Positions 1 through 64,000 of a stretch of 64,000 nucleotides of DNA are shown here, piece by piece. Numbering within the stretch: position 1 is the first letter of the stretch; every line of letters begins with the position of its first letter. Position numbers and translations under genes: made by a program. This DNA comes from an uncultured cyanobacterium (GTDB taxonomy: Bacteria; Cyanobacteriota; Cyanobacteriia; Cyanobacteriales; CAWCAG01), in assembly GCA_963793425.1 (NCBI GenBank), contig CAWCAG010000007.1, positions 672,001 through 736,000 on the forward strand, in the 5' to 3' direction. The notes under the pieces are model-generated. The model was given only the letters and a program-made list of their open reading frames with translations. It made no database searches and was not told the DNA's origin.

Positions 1-190
1 CAGACTGAGAAAAATCAACCATATGATCTCCTAGGCGCTCTGCATTTGCCCTAGCAATTTCCATCTCTTCTAAAGATAGTCCTTGAGGTTTAGCTTGAGC
101 AACATCAGGAAGAGAGTTGAGCTTTTTTTGTACAGGCTTAACAGCAGACTTAGAAGACTTTTTTTGGTGGAGGTGAGTTCGGGTACGCAT
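1..190 (-). CDS. 5' end of a further leader-containing (probably DUF4157) effector gene, unit A; runs off the window
   Basis: Hand translation from ATG (cat 188-190): MRTRTHLHQKKSSKSAVKPVQKKLNSLPDVAQAKPQGLSLEEMEIARANAERLGDHMVDFSQS, open to base 1; near-identical to the N-termini of 1708..3423 and 4236..6005; same AGAGGTTAGCT RBS. Confidence 0.9.
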   Translation of the reverse strand, partial: MRTRTHLHQKKSSKSAVKPVQKKLNSLPDVAQAKPQGLSLEEMEIARANAERLGDHMVDFSQS

Positions 191-374
191 AGCTAACCTC
201 TGATTCTTAACCTTAAATTTAATTAATTATAATTGTGCCATCTTTGTCTACTTTAGTTCATTACCTAGAAGTCGAGTTGTTTGGTTATTAGTTATTAATA
301 TCAGAAGTGCCAATAATTTGCCTGATGAGAAGGAAAGTAGTTTACAGCTAAAGAAGAGATAGGCGATCGCACTT
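191..374 (-). promoter_or_regulatory. Conserved upstream region of effector unit A (RBS, putative promoter motif, ends at a HIP1 site)
   Basis: Homologous to 3424-3627, 6006-6089, 7152-7260 and 7261-7330; contains AATGAActAAAGTAGAcaaagATGgCAcAAT on the minus strand. Confidence 0.7.
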
Positions 375-990
375 AATCCATAAAAACTTCTACTAACCCA
401 AACTCTTCTCTATTAAGATTCTCATCAATCCATTCTTCGTTAAGTTCCATTTTTTCAAAATCTTTCCAGATTCGTTTGTCGTTAGCGCAGCTATATTTTC
501 TACATACTGAAGGGCGATTTTCATATATCTGACAACACTTTTTTTCTAAGTCCATTTGATGACAATAGCCATGTTGATGATGGCGATTGTAATAGGGTTT
601 ACCTAATTCCCATTTCATCTTTCCTGTTTCGATTTCTTCTACACTCAATGCAAAACGCAGCCGACAACAAACTGCTTTACAAATAGGCAGTCTTTCTTCA
701 CAGTTAACTACTGTAGTTTGCTGTTCATCTTCTTCGCTGTCTACCCGGATAGAGACACCTAATGTAGCCAATTCTTCCTTTTCTATGATTTCTTGCCTTA
801 CAGATTCTACCACTGCTTTTAATTCATCTGATTGAACAATTCCTTTTTGAATTAAATAATCTATTAACCCATAAATGAAGGATTCACTTTCATTGAACCG
901 TAGGATTTGTTCAGTCAATACAGTGTGAGCGAAGAGATTACCCTTTTCTACTTGATGCTCTAACTCTTGATAATCATCAGCTAAAGACAT
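373..990 (-). CDS. YkgJ-family (CxxCxxCC) Zn/Fe-S cysteine-cluster protein with helical N-terminal extension
   Basis: C-x6-C-x3-CC, YC..MD..KKCCQIYENRPSVCRKYSC pattern; start overlaps the upstream stop (TAATG at 990). Confidence 0.8.
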   Translation of the reverse strand: MSLADDYQELEHQVEKGNLFAHTVLTEQILRFNESESFIYGLIDYLIQKGIVQSDELKAVVESVRQEIIEKEELATLGVSIRVDSEEDEQQTTVVNCEERLPICKAVCCRLRFALSVEEIETGKMKWELGKPYYNRHHQHGYCHQMDLEKKCCQIYENRPSVCRKYSCANDKRIWKDFEKMELNEEWIDENLNREEFGLVEVFMD

Positions 991-1706
991 TATTCACCTT
1001 GTTGTCTATTGTCGAGAGTTTCTTTTAGTCGCTCAATTTCTGCATCTCTATCTGTATGTTGTTCATGAAAAACAACTGGAATACCTGTTATTTGACCTAT
1101 AAAATAGGCTGCTGCATCTTTTACTCTGTATTCAAGACTATTTCCTAGAGTTGCTTCCTGGCTTCCTTCATAAAAAATGGTTTCTGAATTATCTAGTAAT
1201 TCTGTTAAATAAGGGGTAGCTTCTGTCCCTGTCTCTATCAAGTGTGTGCCTAGTTCACCATAATCTTTTGCTCCTTGCTCCTCAGCATGGTACATGAAAC
1301 CCCATTGATTTCCCAATATCTCAAAGTTGCCTGTTTCAGAGCCAGTAATTCCTAAAGCTTTGGAATAGATATATGCTAAGGTATGCCGCCATTCTTCAGG
1401 TGGATAGTTGCCTACATTTGCATATAATACTTCCGAAGCTAAAAGGCGGGTTAAATCAGAGTAATTGCTGCTTTTAACAATATGCTCTAAATAAATTCGA
1501 TTTTCTCCATTCTGCCAGATAGAAGTTGATAGACTGCGATCACTCTGTAGGAATAAACCTGAGTAACCTGCTTCAGTGAGGCTTTGGGCAATTGTTTCAA
1601 TCGAGTCGGATTGTCTAGTTTCTGATGGCATAGCGATATCCTCTTGAATGACACAGGATGATGAGTTTAAGCACAGAGTCAATAAAATTGCAATGTAGTT
1701 TTCCAT
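990..1706 (-). CDS. Exported protein / probable lipoprotein; putative immunity protein of effector unit B
   Basis: Likely start is ATG at 1706 (MENYIAILLTLCLNSSSC), 1 nt after the effector stop at 1708, not the ORF-track start 1781; hydrophobic signal ending in Cys. Confidence 0.65.
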   Translation of the reverse strand: MENYIAILLTLCLNSSSCVIQEDIAMPSETRQSDSIETIAQSLTEAGYSGLFLQSDRSLSTSIWQNGENRIYLEHIVKSSNYSDLTRLLASEVLYANVGNYPPEEWRHTLAYIYSKALGITGSETGNFEILGNQWGFMYHAEEQGAKDYGELGTHLIETGTEATPYLTELLDNSETIFYEGSQEATLGNSLEYRVKDAAAYFIGQITGIPVVFHEQHTDRDAEIERLKETLDNRQQGE

Positions 1707-1707
1707 T

Positions 1708-3423
1708 TTATGCCCTTTCGTCTGCGATATTTCCCCATTCTCCGGGACTAACTTTTCCTGTAATTCCAGTGTGAGGGCCATCTATTACCTTAACAGTGCC
1801 ATTTAAAAGAGGTGTATGCCACTCTTGAATAATCTGTAATCGCGTACCAACCGGGAGAGCAATAGTTTGCATTGGTGCAGGAGGTGTTAATGTTACAGCC
1901 CCCTTAGTGATTTTTACATCTACAACGGGTAAATCTACTGTATCTGCACCAGTTGAAGTTTTTGAAGCATTCCACAGTTCTGCGGACTTCATAAATGTCG
2001 AAGATGGCACACCATCCGATACTTTAGATAGCGGAATTTTAGTGAAATTGCCTTGATCATCTGTTCGCCATCCCCATCGAACTGAACCATAATAAGTACC
2101 AGATTGCAATCCTTTTGTGGCTAAAGCAGTAGTTTCAAAAATTTGCCCTGACTCTTTTTCTGCTCTCACTAATTTTGGTGCGTCTTTTAATATTGCATCT
2201 TGGTGTTGAAGTTCCCCAGATTTATCTTGATAATGATATCCATGCTGTCCCCAACCAGGGCTTGTACTTGTATCGTCTAAAGATTTACTTGGCAATGAGT
2301 TCACTGGATAGATGGGATTATTATAATTTTTAACCCTATCAATCATAGTACCTTCATCAGTTTCACTGGTATTACTATCAACAGTAATTGCATCCTTAGA
2401 GTCAATGGCTCTATTTTTATAGAAGATGTCATTATTAATAAAGTGAGGCTTTTTGCTTTTAATTGATTTAACAGATTGCGTAAGTCCAATTAATTCGGCA
2501 TCAACGCTATTTCCTGGTTTAAACTTCAATTCAATCTCAGATCCTCTTAAACCACTAGGATTTGCCGGAGTAATCAAATCATACTTATCAGTGTCCCATT
2601 CTCCACCTAAAGTATCTACTTTACGCTGAATAGCTGCTTTAGAAAGTGAAGAAGCTCGCAGATGCGATCGCATCTGTAAAGCTGGAGACTCCCCTTTCTG
2701 AGTATCCGTACCTTTTTTCTGTACTGCCCCACCATTCTGCTGCACAACATGAGTCAACTCATGGGCAATCAATTCCTGTCCACCTTTGCTGCTAGGATCG
2801 TAAGCCCCTTGACGGAAAAAGACATCTTGCCCCATAGCAAAAGCCCTTGCTCCAATGGACTGATTAAGTTGATCTGATTGACTATCGGTATGGACGTTAA
2901 CGCCACTAAAATCTGCCCCAAAAGACTCTTCCATGGGGCCACGAATGTTGTCACTTAAAGGCTGTCCATTACCCCGTGATTGTTCAATGGAGGATTCTAA
3001 TTCTTCTCCTGCGGCTGTCTCTCCTCCTGCTGGCTGGCGTTGAATAGTAGATTCCGGTTTCATCTGGACGGCTTCATCTTCTTCGGGCAAAGCTTCCCGT
3101 TGCACCGAATTACCACTCTGCCCAGGAGAATTAATCTGCTTAACTACTTGTGCTGCGGTAGCGTCTGCTTCTTGTTCATATTTATCTCCTACTTCACCAA
3201 TAGTCAGCTTCGTTTGAATCGGTTGGGCTGGGGCAGACTGAGAAAAATCTACCATATGATCTCCCAGACGTTCTGCATTTTTCCGGCTGATCTCCATCTC
3301 CTCCAAAGACTGTCTTTGAGGTTTAGCTTGAACAGTGTCAGGAAGGGAGTTAAGCTTTCTTTGTATAGGTTTAACAGCAGATTTGGAAAAACCTTTTTTC
3401 TGGAGGTGAGTTCGACTACGCAT
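1708..3423 (-). CDS. DUF4157 (eCIS core domain) polymorphic effector, unit B; uncharacterised C-terminal domain plus possible SH3b-like tail
   Basis: GQPL..MEESFGADFSGVNVHTD..ARAFAMGQDVFF..YDP..ELIAHELTHVVQQ (HExxH) at ~2737-2968; QTKLTIGEVGDKYEQEAD motif; C-terminus unrelated to unit C. Confidence 0.9.
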   Translation of the reverse strand: MRSRTHLQKKGFSKSAVKPIQRKLNSLPDTVQAKPQRQSLEEMEISRKNAERLGDHMVDFSQSAPAQPIQTKLTIGEVGDKYEQEADATAAQVVKQINSPGQSGNSVQREALPEEDEAVQMKPESTIQRQPAGGETAAGEELESSIEQSRGNGQPLSDNIRGPMEESFGADFSGVNVHTDSQSDQLNQSIGARAFAMGQDVFFRQGAYDPSSKGGQELIAHELTHVVQQNGGAVQKKGTDTQKGESPALQMRSHLRASSLSKAAIQRKVDTLGGEWDTDKYDLITPANPSGLRGSEIELKFKPGNSVDAELIGLTQSVKSIKSKKPHFINNDIFYKNRAIDSKDAITVDSNTSETDEGTMIDRVKNYNNPIYPVNSLPSKSLDDTSTSPGWGQHGYHYQDKSGELQHQDAILKDAPKLVRAEKESGQIFETTALATKGLQSGTYYGSVRWGWRTDDQGNFTKIPLSKVSDGVPSSTFMKSAELWNASKTSTGADTVDLPVVDVKITKGAVTLTPPAPMQTIALPVGTRLQIIQEWHTPLLNGTVKVIDGPHTGITGKVSPGEWGNIADERA

Positions 3424-3627
3424 AGCTAACCTCTGATCTTAATCTTGATTTGATTAATTATTGTGCCATCTCTATCTACTTTAATTCATTACTTGGTAGG
3501 TCTAATTATTCAGTTATTAGTTATGAATATGAGAAGTACCAAAAACTTACCTGAAGAGAAGGAAAGCACTTTACAGCTAAAGAAGGGATAGGTGATAAGC
3601 CTACGGCAACGCTTCGCGAACGCACTT
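3424..3627 (-). promoter_or_regulatory. Conserved upstream region of effector unit B
   Basis: Aligns with 191-374 along its whole length, including the AATGAA..AAAGTAGA..ATGGCACAAT motif. Confidence 0.7.
3597..3620. mobile_element. 24-nt small dispersed repeat (SDR5-like) inserted in a HIP1 site
   Basis: GTGAT[AAGCCTACGGCAACGCTTCGCGAA]CGC versus uninterrupted GCGATCGC at 363-370 in the paralogous region; two mini-hairpins GCC-TAC-GGC and CGC-TTC-GCG. Confidence 0.75.
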
Positions 3628-3642
3628 TAAGGATTTTCTTTA

Positions 3643-4239
3643 CTATTCAGAAGAGAGATAAAGGGCTTTAGTATCCGTTAGGCATGGACTTAGAGGGCTA
3701 GCACCTCCTGAAGGATCACTAGGTGCTTGACGATGGAGAGTTCCTATAACTTCAACTTCATGCTCCTTAAAACTATTAATTTCTTCTTGAGGTCTGCGTG
3801 CATCTTTATCCCAAACAGGGAAAAGAGAAACATGAGTGTTATCAGCCAATACAATTGAAACATGACCTACATAACGTGGTGTTCCTGTCGGTCTCATTCG
3901 CACATCATGTTCTACATATTTACCAACCAAGCGAACTTGTTGCCCGTCATAAACATCTAACTGTTCTAATTGATTGATCAATGGCAAGTTTTGACCTTGA
4001 GCAGAGGAATCTGGCAGTAATAATTCAGAGCGCGATGATTCCTCAGATACTGGCGAAGATGGTGCTTTTTCTTTGATTGGTAAAGAAAATTCGTCTTGGT
4101 TCATTTCAGTATTCTTGGTAGGAGTTTTAGTGGGTGAAGTTTGAGACAGTGATGATGTAGGTGAGGAGCAACTTGATAAATATAATCCAATTACTCCTAT
4201 AATCCACAAATAATTTAAAATAGCTGTTTCTAACTTCAT
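3643..4239 (-). CDS. Lipoprotein; putative immunity protein of effector unit C
   Basis: Hydrophobic signal with lipobox LSSC, Ser/Thr/Pro linker, compact beta-rich domain; start overlaps the effector stop by 4 nt (4236-4239). Confidence 0.7.
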   Translation of the reverse strand: MKLETAILNYLWIIGVIGLYLSSCSSPTSSLSQTSPTKTPTKNTEMNQDEFSLPIKEKAPSSPVSEESSRSELLLPDSSAQGQNLPLINQLEQLDVYDGQQVRLVGKYVEHDVRMRPTGTPRYVGHVSIVLADNTHVSLFPVWDKDARRPQEEINSFKEHEVEVIGTLHRQAPSDPSGGASPLSPCLTDTKALYLSSE

Positions 4240-6005
4240 TTATCTTGGGCTTGTTTTCTCACAGCAACCATTGAAGTAGGTGAATCTCCGTGTTGTTTAT
4301 GAACATCTTTATGTTCTTCATGAAAGGATTGTCCCTTTTTGCCTACACCATACATTTGGAAAACCCAATCTTTATTCTCTTCTTGGTAGTCACTAACAGA
4401 ATAATTTTCTAATGTTATGGTATCTGAACCACTCTTGATAGCAGCACCAGCCCAATGGAAATTCCAAGTTCCTACATCGGCTGGTTTATTAGGATGCTCT
4501 TTACCCCCTGTACTGATATGAAAAGCTTCACCAATTTGGGGGTCTGCATACATATTGATGCCTGCTTTTTTGTCAAAATCATCTTTAGCTTGAGGATCTA
4601 ACTTCTCATACTCTGCACGGGCTAAAACGTCAAGTTCAAAAGCTAATTGAGCCATTCCTCTACTTAGGTTGTTTTTCTTGACATCATCTTTTTCCTTGAT
4701 CCAATCTTGCTTTAACTTGTTGTAATCACTAAGTTTTTTATCAATAGTTTTGATATCTAACTTGCTTTCATATTGCGGTTTCCAAAACTCCCACCAAGCA
4801 CTTTCTTTACTGAAAAGGCCTTTAAACATTTTCACTTTTTGAATTTCCATCCAGTCATTGCCAGTTACGGTCTTTGTTTTACCGTCTTTGCTATATTTTG
4901 CACCAGGACTAGCATTTCCTTGTCCTGTTCCCTGATCCATACCGGAGACAGTTTTAGCCGATCGCCCACAATCAGCCCATAGCTCCATATCTGTGTCTTC
5001 TGTGTTGTTCTGTGTGTTGACAGGAACAACATCCACAACATCATGTCCGTTGCCACTTAAATCAGGAATTTGACCAGATTTCTTACCGGGTTTTAGCCCA
5101 ATTACAGAAGTTGCAGCCTTTAGTTGGTCACTAGCATCTTTGATCGAGTCTGGAGTAGCGTAGGCTGTTTGACCACCTACTGAACTATTTTGATGAACAC
5201 CCATTTTACCATCGTCAGAAGCACGAAAACCCTTGTAATTATGATATCGCTGAATACTGGTCTGAAGAGAGCCAGTGCCATTTTGTTGAACGACATGGGT
5301 TAATTCATGGGCAATTAATTCCTGTCCATCTTGGCTACTAGGATCGTAAGCACCTTGGCGGAAAAAGACATCTTGCCCTGTGGTAAAAGCCCGTGCTTGA
5401 ATTGACTTATTAAGTTGATCTGATTGACTATCTGTATGGACGGTAACGCCGCTAAAATCCACTCCAAAGGATTCTTCCATGGGGCCACGAATGTTGTCAC
5501 TTAAAGGCTGTCCATTACCCCGTGATTGTTCAATGGAGGATTCTAATTCTTCTCCTGGCTTACGTTGAAGAGTAGACTCCGGTTTCATCTGAAGTTCTTC
5601 TTCTTCTGGCAAAGCTTCGCGTTGTATAGTAGATTCTAACTTTGCTTGAAGAGGATTTTCTTCTTCTTCTGGTAAAGCTTCCCGTTGCACGGAACCTTGA
5701 GATGCGGGAGAATTAATCTGCTTAACTACTTGTGCTGCGGTTGCATCTGCTTCTTGTTCGTACTTGTCCCCCACCTCACCGATGGTAAGCTTAGTTTGAA
5801 TTGCTTGGGCTGGGGTAGACTGAGAAAAATCTACCATATGATCTCCCAGACGTTCTGCATTTTTCCGGCTGATCTCCATCTCTTCTAAAGATTGGCTTTG
5901 AGGTTTAGCTTGAACAGTGTCAGGAAGAGAGTTGAGCTTTTTTTGTACAGGCTTAACAGCAGACTTAGAAAACTTTTTTTGGTGGAGGTGAGTTCGGGTA
6001 CGCAT
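4236..6005 (-). CDS. DUF4157 (eCIS core domain) polymorphic effector, unit C; C-terminal putative Cys/His catalytic domain
   Basis: DUF4157 with AHELTHVVQQ; two QREALPEEE repeats; C-terminal motifs ADCG, WNFHWAG, TLENY. Confidence 0.9.
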   Translation of the reverse strand: MRTRTHLHQKKFSKSAVKPVQKKLNSLPDTVQAKPQSQSLEEMEISRKNAERLGDHMVDFSQSTPAQAIQTKLTIGEVGDKYEQEADATAAQVVKQINSPASQGSVQREALPEEEENPLQAKLESTIQREALPEEEELQMKPESTLQRKPGEELESSIEQSRGNGQPLSDNIRGPMEESFGVDFSGVTVHTDSQSDQLNKSIQARAFTTGQDVFFRQGAYDPSSQDGQELIAHELTHVVQQNGTGSLQTSIQRYHNYKGFRASDDGKMGVHQNSSVGGQTAYATPDSIKDASDQLKAATSVIGLKPGKKSGQIPDLSGNGHDVVDVVPVNTQNNTEDTDMELWADCGRSAKTVSGMDQGTGQGNASPGAKYSKDGKTKTVTGNDWMEIQKVKMFKGLFSKESAWWEFWKPQYESKLDIKTIDKKLSDYNKLKQDWIKEKDDVKKNNLSRGMAQLAFELDVLARAEYEKLDPQAKDDFDKKAGINMYADPQIGEAFHISTGGKEHPNKPADVGTWNFHWAGAAIKSGSDTITLENYSVSDYQEENKDWVFQMYGVGKKGQSFHEEHKDVHKQHGDSPTSMVAVRKQAQDK

Positions 6006-6074
6006 AGCTAACCTCTGGTTATTACCTTAAATTTAATTAATTATAATTGTGCCATCTTTATCTACTTTAGTTCA

Positions 6075-6371
6075 TTACCTAGAAGTCGAATTATCTAAAA
6101 CTTCAGAAGGTTCATCCCATCTGGTGCGACATGATTCACAAAATGAACCGACAAAAGTACGATCTTCTCCAGTAAGTACGGCTCCACATCTTGGACAATG
6201 CTCTAAACTACGAGCTAGGGGATGAGTTTCTTCGTATAAGGGAATAGCTAAATTCTGCCAATATTCTTCTTCGGCTACTTCTTCTGGGGCAACGCTTTTG
6301 TAGAGTAAAACTGCCTTTTGATATAGCTGCTCTGATAAAGGCAAAACTTTCCCAGCAAGAATCTCAGGCAA
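6075..6371 (-). CDS. Zn-ribbon-containing segment, probably the 3' part of a frameshifted gene with 6275..6868
   Basis: HCPRCG...FCESC; 97-nt same-strand overlap with the upstream ORF; TTG start. Confidence 0.5.
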   Translation of the reverse strand: MPEILAGKVLPLSEQLYQKAVLLYKSVAPEEVAEEEYWQNLAIPLYEETHPLARSLEHCPRCGAVLTGEDRTFVGSFCESCRTRWDEPSEVLDNSTSR

Positions 6372-6868
6372 GTTGTATAAGTTCGGTTTCTAAATGCTAA
6401 AATTGTTTCTTTAACTAGTCTTTCATTCTCAACAAAACGGCTGACTATATTTAAAGACAAACATAATTGGGATAAAACTTCTTTAACCTCTTTTTGGAAG
6501 TCTAAAGTATATTGAGTAATCTGCTCAGAAGAGAGTGGAGAATCACCATCAGCCACTTCTAACTCTTGGCAGGTTATTTGTGACCATATATCGGTCAAAG
6601 ATGGCAGGGAAAGTTCTTTGTCAGCTAGCTTGAGAGCTTTGACCAGATGATAGCAAACATAATGTTCTGCTCCAGTAGAAATGTCTTCTGATTCATTTCG
6701 GAGACGATGATATTCAGATTTATTGCTAGGAACAAATACAGATAAAGCTTTAGTACTTTTAATTTCACTCAGCAGATCATAATATAATGATCTAAGGTGA
6801 AACCGCAATTCTTGAAGTGATTCATTAACTGGGAAATCTGGTAAAAAATCAGAGGTTGAGTAGCCCAT
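6275..6868 (-). CDS. Hypothetical helical protein in effector unit D (5' part of a probable frameshifted gene)
   Basis: 197-aa ORF lying between the degenerate leader 6939..7151 and the unit C promoter. Confidence 0.5.
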   Translation of the reverse strand: MGYSTSDFLPDFPVNESLQELRFHLRSLYYDLLSEIKSTKALSVFVPSNKSEYHRLRNESEDISTGAEHYVCYHLVKALKLADKELSLPSLTDIWSQITCQELEVADGDSPLSSEQITQYTLDFQKEVKEVLSQLCLSLNIVSRFVENERLVKETILAFRNRTYTTCLRFLLGKFCLYQSSYIKRQFYSTKALPQKK

Positions 6869-6879
6869 TAAAAGAGCTT

Positions 6880-7151
6880 ACCTTTGGAAGACGAACTGAA
6901 GAAAAGAAATTAATTTAGGCTGGATTGGTCATTTATCTTCACGATGGTAAGTTAGATTGGAGGGGTAGACTGAGAAAATAACCATATGATCCCAGACGTT
7001 CTGCATTTTTCCGGCTGATCTCCATCTCTTCCAAAGACAGTCTTTGAGGTTTAGCTTGAACAGTGTCAGGAAGGGAGTTAAGCTTTCTTTGTCTAGGTTT
7101 AACAGCAGACTTAGAAAAACTTTTTTTCTGGAGGTGAGTTCGGGTACGCAT
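6880..7151 (-). pseudogene. Degenerate effector leader (unit D), frameshifted, no DUF4157
   Basis: Leader intact to NAERLG, then a 2-nt deletion (GGGATCATATGG vs GGGAGATCATATGG) and further small deletions through the FSQSTP..LTI region. Confidence 0.75.
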
Positions 7152-7330
7152 AGCTAACCTCTGATTCTAATCTCAAATTGATTAATTCTTATTGTGACAT
7201 CTTCGTCTACTTTAGTTCATTATCTAGAAGTCTAATTGTTTAGTTATTGGTTGTTAATATAGCTAACCTCTGATTTTATTAACTATTATTGTGGCATCTC
7301 TTCTACTTTCATTCATTGTTTAAAGGTCGA
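7152..7330 (-). repeat. Tandem pair of the conserved effector upstream motif; the second copy has no gene
   Basis: agctaacctctgatt...attgtg.catc...ctactt..ttcatt occurs at 7152 and again at 7261; the second RBS is followed by ATA rather than ATG. Confidence 0.75.
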
Positions 7331-7337
7331 AATTATT

Positions 7338-7595
7338 ATGCCCGACTCAATTATGTATCAAGAAGATGCCTACGTCGTCTTAGAAAGCGATCGCGAGGAA
7401 GAATTTCTCACTCCAGAAGAATTAGTTGCCAAGCTTGAAGGTATTTTGACCCAACAACCGGAAGATGTACCACGAGAATTGCTCAAATTTGATTCTACCG
7501 AAGCCCAAGCAAAGCATCTGATGGAAAATTATTGTGAGTTGGATGTTGGGACAGGAAAATATTTACAATGGTATGCTGTGCGTTTGGAAAAATGA
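7338..7595 (+). CDS. crr7: CRR7-family NDH-1 assembly protein (chlororespiratory reduction 7)
   Basis: MPDSIMYQEDAYVVLE..EEFLT.EEL...ELDVG.GKYLQWYAVRLEK. Confidence 0.85.
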   Translation: MPDSIMYQEDAYVVLESDREEEFLTPEELVAKLEGILTQQPEDVPRELLKFDSTEAQAKHLMENYCELDVGTGKYLQWYAVRLEK

Positions 7596-7600
7596 CTTAT

Positions 7601-7637
7601 GGCTAATTGCTAATTGCTAGTTGCTAATGGCTAATAG
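7601..7637. repeat. Heptameric short tandem repeat (GCTAATT)n
   Basis: About 5 imperfect copies between convergent genes. Confidence 0.8.
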
Positions 7638-8090
7638 TTAAAGCTTTCTCCCTATCTCCCTATCTCCTTGCCTCCTCGTCTTCCTCTTTCTCCTTGATGG
7701 ATAGGCGATCGCCCCAACTAATCCGATTAACAAACCTATATTAAGTAGCAAAAGCCACATCCAGCGCAAAAAAGTAACCCCACCAGAATGGAAAGATAGC
7801 ATTAACCACAAAACCATCCAAGGGAAGAAAATTAACAAAGTTAAGACAATACGTCTTAATAAATAACGGGATGACAAAGGGCGCAGAAAGAAGTAAAAGC
7901 TAATTAACTCCACAAGGGAAAAAAGAAAATTACCTTGAAGTTCTCCTGGTAAATTATGTCCTGCCAAATCAGGAACTGTAATATTAGGATCGGGGGGATA
8001 AGCCAGATAATTTTGACACATCCAAATCAACAAAATTATCCAGCTTAAAAAAGGGCCAAAGATACCCAGCCAATACAAAAAATCTCTCAT
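7638..8090 (-). CDS. Hypothetical membrane protein (~4 TM)
   Basis: Multiple hydrophobic segments; basic repeat-derived C-terminus. Confidence 0.65.
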   Translation of the reverse strand: MRDFLYWLGIFGPFLSWIILLIWMCQNYLAYPPDPNITVPDLAGHNLPGELQGNFLFSLVELISFYFFLRPLSSRYLLRRIVLTLLIFFPWMVLWLMLSFHSGGVTFLRWMWLLLLNIGLLIGLVGAIAYPSRRKRKTRRQGDREIGRKL

Positions 8091-8263
8091 CTGCCAGGGG
8101 ATTTCTCCACAGGAATTACCTCGTGTGCATAGTTAATGCGTACTTTCGGTAGTGCAACCCTGGTAGGTTTCTTTTTTTTGAAATTCGGGCTATTATATCA
8201 GTCCGGAGCAGTTATTGGCTGTTTGCTAGAAATCAATGTACGGCTTGCTGTTGCTGTTAGGTA

Positions 8264-9631
8264 TCAGTCATCAGTTATAGAAGTTTTTATTGTTAAGACT
8301 TGGGGAGGGGTGGAATCTGGGGGATAGAGAAACTCGACGGTAACTAAGTCCTGTTCGCCAGGAGGTATAGTTATTGTGGCGAGGGGTTTTCCTTGTTGCC
8401 CCCGTTGTTGAACTAAATGATAATAATGACTGCTGACTATACCCGCTTCGTCCCGATAGCGGACTTTTACTGTTCCCCGGAAAAATACTTGTTTGGCTGG
8501 CGGTTGGAGGAATTGTAAGCCCTCGGCAATTTGGTCTTGTTTAAGGGGGGTTTGTAAGGCGATAGTGACGGTTTGGCTAGTCTCGCTGGGGTTATATAGA
8601 GGCAAATCGAGATTATACTGTACTCCATAGTTACCATGGGCTTTGTAAGCGGTATCAGGATAGCGGACTAAAAGAGGGGCGCTTTGACTTTGCCCAGTGC
8701 CGTAAGTTCCCCCTTCTAAGGTGCTTAAACCGTAGGAGATAGCCTTACCGGGGGTAGGGATGGTTAAAGCTGTAGAACCTGGTGAAGAGTCAGTTAAGGT
8801 TGCTTGCCATTGAGAACCTTGGGCTACTCCAGCTACTCTACCATATATAATCTGTCCGGATTCAGAATCTGGAGGAGTTGGGGCGCGATCGCGAGGAGTT
8901 GCAAGTTTACCTGTTACCAATAGTTGTTCCCATTCTGCTTTGCTAGGTGTTCGTTCCTTTCCTGCTTCATTAGTGGGGGCATACATAGCCAAGCTAGCAG
9001 CATAAACTTCCCCATCACTCTCAAGGCGCATATAGGTGGAACGACCATTAATAGGGGGTTCTAAGGTTTTTACGGGAATAGGTAAGTTTAACAGCATCGC
9101 CGTTTCCCCTGGGGGAATAGTTATTTGTTCGGGGAAAAGCTGTTGACGCTTCCCTCGTAAAATATCTTGCATAACTCTACTACCAGGCCCTGCATAGACA
9201 TTTCCCCGATTGTTTTCTACTAAGGCTGGGAGAGGAACAAAGGGGGCATCAGGTTGGCTTAAATAACTTGCTGCTTGCCAGATATTAATGGTTACTGGTG
9301 TGTCTTCGGTATTTTGGAGAATAATGCCTAAATAAAGAGTTCGTAAATCTCCTGGAGTTGGGGCTGTAGCGACGTGGTGGGCGAAAACATCAAAACGTCC
9401 TTGTAAAGGGAAATTTAAGTGGGCTTCTGAGGTTGCTTTATCATTAGGGTTAAAGGTGGAAAGCAAGATTCCTGGTTCAACTATTAATTCTGGACTGTTG
9501 CTATTAAAAACCGGGATATTATCTAACTGTCCAGGTAAGGGACGAACTTCTTGAGGCTGCACAATTTCTTGAGGAGTCGGAGTTTGAGCGATAAGTTGGG
9601 GAGTAGTAAGAAATGGTAAGAGGAGAAACAT
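8264..9631 (-). CDS. DUF3370 family protein
   Basis: VRPLPGQLD.IPVFNSNSPE...GILLSTF; HGNYGVQY; YPPDSTPPQVLT motifs. Confidence 0.85.
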   Translation of the reverse strand: MFLLLPFLTTPQLIAQTPTPQEIVQPQEVRPLPGQLDNIPVFNSNSPELIVEPGILLSTFNPNDKATSEAHLNFPLQGRFDVFAHHVATAPTPGDLRTLYLGIILQNTEDTPVTINIWQAASYLSQPDAPFVPLPALVENNRGNVYAGPGSRVMQDILRGKRQQLFPEQITIPPGETAMLLNLPIPVKTLEPPINGRSTYMRLESDGEVYAASLAMYAPTNEAGKERTPSKAEWEQLLVTGKLATPRDRAPTPPDSESGQIIYGRVAGVAQGSQWQATLTDSSPGSTALTIPTPGKAISYGLSTLEGGTYGTGQSQSAPLLVRYPDTAYKAHGNYGVQYNLDLPLYNPSETSQTVTIALQTPLKQDQIAEGLQFLQPPAKQVFFRGTVKVRYRDEAGIVSSHYYHLVQQRGQQGKPLATITIPPGEQDLVTVEFLYPPDSTPPQVLTIKTSITDD

Positions 9632-9646
9632 TGGGGTACTAAATTT

Positions 9647-10648
9647 TTAACCTAAAGTGATATTCCTTCTAAAATCATCTAATAAAAAGAAGTCTAAATC
9701 CTCAAAAGTTCCAGCATAAGTAACGGTTTCTTCATCAAAACCTTTTAAGTTAACGATATGTTTTTGAAATCTTTGTTCCGCTATGCCCATATCCGATAAA
9801 TGACTGTAGGTTGTACTGCCTAAAGCAATATCCAAGCCAATTTCTTTTGTGGCAGATTCTAGGCGAAAAGCTGCATTGACAGTATCTCCAATCGCTGTGT
9901 AATCTGGGCGATCGCCTCTGCCAGCATAGTTGCCTACCATAGCATAGCCAGTATTAATCCCCGCACCAATACGTAAAGGGAAAGGCAAGGGATATTGACT
10001 ATTGAGATAATTAGTCATTTTATTAAGATCGCTTACTGCCCGGAAGATTTGCACTACATCTTCTTTGTCAATTTCTTCTTGACGATGAAACCAAATTGCC
10101 ATTACTGCATCGCCAATATACTTATCTACCCAACTTCCAGAATGGCGAATAATATTTCCTGCATCACGAAACCAACTACCAATTAGTGAAGCGAGGATGT
10201 TTTCATCGATCTTTTGAGAAAGGACAGTAAAGTTGCGAATATCAACCACCATAACAGACATCAAACGCCGCACTACCATGGTGGAAGTTAGGGTTTCGCC
10301 GTCTTCTTTTTTGTTATCTTCGGCTTTGCTAGGATCGTTAGGATAATAAAATTCTAGTTCTGTTTGCCCAAAGGTTAAGCGATCGCTATTATGCAAAATA
10401 ACTGGAACACTGACCCGACGGCTATTGACAAAAGAACCATTTCTTGCTCCTAAATCAATTAAATAAAAGTCCCCCGCTTCTGTGCATTGCAACATAGCGT
10501 GGTTACGAGAAATCCAGCGATCAGGGATCACAAAATGGTTGTCGTCGCTGCGACCAACTGTCCAACAATTACCACCTACTAAGGGTAGATAGCGATCGCC
10601 AGTAACGGTATGTAAAAGTAAGTAAGGAGTGCGTCCGAGAGCCACCAC
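9647..10648 (-). CDS. cya1: FHA-domain class III adenylate cyclase (Synechocystis Cya1-like)
   Basis: N-terminal FHA (GR..ISRNHA..RNGSFVN); cyclase motifs VDIRNFT, KYIGDAVM, TAIGDTVNAAFRLES. Confidence 0.85.
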   Translation of the reverse strand: MVALGRTPYLLLHTVTGDRYLPLVGGNCWTVGRSDDNHFVIPDRWISRNHAMLQCTEAGDFYLIDLGARNGSFVNSRRVSVPVILHNSDRLTFGQTELEFYYPNDPSKAEDNKKEDGETLTSTMVVRRLMSVMVVDIRNFTVLSQKIDENILASLIGSWFRDAGNIIRHSGSWVDKYIGDAVMAIWFHRQEEIDKEDVVQIFRAVSDLNKMTNYLNSQYPLPFPLRIGAGINTGYAMVGNYAGRGDRPDYTAIGDTVNAAFRLESATKEIGLDIALGSTTYSHLSDMGIAEQRFQKHIVNLKGFDEETVTYAGTFEDLDFFLLDDFRRNITLG

Positions 10649-10751
10649 AGGTGTCCGATCGATGACGGGTTAAGTAGGTTTATCTTTGGATATCTTCTGG
10701 GGTTAGAGAAGCTATTCCGGAATCTTGTTCATCTTTACTTTGTAATTCGCC

Positions 10752-11489
10752 TTAAATGGTAGATGCTGCCACCCAAAATAGAGTATCTACAACAATTGTA
10801 CTCAATACTGCACCTCCAAATGCCCACCAACTAACTCTTAGTCTTTGCAAAGACCAAAGACCTACCCCCAATAATAAACTCACTAAGATAGCGGCACAGG
10901 TTAAACCCCAAGTATTTTGTACTTGCAAAATAGCGCTTTGGAAGATGGGCGCAACTAAATCTGGTTCCACTTGCATAACTTGTCGCCAGTAAGGTATTAA
11001 GCCTGTTATATAAAAGTATATATCAGTAATAGCTGTGCCAAATAAAGACCCTAGGTAGAATAAACTGCCAACGGTAGCTCGACCTCGCCACAGACACCAA
11101 AGAGCGAACGGTAAACCAATAGCTTCAATGGGTAAGTGAATCAGAGGTTCCCAACGCAACCAACCCCAATAAATTGAGCCAGCTAACCAACTCCAGCTAA
11201 ATCCAAGCAGCAAATCTCCCCAAACTTGAGTAGAGCGGTGTCGAGATAATTGCCAAGAAATAGTTAACCAACCTAATGTTAACAATAAACTGACCCAAGG
11301 TAGCTGACGGACTAAAGGGGCTTGGACAAAAACGGGTACAGAGACAAGGAAGGCAGAAGTCCAAAAAAACAACCACAGTTGGCTGTTTTCTTGATTCTCC
11401 CAGGCAGGAATTTCCACTAATTCTTGGTTTAAAGGTGATAAATAATTTAGGGCGGAGGAGGGGCGAGGGAACCAGTTAAGCTTAAACAA
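10752..11489 (-). CDS. DUF3120 family membrane protein
   Basis: FLVSVPVFVQAPLVR..PW; WLAGSIYWGWLRWEPLIHLPIEA. Confidence 0.8.
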   Translation of the reverse strand: MFKLNWFPRPSSALNYLSPLNQELVEIPAWENQENSQLWLFFWTSAFLVSVPVFVQAPLVRQLPWVSLLLTLGWLTISWQLSRHRSTQVWGDLLLGFSWSWLAGSIYWGWLRWEPLIHLPIEAIGLPFALWCLWRGRATVGSLFYLGSLFGTAITDIYFYITGLIPYWRQVMQVEPDLVAPIFQSAILQVQNTWGLTCAAILVSLLLGVGLWSLQRLRVSWWAFGGAVLSTIVVDTLFWVAASTI

Positions 11490-11732
11490 AATAACTTTAA
11501 TTTTTTTTACTTATCTTTACATATCTACAAAGATAACACCATCGATACCCCTAGGGGGCATATTGATGAGAGTAATATTATTTTGGCGTAAAATCAAGCG
11601 GAAAGGCAAGTACCGATAGAGTATAAAGGTTTTTAGTTATGGTTAGTTATTAATAAATTATTCTCATTTAGTCTTCCAACTTTCTTAACCTTTAGCCCTT
11701 AAACTGAAATTTTTCACCCGCCAGCCTAAGAT

Positions 11733-12704
11733 ATGAACTCAAAAAAACAAAAGTGGTTCAAATTTGCTAGCACAGCAATCCTTGCTCTACTTTCACTTCT
11801 AATCCTAGAGTCTTTATTTGCCAGTCAATCCTTAAGCATCTCAGAAGCATCTACACAAACAGCTAGCCAAATAAATATCTTCCAAGCTGTAGTTTTGGGA
11901 ATGGTGCAAGGTTTAACAGAATTTTTACCCATAAGCAGTACTGCCCATTTGAAAGTTGTACCTATCTTCCTCGGTTGGGGTGATCCTGGAGTTGCTTACA
12001 CCGCCATCATTCAACTAGGTAGCATTGCCGCAGTAGTTTATTACTTTTGGGAAGATTTGACCCAAGTAACTTTAGGAACCTGGCAAGCTATCCGCAAGTC
12101 TGACTATCAATCTCAGGATTTCCGTATTGCCTTGGGTATCGCCATTGGCACTATACCTATTGTTATTTTAGGTTTAGCAATGAAAGCTTTTATTCCTGAC
12201 TTAGATAACTCTCCATTAAGAAGTATGAGCGCGATCGCCATTGCTTCTATTGTGATGGGATTACTTTTGGGGGTTGCAGAACGTCTAGGAGCGCGTCAAA
12301 GAGATTTTGATAACCTCACCACCAAAGATGGGATTTTAATGGGATTAGCCCAAGCCCTAGCCCTAATTCCGGGGGTTTCTCGTTCTGGTTCTACCATTAC
12401 GGCTGGTTTATTCCTCGGTTTAGAAAGAGCAACCGCCGCTCGTTTTTCTTTTCTTTTGGGCATCCCCGCTATTACCTTAGCAGGACTAGTAGAACTCAAG
12501 GATTTGTTGAGTGAAGAAGTAACTAATAGTGAATTGTTACCTTTAATCGTCGGTTTAATTTCTGCTGCTATTTTCTCCTACCTAGCAATTTTTGGTTTAA
12601 TTCGGTATTTACAACAACAAGATACTTGGGTATTTGTTTGGTATCGTTTAGGTTTCGGTCTAATTATCTTATTAGGAGTAACATTAGGTTGGTTTACTGG
12701 TTAA
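11733..12704 (+). CDS. uppP: Undecaprenyl-diphosphate phosphatase
   Basis: VQGLTEFLPISSTAHL and PGVSRSGSTI BacA motifs. Confidence 0.95.
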   Translation: MNSKKQKWFKFASTAILALLSLLILESLFASQSLSISEASTQTASQINIFQAVVLGMVQGLTEFLPISSTAHLKVVPIFLGWGDPGVAYTAIIQLGSIAAVVYYFWEDLTQVTLGTWQAIRKSDYQSQDFRIALGIAIGTIPIVILGLAMKAFIPDLDNSPLRSMSAIAIASIVMGLLLGVAERLGARQRDFDNLTTKDGILMGLAQALALIPGVSRSGSTITAGLFLGLERATAARFSFLLGIPAITLAGLVELKDLLSEEVTNSELLPLIVGLISAAIFSYLAIFGLIRYLQQQDTWVFVWYRLGFGLIILLGVTLGWFTG

Positions 12705-12764
12705 TGGGCGACCCAGTTAAGAATCTGGTTTGTCAAGCATACTTAGGAAACGGGTCGCCCCTAC
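12705..12764 (-). repeat. 60-nt GTAG-initiated palindromic REP-like element, copy 1
   Basis: Minus strand GTAG-GGGCGACCC...GGGTCGCCC; 46/60 identical by hand to 51795-51854. Confidence 0.7.
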
Positions 12765-12891
12765 ATCTAAATTAATCAGTAACCATTGATAACTGTAAAA
12801 AGTGCCTCTATTCAGTTGTCCTGTAAATCCGGATACTGAGATTTTATGGGAGTATTATCTTGAAATCTGAGCATAAATTTGGGAGATAAAA

Positions 12892-13965
12892 GTGTACGGT
12901 TTCCTCCAATCTCTCGGCATTGCTAACCCTCATGGCACTGGCTGGCTGGCTGTAATTTTCACCTTCACCTTGGCTTGGTTTGTCACCAAAGGCTTTATTC
13001 CTTCAGTACGCTCTTTTGCTTTACAAGTTGGTTGGGCAGATCAACCTAATGCCAGAAGATTAAACAAAGAACCCTTACCCAACGTCGGGGGTTTAACTAT
13101 CTATGCTGGAGTAATTGCGGCGCTGGTTTTAGCAACTTCCTTAAGACCGATTGTTATTGAAGGAGTATTAGCAGAAGTACTAACTATTCTCTTGGGGGGT
13201 TCAATATTAGTTTTAGTCGGTTTCATTGATGACCAATTTAGTTTACCCCCATCGTTTCGCCTCTTTACCCAAATTATTACTGCCTTATTGTTGGTAGCCA
13301 GCGATATTCAAATTGAAACGCCCTTGGGTACACCCCTAGATCCCCTCTTTTCCACCTTATTAACAGTGTTGTGGGTGGTAGGCATCACCAATGCCATTAA
13401 CTTAATGGACGGTATGGATGGTTTAGCAGGGGGAGTTAGTTTTATTACAGCGATGAGTTTATTAGCGGTTTCGGCTCAATTTGAAGAAAGGGCCGCAGCC
13501 ACTTTACTTTTAGCAGCATTAGGAGGAGCAGCATTAGGATTTTTGCGCCACAATTTTAATCCTTCTAAAATTATTATGGGGGATGCGGGGGCCTACTTTT
13601 TCGGTTATGTCTTAGCAGCAGCGAGTATTTTAGGAAACTTGAAAGTAACCACTGTCTTTTCTCTTGTACCTACTCTTTCCTTTCTCTTGTTGCCAGTAAT
13701 GGATACAACTCAGGTTTTTGTTCGACGTTTAATGGCAGGAAAAAACCCCTTAAGCACCCCCGGCAAAGATCACCTCCACCACCGTCTTTTAGATTGGGGA
13801 CTATCCCAACGCCACGCCACGATTATCCTTTGGACTATTACCCTACTCTCCAATACTTTAGCAATGGCCCTACAAGGTATGACTCCTTTAATGATTCAAG
13901 TTGCCCTTGCTAGTATTATTATGCTGTTGAGTTTTACAGTTTGGCAGAAGGTTAGGAATGGCTAG
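12892..13965 (+). CDS. MraY/WecA/TagO-family undecaprenyl-phosphate GlcNAc-1-phosphate transferase
   Basis: GFIDD, NAINLMDGMDGLA, HNFNPSKIIMGDAG, DHLHHRL motifs. Confidence 0.9.
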   Translation: MYGFLQSLGIANPHGTGWLAVIFTFTLAWFVTKGFIPSVRSFALQVGWADQPNARRLNKEPLPNVGGLTIYAGVIAALVLATSLRPIVIEGVLAEVLTILLGGSILVLVGFIDDQFSLPPSFRLFTQIITALLLVASDIQIETPLGTPLDPLFSTLLTVLWVVGITNAINLMDGMDGLAGGVSFITAMSLLAVSAQFEERAAATLLLAALGGAALGFLRHNFNPSKIIMGDAGAYFFGYVLAAASILGNLKVTTVFSLVPTLSFLLLPVMDTTQVFVRRLMAGKNPLSTPGKDHLHHRLLDWGLSQRHATIILWTITLLSNTLAMALQGMTPLMIQVALASIIMLLSFTVWQKVRNG

Positions 13966-14016
13966 TAGCTAGTGGCTAATTGCTAATTGCTAATTGCTAA
14001 TTGCTAATTGCTAATT
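13961..14016. repeat. STRR (GCTAATT)n
   Basis: About 8 heptamer copies. Confidence 0.85.
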
Positions 14017-14060
14017 ATTATATCTTCCTAGCTCCCTAGCTCCCCATCACCCATCACCCA

Positions 14061-14696
14061 TCACCCATCACGAAGTGACTTAAACAGAATCGCTGCTTGA
14101 GTGCGATCGCGCAAATTTAAGCGGTTGAGAATACTATTAACATGATTTTTTACCGTACGTTCAGAAATGTAGAGAGTTTCGGCAATTTCACGATTACTTT
14201 GCCCTGCGGCGATTAAACTTAGTACTTCTTGTTCTCTTGGAGTCAGTTTATTTAATTCTGGCGGGGGTTCCGATTCTATTTTAGGGGGAGAAGCCATAAC
14301 TTTTTCAAATAATCCTGGCCCAAGGTGAGTATAGCCTTTATGAACCGAACGTATAGCTTGGGCTAATTCTTCTGAGGGAGTATCCTTTAGCAAATAGCCC
14401 TTTGCCCCATATTGCATTGCTTGGCTAACATACTCATCATCATCAAAAGTTGTTAGTACAACAATTTTAATTTCTGGGGCTTGTTGTTGCAAAGCACGAG
14501 TAGCCGCAACCCCGTCCATTACTGGCATCCGCATATCCATCAGCACCACATCTGGTTGCAAAGCAAGGGCTTTTTCTACTCCCTCTTGACCATTTTCCGC
14601 TTGCCCAACAATCTCTAAGTCAGGCTTATTTTGCAACAAGCTACTTAATCCTTCCCGGACGAGATATTGGTCGTCAATTAGTAAAACCTTAATCAT
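14061..14696 (-). CDS. NarL/LuxR-family response regulator
   Basis: REC domain (DD, VVLMDMRMP, LTTFD, GYLLK) plus LuxR HTH (LTPREQEVL..SNREIA..TVKNH). Confidence 0.95.
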   Translation of the reverse strand: MIKVLLIDDQYLVREGLSSLLQNKPDLEIVGQAENGQEGVEKALALQPDVVLMDMRMPVMDGVAATRALQQQAPEIKIVVLTTFDDDEYVSQAMQYGAKGYLLKDTPSEELAQAIRSVHKGYTHLGPGLFEKVMASPPKIESEPPPELNKLTPREQEVLSLIAAGQSNREIAETLYISERTVKNHVNSILNRLNLRDRTQAAILFKSLRDG

Positions 14697-14731
14697 ACCA
14701 AATCCTGTTTAAATAGCATAAGTTATCAGTG

Positions 14732-14775
14732 AGGGTAGGGAGTAGGGAGTAGGGAGTAGGGAGTAGGGAGTAGGG
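14732..14775. repeat. STRR (GGGAGTA)n
   Basis: About 6 heptamer copies. Confidence 0.85.
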
Positions 14776-14854
14776 TTTGAAAACTTTTTCGGTGAATTTT
14801 GTATTCGGTTTTTAATAACCGGATTTGGGATCATTTATCATTTGCTGTAACAAA

Positions 14855-16141
14855 TTATTCTGCTAATAAGGGAATAGCTACTTGGATTTTACTACCTGCG
14901 CCGGGTTTGCTGATGGTTTGGAACTTTCCGCCTAGGGCTTCTGTACGTTCGCGCATTCCTTTTAAACCAAATCCGGTGGTATTTTGTTCTAAGTTGAAAC
15001 CTTGCCCATTATCTTTAATTATTAAGCTAATTATGTTTTCTTTTTCTTCTAGCTTAAGCCAAACTTGAGTTGCTTGAGCGTGTTTAGAGATATTGGTTAA
15101 GGCTTCTTGAACAATTCGATATAAAGCGATGGTAACTTCTCCTGATAAGGAAGAGTGCAAAGTGATTTGCAAGTTAATAGGTATCTGGTTTGTTTGCTCA
15201 AACTCTTTAGCTAAATCCTTTAAAGCAACCTCCAAAGTTTTGCCCTGGAGAGGATTGGTACGCAAAGTTGCCACCGACTGACGTACATTCCTTAAGGCTT
15301 CTTTGCCTAAACTCCTAGCCCTTTGTAAATAATCCTCAGCTTGAGTAGAATCTTGAGAGAGGAACATGGCGACATTTTCTAGTTGGATGCTCTGCGCCGT
15401 GAGAAAATGCCCCACAGAGTCGTGAATTTCCCGTGCAATGCGGTTCCTTTCTTGTAAAGTAGCTTGGTTTTCAATCAGCAGCGCATATTGTCGCAGGCGG
15501 CGATTAGCTAAAGTTAGCTTCTGACGACTTTGTTTTTCTCCTAACAAAGCCCCAACTAGCAGCACAACAAAAACTAAAACTAAGGCAAAAAGCAGTGCAG
15601 AATTAAGGATTTGGTTGGTTAGAAAACTTTGTTGAAACTCTGGGGGCAATCTACGCGCACCTGGAGGTAATATGGGTCTTAATAGAGGAACTCCGAAAGG
15701 ACGAATCCCTGAAAAAGAGACAATGAACATTAAAAGGAAGGAAGCATAGGCAGATAGGGCAACGATAAAGCGCCCACTCCAAGGAAACAACAAACAGCCA
15801 CGAATTACTACTACCAGCAGCAGCGGTGGAAAAACGTTTTGCCCTTTGCCTACTAATAAAATTGCTAACCAACTTAAAGTAAATCCTAAAACAGTGTAGA
15901 GAATTTGCCAGAGTCGAGAGTTTCCCGGCAAGCGTAACCCAAAGCATCCCAAAGCAAGAATACTCGCTGATGCAGCCAAAGGAAAGCCTGGTGATAGCAA
16001 ATGTTTTCTAGCACCAGGAGGCAATGGCTGAGGCGGCTGCAAATGAGTTAAGGGTGATAATGCAGCTAAGACTGCAATACCTAGAAGAACCCACTCAAGG
16101 TAAAGTAGAATCTGGAAAGGATGGTCTTTGCTATCAGACAT
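14855..16141 (-). CDS. Membrane sensor histidine kinase (HisKA_3 type)
   Basis: Several TM helices; ERNRIAREIHDSVGH; QEALTNISKHA; DNGQGF; GFGLKGMRER. Confidence 0.95.
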   Translation of the reverse strand: MSDSKDHPFQILLYLEWVLLGIAVLAALSPLTHLQPPQPLPPGARKHLLSPGFPLAASASILALGCFGLRLPGNSRLWQILYTVLGFTLSWLAILLVGKGQNVFPPLLLVVVIRGCLLFPWSGRFIVALSAYASFLLMFIVSFSGIRPFGVPLLRPILPPGARRLPPEFQQSFLTNQILNSALLFALVLVFVVLLVGALLGEKQSRQKLTLANRRLRQYALLIENQATLQERNRIAREIHDSVGHFLTAQSIQLENVAMFLSQDSTQAEDYLQRARSLGKEALRNVRQSVATLRTNPLQGKTLEVALKDLAKEFEQTNQIPINLQITLHSSLSGEVTIALYRIVQEALTNISKHAQATQVWLKLEEKENIISLIIKDNGQGFNLEQNTTGFGLKGMRERTEALGGKFQTISKPGAGSKIQVAIPLLAE

Positions 16142-16202
16142 AAGTACCTAGATAGAACAACTCTGGTTACTAAAAAACCGTGATTAAATTAGAGCTAAAA
16201 CT

Positions 16203-16251
16203 AGACTTATAGTTAATGAAATAAAGTAGACAATAATGCCAAGATTATAAT
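16203..16251 (+). promoter_or_regulatory. Copy of the effector upstream motif ahead of the C39-like effector
   Basis: agacttatagttAATGAAatAAAGTAGAcaataATGcCAagATtataat matches the array motif. Confidence 0.65.
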
Positions 16252-16299
16252 GATTAGGTCTTGGTAATGTTTAATGTTTAATGATAAATGGTATTAGTT

Positions 16300-17925
16300 A
16301 TGGGTAACCACCGGACTTACCTCCAGAAAAAATCCTTCTCCAAATCCTCCACTCAACCTCCACAAAATAAGCCCCAGTTGAACTCCACTCTAAGGCAGCC
16401 CGTACCGACAAGGCAGTCTTTATCTTTAGAGGAAATGGAAATTAGTAGGAAGAATGCAGAGCGTCTTGGAGATCATATCGTTGATTTCTCTCAATCTGCT
16501 CCCACTCCAGCAATGCAAACTAAGCTTGCTATCGAGCAAGCCGGGGATAAGCAACAAATTCAGCGATTCATTGATTTAGGGGCGGTATGGGATAAAGTTA
16601 CCGATGTTGCTGAAGATGTTTGGGATGCTCTTACCGATACAGAAACCAAGAAGGAGAATAGTAATGCTGCAACTACTACCGAAGAAGTAGATAAGAAAAA
16701 GGAAAAGAAATCAACTCCTTTACCTCCTCAAGATGTTGTTGTCCCCAAACCTAGTCATAAAAAGAATCCTGGCTTGCCAGACAAACCGGAGTTAGAACAT
16801 CCTGAATTCTCTGCCCTTGTGGAAGAAATGGCACAGATGGAGCAAAATCCCTTAGTAGTTGAAAAGAAACACAAAGAAGAAATTGGTGAGGCGCGTACAG
16901 AGCGGGTAGAGAAGATTGCCGAATTGCGCGGACGCATTGCTACTTTAGGAACAGCAATACCTGATGTTGAAGCGACTCAAATCGAGAATGCACAAGCTTA
17001 TCTTTATCGCCGCTTAGCCCCCCTCGTCCCCTATTTTGGGCAGATGGCTAATACCAATATGCTCACGAAAACAAATAAGAAAGGCGGAAAGGGGTGGGAT
17101 CGAACCTGCAATGTAACTGTTCCGGCGATGGTATTGCAAGGGATAGGTAAAACTAAAGATGATTATGTAGGTTCAAAACAGTTACTTGAGAATATATTTG
17201 CAGCCCTGGAAGGCAAGTATAAAGAACGTAAACTATATGATCCTGCAGCGGATTTTGATTCTTTACGTTTGCCTGATTTTATGGCTTTGGTTGGCATCGC
17301 TAAACATATGTCAGGAGGTGGTGAAGCGAATGATGAGACATTTGTCGCAGCAGTATCAGAAGCTCGCAAAAAAGCAGCTAATAAAACAACCCATCATGCA
17401 ACTATGATGTATTTAATTGAGCAATTTGGAGGGCAACATCAAAAGTATAGTGTTTATGCAAAAGAATTAGATCAAATTGGTGGAGCGCAGAAGGCTTATA
17501 CTAAAGCACAATTGCGAGGAGAAAACCCAGAAAAAGGGCGAAAAAAATACAACGAAATCAATGAGGAGTTGCAGCAATATAGTGAGGGAGAGGAAAGAGA
17601 TAAAGCTTTCAAGAAACTTAAGAAAAGTGATCAAAAAATCTATCAAACTCTCTGGAAATATGACCAATTGAATCAGGAGAAAGCTGAGGAACTCTTACCT
17701 GCTAATACTTACCGTGATGCTGTCCTCAAAAAAATTAATCCTTTGTTAGATGGCGGGGCGCAAATTTTAGTAGGGATGGAAGGACATTTCTTACGTTTAG
17801 ATGGGTTAGATGAAAACACCGTTCAAGTTGATGATCCAGGGGAAAAAGGATTTAAGGATTTACAAGTTACTTGGGAACAAGCAAGGGGTTTTGGTTACTT
17901 TAAAGGTTTCTGGGCGATTACATAA
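16300..17925 (+). CDS. Leader-containing effector with C39-like (papain-fold) peptidase domain, no DUF4157
   Basis: N-terminus RTYLQKKSFSKS..SLEEMEISRKNAERLGDHIVDFSQS..MQTKL..IQR; PYFGQ, TCNVT.PAMVL, GHFLRL.G, VDDPG; start 16300 chosen by alignment with the array leaders (ORF track gives 16288). Confidence 0.75.
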   Translation: MGNHRTYLQKKSFSKSSTQPPQNKPQLNSTLRQPVPTRQSLSLEEMEISRKNAERLGDHIVDFSQSAPTPAMQTKLAIEQAGDKQQIQRFIDLGAVWDKVTDVAEDVWDALTDTETKKENSNAATTTEEVDKKKEKKSTPLPPQDVVVPKPSHKKNPGLPDKPELEHPEFSALVEEMAQMEQNPLVVEKKHKEEIGEARTERVEKIAELRGRIATLGTAIPDVEATQIENAQAYLYRRLAPLVPYFGQMANTNMLTKTNKKGGKGWDRTCNVTVPAMVLQGIGKTKDDYVGSKQLLENIFAALEGKYKERKLYDPAADFDSLRLPDFMALVGIAKHMSGGGEANDETFVAAVSEARKKAANKTTHHATMMYLIEQFGGQHQKYSVYAKELDQIGGAQKAYTKAQLRGENPEKGRKKYNEINEELQQYSEGEERDKAFKKLKKSDQKIYQTLWKYDQLNQEKAEELLPANTYRDAVLKKINPLLDGGAQILVGMEGHFLRLDGLDENTVQVDDPGEKGFKDLQVTWEQARGFGYFKGFWAIT

Positions 17926-18022
17926 AGCGAATAGGCGATCGCTTATTTATTGCAAATTAGTATGACAATTATTAAACTGTCTATCAGTGTAGTTTAGTTT
18001 GCTAAGGAATTAGGGAGAAAAC

Positions 18023-18060
18023 TATTAGCAACTAGCAACTGGCAACTAGCCATTAGCAAC
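18023..18060. repeat. STRR (TAGCAAC)n
   Basis: About 5 imperfect heptamers. Confidence 0.7.
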
Positions 18061-18193
18061 TTAAGATTATGTCACCTTTACAAGTTGCCCACTATCTTTC
18101 CTATTACCAGCCATAGCTAAAGTATTCTCTTAAATAGATAACAACACCAACCTAATAAGTAGTGTTGACTTCATTTAAGACTATAAAAGAGAG

Positions 18194-19408
18194 ATGTCTA
18201 AATCGGCTGTTCAATCCCCTAAATTTCATCCCCCCAAAGTTAAACCCCTTTTAGTTCGCTTGTGCCAAAGCTTGTCACCTTTAGTAGGTAAGTTCCTTTT
18301 TCAGTTAGATTTAGTCATTGAACCTGAGAGTTTGGCTAAGCTAAAAAAGTTAGGTCAAGAAAGAATTGTTTTGATGCCTAATCATCCTAACTTTAGCGAT
18401 GGTCTTGCCATCTTTTTACTCTCTACCCGCTGGGGAGAAATCTTTAATTATATGGTTGCTGAGGATAATTTTTGGGGCTTGCAAGGTAAGTTTATGCAAG
18501 CGATGGGAGGATATTCGATTAGAAGAGGATTAGGCGATCGCCCTAGTATTACTCAAACCCTCAATCTATTACGCCAACCAGCTTGTCGCTTGGTTCTTTT
18601 TCCTGAAGGAGGTTGTTCTTTTCAAAACGATCGTGTCACACCTTTCCGCGCCGGCGCTATTCAGCTACCTTTGCAAGCTATGGGAAAGTTAGCTAAGCAA
18701 GAAGATAGCGTACCCAATTTATATTTAGTTCCTGTTAGTATTAAATACCGCTACACTGGCAACACAACTAAGTTAATTGAAAACAGTCTTAGTAGCTTAG
18801 AAACTGCTTTAGATTTGACTCAAAACACCGAAGAATTCTATCCCCGTTTACGTTCTCTAGCAGGGCAAGTTCTTACTAATATTGAACAGGAATATAAAAT
18901 TGAAAGTAAGGGAATTGTTCAAGAAGATTGGAACCAACGTATTAAACAATTGAAAAGCCGCATCTTACAAGTTTGTGAAGAAAAACTTAGCTGCACTACT
19001 TCTGATCAGCTTCAGCTTAGGGAAAGGGTTTATAAAATTCATCATGTTTTAGAATCTTCTGCTGAGGAGTTAACAAAGTCTGACTATCAATTTATTCGTA
19101 ACAGCTTGATTAGATTGCTCAATTTCGATGCTATCTACGATGGTTATGTTGCTACAGCCCCCACACCAGAGAGATTTTTAGATACTTTAACCCGCTTAGA
19201 AAGGGAAGTTTTCAACGTTGAGCGTCCCCGTCCCAAAGGACACCGCCAAGCCATTGTACACGTAGGCGAGCCAGTTAATCTCAAAGACTATTTTGACTCA
19301 TACAAACTAAACAAGGAAGAGACAGTGCAAACTTTGACTTTACAAATGCAACAAGCTGTACAGGATAATTTAGACTTGCTGCAACAAAAATATTTAGCTA
19401 GCTTTTAA
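18194..19408 (+). CDS. Phospholipid/glycerol acyltransferase (PlsC-family domain) protein
   Basis: NHxxxxD (NHPNFSD) and FPEG motifs. Confidence 0.85.
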
Positions 19409-20816
19409 TTGATCCTAAATTATTACCCCAATAACTTAATACTCTTGTCAAAGCATCATACATAATGGGTTTGCTGAGATAATCATCCATACCAGCAGCT
19501 AAACATTTTTCGCGATCGCCTTCCATAGCATTAGCAGTCAAACCGATAATTACCGTATGTTTTCGCTCTTGTTCTCTTTGTCTAATCATTTGTGTTGCTT
19601 CATAGCCGTCCATAACTGGCATTTGGCAATCCATAAGGATGATGTTGTAATTATTATCTACTAAGTGTTCTATAGCTCTTTGTCCGTTCTCAACCCAAGC
19701 AATTTGACAGCCTAATTTTTCTATCATGAGTTGGAGTATGTAGCGGTTGTCTTCTCTATCTTCAACAATTAGTACTTTGAGATTGGCTAGGGAAGTAGTA
19801 GAGCTTTGTGTATCAGAGTTGGTACCTTTTGTAGTTGCATCCAGATCAACTGTAACCTCCAAAGGAAGTGTAAACCAGAAAGTTGAACCTTGTTCATTGG
19901 GGGCAGAGGTTTCCTCTCTCCTACTGGTAACACCAATTTCCCCCCCCATCAATTGTACTAAGCGACGGGAAATAGTTAATCCTAACCCCGTCCCTCCATA
20001 CTGACGAGTTGTAGAAGTGTCAGCCTGAGTAAAAGGCTGAAATAATTTTTCTTGGGCTTGAGAGGTAATACCAATACCTGTATCTTGTACCTCAAATCTT
20101 AGGAGGGTATGGGAATCATCCCTTTGTTCTGGTGAGCAAGAAATAGCCACTATAATCTTTCCAGACTCGGTAAACTTTATGGCATTGCTTAGTAAGTTAC
20201 TCAGCACTTGCTGTAAACGAAATTCATCGCCGATTACGTTGCGAGGTACATCAGCATCAATTTCAACAGCGAACTCTAGTTGTTTTTTCTGCATCTGGAC
20301 TTCATACAAGTCCTTCAAATTATCACCCAGAGTATCAAGATTAAATTCCCGCGACTCTAGTTGCAGTTTTTTTGCTTCTAGCTTAGATAAATCGAGGATA
20401 TCATCAATTAGACCTAAAAGATTTTCGCCATTACTTCTCAAAGTTTCTAATAGTTTCTCTTGTTCGGGATTTAACTCTGTTTCTGATAAAAGTTGGCTAA
20501 CTCCTAACACCGAATTCATGGGGGTACGAATTTCGTGACTCATGTTAGCTAAAAATTCGCTTTTCGCTTGGTTTGCAGAGTCTGCTGCTTGGGCTACTGC
20601 GATCGCATCTTCTAAAGCTTGATTTTGCTCTACCAGTTTTTCTTCAATTGTTTTACGCTCAGTAATATCTATTACTGCACCGTAAATTCTTGTTACTTGT
20701 CCTTCTTTGGTTTGCTCTGCTCTACCAATCATATTTAAGTAGCGCATCTCTCCATCTGGATGGTTACATTTAACATCTAAATTATAAGGACGACTCTGTG
20801 TAAATAAACGCTTCAT
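19398..20816 (-). CDS. C-terminal part (PAC-HisKA-HATPase-REC) of the CheB/CheR hybrid kinase; frameshifted from 20836..23940
   Basis: [37 protein letters not shown]; the frame extends upstream as [16 protein letters not shown] (PAS HP.DR motif). Confidence 0.85.
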
Positions 20817-20835
20817 CGCCTGTTGCAGTAGTTTC

Positions 20836-23800
20836 CTATCTTTGGGGGGATGATGTTGCAGTAGATTCAGTAAAAGTTAGTGCTTCTGGTTGAGGTTGCA
20901 GTCCATAAATATCTAACAATTCTGCTGAGCAATTTATGCTAGCCTCACTTAGTTCCCTTCCTTCCTTTACCACCAATTCCCAATTACCAAGTTGGGCTAA
21001 GCGCTGTGCTTGCAATAGCTTGGCTTCACTACGCCGTAGAGCTTCTTCTGATTGTATCCGTTCAGTAATTTCTACAATGACAGCCCCAACTCCACGGCCG
21101 TCCCGCAGAAAGTCAACGGGATAGTAACTAGCTATCCAATAGCCCTCTTTACTCGCATCTTTAGCTGTATTACTGCAAATTTCTACTCCATAAATTGCTT
21201 CCCCAGTCTCAATTACTTGACGCAGTAAAGGTTCAACCTGCTCTGCTAGTTCAGGAGTAAGCTCTTGTAAAGTTTTACCTAAATGCTCTTCAACAGCATA
21301 ACCATTAGTCTCAGCAAGAGCTTCATTGATACGCAAAAACTTTAAATCTCCGTCATGTAAAGATAAACCTACAGGGCTGGTAGCATAGAGATTTTCTAAG
21401 ATTTCGTTGGCTTGATAAAGTTCATCTTGAACTCGCTTCAACTCATCAATATTAACAAAAGTAACAACAACACCATCACTATCATTATCTTGAAAATAGG
21501 GATTTACCCGCATTAAGGCACACTCATCCGAATCAGCAAAGCATACTTCTTGCTCTACTGGCTCTTCTGTATCCGTTACTTGCTGAAGAATTTCCAGCAA
21601 CTCGGAGCAATCCAAGTTATTGGTAATATCAGCTAAGGGACGGCCAATATCTGCCGGTTTAATATTAATAGCACGGGTTGCAGCAGGGGTAAACTTACGG
21701 ATATTTAACTTCCCATCAAGAAAAATAACCCCAATGTTAGTGCTACGGAGTAAGTTGTTAATATCATTATTTAGCTGGGTTAACTCCTGAATTTTGGATT
21801 GATGCTCAGCATTGACTGTGTAAAGTTCTTCGTTAACTGACTGAAGTTCTTCGTTAGTACTTTGCAACTCTTCATTAGAAGCTAGTAATTCTTCATTGGT
21901 TGCTTGTTGTTCTTCGTTGGTAGTTTCTAACTCTTCGATGGTAACTTGCAAATTTTCGCTAGTCTGTTGCAGCTCATATTCTAGCTCTGTGATACGCTGA
22001 GTAGCTTCTGTATCTAAGTCAAAGCGTAATGCAGGAGTTGAAACTGGGGTTGGCTGCTCTTCTACTTCCAAAACTACAACGCGATGGTTTTCGCTGTTGC
22101 GACTACTTTGATCTATGCCCACTCGCAAGGTAATATTTTGGTGTTGCTCATCTCTTTGCAGTTTAATTCCTGTGTAGAGGACAGGCTCGCCATCTCGTTT
22201 GGTACGGTGTAAAGCTGTACTGAGGGGTAGCTTCAAGCTAGGATGGATAATTTCAGTAACATCTAAAACTGGCTGTCCCACAGGAAATTCTAATGAACGA
22301 GCAGCGTTATAAAAAACCCGCAGCAGTTGATTTTTTTGATTAACTAATAAGCAAGTAATTTGCCGCTCAGCCAAGCAATACTTAAATACTTCTCCTAAAA
22401 GCCTGTCTAGTTGCTGTTGTCTAGCTTTGGTACGACTAGCTGGTTGGATAGGAGCAACGATAGTTTGCCTGGTGATTGGCATCAAGGATAGTTTAGTATC
22501 CCGCAGTTTACGGAAAACCTTACACTTATTATTTAAAGGTTTAAATTCATCTTCTAAACTACCTAAAGTTTCTGAACTACCTAAAAAGAGAACCCCATGG
22601 GAACCTAAAGCAAAATGCAACAAACGCAGTACCTGCTGTTGTAGTTGCGGTTGCATATAAATTAAAACATTGCGGCAGCTTACCAAATTCATTTTGGAAA
22701 AGCCAGCATTTTTAGTTAGATCGTGGGGGGCAACTATAAGCATTTCCCGAAGCGATCGCTTAACCCGAAATTCATTACCCTCACGGGTAAAGTAGTATTC
22801 TAAACGCTCTGAGGTAATATCACCGGCGATACTTTCCGGGTAAACCCCTTGGGCAGCTACTTCTAGGGCGTTGGTGTCAAGATCAGTAGCAAAAATCTTT
22901 ACCTGCACTGTTTTTCCAGCTCTACGAATGGCTTCATCTACTAAAATGGCCATAGAGTAAGCTTCTTCTCCTGTAGCGCAGGCTGAAACCCAAACCCTTA
23001 GTTGTTGCTGGGGTTCAAGTTCGGCAATTATTCTGGGTAACACTTCTGTTTCGAGAAATTCCCAAGCGCCGCGATCACGAAAGAAGCAAGTTGCCCCAAT
23101 CAGTAAATCTTGACGCAACAGTTTCTGCTCTTCTTCAGACTCTTCTAAGAAACCAATATAATCTTCTAAGCTACTTTTGCGAGTTAAGGAGCAGCGATGG
23201 TGAATGCGGCGACTCAGTGTACTCACTTTATAATGAGAAAAGTCAATCTCTTCCCGCTCAGCTAGTACATCAAGGATTCTTTGCAACAGATCAGGATCAA
23301 TTAAACTAGCATCTTCTGCTGTAGATTCAGGGAAATTCTCAGAAAAGCGGATCAACTCAAAAACAGTTTGGGCTAAATCTTGAGGGGAAAGAACTTCATC
23401 CACTAAACCAGAAGGAATAGCACTACTGGGCATACTAGTAAATTGGGCTGTTTCTGGTGACTGTACTAAGGCAACTCCCCCCGCTCTACTAACTTCTTGT
23501 AGCCCTTCTGTGCCATCATTACCAGTACCAGAAAGGAGGATAGCAATAGTTCGCTCTCCCCATTCTTTAACTAAAGATTGGAAAAATTGATTAATAGGAT
23601 AATGGCGGGATTCTGATTTTTTTTGCAGTCGTAAAGAGCCATTTTCCAAAGTTAAATGTTTCCCAGGAGGTAACACATATACCTTACTCGGTTCCAAAGG
23701 CATTTGATCTTTGACTTCCTGTACAGGCATGGTTGTCTGCCGTTGGAGAATTTCGCTCATCATGCTCTTATGGTTGGGAGAAAGATGCTGCACAACCACA

Positions 23801-23940
23801 AAAGCGGCATTGGGGTTATCTGGGACGTTACCGAAAAAAGATTCCAACGCTTGCACACCGCCAGCAGACGCACCAATACTGACGATAAAAAAGTTGTTAT
23901 TATCTTTGTCTGAAGCAGTAGAAGTTGTCTTACGAGCCAT
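20836..23940 (-). CDS. CheB methylesterase-CheR methyltransferase-coiled coil-PAS fusion (N-terminal part of hybrid kinase)
   Basis: [17 protein letters not shown] (CheB); [22 protein letters not shown] (CheR); [10 protein letters not shown] coiled coil; PAS repeats. Confidence 0.9.
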
Positions 23941-24066
23941 TCTTTTAGCAGTGCTAGTGAAGGAAGTCTAGGTTAAATTTTAACGAAGTTTGGATAGAAA
24001 AGAACAGTAATTTTGTTTCTTTGCCTTAAAATAACGGGGAGTATTTAGTAGAAAAGGTCAGGCATT

Positions 24067-24939
24067 GTGGCGCAAGCAAAAATTGGTATTATTGGCGGTA
24101 GTGGTCTTTACAAAATGGATGCCCTTCAAGATGTAGAAGAAGTAAAAGTAGATACTCCTTTTGGTTCTCCCTCGGATGCTCTCATTGTAGGCAAAATAGA
24201 AGGTATTCAGGTTGCTTTCTTAGCCCGCCACGGACGTAATCATCATCTTACCCCTTCGGAATTACCTTTTCGGGCTAACATTCATGCTATGAAGCAATTG
24301 GGAGTTGAATATCTTATCTCTGCTTCGGCTGTGGGTTCTTTGAAAGAAGCAGCTAAACCTTTAGATATGGTTATTCCCGACCAATTCATTGACCGGACTA
24401 AAAATCGTGTTTCTACTTTTTTTGGGGAGGGGATTGTCGGTCATATCGCTTTCGGTGAGCCGATTTGCCCCAATTTAGCAAAGGTTTTAGGGGATGCGGT
24501 AGAGAGTTTACAGCTATCAGAGGTTACTCTACATCGCGGCGGTACTTATGTTTGCATGGAAGGGGCAGCTTTTTCTACCAAAGCAGAATCCCATCTTTAT
24601 CGTAGTTGGGATGCAACTATTATTGGTATGACTAATTTACCAGAAGCTAAGTTAGCTAGGGAGGCAGAGATTGCCTATGCAACCCTAGCCTTGGTCACAG
24701 ATTATGATTGCTGGCATTCTGACCACGATAGCGTAACGGTGGAGATGGTGATTGGTAACTTGCAACGTAATGCCACTAATGCTCAAAAAGTTATTCAAAC
24801 CGCAGTAAAAAATTTAGGCAGCAATCCTCCAGAATCTGTTGCTCACTCTGCTCTTAAGTATGCAATTATTACTCCATTGGATACAGCACCCCAAGCTACC
24901 AAACAGAAGTTAGAACTTTTATTGAAGAAATATTTGTAA
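24067..24939 (+). CDS. mtnP: S-methyl-5'-thioadenosine phosphorylase
   Basis: [37 protein letters not shown]. Confidence 0.92.
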
Positions 24940-25063
24940 TATCAACTTAGTTCCTGAACCTGACACTACCTCTAGCTTGCTAGTTGTGGGAAGTGTAGGT
25001 ACTGTTTTATTCTTGATCAGGAAAAGAAAATTAAGGGCTAAGGCAAAGATAAGGAATCTTTAA

Positions 25064-26104
25064 ATGGGTCGCTCCTCAAATAAAAATAGATTTAAAATGC
25101 AGCTTATCAATAAGTCTGCATTGATTCGTTTAGCTATACTTTTCGCTGTCTTACTGGTTGTGTTTCTTGGCGCATGGTTGATCATGTTTCGGATGCCAGG
25201 GCAAAGTTACCAAGGGCAACTGCCACCCTTACAGAGGGAAGACGTTGCTATGCAAAACTCTCTGCAAGAGGATGTACGCCACATTGCTGTGGAAATTGGG
25301 GCGAGGAATGTTGAGCGATATGAAAAGCTGGATGCTACAAGAATCTTTTTAGAGACAGCTTTAACTCAAGCTGGTTATGTCGTGAAGCGCCAAGAATATC
25401 AGATTGAAGGTAAGCCCTGTTACAACTTAGAAGTTGAGAGATTAGGGACGGATAAACCCAAGGAAATTGTAGTAATTGGGGGACATTACGATTCAGCTTT
25501 TACAAGTCCTGGTGCTAATGATAATGGTACAGGCGTAGCAGCAACCTTGGAACTAGCGCGGATATTTGCCCAGAAACCGACAAAGCGAACAATTCGCTTT
25601 GTTGAATTTGTTAATGAAGAACCACCTTTCTTTTGGACAGAAGCTATGGGAAGTTTAGTATACGCTAAGCGATCCCATCAAAAAGGAGAAAATATTGTGG
25701 CCATGTTAAGCTTGGAAACTATGGGCTATTTCTCTGATGCAGTAGGTAGCCAAAAATATCCCCCTCCTCTCAACTTATTCTATCCTGATCAAGGCAATTT
25801 TATTGGTTTTATTGGCAATTTCAATTCTGGAGATTTAGTCCGAAGTACCCTTGCTTCTTTCCGCAATCATGTAGAGTTTCCTTCCCAAGGTGCTTCTCTG
25901 CCTGCTTGGATGCCTGGAGTCGGTTGGTCAGATCATTGGGCTTTTTGGCAACAGGGATATAAAGGAATTATGATTACAGATACTGCTCCTTTTCGCTATC
26001 CCCAGTACCATACAGGAGAAGATACTATTGATAAAATTGATTTTGATAAATTTGCCAGAGTTGTGGCTGGTTTGGTAGAAGTTATTTCTGATTTGACAGA
26101 ATAG
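25064..26104 (+). CDS. M28-family peptidase with N-terminal membrane anchor
   Basis: GGHYDS, PGANDNGTG, NEEPP, SDH, YHT..D. Confidence 0.9.
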   Translation: MGRSSNKNRFKMQLINKSALIRLAILFAVLLVVFLGAWLIMFRMPGQSYQGQLPPLQREDVAMQNSLQEDVRHIAVEIGARNVERYEKLDATRIFLETALTQAGYVVKRQEYQIEGKPCYNLEVERLGTDKPKEIVVIGGHYDSAFTSPGANDNGTGVAATLELARIFAQKPTKRTIRFVEFVNEEPPFFWTEAMGSLVYAKRSHQKGENIVAMLSLETMGYFSDAVGSQKYPPPLNLFYPDQGNFIGFIGNFNSGDLVRSTLASFRNHVEFPSQGASLPAWMPGVGWSDHWAFWQQGYKGIMITDTAPFRYPQYHTGEDTIDKIDFDKFARVVAGLVEVISDLTE

Positions 26105-26201
26105 TTTCTCTTGAAATCAGAGGCTTAGCATCTTCAGTGTAAAACCAAACGCCCAAGCCTCTAACTGAAACATCTTTGTCTCTAGAATCTATTGAAGAAA
26201 G

Positions 26202-27653
26202 TTAACGATTTCCTGGAGTACGTCCTCCTTCATCATTACTACCCCCACGAGGGCTGGAGTTACCAGGATCGCAACCTTCTGCACCATTACCTATACCTTG
26301 GTTACAGTTAGGTTTCTTGGATTTTTTATCTTCATCGTTGTCATCATCTTGATCAGCACTGTCATTGTCATCCTCATCATCATCGTCGTTGTCGTCATTG
26401 TCATCCTGATCGGCGCTATCACCGTCGTCATCATCATCCATTTCCATGTCCCCACATTCATTGCAAGGCTTCACAGCACCACCCTCATCAACAACAATGA
26501 CGTAGGGAGAAGAAATCAAACTATATTCTTCAGTTTTAGTACTTACCAACGCTTGGTAGAGTAAAGCACAAACTTCAGACCGGGTTGCTACTTGGTTGAG
26601 GTTGAGAACATTAACATTAGGATAGTTGACAATTAATCCATTCACAGTTGCAGCAGCAATCACGCTACGATACTGGGTAGGAATTGTGTTAGCATCGCTG
26701 TAGAAAGAGAGGATTGTTTGCGTAGCTTGGTTATAAGAGTAACCTAAGCCTTGGGTTAAGGCTAGCAAAATATCTAAGCGAGTCATTTCCTGGTTAGGGT
26801 TAAATTGATTGCCAGAAGCGCTCAAAAAGCCCATTTCATAGGCTTCTGTAATAGCGCCATAACCCCAAAAACCACGAGAAAGATCCCTGAAACTACGAAA
26901 ATCCTTAACTTTGTTCTTTTTGAAAGCCTTGTTGACCATAGCAGCAAACTGAGCGCGAGTAACAGCTTGCTTCGGCTTGAACTTACCATCAGGGAAGCCT
27001 TTGACAATGCCTTTACGAGCTAAGCTAGCAATAAACTGCTGCGACCAAAAGCTAGAAGAAACATCAGTAAAACTAGTCTGCACTTGCTGACTAACCTGGG
27101 TTGTTTGACGACTTCTGGTTGTCCTGGTTTCGGTAACTGTTTCTGTGGTGCTGCGCCCAGTTCCCACATTGGTGACATTGCTTTCTGCAACAGACTGGGT
27201 AGTTGCTTCGTCAAACCTGACCGCAGAAGCAGTTTCATCAGTGCGATAGATATAAACATTATCTTCTTGATCAGCTAAGACAACTAACCAACCAGGAGTT
27301 ATAGCTTGGAGACAGCTTTCTGCGGGGCCTCCCAAACCCAGACAACTATCAGACCATTCTTGTTGTAGGGCTTGCACAACCTTTAACTTAGAGCTATCAA
27401 TACCTAATTTTGTTGCGGCAGCATCTACAACTGTTTTGCCAACTGCATCTGGTAAATCTGCCAGCATTTCATGGCTATGTTCTCCCTCACCAGATTTGTG
27501 AGCCAATTGAATGTTATTGCCGCTTGCTGGTTGTTCCCCTTGGGGGGATAAATCTGTAGCTTTGATGGGTAGAGAAGTTGCCGTTACACCAAAAGTTCCT
27601 AGGAGTACTGCCGCTATTACTTTACCTAAAATAGTTTTATGTTTTGATACCAA
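26202..27653 (-). CDS. Secreted S-layer homology (SLH) domain protein with Asp-rich tail
   Basis: Signal peptide; FTDV..W...I..L...GIVKGFPDGKFKP...TRAQFA SLH repeats; D/N-rich C-terminus. Confidence 0.85.
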   Translation of the reverse strand: MVSKHKTILGKVIAAVLLGTFGVTATSLPIKATDLSPQGEQPASGNNIQLAHKSGEGEHSHEMLADLPDAVGKTVVDAAATKLGIDSSKLKVVQALQQEWSDSCLGLGGPAESCLQAITPGWLVVLADQEDNVYIYRTDETASAVRFDEATTQSVAESNVTNVGTGRSTTETVTETRTTRSRQTTQVSQQVQTSFTDVSSSFWSQQFIASLARKGIVKGFPDGKFKPKQAVTRAQFAAMVNKAFKKNKVKDFRSFRDLSRGFWGYGAITEAYEMGFLSASGNQFNPNQEMTRLDILLALTQGLGYSYNQATQTILSFYSDANTIPTQYRSVIAAATVNGLIVNYPNVNVLNLNQVATRSEVCALLYQALVSTKTEEYSLISSPYVIVVDEGGAVKPCNECGDMEMDDDDDGDSADQDDNDDNDDDDEDDNDSADQDDDNDEDKKSKKPNCNQGIGNGAEGCDPGNSSPRGGSNDEGGRTPGNR

Positions 27654-27777
27654 TTGTCACACCTACAAAATGCCTTGAACCCTAGCGAAGACGTTTCTAA
27701 GTTCTGTGGTGTTCCTTGAGTTGTTTAGTTTTGATGGTGACAGAAAAAACCTTTCATATTACATCTAAAAAATGCAC

Positions 27778-27807
27778 AAAAAAAATGGGTAGCGGTTAAT
27801 ACTACCC
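27778..27807 (-). terminator. Putative intrinsic terminator of fba
   Basis: GGGTAG/CTACCC stem followed by a T-run on the minus strand. Confidence 0.55.
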
Positions 27808-27878
27808 TGGAACTCTTATTTAGCAATTTTGCTAAACTAGTCTACTTATTTGCTCTTAACTTAACTAAGAGATTTCAA

Positions 27879-28958
27879 TTACACAGCAACAGTCTTCTTC
27901 GGACTAGCTGATAATTCTCCTTTAGCATACTTAGCAGCATAATCATCTAAAGTCATTTGCTTGATCTTGCTAGCATTACCAGCAGTATCAAAAGCTTCAT
28001 AACGCTTCAAGCAAACTTGTTTCATATACTTGATAGAAGGCTTGAGGAAGTGGCGAGGATCAAAGTTAGAAGGATCTTTAAACGCCGCTTCACGAATAGC
28101 CGCAGTGATAGCTAAGCGGTTATCAGTATCGATATTAACTTTACGTACACCACTCTTAATACCCTTTTGAATTTCTTCTAAAGGTACACCGTAGGTTTCA
28201 GGAATATTACCACCATATTTGTTGATCATATCCAACCATTCTTGGGGAACAGAAGAAGAACCGTGCATTACTAAGTGGGTATTAGGTAAACGCTTATGGA
28301 TCTCTTCAATACGGTTAATAGCGAGAATTTCACCAGTAGGTTTGCGGGTGAATTTATAAGCGCCGTGGCTGGTTCCGATGGCAACAGCTAAAGCATCAAC
28401 TTGAGTACGTTCTACAAATTCAACAGCTTCATCAGGATCAGTAAGAAGTTGTTCTTTACTTAAAGTACCCTCAAAACCATGGCCATCTTCTTTATCCCCT
28501 TGACCAGTTTCCAAAGAACCCAAGCAACCTAATTCTCCTTCCACACTCGCACCAACGGCATGGGCGACTTTAACTACTTCAGCGGTGACATCAACGTTGT
28601 AATCAAAGCTAGCAGGAGTTTTGGCATCTGCTTCTAAGGAACCATCCATCATTACACTGGTGAAACCATTGCGGATAGCAGAGTAGCAAGTTGCAGGGCT
28701 ATTACCGTGATCCTGGTGCATAGCAATGGGAATATCAGGATGGCTTTCTACTGCTGCCATAATTAGGTGGCGTAGGAAGTTTTCTCCTGCATATTTGCGT
28801 GCGCCGCGAGAAGCTTGTAAAATTACGGGGCTATCAGCTTCTTCAGCAGCTTGCATAATTGCTATGATCTGCTCCATATTATTAACATTATATGCAGGTA
28901 TACCATAACCATTTTCCGCTGCATGATCCAATAGCAACCGCATTGGTACTAGCGCCAT
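27879..28958 (-). CDS. fbaA: Fructose-bisphosphate aldolase class II (cyanobacterial CbbA type)
   Basis: [35 protein letters not shown]. Confidence 0.97.
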
Positions 28959-29448
28959 AAGTTTCCTCCTGTGGTTTTCTTAATTTCGTCAGGTTGATTT
29001 AGATGTCAAGAAATAAATTTCTTTATTGTTCAATCTTAAGATATTTTTTAACTTCTGACGAATTCTCTTTCCTGTTTATGGTGTAAGGATCTGTAAGAGG
29101 GAGCTTTTTTAGCAAAATTAATATGCAAAAAATCTAGTATGATGGGATTAGCTCTTTCAAGGTCTTGTAATTCCCCTCAAGTTATAGTTAGTTGAGAGAA
29201 AACAGTATTACCTTTACCCTTGCTGGTAATCTCTTCTGTGCTAGAGTTACGTATTTGTTGATAATCTCTGAAAGACATACTCGCGCTTTTGTGTTTCATC
29301 ACTCGCCATGCTACACCGTAATGCTCTCCCTCGGTGAACCATACATAATTGCCAGAACAACAAGATATAATAAATTCTCCTTAAGTATACAAGTGTATTT
29401 AATTGATTCTTAAACAATAAGATATGCTTCTACTCATTACAAAATATT

Positions 29449-30867
29449 ATGTTTAAAAAGCTTAATCAGAGTGCTGCCTTAACTGCTTTAATTATCGTTG
29501 GTTTATATTCCCCTCTAGTTAGCGCCCAGTCTATTATTAGGGAAGCAAACAGTACAGGAACGATAGTTAACCAACAAGGTGATATTTATCAGATTGAGGG
29601 TGGAACTCAAGCAGGAAGTAACTTATTCCATAGTTTTACTCAACTAGGGCTACAACAAAATGAAATAGTTAACTTTCTCTCCCAACCTCACATCAATAAT
29701 ATTCTGGGCAGGGTAACTGGCGGTAATATTTCTGTAATTGAAGGATTAATTCAGGTTAGTGGTAGTAACGCTAACCTCTTTTTAATGAATCCGGCTGGCA
29801 TTATCTTTGGTAGCAATGCCAGATTAGATGTACCAGGGAGTTTCACTGCCACAACAGCCAATGCTATTGGTTTTGAGGGGGGTTGGTTTCAATCTTTGGG
29901 GGAGAATGAGTATCAAAGCTTAATAGGTTCACCTACCAGCTTTGCTTTCGGTAATGGGCAAACGGGAGGAATAGTTAACCAAGGAGATTTAACGGCTGCT
30001 AACCTCAGCCTAATTGGTGGGACAGTAATTAATACAGGCAACCTCAATGCCCCAGGAGGAAATATTACTATAACCGCAGTGCCTGGGGGCAAAATGGTAC
30101 GACTTTCTCAACAGGGAATGATTTTAGGATTAGAAGTACCAGAAGATGCGATCGCCAATGGTATAACTCCCTTAGATTTACCAAAACTATTAACCACACC
30201 CGTAGAAGGAATAACCGAAATAGCTAAAGGGGATACAGTTGTTAGTGGTAGTGTAGTTGCAGATACCGTTAACCTTGGTGCAGTGAACCCTATTAAGTTG
30301 GGAAGCAATGGTCAAATAATTACGGGGAATAGTAAGTTTAGCACTCCTACAGTAACCATATTCCCAGCAAGTGAAACAGATCCTCTTGCTTACATCTTCC
30401 TAGATGCCACAGTACCAGATTATCAAAGCTTTCTCTACAACGGCAAACCAGGTTCAACTACGGTGGTGGTAACGCCCGAAGAAAGGGGGATTTCAGTTGT
30501 TAGTGATAAGTTAGCAACTAGTCAACAGGTTGATGAGATACATATTGTTTCTGAGGGGAATCAGGGGAACTTTTGGTTAGGTAGGGACTTTGTAAGTAGT
30601 GAGAATGTTGGGCAGTATGAGACTCAGTTGCAGGGTTGGCAAGACGCTTTGAGTGTGGGGGCAGATATTTTAATTTATGCTTGTTTAGCTGCTTTGGGAG
30701 AAGCTGGGGACAGTTTGTTAAATCAGGTTGCTGATTATACTGGGGCGGATGTGGCCGGTTCGACGAATATTACCGGGGCAACGAGTTTAGAGGGAGATTG
30801 GCAGTTAGAGAAGAGTTTGGGGCCGATTGAGGCAGACTACGCCGTTTGCAGACAATATTTTAGCTAA
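29449..30867 (+). CDS. N-terminal part (TPS/haemagglutinin secretion domain + DUF4347) of a giant CHAT exoprotein; frameshift near 30835
   Basis: NLFHSF, NILGRV, NPAGIIFG; DUF4347-like IHIVSEG..ADILIYAC..TGADVAGS..GDWQLE. Confidence 0.85.
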   Translation: MFKKLNQSAALTALIIVGLYSPLVSAQSIIREANSTGTIVNQQGDIYQIEGGTQAGSNLFHSFTQLGLQQNEIVNFLSQPHINNILGRVTGGNISVIEGLIQVSGSNANLFLMNPAGIIFGSNARLDVPGSFTATTANAIGFEGGWFQSLGENEYQSLIGSPTSFAFGNGQTGGIVNQGDLTAANLSLIGGTVINTGNLNAPGGNITITAVPGGKMVRLSQQGMILGLEVPEDAIANGITPLDLPKLLTTPVEGITEIAKGDTVVSGSVVADTVNLGAVNPIKLGSNGQIITGNSKFSTPTVTIFPASETDPLAYIFLDATVPDYQSFLYNGKPGSTTVVVTPEERGISVVSDKLATSQQVDEIHIVSEGNQGNFWLGRDFVSSENVGQYETQLQGWQDALSVGADILIYACLAALGEAGDSLLNQVADYTGADVAGSTNITGATSLEGDWQLEKSLGPIEADYAVCRQYFS

Positions 30868-33800
30868 CTATAATGATAGTCTAGCCGTATTTACAGCAAC
30901 TAATGGTGGTGATGCCGGGGCTGGTTCACTACGACAGGCGCTTTTAGATGCTAATGCTACTGTAGGGGGTGATGAAGTTCGCTTTGCTCCTGGCTTGAAT
31001 CAGGTGACTTTGACATCTGGTCAGTTGTTGATTGATACAACGAACGGTAATTTGACTATTGATGGTGATTTTAATGGTGCAAATAATGTAGTTGTTGAAC
31101 GTAGTACAGTAGTAGGTACACCTGACTTTCATATTTTTGAAATTCAAGGTGATGGTGATGTTGCTATTGATGCTTTGACAATTCGCAATGGTGTTGCCAT
31201 AAGTAGTGGTAGTGGTATCAGATGGAGGTTAGGAAACGGAACACTGACCCTCAACAACAGCACTGTGAGTGATAATTCTGGTGATGGTATTACAAGTAGA
31301 GGCTTAATTAAGCTAACTGACAGTCTTGTAAGCAATAACATAGGAGGCAATATCAACAATGGGGGCATTTTTAGTATTGGAGATATAGAAGTAACTGGTA
31401 GTACTGTAACTAATAACCAAGGAGCTGGTAGTGGCGGTATTCGTAGTGATGGCTCAATAACTGTCAACGATAGTACTATCATTGGTAACCTTTCTAGTAG
31501 TGGTCGTGGCAGTCTTTACGCTCTAGGTACAATAAATATCAACGACAGCATCGTTAGTAATAATTCAGGAGGCGTTCAAACCAGGAATGGGGCAGTAAAT
31601 GTCACCAATAGTACGATTAAAGATAGTGTTGGCAACTCTCTTGGTGGCAATGGTGGAGGTATTAGTGCTGGTGGTACGGTGACACTAAATAATAGTACTG
31701 TAAGTGGCAATCGAGGAACTGGTATCTCCATCGGTAGCCGTGGCAGTACAGTAAAGCTAATTGATAGTAATGTAACTGGCAATCAAAGAGGAGGCATCCG
31801 CAGTGCTGCTGGAGTTGAATTAACCAACAGCACTGTAACTAATAATGTAGGAAGCGGTATTTTTAGCAATATTTTCAACAATGATATCAGCTTAGTAAAC
31901 ATCAACAACAGCATTATCAGTGGTAATATTTCCAGTGGCCGCGCCAGCATTGTCAACAGAGGGACAGTAAATATCAACAACAGCATCGTTAGTAATAATA
32001 CAGGAGGTATTCAAACCAGCAATGGCGCAGTAAATGTCACCAATAGTACGATTAAAGATAGTGTTGGCAACTCTGGTGGTGGCAATGGTACAGGTATTAG
32101 CGCTGGTGGTACGGTGACACTAAACAATAGTACTGTAAGTGGCAATCGAGGAACTGGTATCTACATCGGTAGCCGTGGCAGTACAGTAAAGTTAACTGAT
32201 AGTAACGTAACTGGCAATCAAGGAGGAGGCATTTACAGTGCTGCTGGAGTTGAATTAACCAACAGCACTGTAGCTAATAATGTAGGAAGCGGTATTTTGA
32301 GCAATATTTTCAACAATGATATCAGCTTAGTAAACATCAACAACAGCATTATCAGTGGTAATATTTCCAATAGCCGCGCCAGCATTGTCAACAAGGGGAT
32401 AATAAATATCAACGACAGTATCGTTAGTAATAATTCAGGAGGCATTCGAGGTGAGGATACAGTAAATGTCACTAATAGCACTGTAAGCGACAATCTAAGA
32501 ACTGGTATCTCCATCACTAGCGGTAGTGGTACACTAAATTTGACCAATAGTAGCGTGACTGGTAATCAAGACGGCGGTATTCTCAGTCGAAAGCCAGTAA
32601 CTATTATTAACAGTACCATAAGTGGTAACACAACAAGAGGTAGCGGGAGTGGTATTAGAAGCTACGCTGGTGGCACTATTATTAATAGTACTATCACCAA
32701 CAACACAGCAGACTCTAATGGCGATGGTATCGGAAGTGGTGGCGGTATTTATACAAGGTTGAATACGACACTCAACATTAGCAACAGTATCATTGCTGGT
32801 AATTTTGCTCTTGGAGGTACTATTAACTCCGACTTTTCCGGCAGAGGTACAATCAATGGCAACGCTAATAACCTTATCGGCGATACAACCGGAGCAAACG
32901 GTACAATTGGTACAGGAAGCGATCTCACCTTTGCTAATTTGGGCATCACAGACATTAATCAAATCCTGACTCCCTTAACTAACAATGGTGGGTCAACTCT
33001 AACCCATGCACTCATCCCAGGTAGTCCTGCTATTGATGCTGGTAACAACAACAACGCCCCGGCAACTGACCAAAGGGGAGTAATCAGAGATGCTAAAGTT
33101 GATATCGGTGCATTTGAATTTACTGATGCAAACACTGGTGTAGTATCGAATCCCGTCTTAACTCCTACTACTTTAGCAGCCGTCAACAATGTTATCACCT
33201 CAAACCCAACTCTAAATCCGACACAAACCCTCACACCTACAACTACTTCTTTTGATAATTCCTTCGTTTCAACTGAAGCCGGAACAACTCTAGCAGAAAT
33301 AAAGCCACTGGAAGAAGACCCCATCCTTAAAATAAATCCTCTCGAAATAGAACCTATTGAGAGACGTTTTACAGGCGCTTTCACCAACTATCTAAAATTA
33401 GATGAACCTAATATTAATGACCTCAAACAAGCCCAGAATATTCTTACTCAAGTAGAACAAGAAACAGGTATTAAGCCTGCTCTCATCTACGTTGTCTTCG
33501 CCCCCACTTCCGCAGAATTGCCTGTAGCGACAAAAGACTATCACCTCAAAACTTCCCAAGTACTGGAAAATCTTTCTCAGCAAGACTCTCAAGATAACTA
33601 CCAACTAGAATTAGTTGTTGTGACAGCAGAAGGAGAAGCCTTCCGGCGTGTGTTACCAGAAACTACTAAAGCAGAGGTGATCCGCCAAGCTAAACACTTT
33701 CGCCGTACCATCACCAATCCTTTCCGGGAAGCAGCTTATATTAAACCCGGCCAACAATTTTATCAGTGGTTAGTTGCCCCGTTAGAAGCAGATTTACAAG

Positions 33801-34627
33801 AGAGAGAAATTGATAACCTTGTTTTCATTCTTGATGAGGGTTTGCGTGGTGTTCCCCTGGCTGCAATGCTAGATGGCAACCAATTTGTCATCGAAAAATA
33901 TAGCGTTGGTTTGATGCCCAGCCTCAGTTTAACTGATACCAACTATGTAGATGTCAAAAAACTTAAAGTACTAGCAATGGGTGCTGACACCTTCACTGAA
34001 CAAAATCCTCTCCCGGCTGTCCCCAAAGAGCTATCTTTAATCACCAAGCAATTATGGTCTGGGAAGTCCTACCTCAATGAAAACTTCACCTTAAAAAATC
34101 TCAAACAAGCTAGAAATCAAGACCCCTTTGGTATCATTCACCTAGCTACCCATGGTGAATTCAAACCCGGTGAACCTAGTAACTCTTATATTCAACTTTG
34201 GGAACAAAAGCTATCTTTAGATAGTTTGCGAACTCTGGATTGGAATAATCCCTCTGTAGAATTATTAGTTTTGTCTGCTTGTCGCACCGCCTTGGGAAGT
34301 CGGGAAGCAGAATTAGGTTTTGCTGGCCTTGCGGTGCAAGCTGGGGTAAAATCTGCCTTGGGTAGCCTCTGGACGGTCAGTGATGATGGGACTTTGGGTT
34401 TAATGAGTAGTTTTTACCAACAACTCAAAACTGCACCTATTAAAGCTGAGGCATTGCGTCAGGCACAACTGACAATGTTACGGGGAGAAGTGTATTTAGA
34501 AGATGGGCAACTCGTTAGTGGCGATCGCCGAATAGCTTTACCTGATGCTTTGGCAGATTTGGGTGACCAAGATTTAACTCATCCCTATTACTGGAGTGGT
34601 TTCACTATGATTGGTAACCCTTGGTAG
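30827..34627 (+). CDS. C-terminal part (beta-helix repeats, choice-of-anchor Q-like motif, CHAT protease) of the giant exoprotein
   Basis: GSLRQA; N/S-rich beta-helix repeats; NGG.T.THAL..GSPAIDAG..DQRG..DIGAFE; CHAT HLATHG, LSACRTA, SLW.VSD, HPYYWS. Confidence 0.88.
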   Translation: MRQTTPFADNILANYNDSLAVFTATNGGDAGAGSLRQALLDANATVGGDEVRFAPGLNQVTLTSGQLLIDTTNGNLTIDGDFNGANNVVVERSTVVGTPDFHIFEIQGDGDVAIDALTIRNGVAISSGSGIRWRLGNGTLTLNNSTVSDNSGDGITSRGLIKLTDSLVSNNIGGNINNGGIFSIGDIEVTGSTVTNNQGAGSGGIRSDGSITVNDSTIIGNLSSSGRGSLYALGTININDSIVSNNSGGVQTRNGAVNVTNSTIKDSVGNSLGGNGGGISAGGTVTLNNSTVSGNRGTGISIGSRGSTVKLIDSNVTGNQRGGIRSAAGVELTNSTVTNNVGSGIFSNIFNNDISLVNINNSIISGNISSGRASIVNRGTVNINNSIVSNNTGGIQTSNGAVNVTNSTIKDSVGNSGGGNGTGISAGGTVTLNNSTVSGNRGTGIYIGSRGSTVKLTDSNVTGNQGGGIYSAAGVELTNSTVANNVGSGILSNIFNNDISLVNINNSIISGNISNSRASIVNKGIININDSIVSNNSGGIRGEDTVNVTNSTVSDNLRTGISITSGSGTLNLTNSSVTGNQDGGILSRKPVTIINSTISGNTTRGSGSGIRSYAGGTIINSTITNNTADSNGDGIGSGGGIYTRLNTTLNISNSIIAGNFALGGTINSDFSGRGTINGNANNLIGDTTGANGTIGTGSDLTFANLGITDINQILTPLTNNGGSTLTHALIPGSPAIDAGNNNNAPATDQRGVIRDAKVDIGAFEFTDANTGVVSNPVLTPTTLAAVNNVITSNPTLNPTQTLTPTTTSFDNSFVSTEAGTTLAEIKPLEEDPILKINPLEIEPIERRFTGAFTNYLKLDEPNINDLKQAQNILTQVEQETGIKPALIYVVFAPTSAELPVATKDYHLKTSQVLENLSQQDSQDNYQLELVVVTAEGEAFRRVLPETTKAEVIRQAKHFRRTITNPFREAAYIKPGQQFYQWLVAPLEADLQEREIDNLVFILDEGLRGVPLAAMLDGNQFVIEKYSVGLMPSLSLTDTNYVDVKKLKVLAMGADTFTEQNPLPAVPKELSLITKQLWSGKSYLNENFTLKNLKQARNQDPFGIIHLATHGEFKPGEPSNSYIQLWEQKLSLDSLRTLDWNNPSVELLVLSACRTALGSREAELGFAGLAVQAGVKSALGSLWTVSDDGTLGLMSSFYQQLKTAPIKAEALRQAQLTMLRGEVYLEDGQLVSGDRRIALPDALADLGDQDLTHPYYWSGFTMIGNPW
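31534..32446 (+). repeat. 435-bp (145-codon) intragenic tandem duplication
   Basis: AAATATCAAC..CAG.ATCGTTAGTAATAAT recurs at 31534, 31969 and 32404; intervening units nearly identical. Confidence 0.85.
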
Positions 34628-34696
34628 CGAAGTTTGTAGATTCAGTTCTACAAACCATTGCTAATTAAAATGAGCTATTTTCCTTAACTTTAAACT

Positions 34697-35830
34697 TCAA
34701 TAAAATAAATGGGGAACAAACAAACTTGAATCTTGAGTGATAATACTTCTATCTTCGCGAATACCAATTCCTGCTGCTTCTTCGCCAACAATCCAAGAGC
34801 CAATTACTGGGTAATAATTAGTAAAGTTAGGTAAAGGGTAATAATCTTGAAAGATTAAAGTTTCTTGAGGAGTTGTATTAGGCATCTGACGATAACCTTC
34901 GTTGCGATAAATAGTAATGTTTTCCCCTTCACGAGAAAAAAGAGGCTTACTAATATAAGGCGGTTCTAAATGGGCAGAATCAAAATAACTTGGTAGGAGA
35001 TATTTATGGTTAGGAAACATCTCCCAAAGTAAGGGTAAAATACCTTTATTGCTAAGAATCATCTTCCAAGGAGGTTCAAAAATGCTTTGGGGTTCTTTGA
35101 GGAGATATTGACCAAAATCTTCCTGAATCATCCACTCCCAAGGATAAAGTTTAAAAAGCAACTCGATTGGTTGGTTTTGTAAGTCACAAAATTTCTCTGT
35201 TTCGGCATCCCAACCAATCTCATCAATAAAGATATGCTGAGTTTTAAACTGGGCTTGAATTGCCAAGTCTCTGAGATATTCCACCGTCCCCACATCTTCA
35301 TCTGTATTGGCTTCACAAGCGAAGTAAAAGGTTTTTTCCCTAGTAGGATGTAAACTTTCAAACTGGGCTAATAGTTTTTCATGTAGAGAATTAAACTGGT
35401 CTGCTTCAGGAAACATTTCTTCTAACCAAGCCCATTGCACTACACTCGATTCTAATAAGGCTGTGGGTGTATCGGCATTATATTCTAATAGTTTGGGAGG
35501 ATGTTTACCATCATAAGCCAAATCAAAACGCCCATACAAACTTCTATCTTTTCTTTGCCAAGATTGTTGACATAATTGAGCAAATTGCGGAGGAATATCT
35601 AATTGAGAAAATAGGCTTTTGGCGATTACTCTCTCTACTAATTCTAAACACATTTGCTGGAGAGTTTCTGTTGCTTCTTCTAATTCATCTATTTCTGCGG
35701 CAGTAAAGCAATAACAAACTCCTTCATGCCAATAAGTTCCTTCAATATCATAAAAAGAAAAACCTACTTCTTCACACTTTTGCTGCCAATTTAAACGACG
35801 CTCAACTAAACGGCGTTCCATAACTTCCAA
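34697..35830 (-). CDS. Glutathionylspermidine synthase family ATP-grasp protein (YgiC-like)
   Basis: YGRFD, EYNADTPT, FKLYPWE, SNKGIL, SREGEN, GIRED. Confidence 0.92.
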   Translation of the reverse strand: MEVMERRLVERRLNWQQKCEEVGFSFYDIEGTYWHEGVCYCFTAAEIDELEEATETLQQMCLELVERVIAKSLFSQLDIPPQFAQLCQQSWQRKDRSLYGRFDLAYDGKHPPKLLEYNADTPTALLESSVVQWAWLEEMFPEADQFNSLHEKLLAQFESLHPTREKTFYFACEANTDEDVGTVEYLRDLAIQAQFKTQHIFIDEIGWDAETEKFCDLQNQPIELLFKLYPWEWMIQEDFGQYLLKEPQSIFEPPWKMILSNKGILPLLWEMFPNHKYLLPSYFDSAHLEPPYISKPLFSREGENITIYRNEGYRQMPNTTPQETLIFQDYYPLPNFTNYYPVIGSWIVGEEAAGIGIREDRSIITQDSSLFVPHLFY

Positions 35831-35859
35831 ACCTACACTTATAAAATGTTCAATTGATA

Positions 35860-36309
35860 TTAACTTTTGCCCCCACCCTTAGCTTTGCCCGTTGAACCAA
35901 AGCCGCCTCGTGAGGATTTTTTCCCTGAGGTATTAGACTTCGCAGACCCAGTTTGTGTCTGCACTGTTTTAAGCGATCGCGCGGAATTCTTGGGGCCGGT
36001 TTTCTGAATTGGTACAGTATTAGGAACAGCTTTGGCTTTACTACTACCCTTCGGTAAGTAATGCAATCTTCGGTTAATATAAAGATAGCGAGGCCCCGAA
36101 TAATAGGTTGCACCAGTTGAAGAATTACTAGCCCCTGAATATTTGTAAAACTGTTCACACTCCTCAAAATAACCCCAGTCTTTTTGACAGTCTTGCTTGG
36201 TGCGATAGACGTTACGAGAATAAGTTCCTTGGTTAGCTTGACAAGCCACTAGAGAAACTGAGGCAATCCAAACTAAGGTAATAATTTTACTTCTCTTATT
36301 ATATTTCAT
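35860..36309 (-). CDS. Lipoprotein, YgiB/DUF1190-like partner of the GSP-synthase family gene
   Basis: Lipobox LVAC; Y.TKQDC..C; C-terminal RGGFGSTG; directly upstream of the YgiC-like gene. Confidence 0.7.
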   Translation of the reverse strand: MKYNKRSKIITLVWIASVSLVACQANQGTYSRNVYRTKQDCQKDWGYFEECEQFYKYSGASNSSTGATYYSGPRYLYINRRLHYLPKGSSKAKAVPNTVPIQKTGPKNSARSLKTVQTQTGSAKSNTSGKKSSRGGFGSTGKAKGGGKS

Positions 36310-36506
36310 AGGTTTATAAAGTTTGAGTAGCTTTTAATTGTTTCTTAATACTAGCCAAATTTCTAGGTGAAATTCTCCCCATTTTTCTGATCTTCCTGCT
36401 TAATGCTAGATGACCATTAATTGCGATCGCCGACAATTCCTTAACTCCATATTGCTCCTATTTAATGGTGGGCAAATCTTGACTATAATTTTAATCAACA
36501 AATAGA

Positions 36507-38015
36507 CTATTTTTTGCCCACCCTACTTGGAAATTCACTTTGCGTAGGGAGATTTTTCGCTAATATCTTCCTGGCTAATTGCTTCTTAATTAGCATCCCT
36601 AAAACTTGCATTGCTTGCTCAATACGTTCTGACCAAGGTAAGGCACAATTGAGCCGCAAACAGTTGCTGTAGCTACCTGAAGGGGAAAAAATTACTCCAG
36701 GTGCAATGCTAATTTTTTCTTGCAATGCTTCCTGGTAAAGTTCCATAACCTCAAACTCTGGGGGCAATTCAAGCCACAAAACATGACCTCCTTGGGGACG
36801 AGTAACGCGGGTTTCCCCAGGGAAATGTTGACAAATTGCTTGGGTTATATGATTCATTTGCAACTGATAGGTGCGACGTAGTTGGCGGAGATGGCGTTCA
36901 TAACCTCCATTGCTCAGAAATGCTGCTACAGTAAGTTGAGGTGCAACGGCTGTAGTCATGTTGATAACTAACTTAGACTGCTCTATCCTGCCTTGATAAA
37001 GCCCTGGTATACACCAACCAACCCGCAACCCAGAAGAGAGGGTTTTGCTGACGGAACCGCAGTAAAGAACTCGGCATTGGGTGTCAAAGGCTTTGATGGC
37101 TTTGGGTCGCACTTTGCCGAAATAAAGTTCTCCATAAACATCATCTTCTACCAAAGGGCGATCGTAGCGGTTGAGGAGTGCTACTAGTTCCTGCTTATGG
37201 CGATCGCTCATAGTATGACCGAGAGGATTGCTGAAGTTGGAAACGACAATGCAGGCAGCTATTTGTTTTTTCACTAATGCTGCTTCTAAATGGGCCAAAG
37301 AAATACCTTCACGGGGATGAGTTGGTAGTTCCAAAGCCTTGAGATGTAATGCTTCTAAGGCTTCAAGTATGCCATAATAACAAGGAGATTCAATAGCTAC
37401 AGTGTCCCCTGGTTGGGTGACAGCTTTGAGGGAAAGATAAACAGCCTCGCTAGCACCGTTAGTAATGACAATTTGCTCAGGAGTTAAAGAACAACCTGCA
37501 TCTATCAGCCGCTTAGCTATTTCGCGCCGTAGGGTAGCACAACCAGGAGGAACATGGTAAGCATGGACTAATTCTGGTTCAGCACGAATCACTTTAGCCA
37601 TTAGTCGGTTCAATGCCTTGGTGGGAAACAGTTCCGGGTCTGGCACTGCTGCCCCTAACTTTAAAGTTTGGTGATTGCGGATGTCGCTATGTACCTGGAA
37701 AGCTAAGGAATTATCAAGGGGTAAAATTTTGAAGCAAGGGGCAGAAGGATTAGGTTCGTGGGGAGACAGCGAGGGGTTTGGTTTGACGTAATAACCAGAT
37801 TGAGGACGGGCGGCGATCACTCCCCCATCTTCAAGCAAACGGTAAGCTTCTAAGACTGTGGAAATGCTTACTCCTAGCTGCTGACGAAGCTTGCGAACAG
37901 AAGGAAGGCGATCCCCCGGTTGTAAAGTGCCTTCGTTGATTAAAGTCTGAATACTATCAGCTACCTGTTCATAAAGTTTACGCCCTAAAGTTTTGTCAGG
38001 AAGAAGAAGTTTCAT
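36507..38015 (-). CDS. MocR/GntR-family PLP-dependent transcriptional regulator
   Basis: GntR wHTH (LPSVRKL..SISTV..AY..LE..PQSGYYV) plus aminotransferase domain (EDDVY, SVSKTL..GLRVGW). Confidence 0.92.
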   Translation of the reverse strand: MKLLLPDKTLGRKLYEQVADSIQTLINEGTLQPGDRLPSVRKLRQQLGVSISTVLEAYRLLEDGGVIAARPQSGYYVKPNPSLSPHEPNPSAPCFKILPLDNSLAFQVHSDIRNHQTLKLGAAVPDPELFPTKALNRLMAKVIRAEPELVHAYHVPPGCATLRREIAKRLIDAGCSLTPEQIVITNGASEAVYLSLKAVTQPGDTVAIESPCYYGILEALEALHLKALELPTHPREGISLAHLEAALVKKQIAACIVVSNFSNPLGHTMSDRHKQELVALLNRYDRPLVEDDVYGELYFGKVRPKAIKAFDTQCRVLYCGSVSKTLSSGLRVGWCIPGLYQGRIEQSKLVINMTTAVAPQLTVAAFLSNGGYERHLRQLRRTYQLQMNHITQAICQHFPGETRVTRPQGGHVLWLELPPEFEVMELYQEALQEKISIAPGVIFSPSGSYSNCLRLNCALPWSERIEQAMQVLGMLIKKQLARKILAKNLPTQSEFPSRVGKK

Positions 38016-38033
38016 CGGTTATTTATTATGGGG

Positions 38034-38088
38034 GTACAGTTAAAGCAATAAAGCTCCAGTACAGTTACTAAAAGAGCAACTGTACTGG
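38034..38088. promoter_or_regulatory. Putative MocR operator (inverted plus direct repeats)
   Basis: CCAGTACAGTT (38056-38066) N11 AACTGTACTGG (38078-38088), plus half-site GTACAGTT at 38034-38041. Confidence 0.7.
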
Positions 38089-38175
38089 TGATAATTTAAC
38101 ATTATTGACTCTGATAAGTAGTAGAAAAGTTTTAGATAATTGAATTAAAGATAGACAATCAACAATGAGAGGGTG

Positions 38176-38325
38176 ATGATGTTAAAAACCAAAAATCGCG
38201 TCTTACCAAACACAAAGCTTCAAGAATCTACTCAGTCAAGCCGCAATTATCTTAATTTGCCACGGAAGTTTGCTCGTTTTTGTGTTTATTATGGAAAGTA
38301 TGTTTCTCATTCTTTGGATGAGTAA
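38176..38325 (+). CDS. Putative 49-aa small protein divergent from the MocR regulator
   Basis: Hand translation MMLKTKNRVLPNTKLQESTQSSRNYLNLPRKFARFCVYYGKYVSHSLDE*; SD-like GAGAGGG at 38167-38173. Confidence 0.45.
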   Translation: MMLKTKNRVLPNTKLQESTQSSRNYLNLPRKFARFCVYYGKYVSHSLDE

Positions 38326-38405
38326 TACTAAATCCGTGCTTATATAGCACAGGTTATTTGTGAGGGTGGGGAGTAGGGAGTGGGGAGAGGGGAATAGTAA
38401 TATAA

Positions 38406-39806
38406 ATGACAAATGCTCAATATTTATCTGCAAGCCAAACTCAAGGAGAAACCATAGCAGCGATCGCAACGGCAGTAGTTCCTAGTCAGGGTAGTATTGG
38501 TATTGTTCGTTTATCAGGGGCAACAGCTTTAGAGATTGGGAAAAAGATTTTTTTTGCCCCAGGAAAGCAGCAATGGGCAAGTCATCGTCTCCTCTATGGT
38601 TATGTTCGCCATCCCCATAGCCAAGAAACCATTGACGAAGCTTTACTTGCTATTATGCAAGCACCTCGCTCTTTTACTCGTGAGGATGTCATTGAATTTC
38701 ACTGTCATGGAGGGATTATTCCAGTACAGCAAGTATTACAATTATGCTTGGAAGCTGGGGCAAGACTGGCTCAACCGGGAGAATTTACCCTCAGAGCCTT
38801 CCTGAATGGTAGAGTTGATTTAACCCAAGCAGAGGGCATTGCTGACCTAGTTGGGGCAAAATCTCCTCAAGCAGCAAAGATTGCTTTAGCCGGGTTGCAA
38901 GGTAAACTGGCTCAACCAATTCAGAATTTACGGAGTCAGTGCCTGGATGTTTTGGCAGAAGTGGAAGCGAGGATTGACTTTGAAGATGACTTGCCTCCTT
39001 TAAATGAAGAAGAAGTAGTTGCCAGCTTGCAAAGAGTGTTAGAAAAGGTGAAAAGCATCCTCGCTACTTCCCAGCGAGGAGAATTACTTCGCAGTGGCTT
39101 AAAAGTTGCTATTGTTGGTCAACCTAATGTAGGAAAATCTAGTTTATTAAATGCTTGGAGTAGAAGCGATCGCGCCATAGTTACTCCCTTACCTGGCACT
39201 ACCCGCGATGTGGTAGAGTCTCAGTTAGTGGTGGGGGGCATACCTATCCAAGTTTTGGACACAGCAGGAATTCGTGATACAACCGACACTGTAGAACAAA
39301 TTGGGGTGGAGAGATCCCGTCAAGCAGCACAGAATGCTGATTTAATCTTACTTACCATTGATGCACAAGCAGGTTGGCGAATAGAAGATGAAGCAATATA
39401 CCAACCAGTGCAGAATTTACCTGTCATTTTGGTAATTAATAAAACTGACTTAGCTGCTTGCAATCAAGTTGATTATCCTTCCTCAATTAAAATCGTAGTT
39501 AATACCACCGCAGCCCATAACCAAGGTATTGAAGATTTAGAAACAGCAATTCTCCAATCTATCCAAACTGAAAATATCGCTGCCGCCGATACAGATTTAG
39601 CTATTAATCAGCGTCAAGCTGCTGCCTTAATTCGTACTAAACTAGCTTTGGAACAAGTTCAAACAACTATTGACGACAGACTCCCCTTAGATTTTTGGAC
39701 TATCGATCTTAGAAGTGCAATCCAAGCTTTAGGGGAAATAACCGGAGAAGAAGTAACAGAATCAGTATTAGAAAGGATTTTTAGCCGTTTTTGTATCGGT
39801 AAGTAA
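38406..39806 (+). CDS. mnmE: tRNA modification GTPase MnmE
   Basis: [35 protein letters not shown]. Confidence 0.97.
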
Positions 39807-39862
39807 ATTAAACTCTTTAGAATAGGTAATAGATAAAGAATGCACTGTTCCCTTATTTCAGC

Positions 39863-40630
39863 TTAACGGAAATTATCAGGATTCAAAGTACGGCCAGGAG
39901 AAGACTCTTGGGAAGTGCCAGGACGTAACATTGTACCTGTACCGCCATCGTTGTAATCTAGATAAGGCTTAAGGTTAATGCCTCTACTGCCTGCATTGTT
40001 GTTACCCCCCAAAGTAGATAAATCTACACCAAGAAGATCCCCGACAGGGTTCAACCAATCGTTATTACCATTTCCTGTATAGGTATTCACTCCTTGGGTT
40101 GACTGGCCGCTATCAGCAACCGTAAGGTTTTCAAAAACCAAATCCCGCACTACTTCAGGATTTTTGCCAGGAGGTACGGTTAAGACAATGCGACAATCTG
40201 GTTCTACTTCTGTGGTGATACAAAGAACATCATAGTTGTTTTCTACCCCTGTGGTTAACTCCACTAAACCATCAGGGCGGTAAGACTCCAAACGACTGGT
40301 AATTGCTTCGCAGCGTTTTTGAGGACTCCAACCCCCTCCCATTTGGGCAGGAATAGCCCAAGAATAGGATTCTCCGGGTTGACTTTCAGGGTTATACATA
40401 ACTGTATACTGCCCCTGGTAAACTTCACAGGTAAAACGAACCCCAGTTGTATTGCTTCCGGATTCCGTCGTTTGAGGATCAGTGTCAATAACCACATCAG
40501 GAGGGGCTTGACTAAGAAGCATTTCTGCACCTGTACTACCACTTAAAAAAGCAATGCCACCAACAGAGAAAGTAATGGCTTTTAAGCTAAGGAGAAATAT
40601 TTTTTTTGTTTTAGATATTAATAGCAACAT
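39863..40630 (-). CDS. COP23-domain protein
   Basis: Signal peptide; RFTC...GGGWSPQKRC..I..RL..Y..ENNYDVLC. Confidence 0.8.
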   Translation of the reverse strand: MLLLISKTKKIFLLSLKAITFSVGGIAFLSGSTGAEMLLSQAPPDVVIDTDPQTTESGSNTTGVRFTCEVYQGQYTVMYNPESQPGESYSWAIPAQMGGGWSPQKRCEAITSRLESYRPDGLVELTTGVENNYDVLCITTEVEPDCRIVLTVPPGKNPEVVRDLVFENLTVADSGQSTQGVNTYTGNGNNDWLNPVGDLLGVDLSTLGGNNNAGSRGINLKPYLDYNDGGTGTMLRPGTSQESSPGRTLNPDNFR

Positions 40631-40923
40631 AGGAATTATTTTTTTAGTGAAAAGATTAACTTGTAAGTTCGACTAACTAAAAACAATGGCAATCTCTGGT
40701 TTGATCAAATCAAGCCTTAAAATCTCCAAGACTTTTTTTACTCTGAATTGTTCCTTTCTAGATTGGTTTTTTCGATTGCTCAGTAGATACTTAGCGACTA
40801 AAAGCGACACTATTCGGGAATCACTCTCCAAAAAGAAGTCTATCGATAGGTATAAATTCTTACCCTTTACAGAAAATTTAATTAAGAATAGGACAGTTAC
40901 TTAAACAATCAAGATACCTGTAA

Positions 40924-42660
40924 ATGAAAAATTTGACTGTCACCAACACAGCAGATAAAGGAAAAGGTTCTCTGCGAGAGACAATCAACAACGCTAAATC
41001 AGGAGATACAATTATATTTGCTTCTAGTTTGGCTAACAAAACAATTGAGATTGGCAGGCTTAGGTTTAATATTGATAAGGATCTAATCATAGATGGAAGC
41101 AATGCCCCTGGCTTAACTATTAGTGGTGGGAAAAAGAATCAAATATTTCGTTTGCAAGGAAATAACAGAGAATTTAACCTGCGTAATGTTTCCTTGGTTG
41201 ATGGCTTTGCTAATGGCCCTGGGGCCGCTATTTGGGCCTCTAATTCTCAAGCCAAAATAGAAGTAGAAAATGTTGTTTTTGCTAACAATGTTTCCCGTGT
41301 AGGAAGTGCTATTTGGGCTAAGGATGGGGCTAAAGTTACGGTAATTGATAGTCAATTTAATGGTAACAAAGCTACCAAGACAGCCTCTGATATTGCAGCA
41401 GGAGCGATCGCAGTTTTTGATAAAAGTGAACTGGTGGTTGAAGGTAGCAAGTTTGTTAACAATCAAGGAGATGCTGGAGGGGCGATTAGTACTGTCTTTA
41501 CGGAAGTAACAATTGAAGACTCTCAGTTTATTAATAACAAAAGTAGAAGATTTAGTGGTGCAGTTAATATTGATGGGGCTAGTATTCCTAAGCAAGGGCG
41601 CTATAACCCAAGCAAGCGAAGCGGAGATGGAGAAAAAGGGACTATTGTCCTAAACAATAACTTATTTGAGAGGAACCAGGCTACAGGCTCTGGCGGCGGT
41701 TTAACAGTTTGGGGTTACGATCAAGATTTGGTTTTAATTAATAACAATACAATTGTTAATAACAAAGTCTATAAGAGTTCTAGCGGGGAAGCAAGAGGAG
41801 GAGGATTACGGGTAACCGGTTTTGTTACTATCAAAAACTCCACCATTGCTAATAATGAGTCGGAGCAAAATGGTGGGGGTTTATGGTATCAAGGAGAAGT
41901 TCCCATCAAAGTCATTAACAGCAAATTTGATGGCAATAAAGCGCAGCAATTCGGTGGAGCTATTTATAACGGACAATGGGGTAGCGAAACTACCATTGAA
42001 GATACAGAATTTACAGGAAACTGGGCAGGGCAAGAAGCAGGAGCTATTTATACAGTAAAGAATCAACCTATTACCATTGAAGATTCTATTTTTGAGGATA
42101 ATGAAGCCAGCATAGCTGCCACGAAAAACTCGAACTATGAAGTTATCCGGAAAGCTAGCGATAAGTTTTTGCTAACAGAAGAAAATATTCTTTATCAAAG
42201 CGATCGCCGAGAAGATAAATTTACTGGAGGGGAGGGGGATGATTTTCTTATAGGAAGTGGTGGCAATGATACCTTGCTTGGGCAGGGAGGTAACGACACC
42301 CTCAAAGGAGATAGCGGTAAAAATATTCTCAATGGCGGCTCAGGTAATGATCGCTTCATCGGTGGTACAGGAGAAGATATCTTTATTGGAGGTTCAGGCG
42401 CTGACAAGTATATCCTTGGTGATCGTGGGGGTAGTTTTTACAGCAAGACTCGTAACCAAGATCAAGCTGTTATTAGGGATTTCGATCTCGATGAAGATAC
42501 CATTCAACTCAGTGGCAAGCCTTCTGATTACAGTTTAGGCTCTATTACTGTAGGTAAGCACTCAGGTACAGGGATTTTCGGTAAAAATCTCATTGCTGTG
42601 GTAGCAGATGTAGCCCCCAAAGATTTTAATCTCAAAGCTGATTATGTTGATTATGTTTAG
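40924..42660 (+). CDS. Beta-helix (Pmp-like GGAI repeats) protein with RTX-type Ca-binding repeats
   Basis: VTNTADKGKGSLRE; FxxN..GGAI repeats; GGxGxD nonapeptides; DF....D.IQL.G. Confidence 0.8.
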   Translation: MKNLTVTNTADKGKGSLRETINNAKSGDTIIFASSLANKTIEIGRLRFNIDKDLIIDGSNAPGLTISGGKKNQIFRLQGNNREFNLRNVSLVDGFANGPGAAIWASNSQAKIEVENVVFANNVSRVGSAIWAKDGAKVTVIDSQFNGNKATKTASDIAAGAIAVFDKSELVVEGSKFVNNQGDAGGAISTVFTEVTIEDSQFINNKSRRFSGAVNIDGASIPKQGRYNPSKRSGDGEKGTIVLNNNLFERNQATGSGGGLTVWGYDQDLVLINNNTIVNNKVYKSSSGEARGGGLRVTGFVTIKNSTIANNESEQNGGGLWYQGEVPIKVINSKFDGNKAQQFGGAIYNGQWGSETTIEDTEFTGNWAGQEAGAIYTVKNQPITIEDSIFEDNEASIAATKNSNYEVIRKASDKFLLTEENILYQSDRREDKFTGGEGDDFLIGSGGNDTLLGQGGNDTLKGDSGKNILNGGSGNDRFIGGTGEDIFIGGSGADKYILGDRGGSFYSKTRNQDQAVIRDFDLDEDTIQLSGKPSDYSLGSITVGKHSGTGIFGKNLIAVVADVAPKDFNLKADYVDYV

Positions 42661-42715
42661 GACTAGAGAATGAAGCGATCGCCCCAGTCTTAAACTATAA
42701 GAAATACTTAGTATC

Positions 42716-42756
42716 AAAAGTCAGTATAAGAAAAGACTCTTCACTGACTTTTTTTT
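42716..42756 (+). terminator. Putative intrinsic terminator
   Basis: AAAAGTCAGT...ACTGACTTTT stem followed by a T-run. Confidence 0.55.
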
Positions 42757-43206
42757 GCTTCTTAGTTTTCTGATGTCTTATGATCTTCTACCTATCTTGG
42801 CAGAAGAGATGATTACAGACCTTAGCCTAGAGGAAAACAAAATTTGTGTTATAATAATCTCAGCAGATAAAATTCAATCTCAACTAAAAAAAATATTCTT
42901 TCGGAGCGGGGTAGGGAGCTTTCTTAAAACGGGCATGGAAGGCAAACATCTACCCTGAGAACTTTTAGCCAGAATTACTCAATAGATATCTCCGGGAATC
43001 AAAAACCAAATCAATTCTTACCACCGTAGCCTAACGGCAATCATAAGCGCTAACCCTCTTTTCCACCAGATATCTAACAATTCATCACTCAATTTAGCAA
43101 CGCCAATTATAATTTTTTTGTCATCTCAGTAACAAACTCCAATTCTTAGCGCATACTTAAGCAACATTGTTTCATTTTTGCTAGAAATTTTAGTAGTAAC
43201 TTAGTC

Positions 43207-45393
43207 GTGGCAACCAAATCTCTATCTTCATTAATTCCTTGGATTAAGTCTCTATGCTTAGGCATAGCCTTCACCTCGTTTACCTTTCCTACTTTTGCTC
43301 AACCGATTACTACAGCAGAAGATGGTACGGGAACAATCATTAATATTGAAGGTAATTTGATCACCATCCAAGGTGGCTCTCTTTCCGGAGATGGACAAAA
43401 CTTATTTCACAGTTTTCAAACTTTTGGGCTTAGTGCCGAACAGATTGCCAATTTCCTCACTAATCCTCAAATTAATAATATCTTGGGTCGGGTTGTTGGG
43501 GGTGATCCTTCTTTAATTAACGGTTTAATTCAGGTTATGGGGGGCGACTCTAACTTATATTTGATGAATCCAGCCGGAATAGTTTTTGGTGCAGGGGCAA
43601 GTTTGAATGTACCTGGAGACTTTACCGCTACTACGGCAACGGGTATTGGTTTTGGTGATCATGGCTGGTTTAACACTTTCGGCAGCACTGATTACAGTAG
43701 TTTAATTGGCAATCCTGGGGATTTTGCTTTTGATTTAGCCCAACCTGGAACCATTATTAATGGTGGGGATTTGAGAGTTAGTGAAGGCAATAATATTACC
43801 CTTTTGGGTAACAATGCCCTTAACACCGGAACCATAACTGCACCGGAAGGCACTATTACCATTGCGGCTGTACCAGGAACAAGTCGCATCCGCATTTCTC
43901 AACCAGGACAGTTATTAAGCTTAGAAATTGAACCACCCAGAGATACTAACGGGGCTGTTATTCCCTTCACTCCTTTAGATTTGCCAGGATTATTAGCGAC
44001 AACTCCGACTAACTTCGCTACAGGGTTGACGGTTAATGGAGATGGACAGGTTATTCTGCAAGGTATTAATGTTGCTGATGCTAGTACAAAAGAAACAACC
44101 ATTGTTTTTGGGCAGCTTAATGCAGCCTCGGCAACAGGGCAAGGTGGGGAAATCAACTTGTTGGGGCAGCAAGTAGGAACTATTGATGCAGAGATTGATG
44201 CTTCAGGAAGTGAAGGTGGTGGGCAAATACGCATTGGTGGAGATTATCAAGGTAAAGGGACAATCCCTAATGCTCAACAAACCTTTGTTAATCAAAATAC
44301 TAACATCCTTGCGGATGGAACACAAACGGGAAACGGGGGGCGTATTATTGTCTGGGGGGATGATAATACCCAATTTTGGGGAAACATTAGCGCCACTGGA
44401 GGAATGCAAAGTGGTGATGGTGGATTTGTTGAAGTTAGTGGCAGAAAAAATCTTCTTTTTCAAGGTACAGTAGATACTTCAGCAGAATTTGGAGAGAATG
44501 GCACTTTATTATTAGATCCTACAGATATTAACATTGTTGCGGGAGCAACTAACCCAGGTAACGCTGGGGATGGGATTTGGGCTTTTGCAGAAGATGCCAT
44601 GGGAACTCAAAGTATTGGTGCGGATGCCATTGCAACTCTCCTCAATAGCAATGACCTTATTTTACAAGCTACCAATGATATTAATGTTGATAGTTCCGTT
44701 AACTATACAGGCCCAACTAATCGGGCTTTAACTTTAGAAGCTGGTAACTCAATTATCTTTGCTAACAGTGCCATCATTGCATCTACATTAGCAGCTTTGG
44801 ATGTTACTCTTGATGCTGGGACAGGAGAGATTTCTTTAGGTACAAGTGCTAGGGTGAGTTCTAACGGGGGTAACATCACCTTAGATAGCGACAACACTAT
44901 CGATACTAGTAATGGTATACTCCTCAGTAATTCTCGTACTGGCGGTGGTAATATTCTACTTAATGCAGTTGGCAATATTGATGCAGGTACTATTCTAAGT
45001 ACAGCTAGTGTTTCTGGGCAATCTGGTTCCATCACCTTAAATAGCACTGGAGGAAGCATTAACGCTTCAGGAAGGATTGATGCTTCTTCTCTTGATACAG
45101 CAGATGCTAATAATATTACTATAACTGCTAACAATGATGTAAATATATTATTAGGATCAGCCTTTGTTGATAGTTCCGCGAATGGATCTGGTGCAGCAGG
45201 CAATGCAGGAAATGTTGCAATTAGGAGTCGAACCGGGCAAATTGATACATTGGAATTAGTGCTGAGTCTTTACGGGATAATAGTTCAGGAGGCGATGTTA
45301 CCCTTACTGCGGCTTTTGGTATTACGACAACAAATATCTTCTCCTCAACAGACTCAGATACTTCTGCTGGGCAAGGAGGGGCTGTTGCCTTAA
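43207..45393 (+). CDS. N-terminal part of a second TPS (haemagglutinin-domain) CHAT exoprotein; frameshift near 45250
   Basis: Signal peptide, [37 protein letters not shown]. Confidence 0.85.
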
Positions 45394-47123
45394 GTACAAC
45401 CAATGGTAGCATTAACTTAACATCAATAATATCTCGTTCCCGCTCTAGACCCGGGAATGCCAGGGATGGTGGTTCAGTTACAGCAGTAGCTAATAATGGT
45501 GATGTTAATATTAGTAGTATCCTTTCAGGTTCTTATACACCAACATCTTCAACAGGAACTTCTGGTGACGGTGGTTCAATTCGCTTACAAAGTGGCAGAG
45601 AGATTAGCATTGCCAATAGAATAGACTCATCATCCTTTGCTGCTACTAATGCTGGGACTGGCGGAGAAATTATTCTCCAAGCTCCTGATAGAATTACTGT
45701 TCAGGAAGTTAATACTATTATAAATGATGTCGATCCTGCGGTTAGGGCTTCAGTCACTTCCAACTATGGCGATATCAGCTTAACAGCCGATGAAATTGAC
45801 TTCACTGGGGGCAATAATCAAGTTATTGGCGAAGGTGCAATCACCTTGCAAACTTTTAATGCTACTCAAGCAATTGCTGTCGGCAATGCCGCAGACACAG
45901 CAGCTTTAGACATAACCCAGCAAGACTTAGATGCTTTAGCCACTGGTTTTAGTTCCATCACCATCGGTAGGGATAATGGTAGCGGCACTTTAACTGTCCC
46001 CGGAGATATTGAATTTTCTGACCCTATTACCCTGCGATCGCCCTTGGGTACAATCAATACCACAGGTACAACTCTATCAGGTACAGACGATGCCACCATT
46101 AACCTAGAAGCAAATCAAATACTACTGGGTAATTTGGTTAATCCTGGTCGCGATATTTCCCTAACTAGCAACGATGCTATTAACATCAACACTAGCACCG
46201 TTGATAGTAGTTCTGCCAATGGGGGAGGTGATATTAATATTAATACTGTTAATGATATTACCGTTGGTGATCTTAACTCTAGTGGCGGTGTGGATGCAGG
46301 AGGAAACATCAACCTAACCAGTAGCAATGGGGGGATTACTACAGGCAATCTCACCTCTTCCGGAAATAGCGCAGGGGGAGATATTAATGTTAGAGCTAGC
46401 ACTCAAATCACCACCCAAGCAATCGACTCTAGTAGCAATTCTGGTAAAGGAGGAGACGTTCTTCTCGATCCTAGTGGCGACATTCAAGTTGGTTCCATCA
46501 ATACCCAAGGAGGCACTGTAGGAGGTTCTGTAGATATTACTACAGAAAGCAACTTCCGAGCCACAGATACCTTTACGGCTAATGGTTTGCCCACAAGTAT
46601 TTTCAGCTATGGCCCCACCCAAAGCGGAGATATTACCATTCGCCATGGTGGTGACGGTGTTGTACCTTTTGTGGTGGGAGATGCGATAACCAATGGCACA
46701 GCAGGGGCTATATCTAGTGGGGACTTTGCCATACTTCCGCCCCAGTCTTACCTCTTTACCCAGCAACGGGGTAACATCCAAATTATTAGTACCGATGCCC
46801 CTAATCAAAATCCTCCAAATCTGGATCTTGCTGCTATCGACTCTTTGATTAGGAATCTGTTTGGTTTTGATCCTAATCTGCGTTCCTTAGAAGGAGTAGT
46901 AATTAACTTTCCCTTGGAAAAAGGTAAAATTCTGAATCTTCCCATTGAAAACACAGTCACAGAATTAGAATCTCAATTAACCGAGGAGTTTGAGCAACAT
47001 CTGGGTTTAAGTGGTACTTCTACCCTGAATTTAGAAAAGATTCAAGCTACCCTCAAAGAAATTGCCGCAACTACCAAAAGTCAACCCGCCGTTATATACG
47101 TTTTTTTTGCCCCAGTACATTAG
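45252..47123 (+). CDS. Middle beta-helix part of the second TPS-CHAT exoprotein
   Basis: Frame of the 45846 ORF is open back to ~45252 ([18 protein letters not shown]...); GGDI repeats; ends [10 protein letters not shown] just before the CHAT domain. Confidence 0.75.
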
Positions 47124-47167
47124 CCTCAACAGGCAGTAAGCAATTCACCAATCAATTAGAACTAATT

Positions 47168-48175
47168 TTGGTCACTGCTTCCGGGCAACCCATTCGTAAA
47201 CAAGTGAGTATTCCTCAAAAAGAAGTTTTGCGAGTAGCCAATGAATTACGAAGTAGCATAACCAATTTTAATCGACCGAAAGGTTATCAGATTCCTGCCC
47301 AAAAAATGTATAACTGGTTAATTACTCCCTTAGAAGCAGACTTACAAGCGCAAGGACTGGATCATCTTGTGTTCATTATGCCAACCAACCTGCGTTCTAT
47401 CCCCTTGGCAGCCCTCCATGATGGTCAAAATTTTGTGATCGAGAAGTATGGGGTTAGTTTAATGCCTAGTCTTTCTTTAACAGACAGTCGCTATAGAGAT
47501 ATTAGTAATGCTAATGTTTTGGCTATGGGGGCAGCAGAATTCACCAATGCTCAACCCCTCCCAGCGGTTCCTGTAGAATTAAAAGCGATCGCCGGAAATT
47601 TATGGCCAGGGGATTTTTTTCTTAACCAAGATTTTACCCTCAAAAGTATGCAAACTGCCCGCCATCGCAAACAGTATGGCATTGTCCATTTAGCAACCCA
47701 CGGCGAATTTAAACCGGGAGAGTTGAAAAATTCCTACATTCAATTATGGGATAGGAAACTCTCCCTTGCTCAATTATCTAGCTTGGAATTACATAAACCT
47801 CCCCTTAACTTGCTAGTTTTAAGTGCCTGTAACACTGCTTTAGGAGATGCTCAGTCTGAATTGGGTTTTGCTGGTTTAGCGGTTTTAGCTGGGGTGAAAT
47901 CTGCCCTTGGCAGCCTCTGGTATGTTAGTGATGAAGGTACTGTAGCTTTGATGACAAATTTCTATGGTCAACTGCGGAATACCTCAGTTAAAGTAGAAGC
48001 CTTGCGCCAAGCCCAGTTGGCGATGGTGCGGGGAGAATCGAGAATAGTTAATGGGCAAATCACAACCCCTCAAGGTAATTTTTCCCTGCCCCTAGAGTTA
48101 GCCAAGATGGGAGATACAGATTTAACTCATCCTTACTATTGGAGTTCATTTACTTTAATTGGTAGCCCTTGGTAA
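47168..48175 (+). CDS. CHAT protease domain (C-terminal part of the second exoprotein)
   Basis: HLATHG, LSACNTA, SLWYVSD, HPYYWS; frame extends upstream as [20 protein letters not shown]. Confidence 0.85.
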   Translation: MVTASGQPIRKQVSIPQKEVLRVANELRSSITNFNRPKGYQIPAQKMYNWLITPLEADLQAQGLDHLVFIMPTNLRSIPLAALHDGQNFVIEKYGVSLMPSLSLTDSRYRDISNANVLAMGAAEFTNAQPLPAVPVELKAIAGNLWPGDFFLNQDFTLKSMQTARHRKQYGIVHLATHGEFKPGELKNSYIQLWDRKLSLAQLSSLELHKPPLNLLVLSACNTALGDAQSELGFAGLAVLAGVKSALGSLWYVSDEGTVALMTNFYGQLRNTSVKVEALRQAQLAMVRGESRIVNGQITTPQGNFSLPLELAKMGDTDLTHPYYWSSFTLIGSPW

Positions 48176-48189
48176 TCATCTTGTGGGCA

Positions 48190-48441
48190 TCACTGTTGAA
48201 ACGGTTCTTGCCCAATTCCTAATTGCTTCTTAGTTCGCTTAAGCTCTTTCCAAAGTCCCTTAATTTTTTTATAAGACTCTTCTGGGGAAATTTTCCCCCC
48301 TGTTTCTAAGTTACAAATTACATTCACTTGTTGAGAAAACTCTTGTAAATTAGCGTTGAATACTAAATTTTCTGGCTTTACTTGACCGTAATAACGACTA
48401 CGCGGATTGAAAAAATTATATTTATCTGTTCTTTTAGCCAT
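48190..48441 (-). CDS. Conserved small cyanobacterial hypothetical protein
   Basis: FF.PRSRYYG..KPENLVFNANLQEF...ICNLETGGKISPEESY motif. Confidence 0.8.
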   Translation of the reverse strand: MAKRTDKYNFFNPRSRYYGQVKPENLVFNANLQEFSQQVNVICNLETGGKISPEESYKKIKGLWKELKRTKKQLGIGQEPFQQ

Positions 48442-48780
48442 ACTAAAAATCTCCTTATTTAGTTTATATAAAAGTTCTGAATCTATTTTTTCGTGAAGAG
48501 AGTTAGTCTTATCAACCTTTATAACCTAATTGGGATCGCTATTTTGTGATCAAGGAGCAGACTAGCTGTAAGATAGCTACGGCAAAAGGAAAATTTCGGT
48601 AGGGAAGGAGCGAGAATTCAGATAATTCTTGCTTCTGGTTGAATAGTCTATCTACTATCATCTTAACCTGAGCTTAACCAAAAACCGCAATAAGTCCAGA
48701 GAGGGATATTAAATTAATAACATTAGAGCAAGTCGTGAAGAGGGATAATCATACAGATTGTCTGAAGCAGTGTTTATTTT

Positions 48781-49518
48781 ATGTCACCAGCAAAAAAACT
48801 TTATGAAGGCAAAGCCAAAATCATTTACTCTACTGAAGAACCAGAAGTTTTGCTGACGTTTTTCAAAGATGATGCTACGGCCTTTAATGCCCAGAAAAAA
48901 GGACAAATTCGCGGCAAAGGCGAAGTTAACTGCTCTATCTCTGCGGCTTTGTTCAAATATCTCGAAGAAAAGGGCATTCCTACCCACTATATCGAACAAG
49001 TTTCTCCTTTAGAAATGCGAGTCCGGGCTGTAAAAATCATTCCAGTGGAAGTTGTAGTTAGGAACATTGCAGCAGGTAGTCTCTGTCAACAGACTGGATT
49101 GCCTTTAGGCAAAGTATTATTATCTCCCTTGGTAGAGTTTTATCTTAAAGACGATGCTCTAGGAGATCCTTTATTAACCAGAGATCGCTTGCTGCTTTTG
49201 GAACTAGCAACTCCTGAACAGCTAGAAGAACTTAAAACTATGGCTTTGGCAATTAATCAACATCTTCAAGAGTTCTTTCAAGGTTGTGACCTAACCTTAG
49301 TCGATTTCAAACTGGAATTTGGCTGGGATTCCCAGAACAAATTGCTATTAGCAGACGAAATTAGTCCAGATACTTGTCGTCTTTGGCAACAAGGCGAAAA
49401 AGATCCCCAAGCTAGGGTCATGGATAAAGATAGATTCCGCCGTGATCTTGGTCAAGTAGAATCTGCCTATCGCCAAGTTTGGGAGAGAGTCAAAAGTAGG
49501 AGTAATGTTGATGGCTAA
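48781..49518 (+). CDS. purC: SAICAR synthetase
   Basis: LYEGKAK, FKDDATAFN, DFKLEFG, ADEISPDTCRLW, DKDRFR. Confidence 0.97.
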   Translation: MSPAKKLYEGKAKIIYSTEEPEVLLTFFKDDATAFNAQKKGQIRGKGEVNCSISAALFKYLEEKGIPTHYIEQVSPLEMRVRAVKIIPVEVVVRNIAAGSLCQQTGLPLGKVLLSPLVEFYLKDDALGDPLLTRDRLLLLELATPEQLEELKTMALAINQHLQEFFQGCDLTLVDFKLEFGWDSQNKLLLADEISPDTCRLWQQGEKDPQARVMDKDRFRRDLGQVESAYRQVWERVKSRSNVDG

Positions 49519-49587
49519 TAGTGGGCATGACAACTAATCCCAAACAATTTACCCTTAACAATTAACCCAATTAGTTTTATTCGGTGT

Positions 49588-51777
49588 GTGGCAGTGCAAA
49601 AAAAAGCTTTTAATTGTATGCGTTTATCTCTTTTAACAACCTTTCTCACAGCCTCAGCTATTCTTGGTCTTTTAGAACCGGCCAGAAGTCAGATTGAGGA
49701 AACAGCAATATCTCAAACAGAAACTGAATTACAGCAGGTTTCACCAACGCCAGATTTATTAGTAAGTTCCGATAACTTAGTGATAGAAACTGTAGATAAG
49801 CCAGAATTTTCTACCACAGGAACACAAGTAGAAACAAATTCAATTAACCCAGAAGTTTTACTCAGTAATTTATCTGTAGGAGAACAGTCGGGGCAAATTA
49901 ACCTACCTCTGATTGCTCAGCAAGACACCACTGAAACCGAGAATAATCAAGATGATCCTACTGAAGCAGAAGAAGCACGGGTTTTAGTAGGAGAAGTACT
50001 GGTTGTAGGTGCAGAAGGCATAACCGTTACTGATGATAATGGGCAACAAGTCCCTCTCGAAAATCTAGTTTACGATAATATCAGCACCAAACCAGGTCGA
50101 ACCACAACTCGCTCTAAACTTCAAGAAGACCTCAACGCTGTTTATGCTACTGGTTACTTTGCTAACGCGACAGTAGTTCCTGAAGATACACCTTTAGGGG
50201 TAAGAATTGTCTTCAACGTTGAACCAAATCCTGTATTAAATAATATAGCTGTCCAAACCCTTCCTGATGATGCCCAAACCCAAGTATTGACTCAAGATGT
50301 AGTTAATGATATCTTCGGCGAACAATACGGTTCTATCCTCAATCTGCGGGAATTACAGGATAATATTGAAGAACTCAACGAATGGTATAGAGAACAGGGT
50401 TATGAACTTGCCCAAGTAATCGGCACTTCTGATATAAGTAGCAATGGTTTACTTACCTTGAGAGTTGCAGAAGGGGTAATTGAAGATGTCCAGGTCAGAT
50501 TTTTTAATGAAGAAGGGGAAGAAGTTGACGGACGAACCCGCGACTTCATTGTGACGCGAGAAGTTGAACTGAAAGCAGGGGATGTATTTAACCGGGAAAC
50601 CGCCTTAAGAGACTTACAAAGAGTCTTTGGTTTGGGTTTATTCGATAACCCCCGTTTTACCCCCCAACCGGGAGAAGACCCCAGTAAAGTAGTGCTGAAC
50701 GTCGATGTGGTAGAAAGAAGCACAGGTTCTATTGCGGCTGGGGCTGGTCTTAGTTCCGCTAGTGGTTTATTTGGTACTGTAAGTTATCAACAACAAAACC
50801 TGGGGGGAAATAACCAAACCGTTGGCGCAGAACTCCAATTGGGTACAAGGGAATTTCTTTTTGATCTCCGCTTCACCGATCCTTGGATCGCCACTGACCC
50901 TTACCGTACTTCCTACACTGTCAATGCTTTTCGCCGCAGATCAATTTCCCTAATCTTCGATGGGGGAGAAACTGAAGTCGATTTAGCCAATGGCGATACC
51001 CCACGGGTCTTACGTACAGGTGGCGGTATTACCTTCTCTCGTCCTTTAGAACCTAATCCTTTCAGGAGATCGGATTGGCGACTTTCGGCAGGATTCCAAT
51101 ACCAGCGGGTCAATATTCGGGATGCTGACGGAGAAACAACTCCCTTAGATGAATTGGGTAATGATCTGAGTTTTAGCGGTTCTGGTCAGGATGACTTATT
51201 TAGCTTCCGTTTGGGGGCTGTAAGGGATTTACGAGATAGTCCTTTGCAACCGACTCAAGGTTCCTTACTGCGTTTAGGAATGGATCAAACCGTACCCATC
51301 GGTGAAGGAAGCATTTTCTTTAACCGGGTTAGGGCTAGCTACAGCTACTATATCCCCGTAAATTACACCAATTTTAGCGAAGGAGCCGAAGCTCTAGCTT
51401 TCAATATTCAAGGGGGTACAATCCTGGGAGACGTACCACCCTACGAAGCCTTTGCCATGGGGGGGACAGACTCTGTTCGTGGTTATGAAGCAGGAGATGT
51501 GGGTAGCGGTCGTAGTTATCTTCAAGCCACAGCGGAATATCGTTTCCCGGTCTTTTCTGTCATCGGCGGTGCGTTATTCGTTGATGTCGCCAGTGACTTA
51601 GGTACAGGGGATAATGTCCTAGGTAACCCAGCAGGAGTAAGGGATAAGCCAGGTAGTGGTATTGGTTATGGTCTTGGGGTTCGTATCCAATCTCCCTTGG
51701 GACCAATCAGAATTGACTATGGCCTTAACGACCAAGGAGACAGTCGTATTCACTTTGGCATTGGAGAAAGATTTTAA
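49588..51777 (+). CDS. bamA: BamA/Omp85 outer-membrane protein assembly factor
   Basis: POTRA repeats; SVRGY; SPLGPIRIDYG; terminal F; conserved position before lpxC. Confidence 0.9.
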   Translation: MAVQKKAFNCMRLSLLTTFLTASAILGLLEPARSQIEETAISQTETELQQVSPTPDLLVSSDNLVIETVDKPEFSTTGTQVETNSINPEVLLSNLSVGEQSGQINLPLIAQQDTTETENNQDDPTEAEEARVLVGEVLVVGAEGITVTDDNGQQVPLENLVYDNISTKPGRTTTRSKLQEDLNAVYATGYFANATVVPEDTPLGVRIVFNVEPNPVLNNIAVQTLPDDAQTQVLTQDVVNDIFGEQYGSILNLRELQDNIEELNEWYREQGYELAQVIGTSDISSNGLLTLRVAEGVIEDVQVRFFNEEGEEVDGRTRDFIVTREVELKAGDVFNRETALRDLQRVFGLGLFDNPRFTPQPGEDPSKVVLNVDVVERSTGSIAAGAGLSSASGLFGTVSYQQQNLGGNNQTVGAELQLGTREFLFDLRFTDPWIATDPYRTSYTVNAFRRRSISLIFDGGETEVDLANGDTPRVLRTGGGITFSRPLEPNPFRRSDWRLSAGFQYQRVNIRDADGETTPLDELGNDLSFSGSGQDDLFSFRLGAVRDLRDSPLQPTQGSLLRLGMDQTVPIGEGSIFFNRVRASYSYYIPVNYTNFSEGAEALAFNIQGGTILGDVPPYEAFAMGGTDSVRGYEAGDVGSGRSYLQATAEYRFPVFSVIGGALFVDVASDLGTGDNVLGNPAGVRDKPGSGIGYGLGVRIQSPLGPIRIDYGLNDQGDSRIHFGIGERF

Positions 51778-51794
51778 TCAATGAGCAATGATCA

Positions 51795-51854
51795 GTAGGG
51801 GCAACCCGTTTTCAAAGTATTATCAATTAACCAAAATCTTGATTGGGTTGCCCA
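51795..51854 (+). repeat. 60-nt GTAG-initiated palindromic REP-like element, copy 2
   Basis: GTAG-GGGCAACCC...GGGTTGCCC; homologous to 12705-12764. Confidence 0.7.
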
Positions 51855-51937
51855 CCTCAGCGCATGATTTTGAACAGGGACTTCTTACCTCATCTAATGA
51901 GAAAGCTTACGAATCATGATTTTTGAGTTGATAAATT

Positions 51938-52792
51938 GTGGATAATTTAGTATTAACAGAGCAAAGTGGTTTGCATTCCGCTTTTACCATTACGGGAGTA
52001 GGACTCCATTCTGGAGTTGAAACCCAAGTAAAAGTACTGCCAGCCCAACCAGGAGAAGGGCGTTATTTTGTGCGAGTAGATTTGCCAGAACAACCCATAA
52101 TTCCTGCTCAAATTAACGCTGTAGGGGAAACGACCTTATCTACAGAACTAAAAAAAGAAAATGCCTCTGTAAGGACGGTAGAACATCTCCTAGCAGCCTT
52201 AGCTGCTAGTGGGGTAGAAAATGCTCGTATTGAAATCAACGGCCCTGAAGTGCCTCTTATGGATGGTTCAGCCAAGGTTTGGGTTGAGGCTATTGAAAAA
52301 GCTGGATCAACCCCCATCTCCCCATCTCCCCCTCTTTCTATTCTTTCTTCCTCCATTTGGGTTAGAGAAGGAGACGCTTTCGTGGCTGCCCTACCCTCTC
52401 CAGAAACCCGTTTTACCTACGGTATTGATTTTTCCCTCCCGGCCATTGGTAACCAGTGGCATAGTTGGCATCCGGCTTCAGAAAAATTTGCAGAGGCGAT
52501 CGCTCCAGCCAGAACTTTTTGTTTGGCGCATCAAATTGAGCAATTACGGCAAATGGGCTTAATCAAAGGTGGTAGTTTAGATAATGCCCTCGTTTGTGAT
52601 GAAAAAGGCTGGCTTAATCCTCCCTTGAGATTTGCAAATGAGCCAGCTCGTCATAAACTTTTAGACTTAGTGGGAGATTTAAGTTTGTTGGGGAGTTTTC
52701 CCCAAGCCCACTTCCTAGCTTATAAAGCTAGCCATAAACTGCATATTCAGTTGGGCAGAGAGCTTTTTGCCCTCCAGTCAAGACCGTTATAA
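51938..52792 (+). CDS. lpxC: UDP-3-O-acyl-GlcNAc deacetylase
   Basis: [26 protein letters not shown]. Confidence 0.96.
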
Positions 52793-52815
52793 ACTACCAC
52801 CTTTTTGAAAAGCCT

Positions 52816-53319
52816 ATGTCCGCAATTGCTGATGTTAACCAATCAGATCATAAATCCGGCGAGGATGAGCAAAAACCAGTTATCAAAACAACTTTCAATG
52901 TCGAAGAAATTCGTCAATTATTACCTCACCGTTATCCTTTTGCTTTAGTGGATAGAATTATTGATTATGTCCCCGGAGAGAAAGCGGTAGGGATTAAAAA
53001 TGTCACCATCAATGAGCCTTTTTTCCCTGGACATATTCCTGAACGTCCTTTAATGCCTGGGGTACTAATTGTTGAAGCAATGGCTCAAGTAGGTGGCATT
53101 GTTTTAATCCAATTACCTGATATGGCAGGGGGCTTTTTCGCCTTTGCTGGTATTGATAAAGTACGCTTCCGTCGCCCAGTTATTCCTGGAGATCAGTTAG
53201 TGATGACAGTGGAACTCTTATCTTTCAAACTGCGTCGTATCGGTAAGATGCGAGGACGCGCTCTAGTAGATGGTAATTTAGTTGCAGAAGGAGAATTGAT
53301 GTTTTCCTTGATAGACTAA
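52816..53319 (+). CDS. fabZ: 3-hydroxyacyl-ACP dehydratase
   Basis: [28 protein letters not shown]. Confidence 0.97.
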
Positions 53320-53455
53320 AAATAATTTAAGTCTTGCTGAATAAGAGCGCAAGCAAAGTATCAAATTGAGCTTTTTTGTTAACTTCTTTCTCTTATAAAT
53401 AGAAAGTAATCTAGCAACCCTCACACGGGTTAAATTTTGCTTACCAAAATCCTTT

Positions 53456-54277
53456 ATGCCCTTGCTTTATAATCATCGCGACTTGAAGACATTGATTCAC
53501 CCCACTGCTGTCATTAATCCTCAAGCTCAATTGCATCCTACAGTTGAAGTAGGCCCCTATGCAATTATTAGCGAAGGGGTGACAATTGGCGCTAATACAA
53601 AAGTTGGACCCCATGTTATTCTTGAAGGCCCTGCTGAAATTGGCGAAGATAATAAGATTTTTCCTGGGGCAGCCATTGGTTTAGAACCCCAAGATTTGAA
53701 GTATCAGGGGGCCAAAAGTTGGGTCAAGATCGGCAACAAAAACAAAATTCGCGAATATGTCACCATCAACCGCGCTACAGGAGAAGGGGAAGTTACTCAA
53801 ATTGGTAACAATAACCTTTTAATGGCCTATGTCCACGTAGCCCATAATTGTGTGTTAGGCAACAATGTCATCATCGCCAACAACGTTGCTTTAGCCGGTC
53901 ACGTTCAAATCGAATCGAGAGCTATAATTGGTGGGGTATTAGGGGTTCATCAATTTGTCCATATCGGTCGCCTCGCTATGGTAGGAGGTATGAGTCGTAT
54001 AGATAGAGATGTACCTCCTTATATGACTACAGAAGGTAATCCTGCTAGAGTTCGTTCCCTTAACTCCATTGGCTTAAAACGGGCTGGTTTGACCCCAGAA
54101 GAATTTAGTTCCCTGAAAAAAGCTTTCCGAGCTATTTATCGTTCTGGGCAGCCGATTAATCAAGCCCTAGAACAGTTAGATTTACTCCCGAATAACGAAT
54201 ATATCCAACACCTACGACGTTTTGTACAATTGTCCATCTCTCCCAAAAGAAGAGGTTTGATTCCCGGTAAGCTATGA
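53456..54277 (+). CDS. lpxA: UDP-GlcNAc O-acyltransferase (true start possibly TTG near 53483)
   Basis: IHPTAVI hexapeptide repeats, PQDLKY, HVAHNC, VHQFV. Confidence 0.96.
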   Translation: MPLLYNHRDLKTLIHPTAVINPQAQLHPTVEVGPYAIISEGVTIGANTKVGPHVILEGPAEIGEDNKIFPGAAIGLEPQDLKYQGAKSWVKIGNKNKIREYVTINRATGEGEVTQIGNNNLLMAYVHVAHNCVLGNNVIIANNVALAGHVQIESRAIIGGVLGVHQFVHIGRLAMVGGMSRIDRDVPPYMTTEGNPARVRSLNSIGLKRAGLTPEEFSSLKKAFRAIYRSGQPINQALEQLDLLPNNEYIQHLRRFVQLSISPKRRGLIPGKL

Positions 54278-54292
54278 GAACTAATTGCTCTT

Positions 54293-54342
54293 TTCCTACT
54301 ACTCCCTACTCCCTACTCCCTACTCCCTACTCCCTGCTCCCT
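54293..54342. repeat. STRR (TACTCCC)n
   Basis: About 6 heptamer copies between lpxA and lpxB. Confidence 0.85.
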
Positions 54343-54356
54343 GTTAAAGTGACAAT

Positions 54357-55526
54357 ATGCGTATTTTTATTAGTACTGGTGAAGTTTCTGGTGACTTACA
54401 AGGTGCTTTGTTAGTAGAGGCCCTGAAACGTCAAGGAGAATTGTTAGGTGTTGAACTAGAAATTGCTGGTACAGGGGGGAAACGCATGGCAGAAGCCGGT
54501 TGTAACCTGATTGGTGATACAACTCAAATTAGTTCTTTGGGTATTTTAGAGGGCATACCTTTTGTTTTGGCAACTTGGCGAATGCAGGATCTTGTCAAAA
54601 AATATGTGCAGCACAATCCTCCCGATTTGTTGATTTTAATCGACTACCTTGATCCTAATTTAAGCATTGGTTCTTACATTCGTCGCCACTGGCCCCAAGT
54701 TCCCATAATTTATTACATTGCCCCACAAATGTGGGTTTGGTCACCTCTAACTCGGCAGAATAGCAAAATCTTAGAGATAACTGATCGATTGCTGGCTATC
54801 TTTCCAGGGGAGGCTACTTACTTTGCGAAACAAGGGTTATCTGTTGGCTGGGTAGGGCATCCTCTGTTAGATCGTATGGCGAAAGCACCTAATCGGGAAA
54901 ACGCCCGCAGGTTATTAGGCATTGACCCCCAGAAAACAATTATCACCCTCTTACCAGCCTCTCGTAAACAAGAACTTACTTACTTACTTCCAGCAATTTT
55001 TGCTGCGGCACAACAACTCCAAGAAAAGTTGACTGAGGTAGAATTTTTAATTCCTCTTTCGGTAGAAAGTTTCGCTGAACCTATTGCTAAGGCGATCACA
55101 ACCTACAATTTAGCAGCAACTATTGTAGAAAACAAAACTTTAGAAGCACTCGCGGCTGCGGATTTAGCTATTACTAAGAGTGGTACGGTTAACCTGGAAT
55201 TAGCCTTGCTAAATGTACCTCAAGTAGTTGTTTACAAACTTAATCCTTTGACTATGTGGATTGCCAGGAAAGTATTTAAGTTTGATGTACCTTTTGTCTC
55301 TCCTGCTAACTTAGTATCTATGCAGTCTGTTGTACCAGAATTATTTCAAGAAGAAGCGAATCCTCAAAGAATTGTCCAAGAAGCAATGGATTTATTATTT
55401 AACCCCAAAAGAAGAGAAAAAACCATCGCTGACTATCAACAATTGCACCAAGATTTAGGGGAAGCAGGGGTTTGCGATCGCGCTGCTAAAGAAATACTTG
55501 AGTTTGATAAGAAGAAAGTGAAGTGA
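54357..55526 (+). CDS. lpxB: Lipid-A-disaccharide synthase
   Basis: GEVSGD, WVGHPL, LLPASR, KSGTVNLE. Confidence 0.96.
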   Translation: MRIFISTGEVSGDLQGALLVEALKRQGELLGVELEIAGTGGKRMAEAGCNLIGDTTQISSLGILEGIPFVLATWRMQDLVKKYVQHNPPDLLILIDYLDPNLSIGSYIRRHWPQVPIIYYIAPQMWVWSPLTRQNSKILEITDRLLAIFPGEATYFAKQGLSVGWVGHPLLDRMAKAPNRENARRLLGIDPQKTIITLLPASRKQELTYLLPAIFAAAQQLQEKLTEVEFLIPLSVESFAEPIAKAITTYNLAATIVENKTLEALAAADLAITKSGTVNLELALLNVPQVVVYKLNPLTMWIARKVFKFDVPFVSPANLVSMQSVVPELFQEEANPQRIVQEAMDLLFNPKRREKTIADYQQLHQDLGEAGVCDRAAKEILEFDKKKVK

Positions 55527-55841
55527 ATAAGCTTTATTAATTCGATTCCACAATTCAGGTTGCTGCTTTAATGCCAATCAATTTTCTTAATATGTGTGTC
55601 AATTTCTTGTCTATGGGCAAAATTGATGTCTTGATAAATCTCTAGTCCTAGAGACTCTAACGGTTGAGGGGCAGGAACTTTCCAACGACGGCTTGTTCTA
55701 ATATTTCCTGGGGCAACCTAATAGAGGGATAAATGGTTGTGTCCATTCCAGGGTTGGTAAAGATAGGGCTGGCAACCAATCACTACTGTATGAATCGTCC
55801 CAGGGAGATATGAGTACCATATGCAAAAAGCTAATTTTGTA

Positions 55842-56456
55842 TCAACCCCATACCCGAAGCAAACTTAAGATAAAACCTGGTAACACCTCTTCACCAGATA
55901 ACTCAGAAGGATTTTTTCGTACTTCGACTGCCAGCCCTGGTCGATAAATTTCCACTTGCCGATGTTGCGGGTCTAACAGCCAGCCTAACCTTGCCCCATT
56001 ATCGATATACTCTCTCATTTTATCTTGCACAGATTTGAGGCTATCGGAACTAGAGCGTAACTCAACCACAAAATCGGGGCAAACATTAGCGAAAGTTCCT
56101 TTTTGCTCTGGGGTAAGCGCCTGCCAACGTTCTGGGCTAACCCAAGAGGCATCAGGGGCGCGAATTGCTCCATTTGGTAAAATGAAGCCAGTGGAAGAGT
56201 CAAATACTTCACCAGGTTCCCCTGCCTTACGCCACCATAAATACAACTCTCCAGAAAGGCTGGAGTTACGTTTTCCAGTTTGCCAGCCGGTTGGCGGATT
56301 CACAATCAACTCTCCTTGTGCAGTTCTTTCCATTCTCAAATCTCGGTTTGCTACTGTTAAGGCAACAAACTGTTCTGGGGTTACATATAAGCTAATCGTT
56401 TTCGGTAACTCAATCAGTAAAGTTTCAGTTTCCGGTCTAACAGGTATCTGTACCAT
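55842..56456 (-). CDS. Uma2 (DUF820) family putative endonuclease
   Basis: ERTAQGELIV, FDSSTGF.LP, PDASW, PDFVVELRS, KMREY..NG..LGWL.DP. Confidence 0.92.
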   Translation of the reverse strand: MVQIPVRPETETLLIELPKTISLYVTPEQFVALTVANRDLRMERTAQGELIVNPPTGWQTGKRNSSLSGELYLWWRKAGEPGEVFDSSTGFILPNGAIRAPDASWVSPERWQALTPEQKGTFANVCPDFVVELRSSSDSLKSVQDKMREYIDNGARLGWLLDPQHRQVEIYRPGLAVEVRKNPSELSGEEVLPGFILSLLRVWG

Positions 56457-56594
56457 CTCGCTCTAAAATCCCCTTGAATAGTTGCAATTTATTGAAAATT
56501 ACGATCACAGAAGTTGACATCATACTAAATCCACTTCACGAAACGCCCTTATAAAACTCAGAAAAAAGTTCTCACTCTGCCTATTCCCTACTCC

Positions 56595-57863
56595 CTACTC
56601 CCTACTCCCTGCTCCCTTCTTAATATTAGAATAAGCCCCCTTAACCCCAGGGTTAACCCCACTTTGCCAGTTAGGATCACTAATAAGTTGCCAGGTTAAG
56701 TTAGCAGGTAAAGCAGTGGGATTCGGGGCATTGGCAAAACTAACATTAACTCGACTAACAGCAATAGGAATAATTTGTACTTGGGCTAATTCAAAAGTTT
56801 CCAAATCAAACAAAGCCCTACCAATTAAATTTTCTGCTTTAGGTAAAAGGGCTGGGTGAATAAAGTTACCTAAACTTTCAAACATAACTCCTTTTTTGCC
56901 GCGAGAAGATTCAACAATACGTACAGGTTTCCAAACGTGAGGCCCATGACCAAAAACGACATCGCCATCGTAATATTGAATAAATTCTACTCCTGTATTA
57001 ACTAATTCCTGTTGAGTTTCTGTCGTCCAACTATGAATAGAGAGAATACGAATATCTGCATCAGCATCTCGTAGGGAACGTAAGACAGTCTTTTTGTCAG
57101 CCCGACAAGTAACGTAGGTACAATCTCCGTCGGCTAAATAAATGTTAGCAAAGGCAACTTTGATAGGGCGACCTTTAATATTCAAAGTTTTAACTTGTGC
57201 TTCTTTTTGAGTTCCCACACCATGCCAAAGCCATTCCGTACTGCTTTCTTGACTCAAAAATTCTAAATTGTCAGCCGAAACCTTTGCACCGTTTTCTCCA
57301 TCTTCAGCATTAGGGCAATCCCTAGCATGGTTGTTAGCTAAACCAATGAGGTTAAAACCCCTTTGATACAAATCCACTATATTGTCGGGATGGGACATAA
57401 AAGCAAAAGAACTTGGTCCTAAAGCGGCCCAAAATTGATTACAACGAGTTCCTACGGTAGTTTCCCAATTAATAAAAGAGAGATCCCCCCGATAAGATTT
57501 GCCTGTGGGGTCGAAGGCATCAAGTTTTTGACCAAAACTAGCGGGTAAGGGCTGTTGATGAGTATCCGCCATTGCTGCGTCGCCGACTCCTCGAATATCC
57601 AAAAATTCAGTAGCTTCATCTTTATCTAAGGCGACTGGAGCTACTGAAGCATTGACATCACTTTGGTTGGCTTCTTCTCCTAGACTCACAGCAACAATAG
57701 GAGTTTCCGGTTCCGGTAGAGGAGTAGGAATAGCATTTGTGACATCTACTACATTTTCATCAGGAGACTCTTGGTTTACTTCTGAAGTGCTACATCCTGT
57801 AACACTAGCTAGCAAGCTGATAAAAAGTAAGCTAGCCGGCCAAAAGCGATTTACGTATATCAT
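56595..57863 (-). CDS. CapA/PgsA-family metallophosphoesterase-fold lipoprotein
   Basis: Lipobox VTGC; VGD, NWET, LANNHARD, SIHSW, GHGPHV, SLGNF. Confidence 0.85.
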   Translation of the reverse strand: MIYVNRFWPASLLFISLLASVTGCSTSEVNQESPDENVVDVTNAIPTPLPEPETPIVAVSLGEEANQSDVNASVAPVALDKDEATEFLDIRGVGDAAMADTHQQPLPASFGQKLDAFDPTGKSYRGDLSFINWETTVGTRCNQFWAALGPSSFAFMSHPDNIVDLYQRGFNLIGLANNHARDCPNAEDGENGAKVSADNLEFLSQESSTEWLWHGVGTQKEAQVKTLNIKGRPIKVAFANIYLADGDCTYVTCRADKKTVLRSLRDADADIRILSIHSWTTETQQELVNTGVEFIQYYDGDVVFGHGPHVWKPVRIVESSRGKKGVMFESLGNFIHPALLPKAENLIGRALFDLETFELAQVQIIPIAVSRVNVSFANAPNPTALPANLTWQLISDPNWQSGVNPGVKGAYSNIKKGAGSRE

Positions 57864-58109
57864 AATAAGAGTGTTTTTGCTTCTAGAAAAAGGTCTAAAG
57901 TTAATATGGAGAAGTACCTTTGGTAACTGATTAAGCCACGAAAACTAAAACAATATGGTAGTTTAGTGTCACAACAGGTTATATGTAAATGCACTTAATT
58001 ACAGAGCTATTAATTTACTTCTGTAGAAAGTTTGTTCTTAAGCGGGATATTTTGTCGGAAACAATCTACTTGTTCACCATCGTAAAAAGCGCGATCGCTC
58101 TCTCTTCTA

Positions 58110-60650
58110 ATGGTAAAAATAGGCAATTCTAATTTTTCTCCTACGGAACTTAGAGTTTTTGACATCCTTCAGACACCAATCTGGATTATTGATATTTCTC
58201 AAATGAGAATATTTTGGGCTAATCGAGCGGCTCAAAAGTTATGGCATACCTCTAGCTTAGAAGAGTTTGTTAACCTTGATTGGGGCAACTATATCCGTGC
58301 TGTTCAAGCCAATCTACAACAGTATTTAGCTAAGTTCCGGCAAGGGGATTGTGTAATCGCACAACAGAGGTTTGATAATTTTGATAAACCGATAACTTTG
58401 CCTTGTTTATCTTCTGGTATTGAATTAAATGCTGGACTAGGTATTGTGGTAGAAGTTGTGGCTAAGGCTTTACCACAGCTAAATACAGATACTTCTCTAT
58501 TTTTAAATAGTAACAACAGTAATTTTTTTCTTTCAATAATTAGAAACATCACTGAACGTAAGGAAGCGGAAATTGCTTTGCAACAAAGTGAAGAGCGCTA
58601 TCGGCTTCTCGCAGAAAATGCTACAGACATGATTTCTCGCCACCAACCTAGTGGAGCTTATGTTTATGCCTCTCCTGCTTGCCAAAGTTTGCTAGGATAC
58701 GAACCAGAAGAATTAATTAATACTGATGCTTATGATCTATTTCATCCCGATGATATAAAAAATATTAGACGCTCTCATAAAACTATTCTCAAAAATTTAG
58801 TTACCGACACGGTTAGTTATCGAATGCGCCATAAAGCAGGTCACTATATTTGGCTAGAAAGTAAGTCCAAAGCAGTTCAAAATTCTCTGGGAAAAGTTAA
58901 AGAGATTATTGCTGTTTCTAGAGAAATTACAGAACGTAAAAGAGTAGAAAATGCTCTGCGAGAAACGGAAGCTAAGTATCGCAATATTTTTGAAAATATA
59001 ACTCAAGGTATTTTTCAAACTACACCAGAAGGACGGTATATAAGTGCTAACCCCGCTTTAGCTAATATCTTAGGTTATGATTCGCCAGATGAACTAATTA
59101 CTAGTATTAATGATATAGCCCAGCAGATTTATGTAGAGCCTCAACAGCGTTATAAATTATCTCAATTAGTAGAAAAGTACGGTTCTGTATCCGGTTATGA
59201 ATATCAAGCTTATAAGCGAGATAGAAAGAAAATTTGGGTTGCTGAAAATGTTCGTGAAGTTCGCAACAAAGCAGGAAAATTACTTTGTTACGAAGGCAGT
59301 TTAGAAGATATTACTTCTCGCCGTCTCACAGAAGAAAAACTCGTTTATCAAGCTTTTCATGATAGTTTGACTGGCTTACCAAACCGCGCTTGGTTTATTA
59401 AACATCTAGAAAAAGTGATGCAGCAAGCTTCTCAAAAAGAGGATTGTAACTATGCTGTACTTTTTATTGATTTAGACCGCTTTAAGTTAGTTAATGATAG
59501 TTTTGGACATCTTGTTGGTGACGACTTAATTAAAAGGGTCGTCTTTCGTTTACAGGATTGTCTTCAAGCTGAGGATATTCTTGCTCGTTTAGGGGGAGAT
59601 GAATTTGCTATCCTGTTAGAGGGAAAAATCAGAGTTGAGCATAGTATTTTCGTTGCCAAAAAAATTGAAGAACAACTCAAACATCCTTTCCTTTTAGAAG
59701 GGCATGAAGTATTCGCTACTGCTAGCATTGGCATCACCTATAGCAATATTGGCTATCGAAAAGCCATAGATTTGCTCAGGGATGTAGATACAGCAATGTA
59801 TCATGCCAAAGCTCAAGGTAAAGCTCGTTACTCTGTCTTTAAACCAGCCATGAAAACTGGTGCAATGGCTCGCTTAAAATTAGAAAATGATTTGCGTCAT
59901 GCTTTGCGAAGAAAAGAGTTTCATCTTTATTATCAACCTATTGTTTCTCTGACAAATGGCTGTCTGCATGGTTTTGAATCTTTGTTACGTTGGCAGCATC
60001 CCTCTGGGCAGTGGATTTCTCCTCACAAAATTATTCCTGTAGCAGAAGAAACTGGGTTGATTAATCCTCTTGGTTTGTGGATATTTAGAGAAGCTTGTTA
60101 CCAATTAGTAGAGTGGCAAAACAAATTTACTCCAGCTTTCCCTTTAGTTATTAATGTTAATATTTCTGGAGTACAACTGAAACAGATAGATTTAGTAGAG
60201 CAAATGGCCAGCATTTTGCAAGAAACTGGTGCTGATGGTTCTTTTATCAAGCTAGAAATCACAGAAAGCTGTTTTTTAGAAACCATTTCTTTTGCTGCTT
60301 CTATGGTTAAAGAGTTAAAAAACTTAGGTATAAAAATTTGTATTGATGATTTTGGTACAGGTTACTCTTCTCTCAGTCGTCTCCACGAATTTCCTATTGA
60401 TACATTAAAAATAGACCGCTCTTTTGTTAGTCGTTTAAGCTTAAATAGTAGTCATACGGCTATTGTTCAAACAATTGTTACTTTGGCCCATAGTTTAGGG
60501 ATGGATGTAGTTGCTGAAGGTATAGAAACTGATGCTCAAAAAGAGAAATTGCAACAGTTGAGTTGCAATTTTGGCCAAGGTTATCTTTTTGCTAAAGCTG
60601 TAGATAGAGAAACTGCTTCTCAAATGGTTGATAGCTGTATTAGCTGTTGA
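58110..60650 (+). CDS. PAS-PAS-GGDEF-EAL diguanylate cyclase/phosphodiesterase
   Basis: HPDD PAS motifs; HDSLTGLPNR; GGDEF; ESL; DDFGTGYSS. Confidence 0.93.
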   Translation: MVKIGNSNFSPTELRVFDILQTPIWIIDISQMRIFWANRAAQKLWHTSSLEEFVNLDWGNYIRAVQANLQQYLAKFRQGDCVIAQQRFDNFDKPITLPCLSSGIELNAGLGIVVEVVAKALPQLNTDTSLFLNSNNSNFFLSIIRNITERKEAEIALQQSEERYRLLAENATDMISRHQPSGAYVYASPACQSLLGYEPEELINTDAYDLFHPDDIKNIRRSHKTILKNLVTDTVSYRMRHKAGHYIWLESKSKAVQNSLGKVKEIIAVSREITERKRVENALRETEAKYRNIFENITQGIFQTTPEGRYISANPALANILGYDSPDELITSINDIAQQIYVEPQQRYKLSQLVEKYGSVSGYEYQAYKRDRKKIWVAENVREVRNKAGKLLCYEGSLEDITSRRLTEEKLVYQAFHDSLTGLPNRAWFIKHLEKVMQQASQKEDCNYAVLFIDLDRFKLVNDSFGHLVGDDLIKRVVFRLQDCLQAEDILARLGGDEFAILLEGKIRVEHSIFVAKKIEEQLKHPFLLEGHEVFATASIGITYSNIGYRKAIDLLRDVDTAMYHAKAQGKARYSVFKPAMKTGAMARLKLENDLRHALRRKEFHLYYQPIVSLTNGCLHGFESLLRWQHPSGQWISPHKIIPVAEETGLINPLGLWIFREACYQLVEWQNKFTPAFPLVINVNISGVQLKQIDLVEQMASILQETGADGSFIKLEITESCFLETISFAASMVKELKNLGIKICIDDFGTGYSSLSRLHEFPIDTLKIDRSFVSRLSLNSSHTAIVQTIVTLAHSLGMDVVAEGIETDAQKEKLQQLSCNFGQGYLFAKAVDRETASQMVDSCISC

Positions 60651-61016
60651 GTTATCTTTTGATTCATTTAGTTAAGGTTATTTGATCATCATCTATTATC
60701 TGCACCCAAGTGATTTTACCCAACTTCTCTACTAGTTTATTGCTCAACAAAACCTAAACACTATATCTAAAAAGCTAAAAACAGTTATTTTTGCTGGTGA
60801 ATTTTTCGGAACATTTGCTAACTAGACCCGTCACCACCATCAGAGTTATACTAAGGAGCTAGATTATTACTTAATTTAAACTGTTTATAATCTTTGGAAA
60901 TAGTTCAAATTCCCTTATTATTAAGAAACAAAATAATTAACTTCATTTGAAAATTTAAGCATTGTTTAAGGTACTGGGGTTAAAAGTCAATAGCTTAGTC
61001 ACAAAAATTAATTAAA

Positions 61017-62819
61017 ATGAGCGAAAAATTTAAGTTCTTTTGGCAAGTAGCGATCGCCGCTCAAAAAGCCTCAAGAAACTTTTCTAATCAGGGCTATAAA
61101 TTAGCTTTACTTACTTGGGTTATACTTTGTTTTTGTTCCCAGACAGTCTTAGCTAAACCATCTACTACTACTTCTTTTTACTTAGCTCAAAAACCTGACC
61201 CCAATGAAGAGCGTTTTCTCCAACCTCAGCCTCCTGTATCTCCTTTACCGGAAGAAGAAGAAGACACTCCTTCTCAACCTCCAACTCCTCCTCAAGCTTC
61301 CCCTCAAACTGAAAACTCAGAAACAATTGCTGTCAAAACAGTTATTGTTAGTGGCACAAGCATTTTTACAGAAGACGATTTAGCCAATATTATTCAACCT
61401 TTACTAAACCGTAATGTTACCTTACAAGAACTCCAAGAAGCTACTGATGCCATTACCCAGCGCTATTTAGAACAAGGTTATATTACTTCCAGGGCCATCT
61501 TAGATCAAAACAATATCACTCCTGATGGCACGGTCACAATTCAAGTGGTTGAAGGTAGCTTAGAAGCGATTGAAATCCAAGGCACTGAACGCTTAAAGGA
61601 AAGTTACATACGGAATCGCGTGGAATTAGGAACCGGTAAACCCTTAAATACTGGCGACTTAGAAGATCAACTACGCTTGCTCCGGGCTGATCCTCTTTTA
61701 GATAATGTCGAAGCCAACCTCCGTACGGGTAGCAATGCTAGCCAATCTATTTTAGTAGTTAGAGTAACCGAAGCCAATCCCTGGTCAGGGGGTTTAAGCA
61801 TTGATAACTATTCTCCCCCTAGTGTCGGTTCAGAAAGAATAGTCGGCAATCTTAGTAATGCCAACCTCACAGGTAACGGAGATAACTTAGGAGTTGCTTT
61901 TAGCCATACCACCAGAAGCGGTGCAGACACTTTAGATTTCAACTATCGCTTGCCTGTCAACCCCATGAACGGCACGGTACAGTTGAGGGCTTCTTTTAAC
62001 CGTAACGAAGTAGTAATAGACGATTTTAAAGCATTAGGTATTAGGGGAGAATCAGAATTATATGAAATTAGCTATCGCCAACCTTTAGTTAGAACACCCC
62101 GTGAAGAACTAGCTTTATCTTTAGGTTTTAGCTACCAAGACGGGCAAACTTTCACCTTTGCTGGGCCAACTCCTTTTGGTTTTGGTCCTAATGATGAAGG
62201 TATCACTACCACTAGCGTTTTTAAATTTGGTCAAGATTATTTGTTACGTCAACCCTCTGGCTCCTGGGCTTTTAGATCACAATTTAGCATTGGTACAGCA
62301 CTGTTTGGAGCCACAGAAAACTCTGAACCTAGAGTTCCTGACGGTCAATTCTTAAGTTGGTTAGGGCAAATTCAAAGGGTACAGGTAATCAATGAAAACA
62401 ACTTTCTGATTGGTTCAATAGATATACAACTGGCTGGAGATGGCTTACTTTCTTCCCAACAGTTTGTCATTGGTGGTGGACAGTCAGTACGGGGTTTTCG
62501 CCAGAATGTCCGTGCTGGAGATAGTGGAGTACGCTTTTCTTTAGAAGATAGGATTACTCTAGAAAGGGATGAAGCGGGAATTCCTACCTTTCAATTTGCT
62601 CCCTTTTTGGATCTTGGTTGGGTTTGGAATTCTGCACAAAACAGCAATCCATTACCAGACCAAACCTTTATCATGGGGGTTGGGGCCGGCATTCTTTGGA
62701 CACCGCTACCGAATTTTAATATCCGACTCGATTACGGTGTACCTTTAATCGATCTAGAGGATCGCGGGGAAAATGCCCAGGACAATGGTTTTTATTTTCG
62801 AGCAGGTTATCAGTTTTAG
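61017..62819 (+). CDS. ShlB/FhaC/HecB-family two-partner secretion (TpsB) transporter
   Basis: POTRA (T..Y..QGYITSRA); IGG..SVRGF; RLDYG; terminal F. Confidence 0.88.
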   Translation: MSEKFKFFWQVAIAAQKASRNFSNQGYKLALLTWVILCFCSQTVLAKPSTTTSFYLAQKPDPNEERFLQPQPPVSPLPEEEEDTPSQPPTPPQASPQTENSETIAVKTVIVSGTSIFTEDDLANIIQPLLNRNVTLQELQEATDAITQRYLEQGYITSRAILDQNNITPDGTVTIQVVEGSLEAIEIQGTERLKESYIRNRVELGTGKPLNTGDLEDQLRLLRADPLLDNVEANLRTGSNASQSILVVRVTEANPWSGGLSIDNYSPPSVGSERIVGNLSNANLTGNGDNLGVAFSHTTRSGADTLDFNYRLPVNPMNGTVQLRASFNRNEVVIDDFKALGIRGESELYEISYRQPLVRTPREELALSLGFSYQDGQTFTFAGPTPFGFGPNDEGITTTSVFKFGQDYLLRQPSGSWAFRSQFSIGTALFGATENSEPRVPDGQFLSWLGQIQRVQVINENNFLIGSIDIQLAGDGLLSSQQFVIGGGQSVRGFRQNVRAGDSGVRFSLEDRITLERDEAGIPTFQFAPFLDLGWVWNSAQNSNPLPDQTFIMGVGAGILWTPLPNFNIRLDYGVPLIDLEDRGENAQDNGFYFRAGYQF

Positions 62820-62897
62820 TAGGGAGTAGGGAGCAGGGAATAAAGACTTCTTCAAACTACCTAGCAAGTTGCTAATTATTCTAGCTCCCCAGCTCCC

Positions 62898-64000
62898 TCA
62901 ACCTCGCCCTGGTATCAAACTACTTTTCAAGCGTTGCATCGCCTTTTCTGTAACATCAGAGTAACGCAATTCTCCACAAAGGACTTTACTCATTAATTGG
63001 CCTGCGCTAGGTCTTTTCACCCCTACTTTATAAGCAATTTTAGGAAACTTATAAAACAATCCCGCCAAGCGTTGAGCAAGAACTAGATCAGAACCCCATT
63101 CTTGTTCAATAATTTTCGTATACTCCCCTAAAGCGTCCCTTTTACCTCCTAAAGCCTCACTAATCGCCTCCGCTGCTTTCATGCCGCTAAACATAGAAGG
63201 GCGAATTCCTTCAGCAGTGAGAGGGTCAACGAGACCAGCAGTTTCTCCTGCTAAAAGAGCATTTGAGGTATGTAGGGTTTTGTTTTCGCTCCATAGGTTC
63301 ATACAGCTTTGGTGATATTCACTTTTGCTGGTATCTAAACCTAATCCGGTGGCAAAATTGTTTAATTGCTTCTCTAATTCCTTTTCCTTACCTTTCCCCC
63401 CTAAAAATCCGGCACTAATTGAGTAACCATTGGCTTTAGGAAAAAGCCAAATCTGGCCGTTTTTCAGGGAACCAAAGTCAAAATGAGCCGTTTGACTATT
63501 TTCTGGGGAAACAGCAGTTTCTATTTCTAAAGCAGCAGCTAAGCATTGCTTGCTTGGTTTTAAACCTAACCAAGCAGCTAAAGGGCCACTAGCTCCATCG
63601 GCGGCGATTAAATAACGAGCATCGAAACTCCCGGTGGAAGTTGTTACGGTAACCCCATTTCCTCTTGCTTCAACCCCGGTAACTTCTGTTCCTTGTTTAA
63701 CCTCTGCTCCTTGCTCCTTAGCCCGCTCGATCAGAAACTGGTCAAATTCTCCCCGTTGTACCATCCACATAGGCTGAGGGCTGTTTAAAGGGACTTCCAC
63801 CACATCCCCTGATTTCCAGCTATAGCGTACTTGATTAACCGTAGTATTAATAACTGGTTGAAAATCAAAATCAAACCACTGAGCAACAGCAGGAGAAACC
63901 CCGCCACAGCATGGTTTATAGCGAGGTAAGGTTTCTTTTTCTAAAACTAAGACCGAGTGTCCTTTTTTGGCCAAATGATATGCGGCTGTACTTCCGGCCG
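62898..64000 (-). CDS. Geranylgeranyl-reductase-family FAD oxidoreductase (5' end outside window)
   Basis: Frame open to the window edge (..AGSTAAYHLAKKG); EKETLPRYKPCCGG; IAADG; GEtAG..DP..AEGI. Confidence 0.85.
   Translation of the reverse strand, partial: AGSTAAYHLAKKGHSVLVLEKETLPRYKPCCGGVSPAVAQWFDFDFQPVINTTVNQVRYSWKSGDVVEVPLNSPQPMWMVQRGEFDQFLIERAKEQGAEVKQGTEVTGVEARGNGVTVTTSTGSFDARYLIAADGASGPLAAWLGLKPSKQCLAAALEIETAVSPENSQTAHFDFGSLKNGQIWLFPKANGYSISAGFLGGKGKEKELEKQLNNFATGLGLDTSKSEYHQSCMNLWSENKTLHTSNALLAGETAGLVDPLTAEGIRPSMFSGMKAAEAISEALGGKRDALGEYTKIIEQEWGSDLVLAQRLAGLFYKFPKIAYKVGVKRPSAGQLMSKVLCGELRYSDVTEKAMQRLKSSLIPGRG

Follow-up and report, generated by a model that had tools for sequence, protein, structure and literature searches.

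The window, a 64-kb stretch of cyanobacterial DNA, carries an array of DUF4157 toxin genes on its minus strand and, further along on the plus strand, a gene at 16300 that had been read, from the sequence alone, as opening with the same N-terminal leader. That sequence-only reading took the leader rather than DUF4157 to be the cargo tag of an injection system (CIS), and we asked how the leader is built, whether it is bound to DUF4157 and what would best explain its sharing. A six-frame motif scan found five leader copies within the window, and together with a leader profile it confirmed that the 16300 protein shares its leader with the DUF4157 toxins at 1-7151 (minus strand). The distance had been given as 9 kb; from 7151 to 16288 the gap is 9.1 kb, and the strands are opposed as stated. 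The array comprises:

1..190, minus strand: 5´ end (63 leader codons) of a 276-aa gene made of leader, box and DUF4157 only, which crosses the left window edge; leader copy at 29-70 (motif scan)
1708..3423, minus strand: 571-aa toxin with leader, box, DUF4157 (PF13699) and an unknown C-terminal domain; leader copy at 3262-3303 (motif scan)
3643..4239, minus strand: 198-aa lipoprotein-like ORF that overlaps the stop of the 589-aa gene (position and translation)
4236..6005, minus strand: 589-aa toxin with leader, box, DUF4157 (PF13699) and an unknown C-terminal domain; leader copy at 5844-5885 (motif scan)
6939..7151, minus strand: 70-aa remnant with the leader intact to ..NAERLG, after which the frame is lost (profile E 1e-24); leader copy at 6990-7031 (motif scan)

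A 16-residue leader core, SLEEMEISRKNAERLG, is the same in four of the five copies, and the copy at the window edge has two substitutions in it, which matches the earlier statement that one unit (A) differed. DUF4157 (PF13699, currently named eCIS_core in Pfam) was matched at residues 155-232 of the 571-aa protein (E 6.8e-32) and at residues 167-244 of the 589-aa protein (E 1.3e-32). The gene at the left edge is whole at C7:671360-672190 of this genome (G000), and the corresponding array of the sister species (G027) ends with an orthologous 273-aa gene of leader and DUF4157 only; the 571-aa toxin cassette is missing from that array. The remnant stops right after ...NAERLGSY. The 198-aa ORF, whose translation reads as an N-terminal hydrophobic stretch plus a Cys, matched no family in Pfam or NCBIfam and is kept beside the orthologous toxin in G027; it may be an immunity protein. 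Neither the toxins and candidate immunity ORFs nor the Pvc16-like proteins received a name from NCBIfam. We also noted turnover of the cassettes, seen as the extra cassette in G000 relative to G027, as remnants and as one leader-deleted paralogue.

The probable effector gene at 16300

The plus-strand gene and the divergently transcribed genes beside it have the following features:

14061-14696, minus strand: NarL/GerE-type response regulator (ORF list)
14855-16141, minus strand: divergently transcribed histidine kinase (ORF list)
16288/16300-16570, plus strand: leader copy found by the six-frame motif scan
16300..17925, plus strand: gene for the leader plus a putative papain-like effector (ORF list)
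16300..16497, plus strand: genus-specific leader (profile matches, AF2, composition, selection)
16426..16461, plus strand: short helix, residues 47-58, the sole predicted secondary structure in the leader (DSSP on AF2)
16498..16566, plus strand: remnant box (..MQTKLAIEQAGDK..) and IQR junction (16558-16566), from comparison with P0002
16765..17922, plus strand: C-terminal effector domain with a predicted papain-like fold (AF2, invariant residues, VIA)
17107-17109, 17785-17787 and 17830-17835, plus strand: candidate triad C274, H500 and D515/D516 (invariance)

The ORF opens at 16288 and encodes 545 aa, and residue numbers follow this ORF; the true start is probably Met5 at 16300 (541 aa), because the orthologues P0002 and P0012 begin at the equivalent position. 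P0002, of 580 aa, is syntenic in G027. Past the leader, the protein had been read as going to IQR and then to a different enzyme domain with no DUF4157, and our results agree, the domain being predicted as papain-like with candidate Cys, His and Asp residues. No Pfam family (E≤0.1) or NCBIfam family was found for the 545-aa protein. DUF4157, including its HExxH motif, had no Pfam match in the whole protein (E≤0.1) or in its first 104 aa (E≤10), and our own DUF4157 profile found nothing in the protein even at E≤100. AF2 modeled residues 160-545 with pLDDT mostly >90, and the top rows of a VIA wide search with this model were all papain-like Cys peptidases, at modest Z of 8-9.4 (2btw, Z 9.4 over 174 aligned residues at rmsd 3.9; 6mpz, Z 9.3, 136 aligned, rmsd 2.7; 5xe8, Z 9.2, 129 aligned, rmsd 2.4). 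Foldseek against the PDB returned no match at E≤0.001, and only the VIA wide search yielded a consistent fold class. Across 29 sequences, C274, H500, D515 and D516 never vary. If the leader is a cargo-loading sequence (see below), the protein would be a leader-tagged papain-like cysteine hydrolase effector that has lost DUF4157 and most of the box.

The box, KLxIG..GDKYEQEAD, commonly precedes DUF4157 across many phyla, and half of it is deleted in the 545-aa gene; P0002 has the full ..GDQYEQEAD.. box at this place, with ~35 extra residues, and both P0002 and P0012 retain what the window copy has lost. This bears on how far the leader extends. Residues 1 to ~65 stand as genus-specific, but the terminal QTKL...GDK, which the sequence-only reading had counted as leader, is the start of the widespread box. 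The variable N-region ends in [IVL]QR at the IQR column in 25 of 27 full-length homologues. A GNxAxxRLL-type N-terminal motif, taken from distant homologues of the effector domain, was tried as a DUF4157-wide feature and dropped, with 2/89 ORFs matching, both spuriously.

Build, selection and range of the leader

In the leader, a basic Q/S/P-rich stretch is followed by a conserved core, SLEEMEISRKNAERLGDHIVDFSQS. Its length of ~65 aa lies within about 50-70 aa, and AF2 predicts it to be disordered: in the 545-aa protein, pLDDT stays below 50 at residues 1-45 and 57-149 and is about 46-50 for the helix at 47-58. An equivalent helix is predicted at residues 40-54 of the 276-aa protein (pLDDT <60), and AF2 gave no confident docking of the leader helix onto DUF4157 in the 276-aa protein or onto the effector domain in the 545-aa protein. 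The part before the helix has a net charge of +7 and a mean hydropathy of -1.39 in the 545-aa leader, and ranges from +4 to +9 and from -1.0 to -1.9 across the seven leaders scored. The idea that the helix is a degenerate DUF4157 N-terminus came from P0022, where part of a true DUF4157 is present (E 0.011), and was rejected since two leaders searched against Pfam by hmmscan had no match at E≤10.

The core of the 545-aa copy matches those of the 571- and 589-aa copies at 24 of 25 residues, with pS of 0.81 (12/14.8) and pN of 0.017; against the C5 copies, pS is 0.5-1.0 and pN 0.08-0.13. Because the residues are near-identical while synonymous sites are near saturation, these comparisons indicate that the leader peptide is under strong purifying selection. 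Duplication within the array is recent, the cores of the 571- and 589-aa genes being 97% identical at the nucleotide level, and the cores of the two C5 leader copies are 100% identical. All leader copies in G000 directly follow the start codon, and the match begins at residue 1-7 in 12/12 full-length cluster hits, the other two of the 14 being N-terminally truncated fragments.

A profile built from seven copies found 12 ORFs in G000 at E<1e-5 (best 1e-46), so that chance is no explanation for the match. The leader had been put forward as a handle for finding the effector set by an HMM search of the genome and its relatives, and it works as such: in G000 it recovers 12-14 genes or remnants, in G027 eight. 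Among the 151 genomes of the order that were searched, the leader was found in two, both of one genus, and not in the other 149; among 1.84e9 proteins, it occurs in 14 clusters. The claim that it is separable from DUF4157 also stands, as the two assort independently in G000 and G027. Five leader genes of G000 have DUF4157, six are without it and two are remnants, and the leader is missing from four of the nine DUF4157 genes; DUF4157 is present in 3/8 leader genes of G027 and in five of the 14 cluster representatives. The same toxin is found with and without DUF4157: P0011 has the C-terminal toxin domain of the window 589-aa gene without DUF4157, and P0020, P0024 and P0038 join DUF4157 to the papain-like domain that the 545-aa protein has without it.

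The toxin-like proteins that begin with the leader form a polymorphic set. Domains fused to it are DUF4157 plus an unknown domain, CHAT, Peptidase_M15_4 and the papain-like domain, and in relatives also M91 and calpain. The CHAT, M15 and TPR/PG_binding sequences sat in alignment A1, so that their strong scores there arise by construction; with an independent seven-sequence profile, E was 2.9e-8 for CHAT, 1.2e-4 for M15 and 0.11 for TPR/PG_binding. The CHAT leader protein keeps a vestige of DUF4157 (i-E 3.4e-5, 18-sequence search). The sister genus (G059) is without this leader and has a different one of its own, common to four proteins (42-57% identity), of which three have DUF4157 and one does not. 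Their genes adjoin a Cis15-type ATPase and genes for a spike tip, Phage_base_V, gp25 and tube. G059 repeats the design, a shared leader with optional DUF4157, inside a canonical injection-system locus.

What the leader might do

G000 has CIS genes for one sheath, three tubes, TAC, two Pvc16_N proteins, gp25, Baseplate_J, Cis12/Cis13-like and VgrG-like proteins and PAAR, dispersed over at least four loci, as well as four paralogous WHD+AAA ATPases of Cis15 type, for which NCBIfam gave only generic AAA matches below cut-off. At 80 loci in many phyla, members of the ATPase family show 41-66% identity (best tblastn segment), and homologues of the G000 ATPases have CIS structural genes within 10 kb in 68 of the 80 loci and DUF4157 genes in 56. 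We put at roughly 55% the probability that the ~65-aa leader is a system-specific cargo-loading sequence of the genus's CIS. This reading proceeds by analogy, from the fusion of the leader to an eCIS marker domain, its predicted disorder, its system-specific distribution and the presence of a CIS with Cis15-type ATPases. By analogy with AlgoCIS and PVC, the leader would be recognised by one of the four ATPases, which would unfold the cargo and then feed it into the tube lumen. DUF4157, placed between leader and toxin, would be optional and probably serve as a peptidase for release or maturation, as predicted by Zhang et al. (2012), acting in cis or possibly in trans from the protein of leader and DUF4157 only; the conserved [IVL]QR junctions could be processing sites.

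Several results go against the leader as a loading tag. Most eCIS effectors known so far are encoded no more than ten genes from the operon (PMC11297309), and such placement at or near a CIS operon is not the case for the leader genes of the window: the nearest structural CIS genes on the same contig are >600 kb away, and other modules are on other contigs. Only one leader gene (C7:57504-59145) comes within about 15 kb of the sheath/tube cluster, and a frameshift in an A8 run splits its leader. The four ATPases each adjoin an effector-like gene, and these lack the leader save for one weak, diverged copy (E 0.11, independent profile). The co-occurrence of leader and CIS comes from two related genomes and so has no statistical weight, and a complex prediction of the full-length ATPase C5:2115884-2117956 with the leader, which scored 0.00 (mark 0.32), weighs neither way.

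Conservation of the ATPase across phyla would also be fitted better by a conserved element than by a genus-specific one, and such an element exists in the box (KLxIG..D.YEQEAD..A..V). Alone or with DUF4157, the box could be what the CIS recognises, with the leader serving in the choice among the four ATPase paralogues, in control of stability or translation, or in binding a chaperone or immunity factor, and with the 545-aa protein, most of its box gone, poorly loaded or the product of a decaying gene. The box is found ahead of the domain in 37 of 89 DUF4157 ORFs that adjoin Cis15-type ATPases in many phyla, compared with a background of 6/1371 ORFs, and also in three ORFs without DUF4157; the ATPase-adjacent effector genes of G000 have it and, the weak copy apart, not the leader; and P0002 and P0012 keep it. 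However, the leader core is under strong selection in precisely the box-less 545-aa gene, whose effector domain appears intact, with invariant candidate catalytic residues and a confidently predicted fold. In G059, it is once more the extreme N-terminus that the four locus-encoded proteins have in common, and the requirement described for AlgoCIS is for the whole NTD. We consider recognition through the box unlikely.

It is a little less probable again that the leader is functional but unconnected with CIS loading, serving another export route, subcellular targeting (e.g., to thylakoid-anchored structures) or as an inactivating pro-peptide. The distance of the window genes from CIS genes would suit such a role, as would the lipoprotein-like candidate immunity genes by some cargo, which suggest periplasm-acting toxins. 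The first 37-41 residues of seven leaders have a mean hydropathy of -1.0 to -1.9, with no hydrophobic h-region of the Sec/Tat kind found, and so do not look like Sec/Tat signals. Double-glycine (C39/PCAT) leaders end in a GG, GA or GS cleavage site a few residues past conserved hydrophobic positions; here the alignment reads ..RLGDH.. after the helix, with no double glycine. Also against this reading, AF2 docks the helix on neither DUF4157 nor the effector domain. Protection of the producer itself has been raised as a role for N-terminal modules (Geller 2021, PMC8213781), but DUF4157, with an odds ratio of 2614 for eCIS loci (PMC8213781), is present in about half of the leader genes. The shared N-terminus might, finally, be nothing but the trace of polymorphic-toxin cassettes that recently duplicated or underwent gene conversion, and serve as a recombination handle with no peptide function. 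The near-identity of the array copies and of the C5 copies at the nucleotide level (97% and 100%) and the visible turnover of cassettes are what this would produce. For the distant copies it is contradicted, because synonymous change is high and the peptide is kept, both when the 545-aa gene is set against the array copies (pS 0.81, 24/25 residues) and in the C5 comparison; we regard duplication alone as very improbable.

The loading function of the leader could also be one part of a three-part address, in which the genus-specific leader, evolving fast, picks among the four Cis15-type loaders, the box is a universal AAA+ handle and [IVL]QR marks DUF4157 cleavage sites, cut in cis or, in cargo that has no DUF4157 of its own (the 545-aa protein, for example), in trans. 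The 276-aa gene at the left edge (273-aa in the sister species) would then encode a co-packaged "maturase" acting in trans. This is a decidedly speculative and improbable scheme. If it were true, DUF4157 would gain a defined substrate motif, and eCIS cargo N-termini would be partly conserved across phyla, against the current statement that such conservation is lacking.

Relation to known systems

That PVC effectors load through N-terminal leaders, as the sequence-only reading had stated, is established: disordered N-terminal signals of 50-70 aa are described for PVC cargo (PMC11495950). For AlgoCIS, the NTD and Alg15 are reported to be required for loading and DUF4157 and the CTD to be dispensable (bioRxiv 10.64898/2026.05.27.728243). 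The claim of a new effector-loading signal therefore holds for the sequence family and not for the principle, which was already published for PVC and AlgoCIS; the finding extends a concept in print (since 2026 for AlgoCIS) and opens none.

As described, the PVC/Afp signal peptides recognised by Pvc15 resemble the leader in being N-terminal extensions of 50-70 aa whose disorder is inferred from low pLDDT, and in being shared in homology groups among payloads (PMC11495950). They are necessary for loading and transferable, properties whose counterpart here is a prediction. The payloads of that account have no DUF4157, and their genes follow the operon directly; Pvc15 has D1 and D2 AAA domains, whereas the ATPases here have one AAA domain and an N-terminal winged-helix domain (Pfam). 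Similar in design are Cgo1 and Cgo2 of AlgoCIS (Algoriphagus machipongonensis), likened to our proteins by architecture and description, with a disordered NTD, an optional DUF4157 and a variable C-terminal effector. In the published description of AlgoCIS, as here, NTDs resemble each other within a single system but not across systems, and the need for the AAA+ protein Alg15 has its parallel in the Cis15-type AAA+ genes of G000. Unlike the AlgoCIS cargo described, DUF4157-less cargo is natural here and the family has 12-14 members rather than two; also unlike AlgoCIS, the cargo genes are scattered, the CIS is spread across four or more loci and the ATPase has four paralogues, all known from genes alone.

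The PVC-metallopeptidase (DUF4157) toxins outlined by Zhang et al. (2012; PMC3482391) likewise join a constant N-terminal part to variable C-terminal toxins, occur as multiple paralogues per genome, frequently without an immunity gene, and are found in free-living cyanobacteria too. DUF4157 was predicted there to be a releasing peptidase and is the constant marker, whereas the constant marker here is the upstream leader, which persists without the peptidase. In Anabaena, Alr3311 and Alr3312 of the thylakoid-anchored CIS are cyanobacterial DUF4157 proteins found with the particles and proposed as lumen cargo (PMC8894136); the likeness is one of description, and they are encoded within the CIS cluster, unlike the window genes.

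If the leader is the loading tag, the genus would offer a clean natural data set on CIS cargo recognition, with a tag defined by sequence and not merely by composition, about twelve cargo that bear it and differ widely in their effector domains, and natural variants without DUF4157, the box or both. The full effector repertoire would then be listable despite the scattered genes, which methods based on distance from an operon would miss. The cross-phylum box, the [IVL]QR junctions and the four ATPase-effector pairs may inform the study of DUF4157 more generally than the leader does.

A regulatory link between the effector gene and the CIS was considered and set aside: the response regulator shares 35% identity with its GerE-type counterpart in the sheath/tube locus, which is ordinary at family level, and the kinases are unrelated. 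The kinase/regulator pair (14061..16141) keeps its place beside the effector gene in G027.

Leader copies and their conservation

The leader, a ~65-aa N-terminal stretch common to toxin-like proteins, occurs five times in the window, four times on the minus strand at the left end and once on the plus strand:

29-70, minus: opens a 276-aa gene continuing beyond the window
3262-3303, minus: opens a 571-aa gene (1708-3423) with PF13699 (DUF4157, now eCIS_core)
5844-5885, minus: opens a 589-aa gene (4236-6005) with PF13699 (DUF4157, now eCIS_core)
6990-7031, minus: opens a 70-aa remnant (6939-7151)
16288/16300-16570, plus: opens a 545-aa ORF at 16288-17925

Orthologues of the last ORF begin at the position of 16300, making this its more likely start codon. 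The ORF matched no Pfam family at E<=0.1 and showed no trace of DUF4157 with a purpose-built profile, confirming the sequence-only reading that it carries the leader of the array toxins without DUF4157. The 16-residue leader core was also as described there, identical in four copies and with two substitutions in the copy at the window edge. A seven-copy leader profile matched 12 ORFs of the genome (G000, whose contigs are cited as C1, C5, C7 and C9) at E<1e-5, one at 1.2e-4 and one, doubtful, at 0.11.

Across 25 core codons, the 545-aa gene differs from the 571- and 589-aa genes at one amino acid and at ~12 of 14.8 synonymous sites (pN 0.017, pS 0.81). The peptide is therefore maintained by selection and not homogenised through gene conversion. 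Recent duplication is confined to the adjacent array copies (97% nucleotide identity) and two C5 copies (100%). The genes at C5:1653367-1654536 and C5:1504850-1505953 have 100% identical leader cores, nearly identical N-terminal ~190 residues and differing C-termini, each with a hydrophobic stretch, a pattern consistent with a recent exchange of cassettes downstream of a constant head.

Compared with its counterpart in the sister-species genome G027 (L032:13600-18100), the toxin array (window 1-7151) contains one more cassette, that of the 571-aa gene with two ORFs downstream, and a leader remnant; in both species a gene for leader plus DUF4157 only terminates the array (276 aa in G000, 273 aa in G027). 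A small CxxCxxCC (PF03692) protein lies within the effector array on the minus strand, both in the window (373-990) and in the contractile injection system (CIS) locus of a sister-genus genome, G059 (L114:4100-4597), hinting at an accessory or immunity role. Elsewhere in the window (29449-34627, 43207-48175 and 61017-62819), reading of the translations suggests large, possibly secreted repeat proteins ending in CHAT-like regions and an outer-membrane transporter-like protein, which appear unrelated to the leader family.

In the AlphaFold2 model of the 545-aa protein (numbered from 16288), pLDDT is below 50 at residues 1-45 and 57-149, and one short helix is predicted, at 47-58. The equivalent helix (40-54) of the 276-aa protein is of low confidence and undocked from the well-predicted DUF4157. 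The stretch preceding the helix is hydrophilic, with a net charge of +4 to +9 in the seven leaders scored, and is unlike a Sec/Tat signal; no double-glycine site was found at the leader end by sequence reading.

Modular composition of the leader proteins

Leader genes in G000 fall into two sets:

With DUF4157 (five): three in or at the edge of the window, C5:228814, C7:57504
Full-length without DUF4157 (six): the 545-aa gene, C5:1653367, C5:1504850, C5:1674081, C5:299318 (CHAT-domain protein), C9:259444 (Peptidase_M15_4 protein)

There are two leader remnants in addition, and four of the nine DUF4157 matches in the genome lack the leader. DUF4157 is present in 3/8 leader genes of G027 and in the representatives of 5/14 leader clusters detected in a set of 1.84 billion proteins. 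The same toxin domain also occurs both ways: the database protein P0011 joins the leader, the box described below and the C-terminal domain of the 589-aa toxin without DUF4157, and the 545-aa protein's C-terminal domain accompanies DUF4157 in three of 30 homologues (P0020, P0024, P0038) and stands without it in all others. An 18-residue DUF4157 vestige in the CHAT protein (i-E 3.4e-5, small search) and weaker ones in three C5 proteins (E 0.03-0.2) suggest loss by internal deletion. These natural experiments, read from sequence, uphold the earlier claim that the leader is separable from DUF4157.

A frameshift in a tract of eight A interrupts the leader gene closest to the sheath cluster (C7:57504-59145). 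A paralogue, C7:901612-903228, is 96.8% identical to this gene over 532 nt and keeps the same 5´ untranslated sequence; the entire leader and box are deleted, leaving no start codon ahead of DUF4157.

Residues 160-545 of the 545-aa protein have a confident predicted fold, and four residues, C274, H500, D515 and D516, do not vary among 29 homologues drawn from cyanobacteria and other phyla. Foldseek returned nothing significant for the model. In a structure search of 48,161 representative chains, the top rows were only papain-like cysteine peptidases (Z 8-9.4; Alr0975, C39 domains of PCAT/ComA, staphopain, PeiR, UfSP and SpeB), modest fold evidence for a putative papain-like cysteine hydrolase.

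The leader as first described is composite: residues 1-~65 are genus-specific, and its QTKL...GDK end is the start of a multi-phylum box, KLxIG..GDKYEQEAD..A..V. At 80 loci (L033-L112), the box precedes DUF4157 in 37 of the 89 DUF4157 ORFs adjoining Cis15-type ATPases, in many phyla (median spacing 59 residues), as against 6/1371 background ORFs; three further ORFs near these ATPases have it without DUF4157. A CxC...CxxC motif is found in 30 of the 89. Cargo N-termini of extracellular CIS (eCIS) thus seem to be conserved in part across phyla. Most of the box is gone from the 545-aa gene (truncated copy, 16510-16545) and is retained in its syntenic G027 orthologue P0002 (580 aa) and in P0012.

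Immediately before the effector domain, 25 of 27 full-length homologues from various phyla carry [IVL]QR irrespective of their N-terminus (16558-16566 in the window); the other two have INR and INA, and two more rows, truncated at the N-terminus, fall outside the 27. Counted over the first 300 residues in 14 proteins of the family, the motif is ~10x enriched (28 occurrences in 4104 aa; background 0.64 per 1000 in 2554 long ORFs). Several sites each are also present in 1708-3423 and 4236-6005. Speculatively, [IVL]QR marks module borders, and the sites could be candidate DUF4157 cleavage sites; Zhang et al. 2012 (PMC3482391) predicted that DUF4157 is a releasing peptidase. In the literature searched, in part as incomplete texts, leader, box and [IVL]QR junctions are undescribed, though an alignment in the Extended Data of the AlgoCIS preprint could already show the box.

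Injection machinery and the proposed role of the leader

Instead of a single operon, the CIS genes of G000 occupy at least four separate loci, and four WHD+AAA ATPase paralogues (46-51% identical) each have an effector-like gene directly beside them:

C7:39200-47800: tail-assembly chaperone, three gp19 tubes, sheath, terminators (two Pvc16_N)
C9:197700-201700 (~198-202 kb): baseplate wedge, with gp25, Baseplate_J, Cis12- and Cis13-like genes
C5:331752-332549: VgrG-like gene, alone
C5:586717-586869: PAAR match, alone, with in-frame TAA
C5:134954-136885, C7:299127-301160, C1:150942-152744, C5:2115884-2117956: WHD+AAA (Cis15-type) ATPases

The ATPase neighbours are a 690-aa and a 1646-aa DUF4157 protein, box proteins including an Ntox16 toxin, and a TPR/PG_binding protein with a diverged leader. 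Within 10 kb of ATPase homologues, CIS structural genes occur at 68/80 loci and DUF4157 genes at 56/80. At least one of the two is present at 75/80 (the five with neither are contigs of 3.4-12 kb), and on this gene neighbourhood the ATPases are assigned as the Cis15/Afp15-type loaders. With several loaders in the genome, each might handle its own class of cargo N-termini.

An N-terminal, predicted-disordered, selected and system-specific peptide thus heads polymorphic toxins independently of DUF4157, in a genome with CIS and loader ATPases. By analogy, a loader ATPase would recognise the leader, and the cargo would then be unfolded and packed into the tube. Such loading has been demonstrated in the PVC system (signal peptides and Pvc15; PMC11495950) and in AlgoCIS (NTD and Alg15; bioRxiv 10.64898/2026.05.27.728243). 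The AlgoCIS loading sequence is the closest precedent; PVC signal peptides and PVC-metallopeptidase polymorphic toxins come next. Against a loading role, the leader genes in the window are distant from every CIS gene, effectors adjoining the ATPases do not have the genus-specific leader, and a frameshift disrupts the sole leader gene close to the sheath cluster. That the ATPase is so highly conserved also fits better with a conserved handle, the box, than with a genus-specific leader. The co-occurrence of leader and CIS is drawn from two related genomes, and the one ATPase-leader complex prediction gave no verdict. In Danov et al. 2024 (PMC11297309), an N-terminal 'eCIS signal peptide' is handled as a feature distinct from DUF4157, with the suggestion that DUF4157 may act in cis or in trans. 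The leader family is real, selected and genus-specific and, as a putative CIS cargo signal, would belong to an already known kind.

A different leader in the sister genus

Two genomes out of a sample of 151 from the order contain the genus-specific part: G000 and the sole other genome of its genus. It is absent from G059, the one other genome of the family, which has a CIS and DUF4157 proteins. The G059 CIS locus encodes a Cis15-type ATPase, CIS_spike_tip, Phage_base_V, gp25 and CIS_tube, and a different ~70-residue N-terminal leader is common to four proteins encoded there (42-57% identity; L114, G059:C136:3001-12000, and L115, G059:C83): DUF4157+WHH, DUF4157 alone, DUF4157+NS_2 endonuclease and a 293-aa protein. 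Three thus carry DUF4157, two of them also with a WHH or NS_2 nuclease domain; the 293-aa protein has no Pfam family, DUF4157 included. The design of a system-specific leader with optional DUF4157 is independently replicated here, in a canonical locus. A SUKH immunity gene accompanies the DUF4157+WHH nuclease.
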